Part shown: piece after piece, positions 1 through 64,000 of the stretch | Layout of the letters: the number at the start of each line of letters is the position of its first letter | Numbering within the stretch: position 1 is the first letter of the stretch | IMG/VR virus record: IMGVR_UViG_3300005613_000026 | Coordinates: 23,576-87,575 of that record | Reading direction: 5' to 3' (one strand) | Length of the DNA: 64,000 nt | DNA from: a virus | The notes under the pieces: generated by a model | The model's database searches: none | Told to the model about the DNA's origin: nothing | The model's input: only the letters and a program-made list of their open reading frames with translations | Translations under genes and position numbers: made by a program

Positions 1-106
1 TTATATCTTTCCACCCATCAGGAGTCTCTATTTGATATACCCCTTCATCTTCGCACATTTTGAAAAAATCAGAAATTTCCACTTCTTTAATTTCATCAAC
101 ATTCAT
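1..106 (-). CDS. Partial CDS (5' end only): putative C-terminal split-intein half (IntC), expected to continue into the rest of the AAA+ ATPase beyond the window
   Basis: Manual translation from ATG at 106: MNVDEIKEVEISDFFKMCEDEGVYQIETPDGWKDI. It is preceded by AAGGA and overlaps the upstream stop as ATGA. 'EVEISDF...YQIETPDGWKDI' resembles the Hint-domain strands that follow intein block A. Not in the ORF track. Confidence 0.75.
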   Translation of the reverse strand, partial: MNVDEIKEVEISDFFKMCEDEGVYQIETPDGWKDI

Positions 107-1026
107 AATAATTTCCTTTCTTTGTTAAATATTACTTGTATACGTTCTTCATATTTTTCTACAAACTTTATTTCTTTTTTTAACCATAAATTTAAGATAT
201 CATCAATATTCATAATGTCAACATCTACTATCCTATATTCTAAACCATTATCTTTACAAAAATTAATAGCTGCTTCTTTCTTTTTTACATTTAATGGAGT
301 ATTCATTAATTTTTCAGGTTTTATCTCAATTAAAATTCTATCCTCTAAAATAAAATCTGGTCTATATGTCCTATCATTACCTTTATGGTCTTTATATTTA
401 ATTTTAATTCCTTTTTCAGCACTTCTCCATTTAATTTTATTTTTTTCTATCACCTCTACCATATACGATAATTCTCTTAAACTTCTAAAATACCATCCTT
501 TGTACCACCCGCTCCATCCTCCTCCACTTCCATGAGGAGAAGGCTTCCCATACATAGGATTATTTGAGCCAGATGAATTAACAGACCTAATTTCTGACAA
601 TTCTTTCATTCTTAAATCTGCATTTTCTACTCCATATTTTTTCACCCATATATCATAGAAATTTTTACCATACATAGCATTATTTTTTCCAGAAGTAACT
701 TTTGACATTTTTTCTTTAAATTTTGCAGTTTTATAAATATTAAAGTCCCTATCCTTAATCATCTTTACCTTTGATTCTTCCGTATGCCTTTTGCCGAAAA
801 AAGGATTACCAGAACCCTTATATTTTTTACTTAATAATGCAGCTCTTTCTTTATTTTTTAATATCACTTCTGGTCTTAAATGGGCATTCTTATGACTGCA
901 AGAAATACAACATAACATCTTTTTTTCCGCAGTATTTCTATTTTTCTTATTAGAATAACTTAACTCTTTTCCACACTGTGGACAACTCCTGAAATATCTC
1001 TTATCCATAATATAATATCCTTTCAC
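103..1026 (-). CDS. Free-standing homing endonuclease: N-terminal CxxC/CxxC Zn ribbon, NUMOD3-type repeats, C-terminal TnsA-like PD-(D/E)XK nuclease
   Basis: GSGNPFFGKRHTEESK, SGKNNAMYGK and SGSNNPMYGK (NUMOD3-like); FRSLRE...YRPDF...LIEIKP (PD-(D/E)XK). True start is probably MDKRY near 1008, after AAAGGA. Confidence 0.8.
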   Translation of the reverse strand: MKGYYIMDKRYFRSCPQCGKELSYSNKKNRNTAEKKMLCCISCSHKNAHLRPEVILKNKERAALLSKKYKGSGNPFFGKRHTEESKVKMIKDRDFNIYKTAKFKEKMSKVTSGKNNAMYGKNFYDIWVKKYGVENADLRMKELSEIRSVNSSGSNNPMYGKPSPHGSGGGWSGWYKGWYFRSLRELSYMVEVIEKNKIKWRSAEKGIKIKYKDHKGNDRTYRPDFILEDRILIEIKPEKLMNTPLNVKKKEAAINFCKDNGLEYRIVDVDIMNIDDILNLWLKKEIKFVEKYEERIQVIFNKERKLL

Positions 1027-1070
1027 AAAAGCATATCCTTAATTGACATGCTAGACAATGGACTATTATA

Positions 1071-2084
1071 TTATTTATTATAAATTTTCATTTTTCCTTC
1101 TTCTGATATTTTTTTTATTTTTATTTTTGTCCCAGCTGCAACGCACCCAGGCATACCAATAGCTAACATACCACGAGGCTTTTCAAGACCATATGCCTCA
1201 GCCTCTTTGGAAAAGTTGTCGCTACGAGCTTCAATCCAATGAACTAGATTCTTCAAACCACCGACATCTGTCATCTCAACAATCTGATCGTAATAATCAA
1301 GCATACCACTTTTAGAGATAACTTGTTTTTTCTCTTTTAAAATAGCTTTAATATCCCATCCTCGTTTAGAAACCAAAGATTTACTAAAAGCAGTTTGAGC
1401 TTCTGACAAACTTAAACCTGTAACCGAATTAATAAGAATTTCTTCCATCTTCTTAGTCTGTTCACGAATATTGGGCAGTTTTGTTTCAACGCTACCAACA
1501 ACTTGATAAAGAGATGCTTTAATTTCTTTTTGAGTAGCAAAAGGAAATTCCATACATGGCATTAAATAATCGATAGCATCTGTTGACTTGTAAGAACATC
1601 CTGTTATAATGGTCGAAACAATACCATTCAAGCCCGCAATTACCTTAAGACGACGCTCTATGTCTGGGTCCTCCTGAATAAAACGATGATAATCCAAAAG
1701 AATAAAAATAATACCTTTAACGCCAGCAGCCCTCTTCTCATTTACAGATTCTCTTTTATTAACAAATAATTTGCCTCGGCTTATGATGTGATTTAGAATC
1801 TCCATTGGATCATTTGATATATCATCAGAAATTGCTGAATCTTTCTCCTTTGTCTTAAGATCAACAAGACCATTATAAGCGTCCCATACCTTAATTTCAT
1901 AACCATTTGCCGTGCCGAAATGTTCAATAAAATCAATGAAACGTCTTTCTTCATGCAATTTTACATAAAAAAGAGGATATCGAACTCTTAATAAAGTAGA
2001 AAATTCCTCTTTAAATTCATCAGTTGCCATTTCTTTAAGTATTTTCTCACTTGCACTTTTCTCAACTTTAGATTCACTAGGCAT
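1071..2084 (-). CDS. Ycf46-like AAA+ ATPase, N-terminal part, ending in a 24-aa split-intein N fragment
   Basis: LRVRYPLFYV..EERR; TGLSLSEA...EKKQVISKSGMLDY...DVGGLKNLVHWI...YGLEKPRGMLAIGMPG. The P-loop stops before GKS and is followed by CVAAGTKI. Confidence 0.85.
   Translation of the reverse strand: MPSESKVEKSASEKILKEMATDEFKEEFSTLLRVRYPLFYVKLHEERRFIDFIEHFGTANGYEIKVWDAYNGLVDLKTKEKDSAISDDISNDPMEILNHIISRGKLFVNKRESVNEKRAAGVKGIIFILLDYHRFIQEDPDIERRLKVIAGLNGIVSTIITGCSYKSTDAIDYLMPCMEFPFATQKEIKASLYQVVGSVETKLPNIREQTKKMEEILINSVTGLSLSEAQTAFSKSLVSKRGWDIKAILKEKKQVISKSGMLDYYDQIVEMTDVGGLKNLVHWIEARSDNFSKEAEAYGLEKPRGMLAIGMPGCVAAGTKIKIKKISEEGKMKIYNK
1074..1145 (-). mobile_element. Split intein N fragment (IntN, 24 aa)
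   Basis: CVAAGTKIKIKKISEEGKMKIYNK* begins with an intein block A pattern (C-h-x-x-x-T-x-h) exactly within the Walker A GxPG|xGKS. Confidence 0.75.
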
Positions 2085-2132
2085 TTTGTTCCTTTCTACA
2101 TCAATATTACATCTTATAAATTTTATTTACAT

Positions 2133-2642
2133 CTACGATGGAGACAATGTTGTTGATATTCTAATAGCCTTGCCTCCTTTTGAAACTTGCAAAGGAGACC
2201 AAGTAGCTTTTGATTCAAATTTCTCCAAACTTTCTTCAATTTTCATTCTTCCCTGTTCAACCAATCCTTTTTCCCTTCCTCTCAACTCAACAGTATAATG
2301 GACTATATATCTTTTGTCAAGGAAATTTTCAACTTTTTTTTCTTTTATTTCTAAATCATGATCAGAAATACGGTAACTAAAACGAATTTCTTTAGTAACT
2401 CTTTTTTGAGATTTCTTCTTTTTAGATTCTCGATATTTCAACTTACCATAATCCAAAATTTTACAAACAGCTAATTTTCCGTGCTGTTCAGGAGCCATCT
2501 CAACTAAATCTAAATCCATTTCTCTGGCCATTTCAACGGCCTCTTTTAATTCTACCCCTCTTTGTATCCCCTCTCCTTCAGGAAGTACAAGATCTACTCT
2601 ATTCGATTTAATTTGATAATTAATCTTGTGATCTTTGCTCAT
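2133..2642 (-). CDS. infC: Translation initiation factor IF-3
   Basis: INYQI...EAVEMAREMDLDLVEMAP...VCKILDYGKLKY...KEIRFSYRISDHDLEIK...FL...LRGRE match the IF3 N- and C-domain signatures. Confidence 0.93.
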   Translation of the reverse strand: MSKDHKINYQIKSNRVDLVLPEGEGIQRGVELKEAVEMAREMDLDLVEMAPEQHGKLAVCKILDYGKLKYRESKKKKSQKRVTKEIRFSYRISDHDLEIKEKKVENFLDKRYIVHYTVELRGREKGLVEQGRMKIEESLEKFESKATWSPLQVSKGGKAIRISTTLSPS

Positions 2643-3598
2643 TAGCGATTTTTTAACCTTTCATAAAATTTAATTGTATTTTCATCTGTGTCTCTAAATT
2701 CTATAGACACTTTAATATCAGGAATTATTGAACCAAGTATACCTTCTACATCTTTAAATGGCAACCATGACGGATAGGGCGAAAACTTCTCTGTAGATTC
2801 TACTACTGAAAAAAGAGCATTTCTACGCAACATTTTTCTGCATCCACTTTTAACCATCTCGATTGCTTCTTCTTGTTTCATCATTTTTACCTTTATAAGC
2901 CAATTAGTAGAAAGCACAATCCCAAAATTAGATACAAGAGAGGAATCTCCTAAAATAAAAGACTTTTCTAAATCAGTGTTTCTTGGCTTTTTTATCTCTT
3001 TTTTTTCTTTTTCTTCCACTTTATTATACTCTTCACAACTTTTGGATAAATCATATTTAGACTTAAAAGACCTAATAGCAGCTTTATTTAATAAATGACT
3101 AAAATAAAAATTACCTTCTTTATCCTGTCCTCTTAAAAAATCTATATAATTCTCAAAAAAGAAAATTATATAATCTTTCATCATTAACCAATGAAAGGTC
3201 CCAAAAGCTTCCTCTAAAACGCTCCTGGCTCTATTAATATCTATTTGAGCAGGAACTCTTTGCAAAAGCAACTCCTCATTGTATTTTTCTCTATATAAAT
3301 ATACAACATAAAAGAAAACATCTGCTGTATTCCATTCTAAAATAGGTTTATCCCATCTCATGCCCGTGTATTTAGGTTTTTCTATATCTAAATAATCCAG
3401 AGTTTTTGGATATCTACCAGAAACAGCAAAACCTTCATCATTATCTTGTATTATATCATTCTCTGATAGTTTGTCAATAACTTTTTTAGATTTTTTAGAT
3501 TTTTTAGATTTTCTCTTACGAGAATCTGTAAAATTAGGTCTTTCTCCTGTTACTTTTTCAAAGGCATCCTTCATCATTTTGTTAACCATATCATTCAT
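2642..3598 (-). CDS. Hypothetical protein (318 aa, Lys-rich N-terminus)
   Basis: Long ORF translationally coupled between the helicase and infC; no motif recognised. Confidence 0.75.
   Translation of the reverse strand: MNDMVNKMMKDAFEKVTGERPNFTDSRKRKSKKSKKSKKVIDKLSENDIIQDNDEGFAVSGRYPKTLDYLDIEKPKYTGMRWDKPILEWNTADVFFYVVYLYREKYNEELLLQRVPAQIDINRARSVLEEAFGTFHWLMMKDYIIFFFENYIDFLRGQDKEGNFYFSHLLNKAAIRSFKSKYDLSKSCEEYNKVEEKEKKEIKKPRNTDLEKSFILGDSSLVSNFGIVLSTNWLIKVKMMKQEEAIEMVKSGCRKMLRRNALFSVVESTEKFSPYPSWLPFKDVEGILGSIIPDIKVSIEFRDTDENTIKFYERLKNR
3482..3508. repeat. 9-bp tandem repeat x3 (TTTTTTAGA) encoding SKK repeats
   Basis: Three exact in-frame copies within the 318-aa ORF. Confidence 0.85.
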
Positions 3599-3599
3599 C

Positions 3600-6500
3600 C
3601 TATTCTGGCCTTTCTATAATAAACTCTTCCTCTGTTTTATATATTCTTTCTCTTTTGCGACTATGACCTTGCAAATATCTGCAACCGTCCATAAAATCTA
3701 CAGCTATAGCATCTTGTTTACCTGGATAAGTTCTTAGAATACGACCTATCCTCTGTAATGCTCTAGTAGGAGATTTTCCACCACCTGCTAAAATAAGGGT
3801 ATCAAGAGGTTTACAATCTACCCCCTCGTCAAAAATAACACTGGCAATAGTGACACTGGGGTCCCCTTCTCTCATCTTGTCTAAATGAGATGCTCTTTTT
3901 TTCTTACCCGTTCCTCCATAGAGAAAAGTACTATCTGGAATCATATTTTCTAGCAATTTTCCATGAGCCACTTGCTTAACTAATATAAGTATCTTTCTTC
4001 CCTGAGAACGAAAGTAATTAGCAAAATTCAAGATTGAATTATTTCTCATTTCATTTTCTACAATTGCCTTTTTGTAAACAGTTACATAAGGGGATTTTCC
4101 TATACCCCTCATATTGTTCATATTACAAAAATATATATGAGGTCGAACAAGATATCCTCTTTGTATCAAAAAAGATGCAGATATATTTGCTATCATTTTA
4201 CCAAAACAGGCATCTATTAAAATGTCATCTCCCAGATCTCTCCAAGGCGTTGCTGAATTATGAACAAGAACTCCATTCACGACAAATGAAGGATGCCCTT
4301 CCATTTCTAAATCATAGACGTAATCACTATATTCTTCCTCTACTATCTTGTTAATAATATATTCATTACAATTAATATTTTTAAATTTCTTTACTTCTCC
4401 ATTTCTTCCTATATTATTTCCTAATAAAGAATTCATAGAAAAAATCACTTGATAACTATCTCTCTTTGCAAATATCTGCCTTCCATTTATAATGCCTCCT
4501 TTTTGAGGTTTTCTAATAGATAGACTAGAAGATACTCCTAAGCTTCTTAATAAACAAGAAAAATCGTTAGCCAAACAAATAGATGTTGTAGTATATCTGG
4601 CCTCTTTTCTATTCCTATCTTGTTTTGATGAAAAACATCCATCAGACATCATCATTCCATTAATAAGTTTCATCTTATAAAACTTATCCCATTTAAAAAT
4701 TATTTCTGATGGAATAGTTTTTTCATAACAATATTTCTTACCTAAAAAATATTTCATCAAACAAGATAAAAGTGCACTTGAAATTCTTACTTCGCTAGAA
4801 GCTCCTTCCATTTTTCGTATTTTTGGATTTACAGATATAACCCCTATGCTATTGACATAATTTATGAATTCCTCCAAAATAGAATTTTCAACAGCAAAAT
4901 TAATCCTATTTCCATCGAACCATCCATCTCCAATGAAAAATCCTATCAAAAAAGATATAGATCTAAAACTGAAATGAGGATATATACATACCCCATTCGC
5001 TCCTTCGGTATATATTTTTTCTGGTTTTGGTAGTATATCCTTATATTTAATATATGTCTTTAAATCTATTCCCGAATTTCTCCTAATTATATGATAAAAC
5101 CTGCTCTTTGACATCCCCAGGTCTGAATAAATCAAACCCTCTAACCTAACTTTAACCCTAATCTTATCAGGATTTCTATAATTTTTTAGTAAAATTTGAA
5201 ATATATCAAAATCTTTTACATCATCTTTATTCCAATTCTCTCCATTATCTGCTAATAACAAATCTTTTCGTTTAATATCACAAGATTTTAAACATTCAAA
5301 ATCAGATCTGTTTCTGTCACTACTCCTAGGTATACAAAAAACAGAATGATCATCTGTTACAAGTATGTTATTCTTACCCCTATAATATATTTTCCTAATC
5401 TTTTTATCACACTTATGTCGTATTATTTTATTAATTTTTTTCCAGACAAATTCCTTACCGATATTATCCCATCCTCTTGATTCTATATCTAAACTAGAAA
5501 TATCTATTATCTCATAATTTTGTTTCCGAAATAAAAGTAAATCAGAATATTCTTCTACATCTTCCCATAAATCTTCTATAGATCTTATATCTCCATCTTC
5601 ATATATCCATCCGTATAACTCCAGATTAGAAGAAGGTCCTACCGACAAACCATATCTATATTGACAAGAAATAGAATTATCTGAAATTATTTGACAAGTT
5701 TCAGCTGCCCAGTGTTGCACCTCATCACAAATCATCAACCTACTATCCTGTATTAAATCTTTAATATCTTTTCTCATATCAGAAATATCAGTATTATCTT
5801 TAGTAACATCTTCATCATCAAACTTTTTCCAGACACCCCCTAACGCCCTAACAGCAGTTTGGTTGGTCATAACTGTTATATCTTCAATACTCTTTTCTCC
5901 ACCGCCGACCATGCCCACTTTAACAGGTATTCTATGATATCTTACAAATCGTTCTATCTCATCTTTCGCCTGTTTTAACAAATCAATTGAAGGGACATAA
6001 AATACAGTAGGAGAAACTCCAAGACCAGCGATAATCCCACTGGCTATTGCAGTATTGTGATTAATCATTCCATTAGAAACAAAACTATGAGTTTTAGGAA
6101 TGACAAAATCATAATTGTCAGATTCGCAAACTTCTATGCTTTTTATTTTATCATAATAATATTTTTCATCAATAACTTCTATCAATTCTGCAATAAGACT
6201 TTTCAACCTACTATAACCAGGATGAAACGCGCCTTCTTCTTGATAAATAAATCGATATTCTGCCCATTTTACGAAAGACGATAAGCTGCTTCTGCCTGGA
6301 TTTCTCCAATAAGACCTATCAGACCATGATCTAAGAACATTTATTTTCGTATTACTCTCTTCTTCGATAATCCTTCTATACTTTTTACTTCCTAAAATAT
6401 CTTTGATTATAAATCTAATTTCTCTAATCTTGCTATTTTGATTATAAATTAAATCCTTATTCGAATTATTTTTCCTATTAATAAAGTCACTATAATATTT

Positions 6501-7880
6501 ATATGACTTTTCTCTTTTGTACCCCTCTGGGTCGAAACCTATAGTACCTATAAATTTTTTAATAAAATCCCTATATATAGTTAAAACAAAACAATCTCTG
6601 CAAGTAGTTTTCTTTTTTCTCTTAGATGAAACTATCCCCATATTCAAAAGAATATAATGTATTTGGTCTATTAATTTCTCATTTGATAAACCTAAAGTAA
6701 TACTCATTTTTTTTTCATCCACTTCTACGCAACCATCTGTTTCATAAATGCCCCTTAAAAAAGCAGCAATCACAGGCTTCTCAGAAGTCCTAATAGACAA
6801 TGGTATTTTTTTAGTATGAGCCAAACAATAATCAACGCCTCTATTTAATAAACTTTTTCTATATTTAGTATTATGCACGCAAACACTTCTAGTACTTTCT
6901 CTTCTTTTGTCAAAATAAGTACTAGATTTCATACCATTTTCATCAGCAAACGCACATACATATTCTTCAATATGGTCATCCGCTGTAGTAATCTGTATGC
7001 CATTTTTTTTACTTAAACTTCCGTCTCCATATAAAAGACCTAAAAGATAGGCTTCCTCTATACTCCATTCGCAATTACTTCCAAACATATTCTGATTTTT
7101 AGATAAAACAATAATATCATTATCTGTTATTTTATCTAATCTTTTCCACTCAAAACCACCATCATCACCAACAACAATAATTCTGTGGTTAGGAGTTCCA
7201 GTCAAAGAATAACCATACGAAGTTGTTATTTTTATAGAATCTCTCACCCCATCTCTATAGATATGAGAAGAAACATCTTTATCACTGTCCCCTAGAGGAG
7301 TATAAACATTTATTTGTTTTTCCCTATACTCTTCGCTAGTCATACCCTCTTCAATTTCACCTATTTCAATCATCCCTTCTTCTGTAAGACATAAAGATTC
7401 CTCATTTTGGCACTTGCCTCCTCCTGTCGCACACTTGATAATCCCTCTTTCTTTACCATTTTTCTTTACAACACTTTCTATAATATGCTGCTGATAATCT
7501 CTAGGCTCGAATTCATCAGACATATTATATATATTACTCTTCTCTGTTTTTTTGCGTATATCAATACAATTATATTGAACATTATTCTTTTGAAGATATA
7601 TAAAAGCCTTATGCAAAAGACCTGTTGGAAAATGTAAAGAATTCTTTTTAATATGACATCTACAACTGGCTTGATTCCAGCATACAGTGCTTACTCTACC
7701 ATCCCAATTCTTCTTCCATTCAGGGACATTTTGTCCATCAGTATGTTTTTTCACCATCCAGTAAGCATTTTCAGGGAGATAACCTAATTCTCTCTTAAAC
7801 CCCTGATAAACATCACTGTCCATTCTTCCATCGATATAAGTGACAGTATGATCCACTCTTAAAACGATTGTTCCAGACAA
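3600..7880 (-). CDS. Superfamily 2 DExD/H helicase (UvsW/XPB/ResIII-like), about 510-aa extein, with two inteins
   Basis: PRDYQ (Q motif), ATGGGK|T (I), DEVQH (II), GL|SATPWR (III), DEGVD (V), LQRIGRILR (VI). TTG start preceded by GAGG. Confidence 0.92.
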   Translation of the reverse strand: MSGTIVLRVDHTVTYIDGRMDSDVYQGFKRELGYLPENAYWMVKKHTDGQNVPEWKKNWDGRVSTVCWNQASCRCHIKKNSLHFPTGLLHKAFIYLQKNNVQYNCIDIRKKTEKSNIYNMSDEFEPRDYQQHIIESVVKKNGKERGIIKCATGGGKCQNEESLCLTEEGMIEIGEIEEGMTSEEYREKQINVYTPLGDSDKDVSSHIYRDGVRDSIKITTSYGYSLTGTPNHRIIVVGDDGGFEWKRLDKITDNDIIVLSKNQNMFGSNCEWSIEEAYLLGLLYGDGSLSKKNGIQITTADDHIEEYVCAFADENGMKSSTYFDKRRESTRSVCVHNTKYRKSLLNRGVDYCLAHTKKIPLSIRTSEKPVIAAFLRGIYETDGCVEVDEKKMSITLGLSNEKLIDQIHYILLNMGIVSSKRKKKTTCRDCFVLTIYRDFIKKFIGTIGFDPEGYKREKSYKYYSDFINRKNNSNKDLIYNQNSKIREIRFIIKDILGSKKYRRIIEEESNTKINVLRSWSDRSYWRNPGRSSLSSFVKWAEYRFIYQEEGAFHPGYSRLKSLIAELIEVIDEKYYYDKIKSIEVCESDNYDFVIPKTHSFVSNGMINHNTAIASGIIAGLGVSPTVFYVPSIDLLKQAKDEIERFVRYHRIPVKVGMVGGGEKSIEDITVMTNQTAVRALGGVWKKFDDEDVTKDNTDISDMRKDIKDLIQDSRLMICDEVQHWAAETCQIISDNSISCQYRYGLSVGPSSNLELYGWIYEDGDIRSIEDLWEDVEEYSDLLLFRKQNYEIIDISSLDIESRGWDNIGKEFVWKKINKIIRHKCDKKIRKIYYRGKNNILVTDDHSVFCIPRSSDRNRSDFECLKSCDIKRKDLLLADNGENWNKDDVKDFDIFQILLKNYRNPDKIRVKVRLEGLIYSDLGMSKSRFYHIIRRNSGIDLKTYIKYKDILPKPEKIYTEGANGVCIYPHFSFRSISFLIGFFIGDGWFDGNRINFAVENSILEEFINYVNSIGVISVNPKIRKMEGASSEVRISSALLSCLMKYFLGKKYCYEKTIPSEIIFKWDKFYKMKLINGMMMSDGCFSSKQDRNRKEARYTTTSICLANDFSCLLRSLGVSSSLSIRKPQKGGIINGRQIFAKRDSYQVIFSMNSLLGNNIGRNGEVKKFKNINCNEYIINKIVEEEYSDYVYDLEMEGHPSFVVNGVLVHNSATPWRDLGDDILIDACFGKMIANISASFLIQRGYLVRPHIYFCNMNNMRGIGKSPYVTVYKKAIVENEMRNNSILNFANYFRSQGRKILILVKQVAHGKLLENMIPDSTFLYGGTGKKKRASHLDKMREGDPSVTIASVIFDEGVDCKPLDTLILAGGGKSPTRALQRIGRILRTYPGKQDAIAVDFMDGCRYLQGHSRKRERIYKTEEEFIIERPE
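4257..5645 (-). mobile_element. Intein 2 (463 aa, Ser1) with LAGLIDADG endonuclease, inserted just before motif III (SAT)
   Basis: YGL|SVGPSS...VTDDHS...LIGFFIGDG...INGMMMSDG...VYDLEMEGHPSFVVNGVLVHN|SAT. Confidence 0.92.
6054..7412 (-). mobile_element. Intein 1 (453 aa) with LAGLIDADG endonuclease, inserted in Walker A
   Basis: GGGK|CQNEESL...TGTPNH...LLGLLYGDG...FLRGIYETDG...YDFVIPKTHSFVSNGMINHN|T. Confidence 0.93.
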
Positions 7881-7885
7881 ATTAA

Positions 7886-8074
7886 TTACCTCAACTCATT
7901 AATACTAACATCATCTACTACTAACCCCAGTTGAGGCAGTAATTTCTTCTTTTTCTTTTTTTTATTCTTCTTTTTATCTTTATTATTAAACATAGGAAGA
8001 GGATTTTCAAGAGTTGGATAATCCTTAAAGTCAGATGACATTTTTCTAAAAGAAGTGGTTTCAATGATTTTCAT
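7886..8074 (-). CDS. Small basic hypothetical protein with a poly-Lys tract
   Basis: 62-aa ORF overlapping the upstream stop, in operon orientation. Confidence 0.55.
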   Translation of the reverse strand: MKIIETTSFRKMSSDFKDYPTLENPLPMFNNKDKKKNKKKKKKKLLPQLGLVVDDVSINELR

Positions 8075-8372
8075 TTTTACTCTTAATCTCCCCGTATCTC
8101 CGATACATTTTTGTTTTTACTACTTTAATCTTGTCTAGTGCTTTACCGTATCTTCCATCCACTAAATCACTTATGGCAAATTTAATGGAAATCATAATAT
8201 CCACCATAGATTGTTTCTTTTCTTTATCAGGAATTGTTACTAATTTTTGCTGAACTCCTAATAATTTATGATAAGCTACTATATGCTTACCCTGTTTTTC
8301 AATAAAATTAACTATATTCTCAAGCATATTTAAAGTGCGATTGAGAAATTGCTCATATTCTGCATTATCCAT
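8061..8372 (-). CDS. Hypothetical protein (103 aa, probably helical)
   Basis: GAGG SD upstream of the ATG; no motif recognised. Confidence 0.7.
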   Translation of the reverse strand: MDNAEYEQFLNRTLNMLENIVNFIEKQGKHIVAYHKLLGVQQKLVTIPDKEKKQSMVDIMISIKFAISDLVDGRYGKALDKIKVVKTKMYRRYGEIKSKNENH

Positions 8373-8438
8373 ATTACTACCTCTTTACATACTTTAAAAA
8401 TATGCAAAGATTATAACATCCTATTTTTCACTTTTCAA

Positions 8439-9479
8439 CTACCAAATTCTATTAGATGATAAAAGTGCTTGAATCGTCTGATTTGGAGATGGTCCCGTAT
8501 CATTAAATTGACTGTCTTTTAGCCTTAAAAGCACGTTAAATGGTACTCCTGGGTCTTTTCCACTTTCTATTCTTTTTTTCTTTGTTTCTTCAACTTTATT
8601 CCAGAATTCTTGCACATATGGTTGTAAACTCTTATATGTAGACCAATCTGAACCTCTAGTTGGCTCTAACATCTGTTCGGTTAATCCCCAAACCCAGAAT
8701 GGAGTTCCATAATTAGGATAAATATTCTGAGCAATTTTATGATTTCTTATATGATTATCTATTCTCTTAGGGATGACACAAAGAAGTTCCATTCCTAAAA
8801 TATTAATTAATAACATTTCAAAATCATTCAATTCTTCATCCGATAAGGTTAGTTCTAATAAACCATAATATTTTACATAGATATCGCTTTCATATATTTC
8901 TTTAATTGTTTCAAGAGGAGACAGCCCATGAGCTTTAATAGCCTCTATAAAAAGAAAAACATTTTGTATCACATGATTTTCAATATCATTAAGCAAAATA
9001 TAATCTTCTGGTTCTTCACAATATCTTGCTATATCTATATCATTCCTATCTATTAAATAAATATCCACATTCTTTAAAGCCCTATCATTTATAGGACAAA
9101 CGATATTTCTCATAAGACCCCATATTAGAGGTTTACTATAAAGAGTTTGTTTAGTTGGTTCTCCCAATTTCGTATAAAAAGACCCTTCTCTATAAAGAAA
9201 AGACCTTAACCTAGTTGCAATAGTTATTAAAAAATTATCTTCTTCTTCAAGAGTATCAAATAAAGCTTCACCAATAATAGATTCTGAGGATTTAATATAC
9301 TCATATACTATCTTATAAATAGTATGTAAAATATTATTAGTATCTCCTATAGTCAGAGCAGATTCTGATGAATCTAATTCAAAAGTAATTGACACATCAA
9401 CAAAAGGAACTCCCCTATGATGACAAAGATTTTTTAATATGGTCTTTGCTAATACAAAATCGCTAACATTATATTTCAT
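8439..9479 (-). CDS. Hypothetical protein (346 aa)
   Basis: Long ORF starting 3 nt after the upstream stop. Confidence 0.75.
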   Translation of the reverse strand: MKYNVSDFVLAKTILKNLCHHRGVPFVDVSITFELDSSESALTIGDTNNILHTIYKIVYEYIKSSESIIGEALFDTLEEEDNFLITIATRLRSFLYREGSFYTKLGEPTKQTLYSKPLIWGLMRNIVCPINDRALKNVDIYLIDRNDIDIARYCEEPEDYILLNDIENHVIQNVFLFIEAIKAHGLSPLETIKEIYESDIYVKYYGLLELTLSDEELNDFEMLLINILGMELLCVIPKRIDNHIRNHKIAQNIYPNYGTPFWVWGLTEQMLEPTRGSDWSTYKSLQPYVQEFWNKVEETKKKRIESGKDPGVPFNVLLRLKDSQFNDTGPSPNQTIQALLSSNRIW

Positions 9480-9482
9480 ATA

Positions 9483-9983
9483 TTATCCCTTTTTCTTAGG
9501 TTTTATATTATATTTTTCTATTTCTTCTAAACTCATTCCCATAGCAAGTAATAAATCGTCATGAGTGTCGATTTCATTAAGAAATTTAACCGTATCTCGT
9601 ATTTCTTTGAGAGTTATTTTGCTTCTAGGCTTTTTACTAATAGAAGATCTAGGTTTTGGTTTTGGTTCAGGTTTTGATTTACTCACAATCCCCATTTCTT
9701 CATCTAACTCTTTTTTTGCATTTTCTATCTGTTTTTCTGATTGTTCTGATAATACATCAAAAGATAAATCTAATAATGTCATTTCTTGTATTTCAAAAAT
9801 AGTCATTTCATCACAAGGTTTACAAAAAATACTTAATGCTAAAACCTCTTTACTTGCATTCTTACTGGATTTCTGAATACCTACTGATAACAATTCCTGA
9901 GGTTCAAAAACTCTGCCACACTTTCCGCAGGTTAATTTTTCTTCCTTAAGTATCTTTTTTATCCATTGTGGTAAATTATTCAT
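9483..9983 (-). CDS. Putative Zn-finger protein
   Basis: CGKC...CKPC pair; basic Pro/Lys linker. Confidence 0.65.
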   Translation of the reverse strand: MNNLPQWIKKILKEEKLTCGKCGRVFEPQELLSVGIQKSSKNASKEVLALSIFCKPCDEMTIFEIQEMTLLDLSFDVLSEQSEKQIENAKKELDEEMGIVSKSKPEPKPKPRSSISKKPRSKITLKEIRDTVKFLNEIDTHDDLLLAMGMSLEEIEKYNIKPKKKG

Positions 9984-10014
9984 CTTTTACACCCTTATAT
10001 AAACCTATATTATC

Positions 10015-10041
10015 ATTATAAATTATTAACAAAAATCCTTT
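10015..10041 (-). promoter_or_regulatory. Putative promoter AAAGGA-N15-TATAAT
   Basis: Intergenic. The same motif with identical spacing (AAAGGATTTT...TTATAATG) recurs at 12781-12807. Confidence 0.45.
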
Positions 10042-10046
10042 AATTA

Positions 10047-10784
10047 TCACCTTTTTAACCTAGACTGTGCCTTGAACTTCTTCCAAGCCCTCATATGATG
10101 CTGTATCATTAGCATTTTCTTAGATCTGGTAACCCCCTTACTATTTATTCTATATTTTATCAAAGGTTCTTGAAAATTATGAAACTTTTTCCTAGCAGAA
10201 ATGGCTCTAAGCCATAAATCGAAATCGGGCACAGTCCAAATCTCCTTATCTGTAGAATACCCTCCTAGTTCTAAAAAATCCTTCTTACGGAACATCGTGG
10301 TAGGGTCCATTATAGGATTTCTACAATCTTCTATCACCATTTTCGTTATATCGACATGGTTCTCTGGGGGGTAGTTAGAAACCCTAATATCATTTCCTTC
10401 TTCATCTATATTTATTACCCAAGAGCCTATACAAAAAACATCTGGATTTTCATTGAGATACTCTACTTCTTTACTAAATCTATTTGGGAAACTAATATCA
10501 TCCGCATCTTGAATGGCTATATATTTACCCTCCGCTCTTTCAACAAGCTCGTTTCTGCGAGCAGATATTCCCTCTTTGCTCCTTTTGATAGAGATAAAGA
10601 AACTTCCAGGAAAATTATTCATTACTCTACTTACTATTTTCTCTGTATTATCAGTACACCCATCTAATATTATACCTACTTCAAAATCTCTAAAATCTTG
10701 CATGAGAAGAGATTGAAGAGATTCCTCAACGAACTTTTCTCCGTTGTAAACAGTCATAATCGCACTAACTAATGGTTTTGCCAT
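10047..10784 (-). CDS. Glycosyltransferase family 2
   Basis: LVSAIMTVYNGEKF...ILDGCTD...YIAIQDADD...DFDLWLR. Start placed at MAKPLVS (10784) rather than the track's 10829. Confidence 0.9.
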   Translation of the reverse strand: MAKPLVSAIMTVYNGEKFVEESLQSLLMQDFRDFEVGIILDGCTDNTEKIVSRVMNNFPGSFFISIKRSKEGISARRNELVERAEGKYIAIQDADDISFPNRFSKEVEYLNENPDVFCIGSWVINIDEEGNDIRVSNYPPENHVDITKMVIEDCRNPIMDPTTMFRKKDFLELGGYSTDKEIWTVPDFDLWLRAISARKKFHNFQEPLIKYRINSKGVTRSKKMLMIQHHMRAWKKFKAQSRLKR

Positions 10785-11877
10785 TTTTAAAAACCTCATC
10801 ATAAAGTGGATAAATTTTAGACCAATCATGTTGCAAAACTTGTTTTCGTCCCTCTTCTACAAGTTCTTTTCTAATATCCTTATTATATACTGTTTTACTA
10901 ATTGATCTCACATATTCATCTATTTTAATTGCTCCTGGACACTTATACCCCTTCATATCCTCTTTACTAACTTCAACAACAATACCACCTTTTTTATCTT
11001 TCACATCTCCTACATTCATAGAGACCCAAGGCAAACCAGCAGCTTGAGATTCTAAAATAACCAATGGAGATACTTCTTTTTTAGAAGCGAATACAAAAGC
11101 ATCTGCACACTTAAAAGCCGCAACAACATCTTCTCTAGGTAAATCCCTAAAAAAGTAATTTTTATATATAGACATAATGTTTCTGCAATTAGACAAGAAC
11201 ATCTCTCCATATTTGTATTGAATAGTATTAAAAACAAACGCAACTGCTGATTCTTTCTTAAAATTGAGATCTCCATGATTCCCTATTTTACATATAGAAG
11301 AAATAAGCTCTTGACCTTTTCCATAAAAGAACTGCCCCACATTTAAAAATAAATACTTCTCTTTTATACCGTATTTTTCTCTAAAATTTATAGCGTTATT
11401 ATCAAACTCTGATAAATCAATACCGTTAGGAATGACTATTGGCTCTAAACAATTATATAAAGCCCATTTATAATCTATAGTGGTACTAGAATGAGTAATT
11501 ATATTAAATTTTTTCTTATTATTTTGCAATATTCTTAAAATATCAGGATGAAACTGCATATGATATGCCCCTACAAGAGCCACAGATACATCAGGTTTAA
11601 TCTTTTTTATATTTTGGAGTATTGCATCAAACCCCCAAAAAGAATCGCTATAAATCCATATATGCTCGTTCTCATTAACTTGAGAAACAATATCATCCCC
11701 CTTCTTGCATTTGAAATACTCTACATTGTTTTCGCAAAAATAAGAATTCACACTAAAACTATATACTTTTACACTATATTGACACGTATTAGCCAATCTT
11801 TCTGAAACTTGCTTAATAACCGTCTCAGATCCCCCTACGTGTCTATGAGAAAAATTACAAAATATTCCTAATTTCAT
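10765..11877 (-). CDS. Glycosyltransferase family 4 (GT-B)
   Basis: VGGSE..., VIPNGIDLSEF, KGQELI, ADAFVFAS..E..PLVILESQAAGLP. Confidence 0.9.
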   Translation of the reverse strand: MKLGIFCNFSHRHVGGSETVIKQVSERLANTCQYSVKVYSFSVNSYFCENNVEYFKCKKGDDIVSQVNENEHIWIYSDSFWGFDAILQNIKKIKPDVSVALVGAYHMQFHPDILRILQNNKKKFNIITHSSTTIDYKWALYNCLEPIVIPNGIDLSEFDNNAINFREKYGIKEKYLFLNVGQFFYGKGQELISSICKIGNHGDLNFKKESAVAFVFNTIQYKYGEMFLSNCRNIMSIYKNYFFRDLPREDVVAAFKCADAFVFASKKEVSPLVILESQAAGLPWVSMNVGDVKDKKGGIVVEVSKEDMKGYKCPGAIKIDEYVRSISKTVYNKDIRKELVEEGRKQVLQHDWSKIYPLYDEVFKNGKTIS

Positions 11878-12581
11878 ATTTTATCCTTAATTTGATTTCC
11901 TAATACCAAACTATCAGCTTTTTTCATATTATCTTCCGCCCAAAGAGGCTGTAGATTATTTAACGACCAACAATATTTAAACTCTACATCATTTACACTG
12001 TTATATTTAAAGAAACTCAATGGAATAATATGATCTATATGCCATTCTTCCCTATTCTCCCAAGTCATACCATGTTTAAATAATCTCTCTAAATGAGCTT
12101 TTAATTTTTCCACCGTGTATCCAACAATATCTTCCCAGTGTCTACCACCTTTAGATATATTATTATCTCTCAAAGAATTTCGAATACTAGAAGCCATATT
12201 TAAATTCAATCTAAACATAGTATCTTCTTTATATCTTAGATTGCGATATTTTAATACATTTTTTAATATCTTTTCTTTATTCTTTTGATAATATTCTTTT
12301 CTACTCCTACTAGTTTTATCATTATACTCCTTTACTTTATCTGGGTTTTTCTTTCGATATTCTCTTTTATTCCTGTTTAATCTAGTTTTATTCTTATTTC
12401 GATATTCTTTATTATATTCTCTAATCTCTTCACGATGCTCTTCTCTATATTTTTTCTTTTTTCCCCTCAAATCTTTTTTATGAGTTTTAGAATAATGTTG
12501 CCAACAACATTTATCAGAACAATATTTTGTTTGTCTCCCAATTAATTTCCTATCACACATTAAACATTTTTTATTGTTCAT
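11874..12581 (-). CDS. HNH homing endonuclease with a basic helical N-terminal region
   Basis: CLMC...YCSDKC; WHIDHIIPLS...CWSLNNLQPLWAEDNMKK. Start placed at MNNKKC after GGAG (track gives 12611). Confidence 0.85.
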   Translation of the reverse strand: MNNKKCLMCDRKLIGRQTKYCSDKCCWQHYSKTHKKDLRGKKKKYREEHREEIREYNKEYRNKNKTRLNRNKREYRKKNPDKVKEYNDKTSRSRKEYYQKNKEKILKNVLKYRNLRYKEDTMFRLNLNMASSIRNSLRDNNISKGGRHWEDIVGYTVEKLKAHLERLFKHGMTWENREEWHIDHIIPLSFFKYNSVNDVEFKYCWSLNNLQPLWAEDNMKKADSLVLGNQIKDKI

Positions 12582-12780
12582 AATTAACTCCATATGCCAT
12601 TCTCTGAACATTTTCTATATCGACATCTGTCCCCATATGTCCTAATCTTTTTATCTCCCATACCAATTTAAAGTGACCTTCATCTGGATTTGTTGGTTTT
12701 AAAAATAATTCACACAAATTTTTTAACACTTTTTTATTTTTCTTTACTCATTTTTATCTCCTTAATACATTATAATAACA

Positions 12781-12807
12781 TTATAATATTATTATTAAAA
12801 TCCTTTT
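12781..12807 (-). promoter_or_regulatory. Putative promoter AAAGGA-N15-TATAAT, overlapping an 11-bp tandem repeat
   Basis: Second copy of the motif at 10015-10041; ACATTATAATA x2 at 12767-12788. Confidence 0.45.
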
Positions 12808-12893
12808 TTATTTTTGAATAAATTAAAAATTTATGTTAAATAGATATATCTGTCGATAATAAAAAATAGTGACATATTTTATGGAGATTAATT

Positions 12894-13046
12894 ATGGAAA
12901 AGAAAAATAAAAATATAATGATTATGGTATCAGAAACAATGCATCAAAAGTTCTTAAAAGCCTGTCATAACGATGAACAGACTATGAGTGAACACTTAAG
13001 AGAATGTATTAAAAATAAAATTAGAAAATCAGAAAAGAAGATTTAA
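12894..13046 (+). CDS. Ribbon-helix-helix (CopG/Arc-like) DNA-binding protein, 50 aa
   Basis: GGAG SD; MEKKNKNIMIMVSETMHQKFLKACHNDEQTMSEHLRECIKNKIRKSEKKI shows an alternating hydrophobic strand, a helix, and a 'TMSE.LR..I' second helix. Absent from the ORF track. Confidence 0.7.
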   Translation: MEKKNKNIMIMVSETMHQKFLKACHNDEQTMSEHLRECIKNKIRKSEKKI

Positions 13047-13756
13047 TTATCCATACAAAAGACAGGTATATTATAATTTTTCCACTTTTCTTGGAATTTT
13101 TGCCAGCTATTCATAAAATACTTTCTTCTATTCCCTCTTAACGCTAAATCATGTTTTTGATGATGTACAATCGGATTGTAATTCCATCCTATTTTATATT
13201 TTTTTTGATAAGCTTTGAAACAAAAATCTGGATCTTCAAAATATGCTGGACTAAAAATCTCATCAAAACCCCCCAATTCTTCAAAAATAGGTTCTCTAAT
13301 CATCATGCATCCACAGCCCACGTAATTAAAAGATTCTTTAGAAGAATTTATTTTTTGATAAGGATAGAAATCTTTTTCCCTGAGTCTCCACGCCTCTTTT
13401 CCGACAACCTCATATCCTTTCTCAAAAAAATCAAAATAACTATCTTGCCAACCTGATAATACAAACTGATCATTATCTAAAAAACATACAGACTTAGCGT
13501 CTGGGTATTTCATTCTAGATATTGTATATCCTTGATTCCTACCCTTAATTATTCCCACATTTTCAATATTAAATTCGACAACAATATTATTGTGCTTCTT
13601 TTCTAATTCATTAAGATATATCGTTGTGGCAGCTGTAGAATTGTTATCAATTACAATTAAATTAAAATTTTTTGTATATTTATAGAGATGATCTAAACAT
13701 TTTTTTGTGTGATGGAGATTATTATAAGTTAGAACAACTATATTTAACTGACTCAT
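13043..13756 (-). CDS. Glycosyltransferase family 2
   Basis: IVVLTYNN...VIDNNS...FLDND...GGFDE.F.PAYFEDPDFC. Confidence 0.9.
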   Translation of the reverse strand: MSQLNIVVLTYNNLHHTKKCLDHLYKYTKNFNLIVIDNNSTAATTIYLNELEKKHNNIVVEFNIENVGIIKGRNQGYTISRMKYPDAKSVCFLDNDQFVLSGWQDSYFDFFEKGYEVVGKEAWRLREKDFYPYQKINSSKESFNYVGCGCMMIREPIFEELGGFDEIFSPAYFEDPDFCFKAYQKKYKIGWNYNPIVHHQKHDLALRGNRRKYFMNSWQKFQEKWKNYNIPVFCMDN

Positions 13757-13785
13757 TTTTAGATCCCAAAAAAGATAACTATGTT

Positions 13786-16700
13786 CTAATTAGTTATCGT
13801 AATTGGGTCGCTAGTTACTGAAGTCCCGAAGTCATATGTGTCATAAGGAACAAGCTCTGCATACCACTGTTGACCTGCAGCCAATAATCTTGCATCTATT
13901 ATGGAGCTATGAGTTCCTATACTCGTCCTAATATCTCCAGAAGAATATGTGTTGTCCTCAAAGACCTCAAAATAAGAATCCGTTGAAGGATCATTATATG
14001 TATAAACATGTGTGAATGTTTCTTCTCCAGGTAATTTTCGATACCATTTCACTGTTGTCCTGTCTTCTTGAGCAGTAGTGTCTACATCTCCAAGAGCAGT
14101 TATCTCAAAATCAAAAAATGTCCAATTTAAAGTTATATTTGTGTCTTTAGGAAAAACAGTAGCAGAATATTCTACATCATAAATTTTTGGAAGAGAATTC
14201 TGAACAACCACTTCATCTAAAATCACAGAATCTCCTGTAGCAGTTGCCGTGCGTGGCACAACTTGAACAGAAATCCTGTTATTGTATCTCAAACCATAAT
14301 CCCTGAAATTCTCAACTCCAATTTCGTTTACTCTTAATTGCTCAATTGGCACCCCGCTAGGAGTGTCTATACCATAGATACCCCTCTTAAATGTATCTCC
14401 ATTTACATACCATATGATTTCAGAATTATTTTCTGAAGTATCAGCATGAAAACTTTCGCTAAAAGGAGGAGATATAACTGCCATTGTATCACTAGCTAAT
14501 CTACTAGTTATATTACCATCTGAATCTTGAGCCTTTACGAATATAGAGTCCATTACTGGCACAGACTCTATAACCTCTACAACACCCGATTTTGTTCTTG
14601 TCCCAAAAATAGAACCATCGCTTACTTCTATTTCATAGTAAACTTTATCTCCCGCATTTAATATTGAGACTCCTTGTCTCTTTACCCAATCTACAACTGT
14701 CATCCCTGCTAAATCATCACTATCAGGATAGGACAAAGAAGTCTTTGTGTAAAAAGGATCTGTAGGATCTGCTATATCATTCCATTTTCTTAGATTGGAT
14801 AAATAATCTATCCTATTACCATTAATATACCAGTGTATTTTTGTTTGATCTAAATCCTCTGGATCGTAATTAGTATCAAAATAAGTATAAGAAACTTCTA
14901 TAATACTATAACGATGAGGGACCTCATTTGTAATAACAACACTACTTGCTTCTGGAGATGCTTTAGATACTGGTGGAAGTAAATCTTTACCAGTTGTGTA
15001 CTGATAACCAATTCCATATATCTCTATTGGAGTGGACTCTGATTTATTAGATATCTTTAAACCTACCTTATAGTTACTATCATTTAAAATACCTATCTTA
15101 TAATCTCCATCAACATAATCACTATCTATAGAAGGACCTAAAATAATCAATCCATCTCTAGGATATAATTTATATTGATCAGTTGAAATAATTTCATCAT
15201 TCTTGTTATATATGATTACTGAAGCATATGGGTCCCATGGCCCAGAATGAGCTTTCAATGTAAAATTATCTACTTTATCTAATGACTCTTGTGCAAACTC
15301 GGTAATATCTTGAGAAAATCTAATAGGTATAATAACTTTTCCATTTTGGTTAACAGAAGGTTTCGAATTAAAATGATAATCTTGCCAATTACTAGAATTA
15401 GAATTTGCCACACCAATTTTTATTTGTTCATCATTAACTTCATTAGCATCAACTCCTAATACAACTTGATAAGGAGAAACACCTTCGTCCTCCAGATTGA
15501 GATAAAGATAAACAATGTTCTCTGTATTATAAATAATTCTAACAGACGTTAACGACGGAGACGGTGGAGCTGTCAGATACTCGTCTCCCAACTCTCCACT
15601 ATTAAAACCAGTTATCATAACTATTTTGAATTTAATATATCTAGCATAAAGTTCATCAAAATCTGCTGTTTCATTATACTGATACTCAGTTGAAATAGAC
15701 GTATAATTATAACCATCAGTACTCGTCTCTATACTCCAACTAGCACTTGCATTACTTATTGGAATATTAAAATTAGCTGTTATACTATTAACAAGAACCT
15801 CTGCTCCCAAATCCTTCACAAACTCATATGTCCCATATCCTAAAGCCCCAACTGCTTCTGAGTAAAATATACCAGAGACATCATCTAAATAATCTTCACT
15901 TACAATTGTTAAAGCCTGTCCTCCTGTCTCAAATGCAATTTTATTAATATCCCTAGTATCTGATGTATTAGCTTTTACAGATAAAGTAGGAGGATCTACA
16001 ATGCCCATATTAGAAACAAGCACTGGAACCTCTTTATCCCCATCAATGTTATTAATTTCAGTTATCGCATTATCAACAGTAGCGGTAGATATTGAAGATT
16101 CATTATCTGTAAATAAATAAATCAATTTCTTCTTAGCATCTATATCTGTATCAGACATCAAATCAGATGCTGACACGAGGGAATCATACATCAAAGAAGC
16201 CCCAAATGGAGTAGAATAAGAAAGGTCATTGAGATTACTTATAACACTATCTACAGAACCATTATTAGAACCGATAATCCTATTGATAGAAGGTATCCAA
16301 TCAACATTGTTATAACAATCAATTACCAAATTACTAGGAATTCTTTTCTTTTCTTTTCTAAATAAAGAATTAACACTATTACCATCCTCAATGACAGGAT
16401 TTGTTCCCCTATCTACAGTTTGGCCATATGGTCCATCAGGATCATCAGAAACAACAGTAACCTGAATAGATATCTTATATGGTCTTCTAATTTGCCCAGT
16501 TGATATTAACATAGTCACTGGATTTTTACCTGGATTAGTTATCTGCTCATCCCCTGAAATTCCCCCTTGAGAAACTATATAACTATCCGTTATATCGCTT
16601 CCCGCTCTTTCTTGGATAGTTGATGTTTCTTCAAATATATCTTCAGAACGAGGTAATAAAGTTATAGCCGTTCTTCCATTTTCAACAGTTATCCTGTCAC

Positions 16701-16944
16701 TAACAAAAAGAACAGGATGAACGATTGTCTTGTCATTTATAGTATTAGCGGATTGCCTCTGATAACTCTCACTTTCATATAATTCTGTATCACTATCAGA
16801 AACATCCTCGAACTTTAGAAAACCTCTTACAATGATATCCACTTCTTCTGTAAGATAATGTCCATTGCGCTTAAGCTCTATAGGAACTGTTAATGACTGT
16901 TTCCCGTTTAATTTTAATTCTATTGTTTTATATTCTTGTGCCAT
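13786..16944 (-). CDS. Putative virion structural protein (1052 aa): C-terminal half of a vWA domain plus Ig-like repeats
   Basis: GASLMYDSL...KKLIYLFTD...INKIAFETGG; YTYFDTNYDPED..IHWYING-type Ig modules; no signal peptide. Confidence 0.6.
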   Translation of the reverse strand: MAQEYKTIELKLNGKQSLTVPIELKRNGHYLTEEVDIIVRGFLKFEDVSDSDTELYESESYQRQSANTINDKTIVHPVLFVSDRITVENGRTAITLLPRSEDIFEETSTIQERAGSDITDSYIVSQGGISGDEQITNPGKNPVTMLISTGQIRRPYKISIQVTVVSDDPDGPYGQTVDRGTNPVIEDGNSVNSLFRKEKKRIPSNLVIDCYNNVDWIPSINRIIGSNNGSVDSVISNLNDLSYSTPFGASLMYDSLVSASDLMSDTDIDAKKKLIYLFTDNESSISTATVDNAITEINNIDGDKEVPVLVSNMGIVDPPTLSVKANTSDTRDINKIAFETGGQALTIVSEDYLDDVSGIFYSEAVGALGYGTYEFVKDLGAEVLVNSITANFNIPISNASASWSIETSTDGYNYTSISTEYQYNETADFDELYARYIKFKIVMITGFNSGELGDEYLTAPPSPSLTSVRIIYNTENIVYLYLNLEDEGVSPYQVVLGVDANEVNDEQIKIGVANSNSSNWQDYHFNSKPSVNQNGKVIIPIRFSQDITEFAQESLDKVDNFTLKAHSGPWDPYASVIIYNKNDEIISTDQYKLYPRDGLIILGPSIDSDYVDGDYKIGILNDSNYKVGLKISNKSESTPIEIYGIGYQYTTGKDLLPPVSKASPEASSVVITNEVPHRYSIIEVSYTYFDTNYDPEDLDQTKIHWYINGNRIDYLSNLRKWNDIADPTDPFYTKTSLSYPDSDDLAGMTVVDWVKRQGVSILNAGDKVYYEIEVSDGSIFGTRTKSGVVEVIESVPVMDSIFVKAQDSDGNITSRLASDTMAVISPPFSESFHADTSENNSEIIWYVNGDTFKRGIYGIDTPSGVPIEQLRVNEIGVENFRDYGLRYNNRISVQVVPRTATATGDSVILDEVVVQNSLPKIYDVEYSATVFPKDTNITLNWTFFDFEITALGDVDTTAQEDRTTVKWYRKLPGEETFTHVYTYNDPSTDSYFEVFEDNTYSSGDIRTSIGTHSSIIDARLLAAGQQWYAELVPYDTYDFGTSVTSDPITITN

Positions 16945-16949
16945 TATAT

Positions 16950-19900
16950 TTATCCGAAATTAATGTCTATAGAATCATCTCCTCTTGCGTCAGTATACCC
17001 CCCTATAATATAGATATAAGGACTTCCCGAGACATTACAATAAGCTGCGCTTGCTCCATGTTTAGCTGTTAACATTCTAGTAAGTAAATTAGAACTATCT
17101 TCATTTTCAAAACTAGCATTATAATCAAAGTTGTTTGATGAAACAGTTATTTGCTCTACGGCATCTAAACTAGAAGAAGAACTATCGACTCCTCCAAAAA
17201 TATAATAATCAGCATTATCAGTAGAAGGAGAAGGATCGTATTCAGCCATAGCAGATTGAAATTTAGGAGAAGGAAAATCTCCTAGATAACCACTATTAAA
17301 TTGTATATATCTTTGAGTACCTGTTCTTGTCATTGACAATTCTGGTGATATGCAAAAATCATCACTAGGATATACAAAATTACCTCCAGATTCTTTTGCC
17401 CCATTAAAAACAATAATCTTATCATCGTATTTTATAGATAAAGGAAATATCCTATTATAAGTTAAAATTTCATCTGTAAATAATATATCAGAATAAGCCC
17501 ACTGATCATCTTCAATACAATATCTGAGTATCCTATTATTGTATTCTCTAATATCAGAAGAAGAAGATGTAATAGACACTCTTTTTATTCCACTTAGTAC
17601 ATAAATATAATTCTTTGCACCAATAACGAAATGTTGAGCAGTTCCAAACGCTACTCCCAATCTATCTTCAAACGCTCCTGTACTAATTACAGGAAATGGA
17701 GTCAAAGATTCCCATAATCCAGTGTCTGTATGATACACCTCATTAGCAAGACTAACATCTGCCTCTCCATTTTCTAATAAATTTAAAGAGATACCTCCAA
17801 GAGTATAAATATCTGTTCCTATAACAACCGTTGAACCTCCGAACCTAGGAGTAATCATATTAGAAACAGTGCTCCATTCATCATTATCCGCATCATACCT
17901 TTCTGTAATAGATGATATATCTGCACCATTCCCCTTCATCCCTCCAGCTACATATATATAAGATCCAACTGACCCCACAAACGCATTTCCTCTACTTTGA
18001 GTCATTTCTCTAACAAGGGTCCACTCATCATTGTTTATATCATATCTTTCCATTGTTCTAGAATAAGGAGTTACAACCGCACTTGATATAGTAGTTACAA
18101 TACTAGGATTAGAAACCGTATCAACAGTCTCATCCTCTCTATTTATAGTTAAATTAACCTGAACAAAAACATTCCTATCAGTCTCTCCGTTTTCGTCATA
18201 AACCGAATACATCTTAATAGTTTCAGTTGTAGTTTCTTCTGGAACCCTAGAAGCAGATAAACGAACAGTTACATAACTAAACCCATCTGACTCAGTTGCA
18301 GTATAATAAATATAACGACTTGCTATAAACAAATTATCTATAGTATTATTTCCAATTGATACATATATCGGAGTATCATCTGGTATAGATTCCCCTCTCC
18401 ATAAAACTCTCACCTTAACATATACATCTGAATCATGTTTAACCAGAGTGTTGCCATCTGCATCTAAAAAATTATCATTATATACTTCTATTCTTTCCCC
18501 ATCGTCAATCACCCATTTAGAATCTATAACTAGAGCCAAGGGTTCTTTTAAGGCTATTGGGCAAGGAGGAATACCATTATAAAAATCTCCCCCTCCAAAA
18601 AGAACAAGAGGCTGATCATTAACAAAAATTGTTGTTTCTCCCTTTGCGTATACTACAGGAGACCATCGTGGTAAATCACATTGAGTTAATCCTTTTGTAT
18701 CATCTTTTGCAAGACATAAACATTTATTAATTTCATTTTCATCATCACAATCAGAATTATTAATAGCTCCCGATTCAGAAGCAAATTTATTCGCCCTTAT
18801 ATAAAAATATGTGATATCTGACTCTTCTTCATCATTAAGCTGAATGTAAGCATCTCCATAATCTACAAAACCATTTCTTCCTATATTAAGAACATATCTG
18901 CCAGTGTAAGGATCTAATTCTTCCGAAACTTCCCCATGAATAATTTCTAAATTATCATCTCCTAAATTAACATGAACAACTTGCCCAGAACTTAATTCAA
19001 ATACTTGAGAATCATCCTGATCAGCACAATTAATAAAACAAGTAGAAGCTTTAAAATCACTGGTAGTATTTGCTGGATCTCTAGAAATTTTCATCCTTTT
19101 ATAATCAGAACCATCTGTCCATAAAGGATAAAGATCAGCATCTAACCATCCAGCCCCTCTCCACGCTAGAGAAGAACCATATCCTCTCCATCCTCCATCT
19201 ACTTCCATAAGAAAACGAGCTTGAAATTTCTCAAAACTATCTGGATCATATTCTAGTCTTATATATTGTTTTGCAGTAGATGACAAACCATTATAAACTA
19301 TTGTTGCACTAACTTCTTGCACTTCATCTATCTTTGTGCTTCCTCTTTGAATAGGACCCAAAAATACACTTCTGGCTACACCATTCCTAGTATAAGAATA
19401 AACTCCATTAGGAATAGGAACATTATCTACAGAATACAAATTTCTTTCATTCCCCTGAATAGGAACTATTTTCCATTGAACAACTGTAGAATCATCGGGA
19501 TAAGTAACCAAAGATTTATCAGTAGGATAATCAGGATGTAGAATTCTAGCAATAGCTTGTTGTTCCGCTACGCTTTTTCCATCTATTTCTGGATCTCCAG
19601 CTTGTATGTCTATTTGCAATATACTTTGAAATAATATATAAATATCTTTTACCGAAGAATACCCAGCATTAGATCCTTTCACAAATAATCTAACAGCCTG
19701 AGGCATATCAGGAGCATAAATAGGAATATCAACATACGAAATAGTTGTAGAGACAGTCTCTCCTCCTACTTCTCTTGTCTCCGTCCCTAGTAAAACTCCC
19801 ATTGTAGAATTAGGAGGAGTAACAATAGTACTAACTTTAGTCTTAGGTCCCTCATAAGGTCCAGCAGAAGTTGTGTTGCCCGCATTAGCACACAAATTAG

Positions 19901-22900
19901 TATTATCAGCATCCCATACTGCAACATTGATAGACCCAGAAGAAATGGGCTCCCCTTTATATTTTAATTTAGCTCTAGCAACAAATGGAGTAGAAGACCC
20001 CATATAAACTCCATTAAACATTTCATTATCTATAACTAAATATTTTTCCTTAGTATAAGGATCAGTTTTTTGCACATAACATCTCTGAGGAACTTTAAGA
20101 TTATTTTTATTCTCAAGCTCAATTTCCCATGGATTAGTGAATCTAACATTAATAGTATGAGATAAATATTCAAATATATTATCTGAAGAAGAGTTACTTT
20201 CTTGAGTAGAACTCTCTCCATCAACTCCTTCAATCGCGGCTTCTATAGCTGAGGCATATTCTGCAAAAGGCCCACTAACAGCGACATTATCAGAACCAGA
20301 AGAAGGGGACACATACCCAGTATTCGGAATATAAGATTTAATTTGAACATCAAATTCTGCATTAGAAATCTGAGAGATAATACGAGTATCAGTTGTCATC
20401 CTAAGAGTTGCTTTTAAAACTCCCCCCTCTGTTCTTGTAACAAAGAAAGTATAAGCATCACTGTCGTCAAATTCTAAAGTAGAAGTAGTATTAAAAACAT
20501 CATCTGCTTGAGTCTCTCTCGTTATAGTTGCGTCTATATACATGCGAATAGGAGTGTCCTCAGAAATAGCCACACCGTATTGATCAGTAATCGATCCATA
20601 AAGGACAACAGTATCATCAAAATAAGCTTCTATATCTTCAGGATTCTTTTGAGGCTGATCCCACTGTAAACTTACACTATTTCCATCAATAAGTTCATAT
20701 CTAAGATTATTCACATCAATTAATGGTATCGCATTATCATCTGCATCAGAGCTAGGAGTAGATACTAAAAACAGAGGTTCAGAAGCCCTTCCATACTTAT
20801 CAATGTTCACGATGGAATAGTATGCATCTACATCATTATCTATATTTCTATGAACAAAATTAGTAGAAGTAGGTTCTCCCGAAAAAACCATAGAACCATT
20901 CGAGTAACCACTCTGATCAACAGATGGATAATCTAAAGATGAATAAAAAATTCTTATTCTTTTAATTCTATTATCACTTGGATTTACCCATCTTAAAAAT
21001 GTTTTTTTATTACCCGCAATAATGGAAGAATACCCTGAAACTTCTATTGGAGAGGGAAGAGAAGAACTCAAAGAAACAAAATAAGTATCATCTTCTGTAT
21101 CTGGAATTGTTATTTCTAATACAGTTGCATCTTCTGCAAAACAAAAATTGCCCAAAGAATTATAAGTATAAATTCTATAATAATAAGTCTCTCCTAAAAC
21201 AAAATCATAAGCATCAGATACATAATGTATCCCTGAAGAAACAGTTTCGTCGTATATAATATCCCCATCTTCTTCCCAAGAAGGAATTCTAATAGAATTG
21301 CGAACAATTCTGACACCCCCACCCTCAAAATTATAATCATCGGGAATTTGAAATTTTAATACTACTAACCTATCCCCATTGTCTTCTTTAACGCCAATAT
21401 ATTCCGTATCAATTTGCTCATTTTCTCCATTATATATTGGATTTTCAGTAAGATAGGAATTTATGTAACTAGAACTTCTAGCCTCATTATGAACACTAAT
21501 TTCTGTCATCTTACCTCTAAATGGATATATGCCAAGAGCAGTCCCGTCTTCCCCTATATTTACGTTATAATTAACATCGCTAAAATGAGAAGCAACCCCT
21601 AATAACGCCACTTGCTCTGATTGTCCATTTAAATAAAATGTAACATCAGAACCTCCATTATAAGTAACCGCTACGTGCTGCCACTTATAAGACTGTAAAG
21701 TTAAAGTAGAAGCTTCCGCGGTAGCCCCATCTCCGATATTACAACCTAAGTTGCCACTTGAATTTGTGGCAAAAGCATAATTGAAAGATGTAGTATTATC
21801 CCTACTCAAGAAAACAACCTCTGACACATTATATGGATACACCCATGCCGATATTGTAATGCTATTATCAGATCCAGTAAACAATATTTCTGTTCTATTG
21901 TTAGGATCAGAAGCACTAGCGTATCCTCCTTCTCCGTCAAAAAATAATCCTGAAGATCCTTCTGGAACAAATTCCGAACTATACCATCTTGGATCTTCTC
22001 TTGTAAAAGATAAATCTAAATTACCGACAAAATCAAATATATTAGACCCCTCTCCTTCACTAAGATGCCATAGCCCTAAAACACTTGAATCTTTATTAAT
22101 ACCATTTGCAACTAAAGGAGAATTATCCTCAGGAAAAGTTTCGAATATAGAAATACCTCTAGGAACATTTCTAGTTTTTGGAGTAACCTTTATAGTTCTT
22201 CCTTCACTAACAGCTAAATCTGAATTATAAGTATAAACTCTGTAATAATAATCTTGCCCTTCCGTTAAGCCAGTATCCAAAACTCTACCAATAAATCCAT
22301 CAGACACAGAGGTCCCAGAACCTGGAGTATATGCAAGCGGATAATCTTCGTTACTCCTTACTACTCTAATACCAGAATAATTTGCATCAGCATCAGTTGA
22401 AAGAATAGAATTTACTGTATTAGTGTCATTCGTGTCTATATTATCTTCTAATGCCCCAAAAAAAAGCACATTAACATATACAGCTCCATATTCAATTAAA
22501 TTATATTTAATTTCACCTGGATAATTGTTCTCTATCTTAGTAACAATGTCTTTAGCTATATCATGTCTAAAATTATTATTATCATTCCACGTCATACTGC
22601 CACTCTGATCCATAACAATGGTAACTACGCGATCATCTAATTCTAATTCTATTTTTTCAGTTCCATCTCCCTCATCTGTAACTTTTGTATTTTTCAATTT
22701 CTGATTTAAAGTATCTGAAAAATAATTCAAGACTTCAGTAGTAGATTCTGTAGGATTCACTACAATTTTCTCTTCTGCATCCTGAACAGCATCAAAATCA
22801 CTATATATACGATGAGCCTGCCTTTTATCATAATTGATATACCATTGTCCTCTGGACAAAGAAGATTGACCATTAATGGCTTCGTAATATACTTTAGTAT

Positions 22901-22919
22901 TCAAAGATGGCATTAACAT
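16950..22919 (-). CDS. Putative virion/baseplate protein (1989 aa): vWA N-half with DxSxS, FN3-like, LamG, C-terminal Kelch repeats
   Basis: VTIVMDQSGSM; GLWHLSEGEG...TISAWVYP...WQHVAVTY...FYLNG (LamG); YIYVAGG, IYTLGG, YIFGG, IYIIGG (Kelch). Confidence 0.7.
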   Translation of the reverse strand: MLMPSLNTKVYYEAINGQSSLSRGQWYINYDKRQAHRIYSDFDAVQDAEEKIVVNPTESTTEVLNYFSDTLNQKLKNTKVTDEGDGTEKIELELDDRVVTIVMDQSGSMTWNDNNNFRHDIAKDIVTKIENNYPGEIKYNLIEYGAVYVNVLFFGALEDNIDTNDTNTVNSILSTDADANYSGIRVVRSNEDYPLAYTPGSGTSVSDGFIGRVLDTGLTEGQDYYYRVYTYNSDLAVSEGRTIKVTPKTRNVPRGISIFETFPEDNSPLVANGINKDSSVLGLWHLSEGEGSNIFDFVGNLDLSFTREDPRWYSSEFVPEGSSGLFFDGEGGYASASDPNNRTEILFTGSDNSITISAWVYPYNVSEVVFLSRDNTTSFNYAFATNSSGNLGCNIGDGATAEASTLTLQSYKWQHVAVTYNGGSDVTFYLNGQSEQVALLGVASHFSDVNYNVNIGEDGTALGIYPFRGKMTEISVHNEARSSSYINSYLTENPIYNGENEQIDTEYIGVKEDNGDRLVVLKFQIPDDYNFEGGGVRIVRNSIRIPSWEEDGDIIYDETVSSGIHYVSDAYDFVLGETYYYRIYTYNSLGNFCFAEDATVLEITIPDTEDDTYFVSLSSSLPSPIEVSGYSSIIAGNKKTFLRWVNPSDNRIKRIRIFYSSLDYPSVDQSGYSNGSMVFSGEPTSTNFVHRNIDNDVDAYYSIVNIDKYGRASEPLFLVSTPSSDADDNAIPLIDVNNLRYELIDGNSVSLQWDQPQKNPEDIEAYFDDTVVLYGSITDQYGVAISEDTPIRMYIDATITRETQADDVFNTTSTLEFDDSDAYTFFVTRTEGGVLKATLRMTTDTRIISQISNAEFDVQIKSYIPNTGYVSPSSGSDNVAVSGPFAEYASAIEAAIEGVDGESSTQESNSSSDNIFEYLSHTINVRFTNPWEIELENKNNLKVPQRCYVQKTDPYTKEKYLVIDNEMFNGVYMGSSTPFVARAKLKYKGEPISSGSINVAVWDADNTNLCANAGNTTSAGPYEGPKTKVSTIVTPPNSTMGVLLGTETREVGGETVSTTISYVDIPIYAPDMPQAVRLFVKGSNAGYSSVKDIYILFQSILQIDIQAGDPEIDGKSVAEQQAIARILHPDYPTDKSLVTYPDDSTVVQWKIVPIQGNERNLYSVDNVPIPNGVYSYTRNGVARSVFLGPIQRGSTKIDEVQEVSATIVYNGLSSTAKQYIRLEYDPDSFEKFQARFLMEVDGGWRGYGSSLAWRGAGWLDADLYPLWTDGSDYKRMKISRDPANTTSDFKASTCFINCADQDDSQVFELSSGQVVHVNLGDDNLEIIHGEVSEELDPYTGRYVLNIGRNGFVDYGDAYIQLNDEEESDITYFYIRANKFASESGAINNSDCDDENEINKCLCLAKDDTKGLTQCDLPRWSPVVYAKGETTIFVNDQPLVLFGGGDFYNGIPPCPIALKEPLALVIDSKWVIDDGERIEVYNDNFLDADGNTLVKHDSDVYVKVRVLWRGESIPDDTPIYVSIGNNTIDNLFIASRYIYYTATESDGFSYVTVRLSASRVPEETTTETIKMYSVYDENGETDRNVFVQVNLTINREDETVDTVSNPSIVTTISSAVVTPYSRTMERYDINNDEWTLVREMTQSRGNAFVGSVGSYIYVAGGMKGNGADISSITERYDADNDEWSTVSNMITPRFGGSTVVIGTDIYTLGGISLNLLENGEADVSLANEVYHTDTGLWESLTPFPVISTGAFEDRLGVAFGTAQHFVIGAKNYIYVLSGIKRVSITSSSSDIREYNNRILRYCIEDDQWAYSDILFTDEILTYNRIFPLSIKYDDKIIVFNGAKESGGNFVYPSDDFCISPELSMTRTGTQRYIQFNSGYLGDFPSPKFQSAMAEYDPSPSTDNADYYIFGGVDSSSSSLDAVEQITVSSNNFDYNASFENEDSSNLLTRMLTAKHGASAAYCNVSGSPYIYIIGGYTDARGDDSIDINFG

Positions 22920-22927
22920 TCTCCATT

Positions 22928-24895
22928 TTATATTTTAATGGCTGATGGGAAAGACATATACTCATCATTGTCTACTGTCTCCCAAATAACGAAATTATCT
23001 ACATCTCCACCCGCTGATGACATCACTAAAAAATAATTATCACCATAAGTCGCAGCAGAAACATTCCCGTCATCATCCAAACGTGTTATATTAAAATTAT
23101 ACCAATCATCTTGCACAACTTGATTAATAGTATTCTTATAATCATAAACTAATAAAGGGTTAGATGGATTATTTGAGGATTCGTATAGCTGCATATGTAT
23201 GGTAACATAAGGACTAACGGTCTCATTTGGACCCTCTGCATAAGGAGTCTCTGAATCAACCCCTATATATATCTTATCAATAGCACACTGTTTTTCCTTT
23301 ATTCTTATTCCTAAACTATGCTCCTGATTATCGGGAATAGTTACAGTTGTATTCACCCACTGCCATTGCTCTGCTGAAGGATCTCCTAAAGTTTCATTAA
23401 GAGTTCTTACAACCTCTCCATCTAAAAGAATCTCCATAGAAATTGTATTTGATTCTAAAGATATACATCTTATCCATAGATCATACGTATCATCATTAAC
23501 AGCCTTAATAGGGTAGCACACTACAGGAAATCTAGAAAGATTGTCATTATGTAATATCATATATCCATTCCCTGTAGAACCTCCTACTGTATCCGCAAAA
23601 TACAATATATTTCCACTTCTAGTACTAATAGAAGAATAATTAGTAGCGTCTATTACTACAGGCTCCGTATTATATAAAGACCAGTAATCTCTAGAGTTAG
23701 ATCCTACCCTTCTTAAATACACACTTGCTTTTGTGGGAACAAATTCTCCATTTACTTCAAATTCTTGAGCCAGCCTCAACCTAATTAAAGGATCTTCAAA
23801 TATATAAACTTTCCCTTCTCCAGAACTTCCAGCTGAAGAAGCATCTGCTCCTACTGCTAAAAACCTATTGTAAATAGTAACAGAACTACCGAAACTATCC
23901 CCCGTAGACAATCCTGATACATATATTTTTTTTAAATGTCCCCAATCTCTTTTTTTGTAAAAAACATCAGCCACTCCCTTATCGTCAGAACCAACTGAAC
24001 CAACTATCAAAAAATCTCCTTCCAACTCAACGCTACATCCAAATCTATTACCTTCATAACTATTTTCATTGACCCCTGTAACTTTTTCCACTTCATACCA
24101 TCTATCTACCTTTTTATACACATAAACCGCTCCAGAATTTACAATAGAATTAGCATCTTCATATTGTGCCCCAATAGCTAGATAAGAAGAAGATACTGAT
24201 ATTGATCCGCCAAACTGAGCATTTTCCTCCCTATTAGAAGGATACAAATTATAGGCAAATTGCCAAACCTCAGAATCAGAATCAAAGGAATACACATAAG
24301 CAGCCCCACTGCCATTGCTATTCCCTGTCGCTCCGACTATAATATCTTCGCCATCAAACGCTACTGATGCTCCAAAATAGTCTCCTATTGTAGGAATCTC
24401 CGAAACAATTTTCTGATATTGAGTCCATCCATTAGTATTGTTAGTAGAATTTCTCTTAAATATATAAATAGCACCTTTACTACTAGAATCTCCTGGAGCC
24501 CCAACTACAAGATACGCTCCAGAAATAGATACTGAAGATCCGAACAAAGATCCAGACACAGCATCTGACCCTACCACAGTATAATAGTTACTCCACGTAT
24601 CTCCTCCATCATCTTTGTAAATAGCCGCCTCTCCCTTATCTCCATTCTCATTTTCTGCTCCAATAACTATATATCCATCATCCATATCTACAGAACAACC
24701 AAAGCCACTCATGAGCAAAGATAAATCTTTAATCTGACTCCATTCCTCATTTAATCCTCTTTTATAAAGATAGGCAGCATTATTTCCTCTTTCGCCTACA
24801 ACTAAATAATAACCCCTTAAAGAACAAGCACTACCATATCTATAATTATCTAGACCTGTTGCATTAGTTAAAATATTATGTTGAATATACGCCAT
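22928..24895 (-). CDS. FG-GAP repeat beta-propeller protein with a C-terminal carbohydrate-binding-like beta domain
   Basis: About seven repeats of FGxSV.I.G.YLVVGAP...GA.Y.F; YDLWIR...WQW...HSLGI...IDKIYI. Confidence 0.8.
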   Translation of the reverse strand: MAYIQHNILTNATGLDNYRYGSACSLRGYYLVVGERGNNAAYLYKRGLNEEWSQIKDLSLLMSGFGCSVDMDDGYIVIGAENENGDKGEAAIYKDDGGDTWSNYYTVVGSDAVSGSLFGSSVSISGAYLVVGAPGDSSSKGAIYIFKRNSTNNTNGWTQYQKIVSEIPTIGDYFGASVAFDGEDIIVGATGNSNGSGAAYVYSFDSDSEVWQFAYNLYPSNREENAQFGGSISVSSSYLAIGAQYEDANSIVNSGAVYVYKKVDRWYEVEKVTGVNENSYEGNRFGCSVELEGDFLIVGSVGSDDKGVADVFYKKRDWGHLKKIYVSGLSTGDSFGSSVTIYNRFLAVGADASSAGSSGEGKVYIFEDPLIRLRLAQEFEVNGEFVPTKASVYLRRVGSNSRDYWSLYNTEPVVIDATNYSSISTRSGNILYFADTVGGSTGNGYMILHNDNLSRFPVVCYPIKAVNDDTYDLWIRCISLESNTISMEILLDGEVVRTLNETLGDPSAEQWQWVNTTVTIPDNQEHSLGIRIKEKQCAIDKIYIGVDSETPYAEGPNETVSPYVTIHMQLYESSNNPSNPLLVYDYKNTINQVVQDDWYNFNITRLDDDGNVSAATYGDNYFLVMSSAGGDVDNFVIWETVDNDEYMSFPSAIKI

Positions 24896-24904
24896 TTTTT
24901 CCTC

Positions 24905-27900
24905 TTATATAGGTACACCTGTTGAAAGTCTCATTGGATAATCAAAAGAAGGAACTCTAAACATATTATTACCAAAAACCCAAACATCATTACCAACAAT
25001 CAATATTTTATGAATAGTTTGCAACGCTGTATTCTCTTTGGGTTTTATTACATTATCTTCGATAATAGCATAAGTCCCATTACTAAGTCCCACTACTGTC
25101 TTATCGACACTATCAGTATCTATACAATTAATAGTTACACCAGATTCCCATATTATTCCTAGATCTATATCTTGCAAAGAAGCATTATCACTATTAAAAG
25201 TTCCATTATCAGAATAAAGTCCTTGTTTAGTAGCAACATAAGTATTTGTATAACCAAAACGAACAATATCTAATATATCCAAAGCAGGACCAATACCTGT
25301 TGATACAAAATTATATCCATTTGCAGATAGTTTTATTTCTCCATCTATTACAGCAAATAACACATTTGAACTCAACATAGTAGAGACAGGAGAATTAGAA
25401 GAGACACTCTTATCCCAATCATTAACCAAAAATGATTTTGCATATATACCATCATCACCTCCAATAATCAAATTATTTCCCACATACCCCATACTATATA
25501 AATTATTAGACAATCCACTTCTGGTATAATCAGACCATGTTGCACCATAGTCTTGAGATTCATATATATTTGTATCTGTTACAATGTAAATATAATCATT
25601 CGCCCTATATATATCTCTGACCATAGTTGTCGAAGATACAGATACAGACACCTGTCCTATTTCAAAAGTAGTAGAATCTATCTCTAATACTCCTCCCCGT
25701 CCTCCTACTAAAACTTTACCAGTTTCAGAAACATAGATTACAGCAGAAGGATATATCAGTGATAAAGAATCTGTATTTTCACTAGACTCTAATTTGTAAT
25801 TAATAGTAGAATTCAAAGTGTCATACCAGTTATTTCCGTATGGTATAATATTTCTACTTTGCAATAATGGACTATATATAGATTGCATATCTGGCCATTG
25901 CTTTTCTGTATAAATACCTAATTTAGTTATATTTACTTGTTGAACCTGAGAGAGGTAAGAAGGCAATCCTGAATACACATCCTCAAATGCATCCTCTATC
26001 TCTCTGTGCAAAAGAGCCCCAGCATTCTTTGTAGAAACTCCCATTATGTCAACTCTCATATCATCATATTTATCAAATGGAATACCAAATTCGAATAACC
26101 CATCAGAAGTATTTATAGAAGTTGTATAACTAGTTCCCTTTGTTTGATTGGTATTATAATAAACTGGAACTTCTGTAGTAGTCGTTTCTCCAAAATTAGA
26201 TGTCACAGATACAACTGTTACTAGCTGAGTATTAATAGCAGGATAAACAAAATCTGTCTTCAACTGCTCGTATATTTGTGATAAGAATTTATCTATATCA
26301 GCAAATAGAGTTCTCACCATAGTGACAACAGTATCTCCACTGGTTTCTGCTAATGAAGTAATCGAATCTAAATCTGTTGTTACATTAGAAGCATATGTGT
26401 CAGCGATATCTTTATGAGCTGTCTCATCATCATAAGACGGAAGAGAGAAATTAATAAAATTCTCAGCACTTATGCTAATAGTCTCTTCTGATTCTCCAAA
26501 TTGAAGACCATTCTGATATACATATAACTTAGCATCATATTTATCTCTGGACCATCCTCCATACTCAGCAAAATAAATATCATACTTATTAGATACTTCA
26601 ACATAACTACCTTGAGAAATTGCTTCATCAAAAAAGACATTATGAGAAGACCCTTCATTATTATAATAACATCCTATCTTTTGGACAGCATTATCAACAT
26701 AAAATGTAGGTATAGATGTGTTTTTTTGCTCATATTGTAGCCACATCTTTTCATTATCATCAAAGATATATAATTTCTTTTCTGCACCGATAAATAAATC
26801 ATTACCAATAACTGCTAAACAAGTAATTGGTACTGGATTATTTTTAATATTGGTTAAAGGCCATACCGAAACAGAATCAGCATCAATTATGGTATAAATA
26901 GATAAATTTTCAGATCCTTGAGGGCCCTCATCTGTTCCTACATATATCTTGTCATTAAATATTTCCATCCTTCTAGAATAAGAACAATCCAAATCCATGA
27001 CCTTTGAAAAATCTCCGTCACCTAAATCTTTTCTATAAACGGCAGTGTCTGCTAACGCAAAAATATTGGAAGTTGTTTTTATAAATTTTCTTATCTTAAT
27101 AAAAGAATCTAATTCTGTTATATAACTCCAACTTCTACCGTTATCAATAGATTGAATAAGACCCAACTCATTACTAACTAAAATCCTACCAGTTACTCCA
27201 TTAGAACCATCTATAAATTCATCTTCATATATAATACCATAAGCTTCTGAAGTTCTAGGCCCAAATATTGATAACTTTTCCCAAGTATCTTCTATATATG
27301 GAACATATTGGCTATTTAATCTAAACACTCCCAAGTCTGTTGATAAATAAAGATTCCCCGTAGAGTCTTCCGCAATATCTCTAATAGCTTTTACAAAATC
27401 AAGACCTGACATTTTTCTCCAAGAACGGAAACTTGTTCCATTTGAGATATATACATTCTGAGCAGTAATAGCATAATAATCTCCAGCATCAGATTGATAT
27501 ATCCTATGAACAGTAGATGGAAATGTTTGTCTTTGCTCCCATTCTCTACCATAATTATCACTAAACCACACCCCACTACTCGTAGCAGCAACTAAAGTTT
27601 CTGTTTCTGGACCTTGAACTATATCATAAAAAGCAACAGCATCTCCCATCTTATTTCTATCCTCGTCAGAATAAGATTCTGCTAAACTATATAAATAATT
27701 ATCAAACGTTTGCATCGGTAATTTAAGAGGTATTAATCTTTCATTTATTCTTCCACTATGATGAATTTGCGGCATTTGCTCTGAAGAAAACATCCCCGTC
27801 TCAAATTGATCTGCACTTAAAGATTTAACTCTAGATGATGGAAGTTCTCCTGAAACTTCTGAAACATTGACCAATTCAATTCCAATAGAAGGAGCCGCAG

Positions 27901-30751
27901 AATACGGAGTATCTGGACAATTATCTCCCCTGCAAGCAGAATATAGAGGCTCTTGAAATACTATCTCTCCATTATCTACATCTATCTCATAAGAGACTGG
28001 GGATTCTCCTATCTGAGCTTGCCTTAATCTTACAACATCAACATTACCTTGTGCATCTGAAAAATAATCTTCATTAATAATCCCTGCCACATATACTATA
28101 TAATTATCAGCTCCTTCTAAATCTGATTCTGTAGTATAAACTTGATAATCATTTGTAGTCCAATCTAAAACAGTAATATTAGAATGAAGTTCTATTCTTT
28201 TATCTAGACCATTTTCAACTATATGTCTATGAGCATTAATTTTTTCATCGGTTCTATCTCTTATAGGATCTTCAAATCCTGCCAAATTATAAGCAAGAGA
28301 AGAATCTATAGATATAGATCCTGTTCTAGAAGTTATTTGAGCAATTAAAATAGAATTAGAAGGAGTTACCGCAGACTCTGATACAACCGCCTCAACTCCA
28401 TTCCTGTATTTTCTAACAATATAATAATATGTTTCACCATCTTTTAATAATGCATCTCTATCTATATAAGTAGTTTCTGAAGGAAAAGCAAATCCAATAT
28501 ATTCAAAAGAATAATTATTATAATTAGATCTTAATATCTCATACCCATCAAATCCATCAGAGCTGGCATTCCATGATAACTCTGCATTACCTCCACTACT
28601 CCCTATAACTATCAAACCCTCCACAACATCCATATCAGAAAAAGATCTTGGCTCAGCAGGAGGTGTAAAAGTAGAAATATAATTATCAGCAGGATTAAAC
28701 GATTCATTACCATACATATCTACAGATGTTATAAAATAATTATAAGAATTACCATTTACAACAGTATAATCCGTAAATGAAGTATTAGTTGCAGGAATTG
28801 TTGCGATAGCTAAAAACTCATCAGCCTTTAAGTAAAAAGCATAATCTGCCCTATATATTTTAAAATAAGATATATCATCATACTCAGAAGGAAGATTCCA
28901 TTGCAAATATACTTCTGTATCTCCAGTGGTTACTAATAAATTTTGAGGAGGTTCTGGCCTCAAAACTTCTTCTTCATCTTCCTGAAATTGAATTGATGAA
29001 GTATAACTATTACCCTCAGTACCAAATACATCAAAAGGAGTTATAACTACATTATATCTATAATCTAAACTAAACTCACTCGAAGGAATAACATAACTAA
29101 ATCTTTTACTTATTTTTTCAGCATTGGCATAAAAAGTATCTTCATAAGTCGAAGGACTCTCAGGATCTACCCCTAAATCTGTTATAGTTATCGTTATCTT
29201 ATTATAATCAAAATAAGATTCTGTAGGATTAGTCCAAGAAATAAATAAACTATTATCTGTTTTTCTTTCAATTGAATAATTAGTAATAGCCGATACCAAC
29301 TCGGTAACAGGTGTCTTTTCTATCCTGGTAACAAACCCCCCACTTCTATTGCCATCTACATCCTCTGTCTGAATTAGAATGGTATAAGGTGTGTACTCTT
29401 TGAATGACTCATATTCTAATAATCCATTCTCTCTAAACGGAAGATATTTTATATGATGAAGATAACATTGACCATCATTGGTATCTGTGCAAGCGCTTGA
29501 CCGAACAAAAGTTTCAAGCACTTCTATGGGCTCGCTATCTCTGCTGCCGTTTTCTAAAAAAGTAATAATGAACTTATGAGCATATGCTAAATAAGGATCG
29601 TCTTGATCATATCTCCAATATAGATCTGCTTCTAACCCAACATTCTCAAATTGACTCAATTCAAACTGAATATCTGCACTACTTATTTCTCCCGCTCCTG
29701 GTAAATAGAGCATTTTCTTTTCAATAGATATTCCATCTGAAAGATATAATGCATCACTTACAGAATAAATAGTTACCCTATAAGTAGCACCATTTGTTAA
29801 CTCCTCAAATACTGTATAAGTAGAATCCAAGACATTATAAGTTTCAGCTTCTACATCAACAGATACAGGACTCCCATCTACATTATAGTCAGCATCTAAT
29901 AATTGCAAAACAACTCTGTATAAACTAACATTATTAGAACTAGAATGGTTCCAAACAACCTCCATCGTCTGATTGCCAGTATAAGCTTGAATAAAACTTG
30001 GAGGGAGAGGAATACGACTATCTACATCTGTAGATATAGATAAAATCGTAGGATCGCTCTCATTTCCACTTAAGTCTACTGCTATAATTTGATAAATATA
30101 ACTAGTATTCTGTTCTAAATCACCATCAGCATAAAAAGTTTCTTCTGTTATTCCTAAATCATTATAATCAGAACCATCGAATTTTCTAATTTTATAATAA
30201 TCAAAATCAGCTTCATTATTGGCTGTCCAAGAAAAAGCCAATTGCTTATATCCTAACATGACTAAATCTTCATTTTCGTTAGTTATGCCAAGTAAATTTC
30301 GAATATAAATTTCAAATTCAGAAGTATAGCTGGTCAAAGAAGATAGGTATGACTGAATATCTGTTACTTGAACAACTCCTTCAGGAGAATTAGGAGGAAC
30401 AGAATCCTCTGCCACAACACTGGCTATTGATGAATTCCCACTAAGGGCAGCCACTTCATTATCTTTCGCTCTTATATAAACATATCTACTAGTATTATCA
30501 TCTATTTGTATTTGAATTGCACCAAAAGACTGCATAACTCTTCTGCCGATTATGCCCATTCCTCTAGAAACATAAAGATCTCCGTCTTCATAAGTTACAT
30601 CCCAACCATTAATAATACCTTCATCAACTTGATCTGAAATAAAAGCTAATTGATTATCTATAGTTGTAAATCGTCTGTTATCAGATGCAGAAGCATAAAA
30701 ATCTTCCCATCCAAATGATTCTAAATCGTAATGTTCAGTCTTTATAGGCAT
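24905..30751 (-). CDS. Putative tail fibre/spike protein (1948 aa) with FN3 domains and BNR-type propellers
   Basis: N-terminus paralogous to 52785..56027; Y.I.AVDLSGNES FN3 ends; SDNYGREW, SIDNGRSW, SQDYGATW (BNR/Asp-box). Confidence 0.65.
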   Translation of the reverse strand: MPIKTEHYDLESFGWEDFYASASDNRRFTTIDNQLAFISDQVDEGIINGWDVTYEDGDLYVSRGMGIIGRRVMQSFGAIQIQIDDNTSRYVYIRAKDNEVAALSGNSSIASVVAEDSVPPNSPEGVVQVTDIQSYLSSLTSYTSEFEIYIRNLLGITNENEDLVMLGYKQLAFSWTANNEADFDYYKIRKFDGSDYNDLGITEETFYADGDLEQNTSYIYQIIAVDLSGNESDPTILSISTDVDSRIPLPPSFIQAYTGNQTMEVVWNHSSSNNVSLYRVVLQLLDADYNVDGSPVSVDVEAETYNVLDSTYTVFEELTNGATYRVTIYSVSDALYLSDGISIEKKMLYLPGAGEISSADIQFELSQFENVGLEADLYWRYDQDDPYLAYAHKFIITFLENGSRDSEPIEVLETFVRSSACTDTNDGQCYLHHIKYLPFRENGLLEYESFKEYTPYTILIQTEDVDGNRSGGFVTRIEKTPVTELVSAITNYSIERKTDNSLFISWTNPTESYFDYNKITITITDLGVDPESPSTYEDTFYANAEKISKRFSYVIPSSEFSLDYRYNVVITPFDVFGTEGNSYTSSIQFQEDEEEVLRPEPPQNLLVTTGDTEVYLQWNLPSEYDDISYFKIYRADYAFYLKADEFLAIATIPATNTSFTDYTVVNGNSYNYFITSVDMYGNESFNPADNYISTFTPPAEPRSFSDMDVVEGLIVIGSSGGNAELSWNASSDGFDGYEILRSNYNNYSFEYIGFAFPSETTYIDRDALLKDGETYYYIVRKYRNGVEAVVSESAVTPSNSILIAQITSRTGSISIDSSLAYNLAGFEDPIRDRTDEKINAHRHIVENGLDKRIELHSNITVLDWTTNDYQVYTTESDLEGADNYIVYVAGIINEDYFSDAQGNVDVVRLRQAQIGESPVSYEIDVDNGEIVFQEPLYSACRGDNCPDTPYSAAPSIGIELVNVSEVSGELPSSRVKSLSADQFETGMFSSEQMPQIHHSGRINERLIPLKLPMQTFDNYLYSLAESYSDEDRNKMGDAVAFYDIVQGPETETLVAATSSGVWFSDNYGREWEQRQTFPSTVHRIYQSDAGDYYAITAQNVYISNGTSFRSWRKMSGLDFVKAIRDIAEDSTGNLYLSTDLGVFRLNSQYVPYIEDTWEKLSIFGPRTSEAYGIIYEDEFIDGSNGVTGRILVSNELGLIQSIDNGRSWSYITELDSFIKIRKFIKTTSNIFALADTAVYRKDLGDGDFSKVMDLDCSYSRRMEIFNDKIYVGTDEGPQGSENLSIYTIIDADSVSVWPLTNIKNNPVPITCLAVIGNDLFIGAEKKLYIFDDNEKMWLQYEQKNTSIPTFYVDNAVQKIGCYYNNEGSSHNVFFDEAISQGSYVEVSNKYDIYFAEYGGWSRDKYDAKLYVYQNGLQFGESEETISISAENFINFSLPSYDDETAHKDIADTYASNVTTDLDSITSLAETSGDTVVTMVRTLFADIDKFLSQIYEQLKTDFVYPAINTQLVTVVSVTSNFGETTTTEVPVYYNTNQTKGTSYTTSINTSDGLFEFGIPFDKYDDMRVDIMGVSTKNAGALLHREIEDAFEDVYSGLPSYLSQVQQVNITKLGIYTEKQWPDMQSIYSPLLQSRNIIPYGNNWYDTLNSTINYKLESSENTDSLSLIYPSAVIYVSETGKVLVGGRGGVLEIDSTTFEIGQVSVSVSSTTMVRDIYRANDYIYIVTDTNIYESQDYGATWSDYTRSGLSNNLYSMGYVGNNLIIGGDDGIYAKSFLVNDWDKSVSSNSPVSTMLSSNVLFAVIDGEIKLSANGYNFVSTGIGPALDILDIVRFGYTNTYVATKQGLYSDNGTFNSDNASLQDIDLGIIWESGVTINCIDTDSVDKTVVGLSNGTYAIIEDNVIKPKENTALQTIHKILIVGNDVWVFGNNMFRVPSFDYPMRLSTGVPI

Positions 30752-30760
30752 GTCATTCTA

Positions 30761-33700
30761 TTATATATTAAGGGTGACAAATTCATTATCATTTAATTCA
30801 ACCATTATACCGAAGTTTTTAACTATTGGAACATCTGAATATCCTCCACAATATTCAGTACTTGAAACATCTCTTAATTGGAAAGTATATGCATTAGTTT
30901 CAAACACATAATCTGATCCATCATGAGCTTCTATTGTTAAATAGTATATTACATTACTATCGAAATCATCTGCATCTGGTCTATAAACAACATTAACTGT
31001 TTGTCCTGGAACTACATTCGCTCCATCCTCTGGAATGACAATATCATCTACAAACCATCCACTCCTGTTATTGCCACTAAATTGAGTAGTATAAAGATTG
31101 GTTCTTTCCGAATCCGAATAAAACTTAACTCTAAAATGATAATCATTTGTAGAAGTATCTTCATTTGTAAAATTAAAATCTACATTATCTACAAAAGAAG
31201 CTGTACAACTTGCTACAAAAGAATGAGTTCTATCTAACACATAAGATGACCCACCTTTAATATACTCTGTCTTAACATAATAATAGTTATTACAAGTTAT
31301 ATCTGCCGAACCTGGAACACTAAACAAGACTTGAACAGTCTCTCCTGCGTTGATTAATGCTCCATCAGAAGGTATGCTCTCTCCATCAACACTAAATCCA
31401 TCAGAACTATTTGCTGAATAAGCCGTGAAAATTGGTAAATTCTGATTAACATCTTCATAAAGAGTAATCCTAAAATGATAACTTCCTGTAGTAGAAGTCT
31501 CATTTGTAAAATCAAAATCTATAGTGTTAACATATAGCTCAGAACTATATGGTCCATACTCATCAAAAGCCGTTGGAGATATAGTTGATCTACTTGGACT
31601 AATCAATTTAATTCCCACTCTTAAATTCTCTCCACTTTGATTAATATTGAACAATCTATTCTCGTCCACTTCTTGATATTCTGTCCAGTCAATAGAATTT
31701 GTAGTATTAATTCCAAATACAACATCAGCAGATACAGGTACAATCTTTTGACTGGTTAAAATACCCTTTTCTACTCTACTTGGCATAACAAAATTAGTAG
31801 TAAAGAAGTGTATGGACTCACTGCTAACAGACCTAATACTGGCTCTTGTAAACACAGGTGTTATTCCCTTCTCTTCACTAGTTAAAACAACTTTAAATTG
31901 TATAAACTGACCGACCATATTGCTCAAATCTACACCAGCAGATTGTATATTATAATACGGACCAATCCAATCAGTAGTTAAAATATCATTTTGAGAGGTT
32001 GATGTTCTAACATATATTTCCAAAGAAGTATTATGCAAAATAGTAGCTTCCCAAGATATATTATCCCATTTTACTAAATCATTAGAACCATCAAATACCT
32101 CACTTACATATTCTCCTCTTTCTTCTTCAATCTTATCCGCAGAATAAAAACGATTTGTACTATTTAAAAATACTGTACTATTACCCGCATCATCTAATTC
32201 CATAATCTGATTCTCATTTACAAAATCTACTAATGAAGATATGTCTATACTATCAGTAAATTTCTCTTTAACAGTCGCGGTTCCATCTGCTTGTACATCG
32301 TAAAGAACGCTTTCATTACCAGCTCTATCTATAAGTTTTAGATAGACACTCTTTGTCTGACTTAAGGGGTTAATTTTTGTTATATACGAATCAGAAATAA
32401 CATAAATAACATCTAAATTAGAATTATAAGTAATATCTTCTATCTGTTCATCATGAGTATATTTCCATACCCATGAACCGTAATCAGATAAATAATATAA
32501 AGTATTTCCTACTCCTGCATAAACAACATTCCGAATAGTAGTAGAACCTCCACTTGTAACCGAAATCGAGAATGTCCTTATTACATTAATAGAGCTTGAG
32601 ATAGTCCTGAAAGACACGTCATAAGAAGAGCTATTCGTCAAAGACCTTCTTATAATTCCATTAGTAGATCCGCCCGTAAATACCGTTCCATTATTATTAT
32701 AACTTATAAAATCAATACTAATTAAGGGCTCAGTATCACTATAAACGATAAAAGCACTTTCATTAAATACATCTATCTCATAAACATATCCACTAGATCC
32801 AGTCACGGCTAATAAATTAGCACTACCTTCTTCATGAGTTAAATCGTATACATTATTATCTAATCCCTTTACTATTTGATCCAACCTACCATCTACATTT
32901 TGGGCCGATCCATCATCATAAACATACACAGCCCCTCCTTCTCCAGAACCATTTGAATACTCATTTCCAGGACCTACACCAGACCCCATATATATCTTTC
33001 CGTCCATCTCGTGTGTACAAAATATTCTAGATTCAGAAGCGGTTAATATTCCCGAAAGAGATAAAGAACTCACAACCGTTCCTGTTGAATATGTATAATT
33101 ATATACATATACTTTTGCAGCTCTTGTAGGGTGTCCAATACTAATAAAAAGTTTATCATTGTATCTAGTAATAAAATCTACAAATTCATCATCATCAAAA
33201 GAATATATTTCCTCCCATTCTTCTTCTGTCCAACTATATTTATAAACCGATGCTGGAACAGAAGATCCAGCATATAGCTCATTAGTATCTGAAAAATAAG
33301 AGATTACATTTCCTTGTCCAGAAGAAAATGTATAATCAGTTTCTATATCTTCTAAAGAAATTCCCAAATTATGAGTAGTACTAGTGACAAAAGGAACTGG
33401 ATCTTTGGAAGATGTCCCATCTATAGTAAAATTCTCATAATTCGAAATTACCATACTTTCTATACCAGATCCATCAACCCCATCCATAGCTCCTTCTATA
33501 TTAACTCTAACTGTACTTTTATCTATCTGAGTAATAGATAAACCATTTCCATCTTCGTCCTCGAATGTAGGAGCAGTAGTATCCAAATGCACTTTATCAA
33601 AAGGAAGTTGAGTCGTTGCATCATTTACTTTTATTTCGTTCTCATCCCCATTTGTTACTACATAAAAGGTATTAGACGCCCCCTCTTTAATAGCAAAATC

Positions 33701-36700
33701 TTTAATTCTAATAATAGACTCTCCTAAATCTATCCTCTGACGTTCAGTTCTATTGAACGTAGATATCTGTGTTAAATCTTTTCTAACCACAACTTCTACT
33801 ACATCTGAATTCCTTAAAGGAGTTTCAAATCTTATAATACCATTAGAAGTATTATTATCTTTCTTGAAATTATAGCCATAAGGGACTTTATTCCCGTTAA
33901 TATAAACCTCTATAATATCATCTTTAGATACCGACCTATCTGAATCTGTTATAATATAGAACGTTTGCAAATCATTTCTAGTAGCCCCACTTGTATATTC
34001 TGGCTCATAAAACACAGTATTATATGTTCTCTCATCATCATTTACAATTATCTGGCTTAATCTAGAAAGAGTCCCCGCGAACAGTACATTAGGCTCACGC
34101 CACATAACTGACTTAACATTATTATTCCATATAGTCCCATCATCTGCCGATAGATTAGTCTCAAAACCTAATCCAACCATCTTATCTATCCCGTTGGATG
34201 TTGCTATATATCGTATAGCTGTATTTCTTATAGCAATATCATTTACCCTATCCGACGCCATGCCATTAGAGGTAGTAAAACTAAGGAAATTACCTTTATA
34301 AAACCTGTATAATCCAGACCAAGTACCTATCCAAACACAATTATTATTATCTACTTTTAAAGAAGAAATTCTTCCTGAAGGATAATTTTGTTGAGATGAT
34401 ATATTTTCAATTGCATCTGAAATCGTTATAATACCACTCTCTTCAGATAAATTATATACTTTTAAACCACTGGAAGATGTTCCAACAAATAATCTATTAT
34501 CATTATCAACAACCATTGCAGTAACACCATAAGGAGAATCTGCCAGCTCTTTAAACCCCTTAATATGTTCTATACTATAATAGATTCTATCATCTCCACC
34601 TATAAACATATTATTATATTTATCAAAAGCTATACACTTTATCTTCTTTAAATCACTAGAATCCCCAGAAATTTGATTACCCGAAACGTCTACAATACCT
34701 GGCAATTCATTCCCATCTCCAACAGTAACCACTCTATTTTGCCTATCTACATAAAAAGAGACCCCACATAAACCAACAATCCATGCATCTCCATAATTGT
34801 TAATAACTGCATCGCTCGCAGATATCCTATCTATAGTAAAATTAGAAGGTGTTACTTCTAAAATAGAAAAAGGCTCTACAGCATCTTTTACATAATATTT
34901 AAAATGCTTAAATATAAAATGATTATTAAGTAAATCTGAAAAATCTCCGAATCTTATCTCTTTAGTCGAAAAATCCTTGTTAATAGTCATATCTCTGTCT
35001 AATCCATAAGGATCTGAATCTACTATACCATAATTGACCAAAAATTCTGACATATCTCTACTTAAATCATAAAAAGTAGATTTCACCTGAGACAAAAGCT
35101 TTCCATTATCAATAAAAGTATATTCATCTACAATATTAGATTGGTATACAATAGGCATTTCCTGTGTAAAGACTACTGGAACTGAAGGGAAATAAGCATT
35201 TCTGTTATCTGAAAAAACCATCTCTATATCAAAGGAACTTTGAGCACTAGATAAAAAGGTTCCATCTTTATAAACTGCTACATAAATACTAGATTCTAAG
35301 GGTCTTACACCTCCTACAGCAGATAAGTATGGATCTAGATGCTCATATGGATCAGCAAAAGCAGTGAATTCTTCATAAGAAGTATCTCTATAATCTTGCC
35401 ATACTATATAAATATCTCCTGTAGTGGTATGCTCAGAAAGAGATGGATACCTGGCTCCCCCATAACCTTCCACTATCTGAGTAACATCCGAAATATTAGT
35501 CAACATCGGACTTATTATTCTACTGAATATCTGATACTTTCCTTCTGAATTATCTTCCCATACTATAAATACTTGCCCTCTTATATTCGCAAGCACATCT
35601 GAAAAATCTGCTCTTTTACCTTGATCTGAAACCTTCACGGAAGAGTATTGTTCTGACATATGGTTATATTTAGTTACCCATATCTCCTTACTGTTATCCG
35701 AACATATTTTTGTCCATGAAATGAACATCTCATCTAAATAAGACGCTATCGAAGGACGGTAAGCTCCTAAACTTTCATTTGTTAATTTAACCTCGCCTTT
35801 CCATTGTTGAGTATCTGGCAAGAATACATTTAAATATATTGAAGGATGTACAAATCTCCAATCCTCCCATGTAATGCACACCTTAGAAGAACTATCTAAT
35901 ATAATTTTAGGACTCTTACATGAGCCGACTCCTATGCCAGTATAAAATGGAGCGCTCCATCCTATAGAATTTTTATAGATCATACCAACTACACTACCAT
36001 CATCCTCTTTTGCCTCATAACAAACATAAATAGTTCCTTCTGAATCTACTATAATATCTGGGAACTGATACCCCATATCTCCCTCTACAATAGAAACTGG
36101 AGTAGACCATTGGGCATTAGCGTATTTAGAATAATATATTCTACCATTACCGTTACCATCATCCCACCATGTAGCGTGTAAATCTCCGCTACTATCCTCA
36201 AAAACAGATGGAGATAAAGCATTGCCATTATTAGTGGCATCTTGTAAAAAGTCTATCTCTGCTATTTTAGAATATTTAGTATCAGAAGTAGATTTTGCAT
36301 ATAAAGTTAAATCTTCTCCTTTGCCTAATAATCTATATGTATTTTCTTCAGTAGTATCATATGTTATATTCTTATTCGCATTTGAAAAATTAATCTGTTG
36401 TTCAAAAAAAGTGATAGTTTCTTGTTTCACACCATCATTAACATATATACCTGCTCCATTAGCTTTATTATCAGTCAAATTAGTAGGGTCAGAATTATCA
36501 GAAGCAATCACCTTAAGATTAAAATCTACCGTCCACCCTCTGTCATTATCTACTTCATTGAACCAATCTGTTCCAGGTTTATTATGAGTATAATACCAAA
36601 CACCCCCTGGCTCTTGAACTGTATAAACAGTCCAAGTATCTGTTTTAGACCAAATCCCACCAGGGTTTTGCCAAGCATTAAAAGTAATATAATTATCATA

Positions 36701-38140
36701 TACTTCTACATCCATAAAAGTATTATAACTATCTCCACTAGCCCTATATTCAGCACCAGCTAAACCAGAAGTAATTTCCCATACTCTACCTTGTCCATTT
36801 TCCCATACATCTCCACTAACTTTAGAACTATTATCCCAACTATTATCTACTCTATATCTACCATACTTATGAACATGCCCAGCGAAATGAGCAACCACAT
36901 TATTATTATCTTCAAGAAGTTTCCAAAACTTATTTCTATTACTTGGAAATTGATTTAAAGAATCATATATATGACTTAAATCTTGAGGAAAGGCTGGTTC
37001 ATGACTAAAAAGAATAACTGGTTTTTCTGTAGAACTTATGACTTCTTGCAACCATTCGTAAGACCTATCCCCAACAAATGAAATATCATAAGAATTAATA
37101 TAAAGATGTCTATCTCCACCTATCTGAGAGTCGTATGCTGTACCACTTTGATTAAAATAAGTATTTAATTGTATAAAACGGACACCAGCATGATCCCAAT
37201 AATAAATAGTTTCTTCTCCATTTTCTATTCCACTTTGAGCAAAACTACTAATTGGGTATCTTGGCTGAGAATAATTGGAACTATATTCTAGCTTTAAATC
37301 AAAATAACAATCTGCGCTACCAGGCATATTGTGCACTTCAGCAGCAATAATATTTTCTCCATTTACTAACAAATATCTAAAATCATCAAGCCTAAAAGGA
37401 TAAAAGATAGACTCCCCTAATCTAGCATAATCCGTAGGAGAAGTATCATAATTAACTTCTCCATCATCCATACGTAGTCGGGCAACCTCTACTCCATTTA
37501 TATACACAACAGCCCCATCATCTGCTTGGAGGCTCATAAATAAAGAAGTAACATCATCAACATCACTAATATTGAATTTTTTTCTAAAATAATAGGTAAT
37601 ATGAGTATTATCAGATATAATAGTAGTATGACCTTTTATTGGATTATCAGCAAAACCTAATCTAGTAGTCCCTGTTTTCCAGGAACTGTCATCATATGAC
37701 AGTGTTGTCCAATTATTAGAATATCCATTATTATAATCAGTATTTAAATCAGCTCCGCTATCTAGATATTGCCAATCAGATGCGCTTGGATTTTCACCAC
37801 CCGATTCAATAAGAGTATCTGTCATAACATTATGGTATTCTTGAAATAACCACGATACCACATTATCTGTTCCTTGTTTGTCCCCTTGCATCACATCATG
37901 ATTACCCATTCCCACTAACCACTTAGCCTCACTCCCAAATTTTTCATCTATAATTTCTCTAATCTCGCGAGTGGAGCCTCTTCCATCATATGAAGTAGTG
38001 TCTCCCGTAGTAATATGAAAAGCACCAGGACCACCAACATTATCATTGATACCATCGCATACTTCTCTAAATGCCTCCCTGCTTGCAAGAGAAGCATGTA
38101 TATCTGTCGTTACAGTGAAATGAAAAAGTCTTTCTGACAT
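30761..38140 (-). CDS. Giant putative virion protein (2459 aa): N-terminal calcineurin-like metallophosphoesterase with an inserted jelly-roll, lectin-like domain, propellers, two C-terminal repeats
   Basis: TDIH, GD, GNHD, SHEP, AGHVH metallophosphoesterase motifs; TYYFRKKF...DDGAVVYING insert; WIGTWSGL...SNGMASDRV propeller. Confidence 0.75.
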   Translation of the reverse strand: MSERLFHFTVTTDIHASLASREAFREVCDGINDNVGGPGAFHITTGDTTSYDGRGSTREIREIIDEKFGSEAKWLVGMGNHDVMQGDKQGTDNVVSWLFQEYHNVMTDTLIESGGENPSASDWQYLDSGADLNTDYNNGYSNNWTTLSYDDSSWKTGTTRLGFADNPIKGHTTIISDNTHITYYFRKKFNISDVDDVTSLFMSLQADDGAVVYINGVEVARLRMDDGEVNYDTSPTDYARLGESIFYPFRLDDFRYLLVNGENIIAAEVHNMPGSADCYFDLKLEYSSNYSQPRYPISSFAQSGIENGEETIYYWDHAGVRFIQLNTYFNQSGTAYDSQIGGDRHLYINSYDISFVGDRSYEWLQEVISSTEKPVILFSHEPAFPQDLSHIYDSLNQFPSNRNKFWKLLEDNNNVVAHFAGHVHKYGRYRVDNSWDNSSKVSGDVWENGQGRVWEITSGLAGAEYRASGDSYNTFMDVEVYDNYITFNAWQNPGGIWSKTDTWTVYTVQEPGGVWYYTHNKPGTDWFNEVDNDRGWTVDFNLKVIASDNSDPTNLTDNKANGAGIYVNDGVKQETITFFEQQINFSNANKNITYDTTEENTYRLLGKGEDLTLYAKSTSDTKYSKIAEIDFLQDATNNGNALSPSVFEDSSGDLHATWWDDGNGNGRIYYSKYANAQWSTPVSIVEGDMGYQFPDIIVDSEGTIYVCYEAKEDDGSVVGMIYKNSIGWSAPFYTGIGVGSCKSPKIILDSSSKVCITWEDWRFVHPSIYLNVFLPDTQQWKGEVKLTNESLGAYRPSIASYLDEMFISWTKICSDNSKEIWVTKYNHMSEQYSSVKVSDQGKRADFSDVLANIRGQVFIVWEDNSEGKYQIFSRIISPMLTNISDVTQIVEGYGGARYPSLSEHTTTGDIYIVWQDYRDTSYEEFTAFADPYEHLDPYLSAVGGVRPLESSIYVAVYKDGTFLSSAQSSFDIEMVFSDNRNAYFPSVPVVFTQEMPIVYQSNIVDEYTFIDNGKLLSQVKSTFYDLSRDMSEFLVNYGIVDSDPYGLDRDMTINKDFSTKEIRFGDFSDLLNNHFIFKHFKYYVKDAVEPFSILEVTPSNFTIDRISASDAVINNYGDAWIVGLCGVSFYVDRQNRVVTVGDGNELPGIVDVSGNQISGDSSDLKKIKCIAFDKYNNMFIGGDDRIYYSIEHIKGFKELADSPYGVTAMVVDNDNRLFVGTSSSGLKVYNLSEESGIITISDAIENISSQQNYPSGRISSLKVDNNNCVWIGTWSGLYRFYKGNFLSFTTSNGMASDRVNDIAIRNTAIRYIATSNGIDKMVGLGFETNLSADDGTIWNNNVKSVMWREPNVLFAGTLSRLSQIIVNDDERTYNTVFYEPEYTSGATRNDLQTFYIITDSDRSVSKDDIIEVYINGNKVPYGYNFKKDNNTSNGIIRFETPLRNSDVVEVVVRKDLTQISTFNRTERQRIDLGESIIRIKDFAIKEGASNTFYVVTNGDENEIKVNDATTQLPFDKVHLDTTAPTFEDEDGNGLSITQIDKSTVRVNIEGAMDGVDGSGIESMVISNYENFTIDGTSSKDPVPFVTSTTHNLGISLEDIETDYTFSSGQGNVISYFSDTNELYAGSSVPASVYKYSWTEEEWEEIYSFDDDEFVDFITRYNDKLFISIGHPTRAAKVYVYNYTYSTGTVVSSLSLSGILTASESRIFCTHEMDGKIYMGSGVGPGNEYSNGSGEGGAVYVYDDGSAQNVDGRLDQIVKGLDNNVYDLTHEEGSANLLAVTGSSGYVYEIDVFNESAFIVYSDTEPLISIDFISYNNNGTVFTGGSTNGIIRRSLTNSSSYDVSFRTISSSINVIRTFSISVTSGGSTTIRNVVYAGVGNTLYYLSDYGSWVWKYTHDEQIEDITYNSNLDVIYVISDSYITKINPLSQTKSVYLKLIDRAGNESVLYDVQADGTATVKEKFTDSIDISSLVDFVNENQIMELDDAGNSTVFLNSTNRFYSADKIEEERGEYVSEVFDGSNDLVKWDNISWEATILHNTSLEIYVRTSTSQNDILTTDWIGPYYNIQSAGVDLSNMVGQFIQFKVVLTSEEKGITPVFTRASIRSVSSESIHFFTTNFVMPSRVEKGILTSQKIVPVSADVVFGINTTNSIDWTEYQEVDENRLFNINQSGENLRVGIKLISPSRSTISPTAFDEYGPYSSELYVNTIDFDFTNETSTTGSYHFRITLYEDVNQNLPIFTAYSANSSDGFSVDGESIPSDGALINAGETVQVLFSVPGSADITCNNYYYVKTEYIKGGSSYVLDRTHSFVASCTASFVDNVDFNFTNEDTSTNDYHFRVKFYSDSERTNLYTTQFSGNNRSGWFVDDIVIPEDGANVVPGQTVNVVYRPDADDFDSNVIYYLTIEAHDGSDYVFETNAYTFQLRDVSSTEYCGGYSDVPIVKNFGIMVELNDNEFVTLNI

Positions 38141-38144
38141 AATT

Positions 38145-40241
38145 TTACTCTCTATACTCTAATGTATTTATATTTAAACCCTCAGTATCTATATAAGCAG
38201 CTGTAAAGCCCGTATTTTGTACTAATTCCCATCCATACTCATTAGGATACGCATAAGTTACTTGTCCTATATTATCAACAAATATTAACTGCTGATTAAA
38301 CGGATTAATAAGATAACCATTTATTACACTTATCCCCTTTGAATGTGAGCAAACTATTTTTTTACCATCTGGAGATTTACTGATATGGTTTATAGGAGCA
38401 TAAGTTCTTGCTACAGTTTTAGCAGAAAATTTATTATCAGAACTAAGAGCATAAATAGAACTACCTTCATTTGTATTATCAGGATTTAAACCAAAAACCT
38501 TTTTTCCGCCCAAATAATTATTTAAAGCTACAACTTCATTATCCTCGAAATCTGCATAAGTATGAAACTGCATATTAGCATAATCATTATCTACATCAGG
38601 TAAATAGTACCCACTCGTAGTATAAAAGAAATACTTATATTTCACAGAATAATTAGATGAAACTCCTCCTATCTCCAATGTCTTACTTGAAGTTGGTTGA
38701 GTAAATAATCCAGTACCATCTATAACTAGTTCTCTATTTATATATATTTTAATATCATTATTCTTCCCTGCCACCGTCAACATCGTGGATTGCGATGAGG
38801 TATTGTCTATAGTATATTCTACAACTCTTTTTGAAACCAATTCTATTTTCGAAGAATATATCTTAATTTCTGCAAATCTCGTCCCATCATTCACTCTAAC
38901 AACATGATGTTGAAGAGAATCAGTAGATTCTGACGCTATGTAAATAGTTTCAAAAGTCCAACCAGTGGAATTACTAACAGATTCTTCCCACCTAGACCCT
39001 CTTATCCTGAAATGAGAAGAAGTATACTCTCCAAAAGTTCTACTATCGCTGATAGCTACAGAAATATAATAATCCCTTCCCCTATTAAGTAATCCTGATG
39101 GCACAGAGAAAGTCTCTTTGTCAAAATCAAATATTTGACTATAAATATTATCCGCTTCAAAAAATGTACCTATTTTAATAGAAACATAATTAGCCTCTTT
39201 TCCCTGAGGGATATAAGATTTCCATCTTACCGATGGTCTTACAGACGAAACATCTAGTGGGTCTACTCTACCATCAATTGTAATATCTCTTACAACAAAA
39301 TTTGAACTTTGTATCGTAACCGTAGAAGAGGATTTATAGACATTACCACTTGTCGGCTTGATTTCGCACCTAACCTCATCCCCCACTAATAACGTGGGTC
39401 TAATATAAAACTTATTATTATAATCTTTTGCTAAATATCCATTTATATACCATCTAACTAAAACATCCTCTTTATTAGTTGCATCTGAAGCCACATAATC
39501 TATCTTAAGGATATCATCTGGATTAGGATTTGGAGGCAATATATTAATATCAGAAACGACATTAGAAGTAGAAGTAATTAAAACTTGAGGAGTTTCTGCG
39601 ATCGCTCCATACTCTAAACCATCTTTAGGAACTATTGATGCCGACCATATATCCCCAACTTGTAAATAATCGGAGAAAATAGTCGTTCCTCCATCAAATT
39701 GTTTCTGATATTCTCCGTTTTTGAACCATTTGATTAAAGTGCCATCTTCAACATCCCCATCTGAATCACTATAATCATAAGTAAGTACCAAATCATTAGT
39801 GGCTAAAGGAGCAGAAGGAGAAATGGAAGCCGATGACACCACTGGCAAAGAATTATATTTAAAAGAAAATGTCTCCCACTCGCTTGTTCTACCTGTTTCA
39901 TCTTGAACACGAACTTGACCATAATAAGTAACCCCCCGAATTAAAGGGATTCCCTCATATTGCCAGCTCTTTGCTTGACTAATTACCCATCCAGTTTGAG
40001 ATCTATTTCCCACAAAAGAATCTGCACCAATATTATAATTAAAAGTAGAAATTCTAATTTCATATCTATATTGACCATAGGAACCTTGAGAACTTGCTAT
40101 ACCCGTATATTCATTTATAACAACTCTATCTAGCAGGTCAAAATCCCAATTTATAGTTGGGTACTCCGTCCCAATCTTAATGGCACGAGTATGACTACTA
40201 ACATTCTGATTATTAATTTTTAGCGTTAATTCTATAGACAT
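38145..40241 (-). CDS. Putative virion protein (698 aa) with FN3/Ig-like and lectin-like domains
   Basis: YYGQVRVQD...SEW; YDYSDSDGDVED..IKWFKNG; WEESVSNSTGWTFE. Confidence 0.6.
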   Translation of the reverse strand: MSIELTLKINNQNVSSHTRAIKIGTEYPTINWDFDLLDRVVINEYTGIASSQGSYGQYRYEIRISTFNYNIGADSFVGNRSQTGWVISQAKSWQYEGIPLIRGVTYYGQVRVQDETGRTSEWETFSFKYNSLPVVSSASISPSAPLATNDLVLTYDYSDSDGDVEDGTLIKWFKNGEYQKQFDGGTTIFSDYLQVGDIWSASIVPKDGLEYGAIAETPQVLITSTSNVVSDINILPPNPNPDDILKIDYVASDATNKEDVLVRWYINGYLAKDYNNKFYIRPTLLVGDEVRCEIKPTSGNVYKSSSTVTIQSSNFVVRDITIDGRVDPLDVSSVRPSVRWKSYIPQGKEANYVSIKIGTFFEADNIYSQIFDFDKETFSVPSGLLNRGRDYYISVAISDSRTFGEYTSSHFRIRGSRWEESVSNSTGWTFETIYIASESTDSLQHHVVRVNDGTRFAEIKIYSSKIELVSKRVVEYTIDNTSSQSTMLTVAGKNNDIKIYINRELVIDGTGLFTQPTSSKTLEIGGVSSNYSVKYKYFFYTTSGYYLPDVDNDYANMQFHTYADFEDNEVVALNNYLGGKKVFGLNPDNTNEGSSIYALSSDNKFSAKTVARTYAPINHISKSPDGKKIVCSHSKGISVINGYLINPFNQQLIFVDNIGQVTYAYPNEYGWELVQNTGFTAAYIDTEGLNINTLEYRE

Positions 40242-40242
40242 T

Positions 40243-41208
40243 TTATAACCTTATTATATCATCTACTAAAGATATGAAACCATTAGATACATTAAGATCA
40301 GAAGTTAAACCTAAAAATCCAGTTTCCCTTTGATCTGAAAAATTCCTCCTAGTTTCCCACATTAAAGGAGAACCCCTCATGATCTTACCATTATTTAATC
40401 CTATATATATATAACTCATATCATCAATAGAAGAAGTAACTGTAATTGTTGACGGATCGTTAAAATACAAAGCATAACCGTCTTCCTCGATTTCATCTAA
40501 AGTACTATTAACAAAATAATCTATACCTTGATTTATAACTCTTTGAATATTAGACGTAGTAGAATTAGCAGTATTAAGTATAAAAATATCATCTAAATAA
40601 CCAGTATTTTTAGCTATGTTATAATCATAACCAGCAATACTATGATTAATGAAGACATCACAAACTGCCCCTCCTACGGAAGCTGGAATAGATCCATCTT
40701 CTTGTATAGACGACAATTTCCCATCAATATAAATTAAAACCGATGAACCATCATAAACAATCCAAAAATGATGCCATTGTTCAGCATCGTACTCTTCAGT
40801 TAAAGCCGAATACGAAGATCCCAAAGAAAAATCCAAGGCATTTTTATTATTTTCTAAAGTATGCTCTTCTATTTTAAAAACTACATTACTATTATTATCT
40901 ACAACTGACAAAACTGGCATAATAATACTCTCCGCATCTCCTGTAATCTCATTAGTAACAAGACCAATATTTACGGGATAAAGCCATAAACCCATCGTGA
41001 AAGAATTAGAGATACCAAGAGGATAACCAGTATCTGCTATTCCGCTTCCAGATAGATATTGATCATTCTTCATAACATATCCGCTGCCTCTTGCTAATAT
41101 TTCTGGCTCTGTATCAGATCCATATACCGTTAAATACGTATTACTAACACCTTCATAAAGAGAAGTTGTATCAAATTTTAGCATTAGTTTTAAATCTGTT
41201 CTAAACAT
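40243..41208 (-). CDS. LamG/concanavalin-like domain protein
   Basis: SFTMGLWLYP...QWHHFWIVYDG...IYIDG...GYLDDIFI. Confidence 0.75.
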   Translation of the reverse strand: MFRTDLKLMLKFDTTSLYEGVSNTYLTVYGSDTEPEILARGSGYVMKNDQYLSGSGIADTGYPLGISNSFTMGLWLYPVNIGLVTNEITGDAESIIMPVLSVVDNNSNVVFKIEEHTLENNKNALDFSLGSSYSALTEEYDAEQWHHFWIVYDGSSVLIYIDGKLSSIQEDGSIPASVGGAVCDVFINHSIAGYDYNIAKNTGYLDDIFILNTANSTTSNIQRVINQGIDYFVNSTLDEIEEDGYALYFNDPSTITVTSSIDDMSYIYIGLNNGKIMRGSPLMWETRRNFSDQRETGFLGLTSDLNVSNGFISLVDDIIRL

Positions 41209-41210
41209 TT

Positions 41211-42209
41211 CTATCCCGTAGTATTATATGATAAATTAATTGTTATAAAATTAGAATCAAAAGAGGATGCACCTTTAACGATCTCTCTTTCTATCCAAAG
41301 ATAACAAATATCATTTGGATATAAAATACCAGAATTGCCACCTACTTTAAGACTTATCGGAGAATTCTTAGAAGTAACATAAAAAGGAGTCACAAAGGAA
41401 CTAGTAGCAGAAGGAGATACAAGACCAGACTTAATTCTCTGGGCAGGAGCAGGAAGAACTTCATAAGAAACATTCGTTGTATAATTATAAGTGGATGGCA
41501 TTGATGAATAAAATACAAATGTACCTGTCGAACCGTCATATGAACTTATGAGTCTTCCCTGCCCATCATAACTACCGCCAACAATTTTTAAATAAGCATC
41601 TTTGAAATGGTTATCGGCATATTGTCCAGCCAATGTAGAATCTTTCAAATAACTACTACTCCATTTGGTTGAAGTATTTTGCAAATATCTACTTTTAGGC
41701 ATTTCCACTGCAATCTTAATAGAGCTATCAGAATTTAAACTAGATTGAGACACATAAATAGATGTTCTAATTGAGAACTTAATATCCGAAGGATTATGAA
41801 CACTAGATGTGTTCTTCAAGGCTATACACCTATATTGTTTTCGATCTTCATTAAAAATGTCATTAAATATTTTACTAGCAGAAACTGCCCTAACTACATC
41901 CCCTACTAAATGCATATTTACAATCCCATTATAACCTCTCTGAACAACCTTAATACTACCATTTGTTATAGGATTAACCTTAATAACTTCTTGCCCTATA
42001 TTAATGTATTCTACTCCTTGCCATTCAGACCAGCTTCCTGATGAAGGAGTATTCAGATATAAAGAAGCATCATAAAGAGCAACCGTATCTGATAGAGTAG
42101 TTTCAGGATATAATAGGGAATTACTAATATGCCCTCCTATAGACTGAGAATATATAGTTTGCTCCATATCTGGCTCTAAACTCGTCAAATATATTTTAAT
42201 ATCTGCCAT
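41211..42209 (-). CDS. Putative phage structural protein (332 aa)
   Basis: Coupled within the structural run; YRCIALKN and LWIER motifs; function unassigned. Confidence 0.55.
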   Translation of the reverse strand: MADIKIYLTSLEPDMEQTIYSQSIGGHISNSLLYPETTLSDTVALYDASLYLNTPSSGSWSEWQGVEYINIGQEVIKVNPITNGSIKVVQRGYNGIVNMHLVGDVVRAVSASKIFNDIFNEDRKQYRCIALKNTSSVHNPSDIKFSIRTSIYVSQSSLNSDSSIKIAVEMPKSRYLQNTSTKWSSSYLKDSTLAGQYADNHFKDAYLKIVGGSYDGQGRLISSYDGSTGTFVFYSSMPSTYNYTTNVSYEVLPAPAQRIKSGLVSPSATSSFVTPFYVTSKNSPISLKVGGNSGILYPNDICYLWIEREIVKGASSFDSNFITINLSYNTTG

Positions 42210-42211
42210 AA

Positions 42212-43786
42212 TTATTCCTCTATATCAACTATTATCAAACTATAAGTACTATCCTGATTAACCCTTAACACTCCTAGCTCTAAAGAATTCTCAAAATAAA
42301 CATACAATAAATTACCATTCTTTTTTAAACCTGTTATATTCCTTAAATACTGATAATCACTGTTGACCTCTCGAACAGTAGATCCGCTAAAATAAAGTAA
42401 TTTACCATTCTGCAACCCTAAAAACAAAGAATCATCAAATACTTCCATCGCATTTATAACAGAATCCGTTTCATATAAAGAATTAACAACCATTTCATCA
42501 ACATCTAGATACTGAGCAGTATTACTAGCCACTGATTCTAAAACATTCGTATATCTCTGAAGAATACCTTTATTATCACTGTCTTTAATCGCTATATACA
42601 TAGCGGAATCGTAAGGATGCAAAGCAGTAGCCACTCCTGACAAGGATGAAACTAAAACAGTATTCTTATATAATTGAGGTATATCACTAGGATTTGAATC
42701 GCTGCCAAAAGCATACCATATATCAGACCCATCTTGAACGAAAGCAGAAATCTCAATATTAGATAAAGATTTATAAGTTCTAAAATATTTACTAGAAATA
42801 TCGCTAATAACAACATTATTTCCATAATCTCTAAATCTAGCCTGAATAATTTTTACACCATCAATTGGCAAACCATCATCTCCGTTAGGTATCGTCCATG
42901 TAGATACTTCTGACATTTTTTGATACTGTCCTTGTCCTCCGCTACTAATAGTTCCTGCTCCCGAAACATTTATCTGCTCTATTTTATAATCTTTAACTCC
43001 TGTTGTTCCATCTGAAGCTTTTACTTCTAAAACTAGATTACTTTTATTTGTATATTCTTCATTATCCCTAACCTTTATTTGACCGTAAGGAGGAAGTGTA
43101 TCAACTAAAAAATAATTAATATTATTAATTGTAATATCGTTTATAAATACAGGCTCTGAAACCTTGTCCTCATCTACTATCTCGAATTTTAAACTATAAT
43201 CAGAAGCAGTGGGCAAACTACTAACATCCCAATTAATTTGACCACTTCCCATCATTATATTTGATATCCCTAGAGTCCAATCTATTTCTTGTTCATCTGA
43301 TTTATAATACATCTGATAAAAAGATCTTTGAGAACACCTGCCAACTACCCCCTTATTATCAAAAACTATAGGTATATAAGAAAAATATGTTGTATCAGGT
43401 GTCGGTTTAAAAATAGCTGGTATAGGCAACTTTCTATTAGATATAACAAAATCATTGGCAGAAAAAACTAAAGGACCTCTTTCTCCTAAAGAATTAGCTA
43501 CCCTCATAGATATTCTACATTTCTTGCCTTTTAAATTATTGTTAACGTTGTATTCAAAAGAAGTATTACCTATAGGAATAGATGCAATTTGTACTAAATT
43601 CCTATTGTCTCTAGACTCATAATTATCAACTATAAAAATCTCATACCACGCAACATTTGTATTATCTGATATCGACGAAGGTTCTGTCCAAGTAACTTCT
43701 ATACTATTACTCGTAATATTCTCCCCTCCGTTGGGATATGTTATTGCAGGAGTATCTGTTAAAATATTAAAAGTTTTATGTGGCAT
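42212..43786 (-). CDS. Putative virion protein (524 aa) with FN3/Ig-like domains
   Basis: ITYPNGGE...VTWT; DTLPPYG...ASDGTTGV...FRDYGNN. Confidence 0.6.
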   Translation of the reverse strand: MPHKTFNILTDTPAITYPNGGENITSNSIEVTWTEPSSISDNTNVAWYEIFIVDNYESRDNRNLVQIASIPIGNTSFEYNVNNNLKGKKCRISMRVANSLGERGPLVFSANDFVISNRKLPIPAIFKPTPDTTYFSYIPIVFDNKGVVGRCSQRSFYQMYYKSDEQEIDWTLGISNIMMGSGQINWDVSSLPTASDYSLKFEIVDEDKVSEPVFINDITINNINYFLVDTLPPYGQIKVRDNEEYTNKSNLVLEVKASDGTTGVKDYKIEQINVSGAGTISSGGQGQYQKMSEVSTWTIPNGDDGLPIDGVKIIQARFRDYGNNVVISDISSKYFRTYKSLSNIEISAFVQDGSDIWYAFGSDSNPSDIPQLYKNTVLVSSLSGVATALHPYDSAMYIAIKDSDNKGILQRYTNVLESVASNTAQYLDVDEMVVNSLYETDSVINAMEVFDDSLFLGLQNGKLLYFSGSTVREVNSDYQYLRNITGLKKNGNLLYVYFENSLELGVLRVNQDSTYSLIIVDIEE

Positions 43787-43790
43787 TTAT

Positions 43791-46700
43791 CTATTCCTGT
43801 TTATCATTTCTAAAATAATCTGGTTTACCAAATAAAAAGGAAGAGTCATCTACATTATAATATTGTTGAAAACTATTCAAATCCAAAGCTTTCCCTATTT
43901 TATTAGTAACTACCTGAAGATATATTTCTTCAGGATCTAAATTCTGATATTTAGCAGCTTCATTCTCGTTAAGAACCAAATTATAAATATCACTAGTATC
44001 AGATTCACATATAGAAGTAGATACATCATCTGGGAACACTATCTGTATAAAACCTTTTCCATCCTTATTAAATACTCCATCATCTTTATTAATCTGAAAA
44101 TCTCCATGATAAGTCTTATTATCATCTTCCTTAGAGGTGAATGCTTTATCGAAGATATCATCTACTCCAGTTTGAATAACATTAAAACTTAAGTCGCTTA
44201 TATCATAAGATTGTTCTTTAGTAAACACTGCTGAAAAGTATATCGTTGTTGGATTATACTCTATTAAACCATCGGCGGTATTAGCATTATCTCCTTCATT
44301 GCTCTTGAAAAGAGACAAAATAGGATAACCATTATAAGAAGGAACAGAAATTGTCCTCTCTTGATCCTTATAAAATCTAAAGAAATATTCTGAAATATCT
44401 ATATTTACAAAAAATTCTATACAAAAAGTTCTAGATATACCATAAGAAGTTAATATCTGACAACAAATTCTTCTTATTCCATTTATTTTACTTATCTTCC
44501 ATGGAACAACTACTCTGCTACCATCTATACTATAAGCGTCAAAGTCTTGATCATCTTGAGTAGCAGTGCCAGTCTCATAATATAAAGCCTCGTCAATATT
44601 TATCCAGTCATTCCACTCAAGGTCTTCTGCTCCTCTAAGTCTTAAAGCATATGCTCCTGGAAGACTATTTATCTCTAAACGAATGTCTTGTTTAGTTACA
44701 ACTGGAATCACTTTGTCTCTACTAACAACCAAAGAACCATCTGTATCCTGCTCATATACCCTCATTGATAGATTCCCCACAGAAGAGCCCAATAGAATAC
44801 TAGTTCCTGGATAACAAATAGATTCAAGATCAGAACCTTCATCAATTTCTGGAATATCTGGAATAGAAGTTGACATAGGACAAACATGATAATACAAATT
44901 AGAAGAATCGTGCGAAGATACATAAAAATTATTAGCTATATCTACAACTAGATTTGGATATAAACCTCTATCAATCATTTTTTCATCGTACATTCCCTGC
45001 CCAGAGCAATATAATAAATCGCTATCAGATATCCAATGTGCTCCATATATTTTATAACCATTAGATCTTCTAGTCTGCCATACTACTCTGAACATATTAA
45101 AATCATTAGCCCTAACAGTGCTAAATAAGTTTGGGCTATTATCTGATGTAACTCTAAGATCCGTTCCACCTTGAGCGCTACATAACCAGTGTTTTCTGTC
45201 AGCATCCACATCTCTTCCCCATGTGTCAACATTATCGCAATCCACTGTTAAAGATATTGTTTCTAAAAATCTCATTTCTAAAGAATATATATCGTAAACT
45301 TCTATATCTACATAATATTTAGCTCCACAAATTAAGGGCCTCTCTGTAATCGAATTACCATCATTATTTAACAAATAATCTTTCTGATTTTCGCTTAAAG
45401 ATGAGGGGAGCACTTCAGGATCATATGTAATATCCATTGTTTCTCCTGGCAATACAGTCACCCCACTTGTGTTAACTTTTCTAAACGCCCCATCATCGTA
45501 GTACCATCTTTTCGTATCTGTAGCGCTAAATGAAGAAAGAACTACCTTCGACTTAGCAGAATCTGAAAAAATAGTAACTCTAAAATGGAATTTATTCGTA
45601 GCATTAGAATCAATTTCAGCATTGTTAGCAAAAGAAAAATCTATTGTACCAGATTCATATTCAGAAGATGGGCAATAAAACATAGTATAATCTGTTTCTT
45701 CATGATCTGGTCTCTGTCTGAATATAGCAGTAACATTCCTATCTGTAGTCATAGGAACAATAAGAGAAATACCGCTTTCGTATACATCATTATCCGTATA
45801 TCTCCATTCTGAGAAATAATAACCAGATGAAGGTATTGGATTTAAAGTTTGAGTCGTATAATCGCAATAATATCCTGTACTAGGAGAAACTTTTCCTTTA
45901 CCAATTATTTCTACTTCTAAATAATTTTTTGTACATTCTTGTTCTTCAAAGTACACAGTAACAGTAACAGGACTAGACACATACATAGAAACATCTATTT
46001 GAAGTGCAGTAGAACTCTGATCTACTCCATTTACCTCCCATTTTTGCACCCCATAACCATTTGATGGATCTGCTAATATAGTCACTTCCGTGCCTGGCAG
46101 AGCGACAGTACCTCCAGAACACGGTTTATTTACCCAGTAAATAGATGGATCTGGAGACTTTAATTCTATACATCCTTGACCTCCTCCAACTTCTAAAGTT
46201 AAATGAGAACCAGAGTGTTCAAATTCCACTGAAACCGTCACGTCTGAAGAGGGCATCTCAATAGTGATGTTTTCTTTATCTGCCGAGATACTAGTATAAG
46301 TAACTGGGACCGAGGTATTCCATTTTTTTACTACCCATCCTCCAGATGCTGGTCTAGCTTTTATTGTAATACTTTCGCCTTCTACAAAATCAGCAGCGCA
46401 TCCAGACTCTCCAAGAGAATATTCTGTCCATGTCCCGTCCCCATTAAGACAACCAGGCTGCCTAATTGTTCCCTCTCCTAAATCAACAATAGTAGTTAAA
46501 CAATAGATACTATCCGTCTCACCTTCCTCCCCCTCAGTAGTTCCTCCATTAGTCCCTCCATTAGTCCCTCCATTAGTCCCTCCTCCTGAATCTATAATTT
46601 CTATATCTCCGATTACTACAGATTCTCCCGAACCTGGATCGGGAAAGACTGGAGCATTAGGATCTGATATGCGTCTTAATTGAACATAAAAATCATAAGA

Positions 46701-47393
46701 GCCCTGGTTCTCGTATATATAATCAGCATTATAAGATGGAGAAACAGAAATTAATTCTAAATCATTAGAAGCCAGATGATCAGCGTCTATATAGATACAT
46801 GTGTTGCCGCACGGAATCATCTTAGCAGAAGTAGATTCTTCTGCAAAATAATAAAAACCTTTCCCATCAACCTCTGAAGTTTCAGTTATAGCATTTCCAA
46901 TATATTTTGTTTGGTCTGAATCTGAACAAATATTATTTTCAGCGTTTCCGTAACTCCCAATATAAGCCTTTACCTTAACACCATTGATAGGTTGATCATA
47001 AGTAGTATATACACGACCCCATACATAATTCTTTGATAAACTGACTATTATATTTTGACTAGTTTCTTCTCTAGAATTAAAAGAATAAATCTGAGGTCCC
47101 CCAAGAGCGAAAGACGAGATAGGCAAATAATAAGTAGGCAATTCAGTTGCGTTAGTAATACAAGAAACATCTATAGTAGAAACATCTACAGTAAAATAAA
47201 ACGGATAACGAGTATCTAAAGTAGAATTAGGATAATCTGGACTTTGCAAAAAATAAGAGCCATCTACATCAGAAACTGTTTCAGTAATAATCTCAGTATT
47301 TACACCCCAATGCATAACAAGGGATAAACGTACACTCTGCCAAGGACGATTCCATTTATCTAATACTTTACCACTAATCTTAAAATAAGCCAT
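43791..47393 (-). CDS. Putative virion protein (1200 aa): carboxypeptidase-regulatory-like domains, Gly-rich linker, three InlB B-repeat-like domains
   Basis: ISGKVLD...SDVDGSY; ARPASGGWVVKKW, ADPSNGYGVQKW, PIPSSGYYFSEW...MTTDRNVTAIF. Confidence 0.65.
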   Translation of the reverse strand: MAYFKISGKVLDKWNRPWQSVRLSLVMHWGVNTEIITETVSDVDGSYFLQSPDYPNSTLDTRYPFYFTVDVSTIDVSCITNATELPTYYLPISSFALGGPQIYSFNSREETSQNIIVSLSKNYVWGRVYTTYDQPINGVKVKAYIGSYGNAENNICSDSDQTKYIGNAITETSEVDGKGFYYFAEESTSAKMIPCGNTCIYIDADHLASNDLELISVSPSYNADYIYENQGSYDFYVQLRRISDPNAPVFPDPGSGESVVIGDIEIIDSGGGTNGGTNGGTNGGTTEGEEGETDSIYCLTTIVDLGEGTIRQPGCLNGDGTWTEYSLGESGCAADFVEGESITIKARPASGGWVVKKWNTSVPVTYTSISADKENITIEMPSSDVTVSVEFEHSGSHLTLEVGGGQGCIELKSPDPSIYWVNKPCSGGTVALPGTEVTILADPSNGYGVQKWEVNGVDQSSTALQIDVSMYVSSPVTVTVYFEEQECTKNYLEVEIIGKGKVSPSTGYYCDYTTQTLNPIPSSGYYFSEWRYTDNDVYESGISLIVPMTTDRNVTAIFRQRPDHEETDYTMFYCPSSEYESGTIDFSFANNAEIDSNATNKFHFRVTIFSDSAKSKVVLSSFSATDTKRWYYDDGAFRKVNTSGVTVLPGETMDITYDPEVLPSSLSENQKDYLLNNDGNSITERPLICGAKYYVDIEVYDIYSLEMRFLETISLTVDCDNVDTWGRDVDADRKHWLCSAQGGTDLRVTSDNSPNLFSTVRANDFNMFRVVWQTRRSNGYKIYGAHWISDSDLLYCSGQGMYDEKMIDRGLYPNLVVDIANNFYVSSHDSSNLYYHVCPMSTSIPDIPEIDEGSDLESICYPGTSILLGSSVGNLSMRVYEQDTDGSLVVSRDKVIPVVTKQDIRLEINSLPGAYALRLRGAEDLEWNDWINIDEALYYETGTATQDDQDFDAYSIDGSRVVVPWKISKINGIRRICCQILTSYGISRTFCIEFFVNIDISEYFFRFYKDQERTISVPSYNGYPILSLFKSNEGDNANTADGLIEYNPTTIYFSAVFTKEQSYDISDLSFNVIQTGVDDIFDKAFTSKEDDNKTYHGDFQINKDDGVFNKDGKGFIQIVFPDDVSTSICESDTSDIYNLVLNENEAAKYQNLDPEEIYLQVVTNKIGKALDLNSFQQYYNVDDSSFLFGKPDYFRNDKQE
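46543..46583. repeat. 12-bp tandem repeat x3.4 (CCTCCATTAGTC) encoding a GGTN linker
   Basis: Exact in-frame copies visible in the sequence. Confidence 0.9.
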
Positions 47394-47408
47394 TTATTAT
47401 CTCTTAAA

Positions 47409-50400
47409 TTATATAGAACCAGTTATCTTTGCATAAAGAATCTGATCAAAAATACCATCTTCTTTTTGAGGGATATATGTAATTTCTACAATAGATCCCT
47501 TTGTTAATTGAACTCCCTCTAAAGCACTTTCCGTATAAGTCCCTACTACATCAAAAGCTTGATTATTAATATACCAACCTTTGTCACTGGTCTGACTATT
47601 AACTGATGCCACCAAGTCTGTTAAATTAGTATCAGAATAAAATTGTATGATAAAATTATATAACCCTGAGACAGGAACATTATATTGTATTCTACAAGCA
47701 CATTCTACAAAAGTAGGATAAGTCCCTTCTAAGATAGAAGCATCACATGTGTTCTTAGAACATTCATATCCCGATAAAGATCTAGCAGCATATATAGAAT
47801 ATTCTCCATCCCTATTATCGTGCCAAGTTATCATTCTTTTTCCACTTCTAGAAACCGCTACAGACGGAGATAAACTATTACTAGTAGTATCTGTAATTTT
47901 AGTATCAAATCTAAAAGGTCTATACTTGTTTGTAGAATTACTTGTGTATATATTCCAATAATTATCTCTATTAGACTGCCAAGCGATATGAACATCATCG
48001 CAATACCCTAAAGATATATCTAATCCATTATTTATACCTTCCATAGTAATAGGAACTTGTGTAAGATTACTTGCATTAAAAACTTGATAAAAATTCAAAG
48101 AAGTTGACAAAGACCCACTTGTCTCATCTGTATTCTCTATCTGAAAATAAATATAATCATATTGAGAAACATTGAATTTTATTACATAATTTCCTTTCTC
48201 AGTTGTATTTTCTAAAATTTGCTCATCTATTAAATTATTCATTGTCTCATCATATATTCTATAAGTATTATTGTTAACTTCTAATTCACTAATAATAATT
48301 GTATCTATATTTCGAACATCATATAAAGAACTTGTATTTGTTTCTCCTTTATTATGACTAAAAACATAAGTCATATCTGTATAAAGAATTTTAGGAATAA
48401 ATCCGAATTCCACATCTTCATCTCTATTGTCATAATACGCACTGGCTTGTTCAGTAAAGACAGAAGGATCTGCAATAACAGAACTAGATACTCTAAACTT
48501 AGTCATATTCATAACATTATCCGCTACAGATATAATATCTCTATTAACATCATAAGTAGGAGAAGTTATCTGTATATTACTAATATTCATTGTTGTCTGG
48601 ATATTATCATAAATAGACATTTTATGAGGAGTCATTTTATCCGCTAAATAATATCCTCCATAAGGAACTCCAAAACCAAAATCAATCTGAGGATAATTAA
48701 AATCCAAAGTAGATATGAAAGATTGAGAAAAAACTAAAATTCCATCTTTTAATAAAGTCACAATTCCTACAAATCTATCTTCATAAGAACCATCATAAAC
48801 CCCCAAAGCTCCAATAACCTCTTCAGAATCTATTCTTCTATATGTTACAATAAACTCATATCTACTATCTCTAGAAATATCAAATTCCTCTGGAAATTCT
48901 CTAGCAATAAAATAATCAGACCTAAGGTCATTATCTTCTTGAGTTTTAACCAAAGCAACCATTTTAGCTTTGCCTGTATATACCTCATGCTCTTCGCTGG
49001 GTATATAGCCTTCTAACCCCTGTGTGCTCTCATACTCTCCATAACTTTGAACATTAGTAGCCTTAAATCTACTTTTTTCTAACATTATACCAAAAACAAA
49101 ATCTTTAACATTATTATCTTCCTTAAGTATCTTAACTTCAAATAAGTCTGAAGGATCACTGCTCCCGTGCTCATACGCTCCGAATAGTGGAACCATCCTA
49201 TCATAAATATTATCTTTTCTACCTATAATAAATCTATTATTGTTTTTACTGTAAGTAGGACAATTAGTACTAGATGTTGAAGTGTCTATATCAAAACCAG
49301 ACTTCCAACTATCAAATATTTCATCTATTTCTTTGTCATCATACGATGACTCGATACTTGTTAAAATAGAATCATTTTGAGTCAAAGACATATTCATACT
49401 AAAAGATACTTGATAATTAATTTGATCATATTGTATCGCTGAATCTAGTCCACTCTCTTCCGCAAAAACCATACTATTTACAGCTATCGCAGTATCTTCT
49501 AATGGATTAGCAGAAATAGTTAAATCTTCCAAATAGTATCCGTTATCTGTCTTTGTTACAGAACCAGATGCAGAACTTTGAACCACCCACTCATTATCTA
49601 CTAATGATTGAGTATCATATTCTGGAATAGGGCTATATTCACTACTAGTAGCAGAGATTAAAGGAGATACTGATAAATAGATATCTGATTCTATATCCCC
49701 TCTTAACAAAGAAGCATATTTATCAAAACAAGATGATAAGGCAAAATGAGAATTAGAAAGCAGATTAGTACCCAAACAACCATAGTATAATTGATCATTT
49801 CCAGATCTATCACTTTCCCAAATGACATGTAAACTATCTCTAGTGTCTACTAAAATTTTGGGATTCTTATTATTACCACTACTAGTCATGGGAAGCCATT
49901 CTTCTGTTCTAGGAGTACCAAACTCATCTGATGAAGAATAAGCACTGTTAGAAGACGTATAATAAGAATAGGATTTTAAGTACAATTGACTGTAATTCCC
50001 ATCCATGACCTCAGACACAATTGCTACAATACCCTCATCCAACATATTAGTACTTCTGGGCACATGGTAAATATTAGTTGCAAAATCAAAATTTAATATC
50101 TTTTTCCAAGGAATCTCACCAGACGTTCCATAATTTTCTTCATAGCGGTTAATAACCATATCCCCGCCATTTTGGAAATTAGCAAGACTACTATCTATAA
50201 AATCTAAAGTTGTGTTTTTTCTATAAAAAACAGCTGGCACACAAAGTAACCATCCTGATATAGTAACATTTGTATCTTCCGCACGTCCTAAGACTATGAA
50301 ACTTCCTGTATATTCATCTATTTCTCTACCAATTAATTTAATTGATTGATATCCAATAGCTTTATCATGAAGATAAACATATATATCACTTACTGATGGA

Positions 50401-51464
50401 TTATCTACTTCTTCTAAATAACTGTATGCTTCTGATGTTATATGAATTCTAAAATTGCTATCAACAGTTTTAGATTCTACTGCCACAACTTGTTTGAAAA
50501 GCCCTTGGGTTGTCATTGAACCTGGAGTCCCAATACGATATAATCTATTTGTGGCTCTTTGAATTTCTGTAGCATCTGTAGACTCTACCTCAGCAGTAGC
50601 GAATTGTTGCAATATAGAGCCATCCGATAAAGCCGCAATCCTACTAGGTCTGATTCTGCAAAAATCTTGAGTAGTAATCGCTTCATCTTCCGTACAATAA
50701 GTAGGAATATCCGCGGGATCTACTGTTGGGTCTATCGGAGTCCCTGGTTGATCTGGCACCTCTGGCTCTTCATAGCATTCAGGAGGAGCAGTCCATGTAT
50801 ATGGGTCATAATCAGGATCATCACATCTTGGATCTCTATCTGCAAGAGTTGCTAATTGATGAGGAATAACAGATACATACGAACCTGTAAAATGTTTAGA
50901 CGTGTAATTATCTTCTGCCGAATAAAAATAGATAGGATATTTTTGAACAATATCAACCGATGACACTTCTAAAAGATCTTCTCCCCTAAAATGAATTGAA
51001 CCTGTTCCATCATCTTTAGTTAATATAGGATATTGCTTATTATTTATAGAAAAAACAGTTTTCGTGTTAGGAGAAGATAAAATCTTAATAGAGCCACTAT
51101 GTTTAGGACCAATAATGGATGGCTCGATTATCAACTCTCCATCAAAATCTTTAGATTCTGCAACTACCACTCCAAAAACAGCAGAGCAAATTTCTATTCT
51201 CTCAGACTCTCCATTAATCTCCCTATATACATGAGCAAAAACTGTAACCAAAGACTGAGAAAAATCATCTGGCAGACCTAAATCTAAACTATTTGAAATC
51301 TCATCTGCATATACTACAAGAATACTCTTAGACAAAGTAGCATTCTCAAATTCCAACTTATATCTTTCATCATCTCCTAATTGAGGTAAACCCGTTATCT
51401 CATACGAAATGTTAGAAGCCTGTTCTATTGTACCGAACTGAGGTTTTAAAGTTAATTTAGCCAT
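47409..51464 (-). CDS. Putative virion protein (1351 aa) with partial propeller blades and a Pro/Cys/Asp-rich linker
   Basis: LHVIWESDRSG, VHIAWQSNRD, MITWHDNRDG blades; CDDPDYDPY...PEVPDQPGTP linker. Confidence 0.55.
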   Translation of the reverse strand: MAKLTLKPQFGTIEQASNISYEITGLPQLGDDERYKLEFENATLSKSILVVYADEISNSLDLGLPDDFSQSLVTVFAHVYREINGESERIEICSAVFGVVVAESKDFDGELIIEPSIIGPKHSGSIKILSSPNTKTVFSINNKQYPILTKDDGTGSIHFRGEDLLEVSSVDIVQKYPIYFYSAEDNYTSKHFTGSYVSVIPHQLATLADRDPRCDDPDYDPYTWTAPPECYEEPEVPDQPGTPIDPTVDPADIPTYCTEDEAITTQDFCRIRPSRIAALSDGSILQQFATAEVESTDATEIQRATNRLYRIGTPGSMTTQGLFKQVVAVESKTVDSNFRIHITSEAYSYLEEVDNPSVSDIYVYLHDKAIGYQSIKLIGREIDEYTGSFIVLGRAEDTNVTISGWLLCVPAVFYRKNTTLDFIDSSLANFQNGGDMVINRYEENYGTSGEIPWKKILNFDFATNIYHVPRSTNMLDEGIVAIVSEVMDGNYSQLYLKSYSYYTSSNSAYSSSDEFGTPRTEEWLPMTSSGNNKNPKILVDTRDSLHVIWESDRSGNDQLYYGCLGTNLLSNSHFALSSCFDKYASLLRGDIESDIYLSVSPLISATSSEYSPIPEYDTQSLVDNEWVVQSSASGSVTKTDNGYYLEDLTISANPLEDTAIAVNSMVFAEESGLDSAIQYDQINYQVSFSMNMSLTQNDSILTSIESSYDDKEIDEIFDSWKSGFDIDTSTSSTNCPTYSKNNNRFIIGRKDNIYDRMVPLFGAYEHGSSDPSDLFEVKILKEDNNVKDFVFGIMLEKSRFKATNVQSYGEYESTQGLEGYIPSEEHEVYTGKAKMVALVKTQEDNDLRSDYFIAREFPEEFDISRDSRYEFIVTYRRIDSEEVIGALGVYDGSYEDRFVGIVTLLKDGILVFSQSFISTLDFNYPQIDFGFGVPYGGYYLADKMTPHKMSIYDNIQTTMNISNIQITSPTYDVNRDIISVADNVMNMTKFRVSSSVIADPSVFTEQASAYYDNRDEDVEFGFIPKILYTDMTYVFSHNKGETNTSSLYDVRNIDTIIISELEVNNNTYRIYDETMNNLIDEQILENTTEKGNYVIKFNVSQYDYIYFQIENTDETSGSLSTSLNFYQVFNASNLTQVPITMEGINNGLDISLGYCDDVHIAWQSNRDNYWNIYTSNSTNKYRPFRFDTKITDTTSNSLSPSVAVSRSGKRMITWHDNRDGEYSIYAARSLSGYECSKNTCDASILEGTYPTFVECACRIQYNVPVSGLYNFIIQFYSDTNLTDLVASVNSQTSDKGWYINNQAFDVVGTYTESALEGVQLTKGSIVEITYIPQKEDGIFDQILYAKITGSI

Positions 51465-52554
51465 ATAATTCTTTTACCATATCTTCAAATAAGTGACTTA
51501 CTGTTCTATAATCAAATCTATCTCTAACATAAGAATAAGCCTGAGATATCATCGATTTGGTCTCCTGTGGATTCTGTAAAATTTTTCTCATTGTTTTCTG
51601 TATATTCTTTACTTCTATAAAAGCCCATTTTTTATTCTTAAACTGGGGAATAGCATCCATGTTTTGGCGAAAAATGTATCCTGTAGGTTCTAGCAATACC
51701 GCCGTATCTCCATTGGCATAATCCACACAGCCTGAAAAATTCGTTATAATCACTGGCACCTCTAATGCCATGCATTGCAATCCTGGGTATCCAAAACCCT
51801 CTCCAAGAGTAGGAGATACTAAACAATCCACAGATTTTATAAATCTAGGCAAAGATGCCTCATCGAATACTTTATTTTCTAATAAAATAGGTGCAAATCC
51901 TTTGTTTATTCCCATTTGTTTCTTAATTCTATCTATATATTTTTCTGCTTCTTTAGATCTATCTGTTTTGATAACAAGTTGAACATCATCTTTATCTGTA
52001 AATTCTCTAAACCAAGCCTCTATAAGCTGAGGATATCCTTTTCTCTCTTTCCAAGTGCCCATGAATAAAAACGTAAATTTATCATAATTATATAAAGGCT
52101 TAACTTTGCTGTTATAAATAGAAAAATCTATACAATGAGGTATGTAATAAAGAGGCTTATTAATAGATTCATGAGCAAAAACATGATAATTAAATTTAGA
52201 AGGAACTATTATAGCATCATTTTTATTCAATATATCAATCCAGCCACGAGGAGGCTTAAAAGTCTCAAAAGTGGCAAATCCTATACTTTTCTTTAATGTT
52301 GGTTCTCTTTTTTGCATAGTAGGAATGCAATGATATATAAGTATTCTATCAATATCAGTTTTCTTCTTAGCCATTTTCATAAAATACTCATATTTTTCAT
52401 CACTTATTGCAGCCCTTGTCGGTTTTTCTCCAAAAATTCTTAATTTTATATCAAATTTATTACTCTGATAAAGAGCTCCTATCAAATTCTGGGCAGCCTG
52501 AGAATAACCAGATTGATTCAAAAAACAAGCATAGTTCAACTTAACCTGACTCAA
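51457..52554 (-). CDS. Glycosyltransferase family 4 (GT-B)
   Basis: SGYSQAA...FET...FLFMGTWKERKG...LVSPTLGEGFGYPGLQCMA..VPVIIT. TTG start after GGAG. Confidence 0.88.
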   Translation of the reverse strand: MSQVKLNYACFLNQSGYSQAAQNLIGALYQSNKFDIKLRIFGEKPTRAAISDEKYEYFMKMAKKKTDIDRILIYHCIPTMQKREPTLKKSIGFATFETFKPPRGWIDILNKNDAIIVPSKFNYHVFAHESINKPLYYIPHCIDFSIYNSKVKPLYNYDKFTFLFMGTWKERKGYPQLIEAWFREFTDKDDVQLVIKTDRSKEAEKYIDRIKKQMGINKGFAPILLENKVFDEASLPRFIKSVDCLVSPTLGEGFGYPGLQCMALEVPVIITNFSGCVDYANGDTAVLLEPTGYIFRQNMDAIPQFKNKKWAFIEVKNIQKTMRKILQNPQETKSMISQAYSYVRDRFDYRTVSHLFEDMVKELYG

Positions 52555-52748
52555 CTAATATATCTCCACAAAAATACTACACACTGACAATAATACTATC
52601 GTCATCGAGTACCTTTGCGAAAAACTTTTCTAACTGGTTACTAGTTATATTTTTCTTTCCATATATCGAATGGAACAACTTATGACAAGATGGACAAAGT
52701 GTTATCCCATTATTAACATCGGTTCTCAATTCTATATTCTCAGCTAAC
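52551..52748 (-). pseudogene. 5'-truncated HNH endonuclease remnant
   Basis: Manual translation LAENIELRTDVNNGITLCPSCHKLFHSIYGKK... is preceded in frame by TAA TAG, with no start and no first His of the HNH motif. Confidence 0.7.
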
Positions 52749-52784
52749 TATTATAGGAGAAATCATCTTTTTATTTTAAAAAAA

Positions 52785-55700
52785 TTATACACTTATTATT
52801 ATATTATCATTATTCAAGACCTTAGCATCATTAATTATATTAAAAATACCACTCCCATAATTCCATAAAATATTGCCATAACTATCTAACTTTATTAATC
52901 TTCCTGAACTTTCTGCAAAACTTGACTCAGACACTAAAAAACTTCCATCTGAATACATATCTATATCCGAAGGATATAAACCATCTGGAGAATTATAAAA
53001 AACTTGAACCCTATTGCTTAATCTATCCAGCAAAAATATTTTACCAGCATATCCGCTTAAAGCGTCTATGGCTCCTGCCCTAAATTGTACACTATCTGGT
53101 ATAGGCTCTTCGTACTGAGATAACAAAGTAGCACCATCTGTACCAGTAATAGTGCTAGTAGAAGATGTTAATCCCGCCACCAAGAATCTCCCCTCCTCAA
53201 ATTCATAAATAGTTCCTAAAGAATATTCTGAAAAAGTTATATCAGATGAAGATATCATTCCATCAGTGTCACTAAGATCAGATGGATTAATTTCTATTAT
53301 ATCTGGAACTGTTACCATCTTCTCCTTCGACGAATCTACCGTATTATAAAAGATAGATGAATTAGCAATTATCCAAGTATCATCTTGTGTTTCATTAACA
53401 AAAACAGGATGTTTGATATTATCTATAAAAGTAAAATTGCCAATAAAGCAAGAAACTCCCCGCAAAACACTAAAAATACTATTTCCTTCCGAAGTCATTC
53501 CAGTATTAATAGAAATAGTGTCAGAAAAAGCTCCGCTTTCAAAATTGACACTCAAATCACCTGTTACCCCTGTCAAATTCGCAGAAGTAGACGTGCTTAA
53601 CGATATCTCTACAATTCTTCCTTCTGCCTTTTTATTAGTAAGAACAGTATCACCACTAGTTAAAGAAACTTTAGAAGAACCTATATAAAAAGCTATTTTA
53701 GTAATATCAACGACTTCAGCAACTTTAGTAAATACGATTGACAAAACACCAGTTGTAGAATTGTAACAAGCAGTTAATGGATAGAAATTTGTGTCAATAG
53801 CATAGGAAGATCCAAAACCTTTTACCAAAGTCCCCGAACTATTTACTTCCAAAACTCTATCATTTAACATATCTGCAATAAGATAATTTTTATTATATTT
53901 CCTAACAGCAGAAGAAATAGTATTAAAACCTCTTGAAGAAGTAGCAGACCATTCCCGAGCTTGTTTAGGAGAAATAGGCATATTACTACCACTAAAACCT
54001 AAAACCCCAATCTTGCTATCATTTACTTCAGAAACAGAACTGCCTTTAGCAAAATATCTACCATCAACATTAATGGGAGTAGTCAACACCAATTCATCAT
54101 GGTTTATATCTGTTCCATCTTGAATAGTAAGATTACCTAAAGTTCCTCTACTCCATTCTGTATCTCTATCAATTACAAAACCATTATAATCGGCTTCTGT
54201 TAAAAGTCTCAATTCTAAACTTTCTAAAGTAGGAGTTACAGTTCTCTCTGTATTACTTGTCATAGCAACTTCTATTTCTACAGCCCTACCCTCTAAACTA
54301 AAAACGCTACCAGAAATTAAAGGCAAAGAAGAAGATGACCTAAAAAGCAAATCTGATGAACTAGCCGTTTTAACCCTTACAGACATAGTAGTATCGTCAG
54401 GTGTTTCCCCTGTATAGAATATAGAATGAAATGTAACATTAGCTTCTGTTTGATATCTAAATCGAACAACACCGCTTGGAGCAACAAGATTAGTTCTGCG
54501 AACATAAATATCATCAATATCAAAGACAAAATCATCTGATGTATAAATAGTAATTTGAGTAACATTGTCTAAAGAAAGAGAAGATATATCAAAAGTCTTT
54601 TCTTCAAATGAGCTCATATATTCATCTTCTTCCAAAAGAATCCAAGGACTAGACGGTTTTTGAGCACCTTCTATATTGCCATCTTCTATGCTCCCAAATG
54701 ATGTGCCATCGCTCGTAGTATTTGAACCATTTACAACATACATATAAACAGGATTATGAATTTGTTCATTAGTTTTTACCTTAATCACCAATTCATCATA
54801 TACTCCATCCCAATCTCTTGCTTGAGCCAAATTAGACCTATAAAAATATTTAAGCGTTCCTCCACCTCCAAGCCTACCTAATCTATTACTATCTTCTATA
54901 GCTACTGTAGCGCTCTGGTCGTTGGAGACAATTAAAGTTTCCGTCTCAAAACCAACTTCGTCATTGCTAAAATTAGTTACCAAATCCTCTACAGAGCCTG
55001 TTCTTGTCAAATTTATTTCATCATTTGCGATAGTTACATTGTTCTGACTGTATGCAGTATTAAAAGAGTAAGTATTGTTCCAATAAACTGATGTATATGT
55101 TCCCGTTTTAGCAGGAATACCACTAATACAATTCTGTGTCAAATTGATATTTGCAGTGCTATTATTAAAATCAATAAAACTATTTGGAGACACCCCAGGA
55201 ATCATAACCAATTCATTAACAAAGTAATCATCAACAGATGAATTCACATATTTTAAAAAGACAATAGTTTTTAATAGATTAACACTGGCTATTTCTCCAA
55301 GAAGTTCTCTATTGCTCTGAGATAAAGTTTGCACAAAAGAATCTAAAGCAGCATGAGTCATCATTCCATTATTTTCTAAATCATTATGATCAATAATAGG
55401 AACTCTGCTAACATCAAATTGTCCAGTTGTAACTTTTGAAGCATCTAAATCTGCTATACGAGCCCCCGATAATTGATTTTTAACCTCTTCTTGTAAATCA
55501 ATCTTAGAAGGAGTGCCTCTATGCCTATGTTGATTAATCTCATCTTCTATGAGATCCTGAAAATTGATGAGAGTTCTAACAGTATTATCAATATAATTAA
55601 TACTACTTTCCCCAGTCGAGACTGTAGCTAGTTTTACTACATCATTATTATCACTTAAATCTAATGAAGAATAAAAAAAACTAACTAATCTATTTCGAGC

Positions 55701-56027
55701 ACTACTCCCAGAAATTGTAGCGTAAATAGTAACAATAGAATTAGATGGCAATCCATAAACATACTCTGGCAAACTACTTTCGCTTGCCATATACTGTATG
55801 ATTCCTATTCCGCTATCTACAGAAACAGATATCCCCTCATCATCATCATATCCTCCATCTTTTACTGTCCATCCGCTAATCACTCCATTACCAAAAACAT
55901 TATAAAGACCGTATAACTGTTTATCTATAATTACAAAACGATCTATCTCTTTCTGTATATTGATCTGAGAATCTAGTGTGTCCCCAAAATCAAAAAATGC
56001 CAACGAAAAGTATTGTGTTTGTCCCAT
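52785..56027 (-). CDS. Putative tail fibre-associated protein (1080 aa) with a C-terminal propeller
   Basis: RFVIIDKQL...GNGVISGWTV N-terminus; HRH motif; LDASKVTTGQF fibre-like repeat; YLIAD..NDRVLEV blades. Confidence 0.6.
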   Translation of the reverse strand: MGQTQYFSLAFFDFGDTLDSQINIQKEIDRFVIIDKQLYGLYNVFGNGVISGWTVKDGGYDDDEGISVSVDSGIGIIQYMASESSLPEYVYGLPSNSIVTIYATISGSSARNRLVSFFYSSLDLSDNNDVVKLATVSTGESSINYIDNTVRTLINFQDLIEDEINQHRHRGTPSKIDLQEEVKNQLSGARIADLDASKVTTGQFDVSRVPIIDHNDLENNGMMTHAALDSFVQTLSQSNRELLGEIASVNLLKTIVFLKYVNSSVDDYFVNELVMIPGVSPNSFIDFNNSTANINLTQNCISGIPAKTGTYTSVYWNNTYSFNTAYSQNNVTIANDEINLTRTGSVEDLVTNFSNDEVGFETETLIVSNDQSATVAIEDSNRLGRLGGGGTLKYFYRSNLAQARDWDGVYDELVIKVKTNEQIHNPVYMYVVNGSNTTSDGTSFGSIEDGNIEGAQKPSSPWILLEEDEYMSSFEEKTFDISSLSLDNVTQITIYTSDDFVFDIDDIYVRRTNLVAPSGVVRFRYQTEANVTFHSIFYTGETPDDTTMSVRVKTASSSDLLFRSSSSLPLISGSVFSLEGRAVEIEVAMTSNTERTVTPTLESLELRLLTEADYNGFVIDRDTEWSRGTLGNLTIQDGTDINHDELVLTTPINVDGRYFAKGSSVSEVNDSKIGVLGFSGSNMPISPKQAREWSATSSRGFNTISSAVRKYNKNYLIADMLNDRVLEVNSSGTLVKGFGSSYAIDTNFYPLTACYNSTTGVLSIVFTKVAEVVDITKIAFYIGSSKVSLTSGDTVLTNKKAEGRIVEISLSTSTSANLTGVTGDLSVNFESGAFSDTISINTGMTSEGNSIFSVLRGVSCFIGNFTFIDNIKHPVFVNETQDDTWIIANSSIFYNTVDSSKEKMVTVPDIIEINPSDLSDTDGMISSSDITFSEYSLGTIYEFEEGRFLVAGLTSSTSTITGTDGATLLSQYEEPIPDSVQFRAGAIDALSGYAGKIFLLDRLSNRVQVFYNSPDGLYPSDIDMYSDGSFLVSESSFAESSGRLIKLDSYGNILWNYGSGIFNIINDAKVLNNDNIIISV

Positions 56028-56041
56028 TTTTTTATTCCTTA

Positions 56042-56268
56042 TTATCTAACTCTAAGAGATGAACCAACAATTCCTATTCTCAACACGTCCACACTCATTA
56101 AGCGCATTAATTGCTGAGAACCATATTCAGCATAACCATCTCTCATTTTTTGACCTGACAAATCTTTGGAACTAAGCCATGATCTTGTCATGTTTTCCAT
56201 CTTAATCTTACTTTGCTTTTCCATCCGTGATGATACATTATCAATTCTATTAGAACGTGCTCTTCTCA
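56042..56268 (-). CDS. Small basic hypothetical protein
   Basis: GGAG SD before MRRARS (track starts at 56296); fills the gap between two large genes. Confidence 0.6.
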
Positions 56269-56282
56269 TTTTTGTATCTCCA

Positions 56283-59200
56283 TTAATAATTAGCATCCAC
56301 AGGGCTAAACCTGAGACACTCTACACTCATCCACCATCTTTGTTGAGATGGATCTAATTCATGATTTACTTTCATAACCCTAGCAATTTCTCCATTTATA
56401 GAAATCATATCATTTGCCCTTAAAGGTAAACCATATGTCTCAAATGTATATTGCATAGCAGGTCTAAACATAACACTATATTTATTAACAGCATCATCTA
56501 CCGCCTCTTTAGAACCAAACATGCCCTCCTGCTGGTAAAAAGTTTTCATATAACCTATAAAACCTTCTGAAGTAGGATCATCAATCGACTGCCAATTAAG
56601 CGCATCCCTTACTAGAACCTCCATATTAGGAGTACTACTAAGAAACTTTATGTGATTATATGTGCTTTCTACTTCATATTTTCTTTCAAATTTATTAAAT
56701 ACAAGTTGACCTGGAAAAATCTCAGGATTAGTAGTAAATTTATATAAGGCAGCTAAATTCAATTGACCTAAATAATCTAATTGTATCAAATCTTGAAAAT
56801 CTTCATAATGAGCTATGCCCAACTGATCGAAAAAGAAAGTTTTACTAGAACGCAAAGTAAATTTCCTTATAGCATCTAAATAATTCTCACCATCTTTAAA
56901 TTTAAACTCGGGCTGCTCTAATCTTTGATAGCCACTTGGTAAGGTATAAGGTTCCATTTTAAATAATCTACCATCTACATGACGGAAAAAAACCTGAGAG
57001 CCATTAGTATCTGAATAATTTGAAAGATTCCTTATTAAAGAATTAGGGTCAAAAGGACCATTGCCTCTAAAACCAGCTAAATTCATAACCTCATTCACGG
57101 CATTAATATCTCTCATCCCATCAAAAAAAGGAGAATTAAAGAAAAATTGTTCTTTTAATACCGCGGTATAATCCTCTACTTTGCAGGTCATAATATTTAT
57201 ATTACCATATTGATACTCTACGCTACCCCCCTTACAAAGCCCCGTAAATAATTTATAAAAACCCACAGTTTTAGAATAGCTGCAAGGGCGATATCCAGCC
57301 CATATATCTATATAAAAAGTTTTATTTTGCAAACTATATAAAGCATCTGTATAATTAACTGGAATAGCCATCTTTGTATTAAGCAAAAAGTTTATAGTTC
57401 CCGTATGATCTATAGATGAAAAATCTTCCATACTGGCAGACCAAGACTCGCTATAATTTAAAACATGATCTGTAACATCTAACAAATAGGGACTACTATT
57501 ATCAAATGGAGTTAAAGCCATACCACTACGCATAGTCGTTCCATCGTCCCATCTCGGGTCATCACTCTCGTCTGCTATCAATCTCATTCCTGTTATAATA
57601 GGAGTTTTACAATCAGGTAGATACCATATGCCAGGTTCTGTAACTAAATTACTGTTATCAATACCCCATCCTGGAAAGACCTTAGCCCCTTCATAATGAC
57701 CAACTCCAAATATATGATCTCCACACTGCATATAAATAACTGTATCAAAGAGCTGATGATGAGACCTAATATCATTATAATATCTATATTTGAATACCTT
57801 AAAACCAGAAACATTGGCTATCGTTGTACTTTTTCCAAAATAAGAAAGAGAGATTTCTTTAATAGTATCTCCGTGAAAATATGATCCGAATTCAACAGAA
57901 GGGCGTTTTCTTCTTCCTTCGTTATAATTTTCATAGAATTGAGCATCCTGAGTAAACATTAATTGATTATTTATAAAATTACCAGTTCTAGATACATCTT
58001 TATAAAGGGTATCTACGTTTACATTTGATGCATTAAATAATATATGATGATTAGAACCATAGGGTAAACTAAACGGGTTAGTCATTTCTTCTAATAAATT
58101 ATCATTAACGCCTGTTTCGTTCCCGTCACCATCAACAATAGGAGGTCCTGTTATCTCTGTAGCACTACCATTAAAATTTATACCTATCTCTTCTGCATTC
58201 CCGACCTGTCTTGGAGGATAAACAAAACCCATACTCCCTTCAACATATTGCAGAGGACCAAAGACAAAACCGCATTTAAGGTTACCTCCCCATATAGTGA
58301 TATGTCCTCTAGGGACATATAAATGACGAGACTTAGTATCGAATTGATACTTACCAGTACTCTCATTGAGCGAGATATTATCCCAGTCCCTTCTAGAAAT
58401 TTTCCAAGGAGAAGATTTACCGCTTGGAGTAGCAAACTCTACAATTATTTCCTGAAGATGATTTCTCACCGTCATAGTAAAATAATCGGCTTTAATAAGC
58501 TGTTCTCCACTAGCTACATTACATTCTCCTAATATCCTGGAAACAAATTTTCCTGGTTGATCCGATGGCATGAGATGAACAAATAAAGGATTTGCTCTTT
58601 CAGGTATTATAATAAAATAATTATCATCTAAAGTATTAGCTCCTAATTCTACAATATAATAAGCTTGAGAACTAAAATCATATTTTTTATTAAACTCTGG
58701 ATCTTTAGAAAACCTCTTGAAAGCCAAATTAACTGGAATTTCAAAATCCCCTGGGTTAGTTACAGAACCCGAAAGTACGTCTGCCCCCAAAGTGGTAAAA
58801 TCCTCGCAATTAATATCTAAACTTTTGTATCTTGGAAATTTATTAGAAAAAGGTATGCCTTCTGGTGAAACCTTATTAATTGTAGATGCTTTTGCGGTTT
58901 TGTAGAATCTTATAAAAAAGTCTTCTCCTCTATATAAGGGAGTCCTTTTTTCCAATCTCCAATGAACCCCCTGTCCAAATCTATCTACAATATTTAATTG
59001 CTCTGGCATCTGGACTTTATTATGTAAAAATTTTGGTTTTACACCTTTCTTTAAAACAATCTGCCCATTTTTGTCTCTTTCAATGCTATTAAACCACTGA
59101 CTATAAAATTCTGGAGGATAATCAAATTTAACATCTCTAATACCCATCTCTGTATCAGTTATCTTTATATCCCTGTATCTCCAATCTGACTTAATACATT

Positions 59201-59690
59201 CATTAGATCCTTCTTCCGCTGTTGTGCCAGGGTCAAAAACACTTTCTTCTACATTCCACGCTTGCTCAAAATCATATAAACTTTGATCTGCCCCAAGGAC
59301 AGAACCAGTTCCATCTATCTCTTCAAAATTACCATCTGTATCTCTTTGATAAAGATAATTATTACGGAATACATATCTAGGTCTAAAATGAACACCCTCT
59401 GTTCCAGGAGTTGTTGTTAAAGTATTCTGGAAAGATTGAGGAAAAAATGGAATCAATCTTTCAAGTGTTCTTTCATTAAAGACAAGAGCCGCTTCAGTTG
59501 GGGATACATGAGAAAAAGGACAGCCATTGTTTATAAAACAACGCAACTCAATTATACCTGCATTTATAGCAGGTTGGTTATTCGAACAAGGAACATCTAA
59601 CAAATAGCCTCCCCAATTAGACACTATTTCTTGGACATTCAACCTATATAGATCTGGAGTATCAACCATATTATGAATTCCCCAATACAT
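56283..59690 (-). CDS. Putative tail/baseplate hub-like protein (1135 aa)
   Basis: The C-terminal ~400 aa follow the layout of phage hub (gp27/GpD-like) proteins: LDVTD...GTINF...IDIWAGY...LFTG...VED...FFFDQLG...PLRANDMI...VMKVNH. Confidence 0.5.
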   Translation of the reverse strand: MYWGIHNMVDTPDLYRLNVQEIVSNWGGYLLDVPCSNNQPAINAGIIELRCFINNGCPFSHVSPTEAALVFNERTLERLIPFFPQSFQNTLTTTPGTEGVHFRPRYVFRNNYLYQRDTDGNFEEIDGTGSVLGADQSLYDFEQAWNVEESVFDPGTTAEEGSNECIKSDWRYRDIKITDTEMGIRDVKFDYPPEFYSQWFNSIERDKNGQIVLKKGVKPKFLHNKVQMPEQLNIVDRFGQGVHWRLEKRTPLYRGEDFFIRFYKTAKASTINKVSPEGIPFSNKFPRYKSLDINCEDFTTLGADVLSGSVTNPGDFEIPVNLAFKRFSKDPEFNKKYDFSSQAYYIVELGANTLDDNYFIIIPERANPLFVHLMPSDQPGKFVSRILGECNVASGEQLIKADYFTMTVRNHLQEIIVEFATPSGKSSPWKISRRDWDNISLNESTGKYQFDTKSRHLYVPRGHITIWGGNLKCGFVFGPLQYVEGSMGFVYPPRQVGNAEEIGINFNGSATEITGPPIVDGDGNETGVNDNLLEEMTNPFSLPYGSNHHILFNASNVNVDTLYKDVSRTGNFINNQLMFTQDAQFYENYNEGRRKRPSVEFGSYFHGDTIKEISLSYFGKSTTIANVSGFKVFKYRYYNDIRSHHQLFDTVIYMQCGDHIFGVGHYEGAKVFPGWGIDNSNLVTEPGIWYLPDCKTPIITGMRLIADESDDPRWDDGTTMRSGMALTPFDNSSPYLLDVTDHVLNYSESWSASMEDFSSIDHTGTINFLLNTKMAIPVNYTDALYSLQNKTFYIDIWAGYRPCSYSKTVGFYKLFTGLCKGGSVEYQYGNINIMTCKVEDYTAVLKEQFFFNSPFFDGMRDINAVNEVMNLAGFRGNGPFDPNSLIRNLSNYSDTNGSQVFFRHVDGRLFKMEPYTLPSGYQRLEQPEFKFKDGENYLDAIRKFTLRSSKTFFFDQLGIAHYEDFQDLIQLDYLGQLNLAALYKFTTNPEIFPGQLVFNKFERKYEVESTYNHIKFLSSTPNMEVLVRDALNWQSIDDPTSEGFIGYMKTFYQQEGMFGSKEAVDDAVNKYSVMFRPAMQYTFETYGLPLRANDMISINGEIARVMKVNHELDPSQQRWWMSVECLRFSPVDANY

Positions 59691-62600
59691 ACCAAAACTC
59701 AGGAGTTGTTCTATTATTATTCACTGTAAGAGCCTCCATCTGACCTATTATATCTTTATATAAAACCCTCATTATACCTTCGCTATTAATATAAGCATAT
59801 ACTTGTGTATCTTGATCCACTTCGTAAGCACTATCAAATCTCTCTATTTGTTCTTTTGTATAATAAAATTGAACATATAATTCTGAATTATCTGAATTAA
59901 CTCCATTATCTATTTCCTCTATCTTTTTAGACCTTATATCCTCTGGGATATTGCCTATTAAGAAAATAGGTTTATTATTACTATCAGGAGATAACTCTAG
60001 CTCTTCCCTAATTTGTTGATCTGATGTAGTTGCGTCAGAATAATATTCAGGAGACAATAGAACAGAATTGAGACGCCTCATTAACAACATCCCATCATGG
60101 AAGTATAAAATAACTAAATAATCAGGGTCATAATCATTTCGAACTACTTGTATATTCTGAACTTCTATTATTTTTCCTTTATTCAAATCTTCATCAACCC
60201 AATCTTTGTGTATTTGCACATCCTGAGCAATATATTTCCATCTTCTTAGATTAGTGCTTTCTTTAATCGATAATCTATTCTCTATTGTTATAAATACTTT
60301 TAAAATCCCACTTCCTTGCATATAAACAGCATAAGGAGTCCCTGTAAACTTGTCTTGCATATCTTCATCGTCATTAAAAGATAAAAATCTTGGATATTGT
60401 CTCTTGTTAGGATCTAAAATACTCTGATTAGAAACATCTAAATCCTGAGATATTTCTACCTGTTCTTTATAATACTCATCATTGCTATCCCCCGCAATAA
60501 AATAACTAGGAGAACGTCGAATAAAATGTCCTCCAAAAGTATAATCCCCCCAATACTCCTTCTCTGGGTCACCTGTAGTCTGATCGTAATCTCCATCTTC
60601 ATAAGTATCAGGAACAACAGGATCTACTTCCGCATCAGAACTGTCGAAATTAGAAGTATCAATCTTTTTATACATTAAAAAAGAATCATTAAGCACATAG
60701 AATAAATAAACATCACTTCCATTCCTATCCTTAATAACGAATGGCATAGAAGCTGTTTCTCCCTCAATCAATCTAATTATACTTTTATGAACAGTCCATT
60801 TCTCTCCTCCATCATAACTGATAGCAGCATCTATATTGCTGGTTTCTTCATTAGTATAAAAAATTATATTTTTACCAAACCCATCGTAGATAACAGAGCT
60901 TTGCCCCGAATCTATCTTATAATCTGCAATATCAAACCTTCTATTAGTATCAGGATTATTAGGACTAGTAAATACTATTTTCATAGACTCTATCTGTATT
61001 TTTTTCCATAACCCACCATAAAAATTAATAGGACCTCCATGATAATAAGCCATATCAACTTCTATAAGATAAGTATTATAAGTATATGGGATAGAAATAC
61101 CACCCGTTTCTACATTCTCTATTTTAGCACCCCATTCTTTAGGAGTTACACGTACATTATCTACCGTAGAACCTGTACCTTCAAAATAAAAATCTAAATA
61201 ATAATCATCTGGAACGATACCATCTGATGTCTTACTATATACTATCGATATCTTCTTAATATACCAGTCGGTTGGTATTTCGCTGATTTTTGGAGGATTA
61301 TCATTTAAATCTAATCCCAAACTGGACAAATCTGTAGATTCAAACCAAAAATCTTGAGCATCATCAGAAACTGAACAAATTCTATTCATCTCATCCGTTA
61401 AAGGAATACCATGACTGTAACTAGGAACATCTCCTAATAATCTATTATATCCTATTATATTATATTCATTAGAAGAAAAATCTATTTTTTCATTAGTCCT
61501 AGTATCATCTATTTCTACAGAAGAAAGCATTGGGAAATAACTACTATTATGAAACCAGTGATAACTCAAACTATTATGGACTTCATCATCTCTGAATACA
61601 ACTATAGAGCTATCTGAATAATTATCCATATCTAATGATATATTATGAGGTATGAACGGAACAGTATCAACATAAATCCAACTAAAATTATCTATAGAAT
61701 TACCTCCCATCCTTTCTATATACACTCTAGTTTGTCTGGAAAATTCACCACAAAAATAAGGAGTTTCCTGTTTCCAATAACTCTCTAAAGTTCCCCCATC
61801 TGGCCTCCACTCAAATATCTCATTAGTAACATAACCTGTACTATAAAAAGCCCCTGGACCGTCATTCATAGCATCATAATTTTGAGACCAATAATGATAA
61901 GGATAAATAACTGTTTCATCATCACAAGATCCACTTTTTGTAGGCTGAGCCCGAGTTAAACTAAACTCTACAAAAGATAAATCAAACTTCTCTAACTCCG
62001 TATTAGGCACATCTACAACACCTATCAAATCAAGCTGAATAATGCCAACGCCGCTTGTAGAGTCAGAAGAATCATATGGATTTATTTCTCTAAGAGCATC
62101 TGCGAAAGGACGATAATATGGAATCTTTTCCCTATCAAATAAAAATGAATTAGCCACCTCACTCACATCATATAAATGACCAGATTCGTCGTATTGATCT
62201 ATCTGTTGCTCTATATTTTTAGCTAAATCTGATTCTAAATAAACTTCTTCACCATCTTCCCCCGTAGCAGAAGCATAAGTAAATGGCAAACTTTCCAAAT
62301 AATTGGTAAACCATTCCTGATCCCTAATTAATTCTCTTGCTAGTACAACTTCAACAGAATTATTATCAAAAAGAAGTATTCCCCTATGATCAGCAGCCCA
62401 AAATTTTGTCATCCTGTCTGAAATAGCTTCACTTAGTCTCCATCCCTCTATATTTTCTGCTACAGTGGAAAAATCTTCTTCTTCCTGTTCTTTTTCTAAA
62501 ACATCTAAATAATTTACATAAGATATTTTATATTGCTCTGGAGAAGTATATATATCTTCTAAGTTGTCAACAGTGTGATTTTCTACACCAGAAGGCAAGG

Positions 62601-63684
62601 ATGGAACTTTCCAAGTAAACAACTTAAAAGCAAAAGTATTAGCCCTACTATCAACAGCTCCTACAAAACCCACAACCCCAATGGTATTTCCTTGACCAAT
62701 CTTACCAATATGGGTAAGAGTCTGTCTTAGATGCCTCCTAGAAGCCACAGAATAGGTTAAATAAATCTTATCTCCTACAGATAGTATTTTCTCCCCTGCA
62801 TCATTTATTGTTTTAATCCTTATCTGAGAGTCCGTAGCATCTAATTTAATTGCCCCCTCTACTTTAAAAGGGCTAGAAGGGCTTCCACTTGCATATTCAT
62901 TATCGCCCCTAAACATCGTCCTTCTAGGATCTCTTATAACCTTAACAAATAACTGCTCCTGATCTTCCTCTGCCACTTCTTCGAACTTGATTTCAGGAGT
63001 ACCAATTTGCCCAAATAAACCGTCGCTATTAGTAGCTCCTTTAATTCTCTTTCTAGCATTACCTTCAAAAGATCCTTCTCTATATTTACCCAAAGATTCT
63101 AATTGTTCAGATGTAAAATTAAGACCATACTTCTCAACAGTAGTAACCTCGTCCTCAGTAACTTCTTCAATATGTTCTTTAACTATTCCGAACACTGAAA
63201 TAGGATAACCATCCTCTATCTCTACAGTTTGCTTTTCTATCATTTCCTCAGTTACTATCATAGATTGATTGATGACAGTTTTTGCATCAAGAAGATGAAA
63301 TGTAATTTCAGTCTCTCCAGACGTAATGCCACCTAATCCCCATGGTACAAACGCGGGAGTCAATGTGTTAACGATAGGACTAAAACCTAAACTTCCAGGA
63401 GTTAAAAGATGAGAAACCTTATTTCTCATTACCTTGCTAAAATCAATTTCTATTTTTATCTTTGAAGCAGGTAAAAGTTTCTTATATTCTAATACTTGTG
63501 TAATTTGCCCATCATCATCGTAAGATATATTATAATGGGTTCCTTTAGGAGGATTATTTGCCCTATTGATATTAAAGGTATCGGGAGGAATATATTCTTT
63601 CGTAATAATTAAAGGAATGTATCCATCTCGAATCAAATCTCTGTTATTGTAACACAGATATGTTCTTCTTTGGTCGAATGCCAT
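59671..63684 (-). CDS. Putative virion protein (1337 aa) with Asp-box/propeller segments
   Basis: ISYDGGEKW and ESTNLRRW motifs; acidic; GAGGGAG SD. Confidence 0.55.
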   Translation of the reverse strand: MAFDQRRTYLCYNNRDLIRDGYIPLIITKEYIPPDTFNINRANNPPKGTHYNISYDDDGQITQVLEYKKLLPASKIKIEIDFSKVMRNKVSHLLTPGSLGFSPIVNTLTPAFVPWGLGGITSGETEITFHLLDAKTVINQSMIVTEEMIEKQTVEIEDGYPISVFGIVKEHIEEVTEDEVTTVEKYGLNFTSEQLESLGKYREGSFEGNARKRIKGATNSDGLFGQIGTPEIKFEEVAEEDQEQLFVKVIRDPRRTMFRGDNEYASGSPSSPFKVEGAIKLDATDSQIRIKTINDAGEKILSVGDKIYLTYSVASRRHLRQTLTHIGKIGQGNTIGVVGFVGAVDSRANTFAFKLFTWKVPSLPSGVENHTVDNLEDIYTSPEQYKISYVNYLDVLEKEQEEEDFSTVAENIEGWRLSEAISDRMTKFWAADHRGILLFDNNSVEVVLARELIRDQEWFTNYLESLPFTYASATGEDGEEVYLESDLAKNIEQQIDQYDESGHLYDVSEVANSFLFDREKIPYYRPFADALREINPYDSSDSTSGVGIIQLDLIGVVDVPNTELEKFDLSFVEFSLTRAQPTKSGSCDDETVIYPYHYWSQNYDAMNDGPGAFYSTGYVTNEIFEWRPDGGTLESYWKQETPYFCGEFSRQTRVYIERMGGNSIDNFSWIYVDTVPFIPHNISLDMDNYSDSSIVVFRDDEVHNSLSYHWFHNSSYFPMLSSVEIDDTRTNEKIDFSSNEYNIIGYNRLLGDVPSYSHGIPLTDEMNRICSVSDDAQDFWFESTDLSSLGLDLNDNPPKISEIPTDWYIKKISIVYSKTSDGIVPDDYYLDFYFEGTGSTVDNVRVTPKEWGAKIENVETGGISIPYTYNTYLIEVDMAYYHGGPINFYGGLWKKIQIESMKIVFTSPNNPDTNRRFDIADYKIDSGQSSVIYDGFGKNIIFYTNEETSNIDAAISYDGGEKWTVHKSIIRLIEGETASMPFVIKDRNGSDVYLFYVLNDSFLMYKKIDTSNFDSSDAEVDPVVPDTYEDGDYDQTTGDPEKEYWGDYTFGGHFIRRSPSYFIAGDSNDEYYKEQVEISQDLDVSNQSILDPNKRQYPRFLSFNDDEDMQDKFTGTPYAVYMQGSGILKVFITIENRLSIKESTNLRRWKYIAQDVQIHKDWVDEDLNKGKIIEVQNIQVVRNDYDPDYLVILYFHDGMLLMRRLNSVLLSPEYYSDATTSDQQIREELELSPDSNNKPIFLIGNIPEDIRSKKIEEIDNGVNSDNSELYVQFYYTKEQIERFDSAYEVDQDTQVYAYINSEGIMRVLYKDIIGQMEALTVNNNRTTPEFWYVLGNS

Positions 63685-63701
63685 AACTCCCTCTACTTAG
63701 A

Positions 63702-64000
63702 TTACACTATTGCCTCTAATGAGCCTGTTACAATCTCTCCCATAGCGTTATCTAATTTTGCAACTACATTATTCTTAAAATCATCAATGTTTGTAAATTT
63801 CAGAGTAACACCTTTAGGCAAAGCAACATTCACAACAGTAGTATGTGCCATTTGATCCATCGACAATTCTTGTATCCCTCCTGTAGGAGCAGGTCTACCA
63901 ACATCTACCGATACAGTATCATTAGATAAAAAAGCATTACTTTTTAATAATCTATCATCTCCCCCTGCTTCTTTCGTAATAGGGGCAAATGTGGAAGTTC
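63702..64000 (-). CDS. Partial CDS (3' end), possibly the C-terminus of a tape-measure-like protein
   Basis: Open frame from the window edge ending ...TTVVNVALPKG...DFKNNVVAKLDNAMGEIVTGSLEAIV*. The product guess rests on position only. Confidence 0.5.
   Translation of the reverse strand, partial: TSTFAPITKEAGGDDRLLKSNAFLSNDTVSVDVGRPAPTGGIQELSMDQMAHTTVVNVALPKGVTLKFTNIDDFKNNVVAKLDNAMGEIVTGSLEAIV

Follow-up and report, generated by a model that had tools for sequence, protein, structure and literature searches.

Halves of one vWA domain in two adjacent giant genes of a huge uncultured phage

Two neighbouring giant proteins, P0001 and P0002, encoded in the 64,000-nucleotide stretch of viral DNA analysed here (the window), are probably the fission products of one huge-phage protein of about 3000 residues with a discontinuous vWA domain, and the vWA domain would now be assembled from two chains. 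The two genes adjoin on the minus strand of a huge uncultured phage and are separated only by a TAA stop and 5 nt:

16950..22919, minus strand: gene of P0001 (1989 aa), with an N-terminal region, the vWA N-half, an FN3-like stretch, LamG, a middle part and a C-terminal Kelch propeller
13786..16944, minus strand: gene of P0002 (1052 aa), with an Ig-like N-domain, the vWA C-half, a discoidin-like jelly roll and an FN3/Ig-like array
16942..16952, minus strand: fission junction, with the TAA stop of P0001 at 16950-16952, the 5-nt gap and the ATG of P0002 at 16942-16944

A standard vWA domain occupies about 180-200 contiguous residues of a single chain. Its central sheet has the strand order beta3-beta2-beta1-beta4-beta5-beta6 and is flanked by helices, and its metal site, the MIDAS, consists of DxSxS after beta1, a Ser/Thr at the start of alpha3 ('GGT') and an Asp after beta4 ('TDG'). 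The first part of this arrangement was found in P0001:

22467..22637, minus strand: vWA N-half, P0001 residues 95-151 (beta1, alpha1, beta2), delimited by Pfam VWA_2 positions 2-54 and the co-fold interface
22596..22610, minus strand: MIDAS motif D104-Q-S106-G-S108, invariant in 42 of 42 P0001 relatives

Residues 100-154 of P0001 match positions 2-54 of the 107 positions of the VWA_2 profile and nothing beyond (23.9 bits, E 6.8e-5, just below the curated cutoff of 27 bits), and a profile of the C-half gave no match when run on P0001. The preliminary description, which had seen only the start of a vWA in the 1989-aa protein, was therefore right on this point. In the fused relative P0115 the VWA_2 match reaches 27.6 bits (positions 2-53). 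D104, S106, G107 and S108 do not vary among the 42 relatives; in 81 paired halves D104 is present in 80 (one gap), and S106 and S108 are each Ser in 79 and Thr in one.

The remaining part of the fold is located in P0002:

15850..16296, minus strand: vWA C-half, P0002 residues 217-365 (beta3, alpha2, alpha3, beta4, alpha4, beta5, alpha5, beta6, last helix), from models, structure alignments and the co-fold
16195..16203, minus strand: G248-A-S250 at the Ser/Thr position of the MIDAS ('GGT' in vWA domains); among the pairs, G248 in 81 of 81, and S250 as 80 Ser and one Thr
16105..16110, minus strand: T279-D280 at the end of beta4, the Asp position of the MIDAS ('TDG' in vWA domains); D280 in 81 of 81 pairs

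An AlphaFold2 model of P0002 185-375 was compared with solved vWA and I domains. It matched 53 chains at Z of at least 8 (Z 8-11.7, rmsd 2.1-3.3 Å, about 123-139 residues aligned), the best superposition on a vWA chain having a Z of 11.7 and an rmsd of 2.1 Å over 129 residues. The vWA alignments begin at model residue 33-34, that is at P0002 217-218; in single-domain vWA chains the residues ahead of the match, the first 52-57, have no counterpart in the model. On the known chains the matches start at about residue 53-58 (BatB 54..206, Rpn10 56..192, LapA vWFA 58..193), with beta1-alpha1-beta2 left unfilled. No DxSxS occurs upstream of the C-half in P0002. The claim that the 1052-aa protein carries only the remainder of a vWA thus held, and neither protein has a complete vWA of its own. 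The first coordinates were near the mark and needed correction: the C-half begins near residue 217 (DNA 16296) instead of about 229, and the N-half interface comprises residues 95-151.

Among 83 relatives of P0002, G248 and D280 do not vary, and conservation is at least 90% at S250 and T279; the distant relative P0084 has FGGT and NTDGEEN at these positions, which were placed by motif, secondary structure and the interface list and not by residue-level superposition. Residues 213-230 are also conserved, with W216 and P218 invariant; this segment is coil when modelled alone and part of the interface in the co-fold. Several results count against the assignment. Pfam did not call the C-half a vWA in P0002, P0115, P0126 or P0084, the family profile had 0 matches in the PDB, and a Foldseek search against the PDB returned nothing at E<=0.001, with vWA rows interspersed with LarE rows. 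In the profile searches of the fragments, a check that had been proposed at the outset, the window's N-half matched a curated vWA profile below its cutoff and the C-half matched none. In addition, residues 206-212 form a strand in the whole-protein model for which no partner was identified. As a lead only, ESM Atlas features of P0002 195-370 pointed to VWA clusters (0.84).

When P0001 1-175 was co-folded with P0002 185-375, ipSAE values of 0.80, 0.65 and 0.67 were obtained (median 0.67), while all three controls gave 0.00; of 80 solved complexes 58 attain the ipSAE mark used, and of 110 mismatched pairs 2 do. The runs share at least 78% of their contacts, and on the P0001 side the predicted interface is limited to residues 95-151. 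The top pairs bring P0002 275-278 to P0001 99-104 and P0002 221-224 to P0001 140-142. The predicted pairing of beta1 with beta4 and of beta2 with beta3 corresponds to the vWA strand order, and P0002 277/278 touch D104. On the other side, the partner pLDDT is only 50-53 and covariation between the halves is weak, and the co-fold may have passed because the model remembers the vWA fold rather than because the chains bind. As modelled, the two halves show the vWA fold, and by their motifs DxSxS and the later Ser/Thr and Asp of the MIDAS are present across them. They are not contiguous, and the pair is a discontinuous or split vWA variant and not a standard member.

We considered it very unlikely that the two pieces no longer cooperate, the N-half being a vestige or having a new role and P0002 217-365 being a self-sufficient, reduced alpha/beta domain. 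Such a domain would agree with the fair confidence at which P0002 is modelled alone (pLDDT about 75-89 across the C-half region, in 10-residue blocks) and with the HMMs seeing no vWA in P0002. A vestige, however, would not keep DxSGS invariant in all 42 relatives and conserved in 79-80 of 81 pairs, and the C-half retains a MIDAS Ser and Asp that are useless without DxSxS. Moreover, the co-fold puts the N-half exactly into the place that is empty in the vWA alignments, with controls at 0.00.

The relatives bear on the origin of the two-gene arrangement. A search of a library of 1.84 billion proteins with the C-half profile gave 195 representatives at E<=0.001. Both halves are in one chain in 71 of 266 collected proteins, spaced by 1457-2881 aa (median 1897) and contiguous in none of the 71; among the fused forms, end-to-end alignment with P0002 was found for P0115 (3047 aa) and P0126 (3260 aa). 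Single ORFs with both halves were found at 3 of 9 loci in one set and at 11 of 11 in another, giving 13 distinct phage loci with an uninterrupted ORF. The other 6 of the 9 loci are split as in the window, with adjacent genes whose junction overlaps and frames vary. In the tree, fused forms are found on all deep branches and 78 of the 81 window-type split forms fall within one clade (support 0.91). Fission recurs elsewhere in the family, with the insert cut at several positions. The split form in the window is a derived gene fission. Together with the ipSAE values, the fused homologues, which had been named as evidence to look for, support in silico the earlier proposal that the fragments complement each other in trans. 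Neither outcome named beforehand as speaking against that proposal, a complete vWA in each protein or fragments that fail to co-fold, was observed.

That the split is unreal, a sequencing error, programmed read-through or frameshifting concealing a single chain of about 3040 aa, we regard as extremely improbable. The genes are 5 nt apart, fused relatives exist, and the frame breaks near gene starts in a few relatives (L002, G003). Yet the assemblies that contain the 81 relatives of 1007-1062 aa (C-half at about residue 138-234) are many and independent, and the differing overlaps and frames at the 6 split loci do not fit an artefact. P0001 ends with a TAA stop, P0002 has its own ATG in another frame, and the window's other long ORFs all read normally under table 11.

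The segments between the two halves, and the domain following the C-half, are as follows:

21462..21935, minus strand: LamG_3, P0001 residues 329-486, part of the insert (Pfam, E 1.9e-17)
16953..18074, minus strand: Kelch beta-propeller region, P0001 residues about 1616-1989, the final domain before the fission point (Pfam match about 1616-1800)
16435..16944, minus strand: P0002 residues 1-170, mostly beta (Ig-like), the closing domain of the insert (DSSP of the model)
15535..15846, minus strand: discoidin-like (F5/8 type C) beta-sandwich after the vWA, P0002 residues about 367-470 (E 1.2e-4, below cutoff; strands in the model)

Downstream of the vWA match, P0001 contains in this order the FN3-like stretch (weak Pfam matches only), LamG_3 and Kelch. 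The Ig-like call on P0002 1-170 draws on the modelled strands and on a weak match of Big_1 in the relative P0084. The cut between P0001 and P0002 is situated after the Kelch propeller, in a linker that fused relatives read through, and no sequence was lost.

From these data we propose the following course. The protein family is marked by a discontinuous vWA/MIDAS domain, which begins with beta1-alpha1-beta2 and DxSGS; about 1500-2900 residues (FN3-like, LamG, middle, Kelch propeller, Ig-like) are inserted in the beta2-beta3 hairpin, and the elements from beta3 to the last helix, with the Ser and Asp of the MIDAS, follow the insert. In the lineage of the window a stop codon and a new start would then have arisen in the linker that joins the Kelch propeller to the Ig-like domain. 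On this view each gene has one vWA part because the already interrupted vWA was cut within its insert, and since the cut lies inside the insert, two chains would be needed to build the fold and the metal site of five residues. In P0001 95-151, beta1 would have its own beta2 on one side and beta4 of P0002 on the other, and P0002 219-225 would give beta3. As the N-terminus of P0001 would be tied to P0002 and its C-terminus ends where P0002 starts, the 2000-residue insert would be a loop that the vWA core holds closed. The chains would accordingly be expected to associate in the cell, with a composite MIDAS as a putative metal-binding site. The preliminary description had seen in the arrangement an unusual assembly clasp; on the present reading the split vWA is a by-product of cutting an already discontinuous vWA, and not a purpose-built device.

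An exchange between molecules, in which the N-half of one P0001 completes the P0002 of another pair (or, in fused forms, another chain), appears unlikely. The incomplete vWA would then act like pilus donor-strand complementation, and oligomers, fibres or a mesh of the giant proteins would result. The halves are always 1457-2881 aa apart, and pairing within one molecule is therefore not forced; the co-fold is blind to cis versus trans pairing, and tolerance of fission at several positions is expected if pairing between chains was already normal. An insert in a hairpin, however, leads the chain back to where it left off, and this speaks for pairing inside a single molecule. One N-half and one C-half are encoded in the window's own 87.6-kb record, and the same holds for each of 5 related records, among which 2 are complete, at 548 kb and 461 kb; one half of each kind per genome is compatible with exchange and with pairing within the pair alike.

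With the vWA nested in this way, a 190-residue domain tolerates a multi-domain insert of about 2000 residues in one hairpin throughout a large family. The nesting would make gene fission tolerable: with the interrupted domain keeping the pieces together, several sites in the insert can be cut. A MIDAS made of two polypeptides would, if true, be a natural metal-dependent heterodimerisation module, relevant to protein engineering and to the way in which huge phages build very large surface structures. There is also an annotation gap, as standard HMM pipelines call neither half a vWA, save for the near-threshold match of the N-half.

The surroundings of the pair suggest, if only by domain content, a putative phage virion appendage: neighbouring giant ORFs contain FN3, FG-GAP, LamG, InlB B-repeat-like (Flg_new_2) and Ig-like domains, and the assembly itself could putatively be an adhesive surface or virion structure. 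In PHROGs, P0001 matched two families of unknown function only and P0002 had no match, and tblastn against 50,697 phage records gave no match. Directly upstream of P0001 lies a propeller gene:

22928..24895, minus strand: 655-aa FG-GAP beta-propeller protein (FG-GAP_2, E 2.2e-50; synteny)

FG-GAP was found in 4 of 8 upstream ORFs scanned in addition to this gene, and it is fused to the C-terminus of the relative P0102.

P0002 217-365 superposes on canonical vWA and integrin I domains (VWF A1-A3, integrin alpha-I, ITIH1, Rpn10, TFIIH p44/Ssl1, BatB) at Z 8-11.7. The phage domain has the DxSxS, Ser/Thr and Asp positions in common with them, and its N-half matches VWA_2, but its beta2 and beta3 are separated by about 2000 residues and, in the window, the domain is made up of two polypeptides. 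We know of no vWA with a metal site built from two chains, and a literature search for a split or discontinuous vWA of this kind found no paper.

Integrins are nested-domain proteins, and the FG-GAP gene next to P0001 adds to the likeness; no evidence in the sequences points to descent from integrins. On integrin beta3 (6bxb_A, 6bxj_A) the phage C-half aligns from residue 157. The SDL is given as residues 158-190 (PMC11463590); by that numbering the giant insert sits at or beside the SDL site, with about 2000 residues and a gene boundary in place of about 30 residues. Going by adjacency alone, the 655-aa protein is a possible candidate for an integrin-alpha-like partner of the vWA. It is a speculative and rather unlikely extension that an integrin-like adhesion head has the composite vWA as its hub, the propeller docking on the two-chain, beta-I-like domain at the SDL-equivalent site of the 2000-residue loop and the metal site forming only when the chains meet, so that adhesin assembly would be metal-dependent. 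In a bolder variant the halves may join across molecules, and the giant proteins would polymerise in the manner of pilus donor-strand exchange.

The Gram-positive and type V pilus tip adhesins RrgA, GBS104, SpaC, PitA and Mfa5 likewise have a MIDAS vWA in long Ig/FN3-like appendages, and their vWA domains carry inserted arms; SpaC, PitA and Mfa5 are among the fold matches of the C-half (Z 8.4-8.9). Unlike in the phage pair, these arms are short and belong to a single, unsplit protein chain. In chaperone-usher donor-strand and split-protein complementation an incomplete fold is finished by a segment of another chain, as is predicted for the phage pair. This comparison is by mechanism only, the phage pair having its origin in gene fission of a nested domain, and P0001 would donate beta1, alpha1, beta2 and three metal ligands where donor-strand systems donate one strand. 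The combination is one of known elements, a nested domain and gene fission, in a variant form.

The two genes lie on the minus strand of the window, which holds nearly all of its long ORFs; the G+C content is 32%, and the parent virus record comprises 87,575 bp with a completeness rating of 18%. The pair and the domains recognised by Pfam in its first member are as follows:

16950-22919, minus strand: P0001, 1989 aa
P0001 residues 329-486: LamG_3
P0001 residues about 1616-1800: Kelch propeller
13786-16944, minus strand: P0002, 1052 aa, adjoining the P0001 gene

We considered read-through or recoding at the junction, by which both proteins would be made as one chain. The P0001 gene ends with a TAA stop codon, however, and five bases further P0002 begins with its own ATG in another frame, so this explanation was rejected as highly improbable. 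Frame breaks close to the gene starts were seen in two relatives. In locus L002 (~8001-8187) the P0002 homologue is open only from 8187 and the tblastn match begins at 8001; in a complete 461-kb related record (G003:C1:165849-166357) the match to the N-terminal end of the P0001 homologue is broken into two pieces and contains one TGA and one TAG.

The preliminary description had assigned the beginning of a vWA domain to P0001 and the remainder to P0002. Profile searches gave a match below the cutoff for the first part and no vWA match for the second. A VWA_2 match at P0001 residues 100-154 covers only positions 2-54 of the 107 profile positions, and its score of 23.9 bits lies below the Pfam cutoff of 27. 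For the C-half, Pfam gave no vWA call in P0002 or in its relatives P0115, P0126, and P0084, and the P0002 family profile had 0 matches in the PDB. The P0001 family profile found Kelch proteins only, among the 60 PDB matches listed. With single-sequence phmmer against the PDB, the P0001 fragment gave chance-level matches only and the P0002 fragment alone nothing above chance (E 0.22-1.3 for both fragments).

Residues D104, S106, G107, S108, W111, D113, and R118 are invariant across 42 P0001 relatives. Across 83 P0002 relatives G248 and D280 do not vary, and the conservation of S250 and T279 is at least 90%; the distant relative P0084 has the canonical motifs FGGT and NTDGEEN. The five positions expected to form the metal site (MIDAS) are each retained in 79-81 of the 81 paired halves. 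As a lead only, ESM Atlas features of P0002 point to VWA clusters (0.84).

The AlphaFold2 model of whole P0002, calculated with 83 sequences (pLDDT 82.7), shows residues 231-364 as an alpha/beta unit that has no more than three or four strands; residues 213-230, just ahead of it, are a conserved coil. Residues 185-375 folded alone (pLDDT 71.5) were compared with 48,161 PDB representatives. The matches were almost all vWA/I domains, with 53 chains at Z of at least 8, among them ITIH1 (11.5), Ssl1/p44 (11.4), a bacterial vWA (11.4), integrin alpha1 I (10.6), VWF A1 (10.2), and Rpn10, collagen VI, TRAP, ANTXR, Mfa5, PitA, and SpaC (8.4-9.7). All vWA alignments begin at model residue 33-34, corresponding to P0002 217-218, and at residue 53-58 of the matched single-domain vWA chains. 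Since the alignments start this far into the domain, beta1-alpha1-beta2 of the vWA fold is missing from P0002, and the missing part is exactly the part carried by P0001. P0002 206-212 (LVIDCYN) was considered as a beta1 of its own and rejected: the whole-protein model shows it as a strand and the domain model as coil, and it lies ahead of both the start of the vWA alignments and the co-fold interface, which begins at 213.

Foldseek with the whole 1052-aa model found Ig/FN3 arrays only and was uninformative on the vWA part. With the domain model the best E against the PDB was 2.7e-3, and vWA proteins (ITIH1, BatB, TFIIH p44, TEM8) were interspersed with LarE. In the viral library BFVD the C-half model had three matches at E≤0.001, each unnamed, followed by giant-virus vWFA proteins at E 0.01-0.09. 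The top viral matches were A0A248SJB6 (pieces 2 and 3 of a very long protein stored as 1032-residue pieces) and A0A8F8SM99, with E 7.7e-5 to 1.6e-4 and 18-23% identity; these might be relatives from catalogued viruses.

The proposal that the two fragments make up one domain agreed with co-folding. P0002 185-375 and P0001 1-175 reached ipSAE values of 0.80, 0.65, and 0.67 in ESMFold2 versus 0.00 in three controls; 58 of 80 solved complexes and 2 of 110 mismatched pairs attain the mark used. At least 78% of the contacts were common to the runs, and the pLDDT of the partner was 50-53. Contacts of P0002 were confined to P0001 95-151; the most confident pairs joined P0002 275-278 with P0001 99-104 (beta4/beta1) and P0002 221-224 with P0001 140-142 (beta3/beta2), so that the modelled strand order is the vWA order. 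As the model knows the vWA fold well, this result shows only that the two modelled pieces together look like one vWA and not that they bind in the cell. Covariation between the halves appeared weak. By MI with APC over 81 pairs, uncorrected for relatedness, the mean rank fraction was 0.38 (z -2.09) for the 25 best predicted contacts. Of the 10 most strongly coupled pairs, six fell inside the interface sets versus a background of 0.29 (p 0.038); of the top 25, only nine did so (p 0.27).

Fused homologues, to which the preliminary description had also looked, do exist. The relatives found (83 for P0002, 42 for P0001, on contigs of up to 548 kb) include P0115 (3047 aa) and P0126 (3260 aa), which hold both proteins in one chain. 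The P0002 family led to nine IMG/VR loci, of which six are split as in the window; the remaining three have single ORFs of 2975-3968 codons with both halves, as do all eleven further loci (2680-3271 codons), one of which is on the contig of L007. A profile of the C-half only found 195 representative proteins at E≤0.001. Both halves occur in 71 of 266 proteins retrieved, 1457-2881 residues apart (median 1897) and adjacent in none of the 71, while 151 proteins have the C-half only and 41 the N-half only. The window's record has exactly one N-half and one C-half, and so does each of five related records, of which two are complete. Searching 50,697 phage records by tblastn with P0001 and P0002 gave no match.

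In the fused chains the last Kelch blade (…YIYxxGGY…) is followed by about 20-30 linker residues and an Ig-like domain (…LDGKQS…). The stop and new start of the window fall within this linker, and no sequence is lost. For the C-half, a tree of 191 unevenly sampled sequences was calculated with FastTree and rooted at the midpoint, 31 shorter matches having been dropped. Every deep branch holds fused forms. One clade (support 0.91) contains 78 of the 81 window-type split forms together with three fused forms, and the other three split forms are sister to a fused form. Further C-only length classes, of 1070-1096 aa (Kelch plus C-half) and of 1420-1564 aa, form clades of their own. From the fused forms on deep branches, the clustering of the split forms, and the other C-only clades we infer that the fission is derived and probably recurrent, the other C-only classes being known as called proteins only, which could include truncated or miscalled genes. 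These classes suggest independent fissions elsewhere in the insert.

In the 1070-1096-aa class the Kelch propeller lies ahead of the C-half, and in the 1420-1564-aa class the C-half lies at about 670-780. C-half-only classes include P0084, P0210, P0213, P0220, P0223, P0224, and P0226, and also P0184-P0212. P0125 (1618 aa) has the N-half and LamG without Kelch, and its length fits a partner of the 1070-1096-aa class. For the Kelch-plus-C-half class (P0084), neither viral_contigs nor metagenome_contigs yielded a genomic context, and the loci retrieved with the alignment of the 1420-1564-aa class were distant fused forms in 11 of 11 cases, with none of the class itself.

In the mechanism that we propose, P0001 would donate beta1-alpha1-beta2 and three metal ligands, and P0002 would supply the remainder of the sheet together with two ligands. 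Both chains would then form one vWA with a predicted composite MIDAS, which would tie the two giant chains together and make a closed loop of the 2000-residue insert.

In its domains the pair is like an adhesin: it has FN3-like, LamG, Kelch, Ig-like, and discoidin-like domains and an FN3/Ig array. Neighbouring giant ORFs with adhesin-type domains occupy 24905-51464 on the minus strand:

within 24905-51464, minus strand: fn3 ORF, 1948 aa
within 24905-51464, minus strand: Metallophos and Reg_prop ORF, 2459 aa
within 24905-51464, minus strand: Rha78A-like Ig domain ORF, 698 aa
within 24905-51464, minus strand: LamG ORF, 321 aa
within 24905-51464, minus strand: InlB B-repeat-like Flg_new_2 ORF, 1200 aa

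Because such domains occur both in the pair and in its neighbours, the pair may plausibly serve adhesion at a surface or in the virion; neither PHROGs nor the searches of phage genomes were informative on the role of P0001 and P0002. The giant-ORF block is flanked by several glycosyltransferase genes and an endonuclease VII-like gene (10047-13756 and 51457-52554, minus strand). In a 1426-aa helicase ORF (3600-7880, minus strand), residues 279-427 match a LAGLIDADG homing endonuclease; this stretch lies between helicase matches and is probably an intein.

There are precedents for vWA domains, for nested domains, and for gene fission. A vWA that has an interruption of about 2000 residues and is spread over two genes, with a metal site common to both chains, was not found in our literature search; a 2026 preprint about envelope proteins of huge phages, searched for the term, has a single, unrelated mention of VWA.

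The alignment of the C-half model to integrin beta3 starts at residue 157 of the latter, which places the giant insert in the hairpin where integrin beta has its own insert, although that of the integrin beta subunits is much smaller. Directly upstream of the vWA pair lies a further gene:

22928-24895, minus strand: FG-GAP propeller protein, 655 aa (FG-GAP_2, E 2.2e-50)

FG-GAP was found in four of eight upstream ORFs scanned in related loci, at L002-L005, and in P0102 seven FG-GAP repeats are fused at the C-terminus (residues about 2170-2430). In L001 the P0001 homologue is preceded by an ORF (402-1955) that is not FG-GAP; this ORF has a long low-complexity run rich in Ser (SSSSQ repeats) and, by chance, a DQSGS-like motif. 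The integrin-alpha-type FG-GAP propeller and the predicted beta-I-like vWA would together resemble an integrin head.
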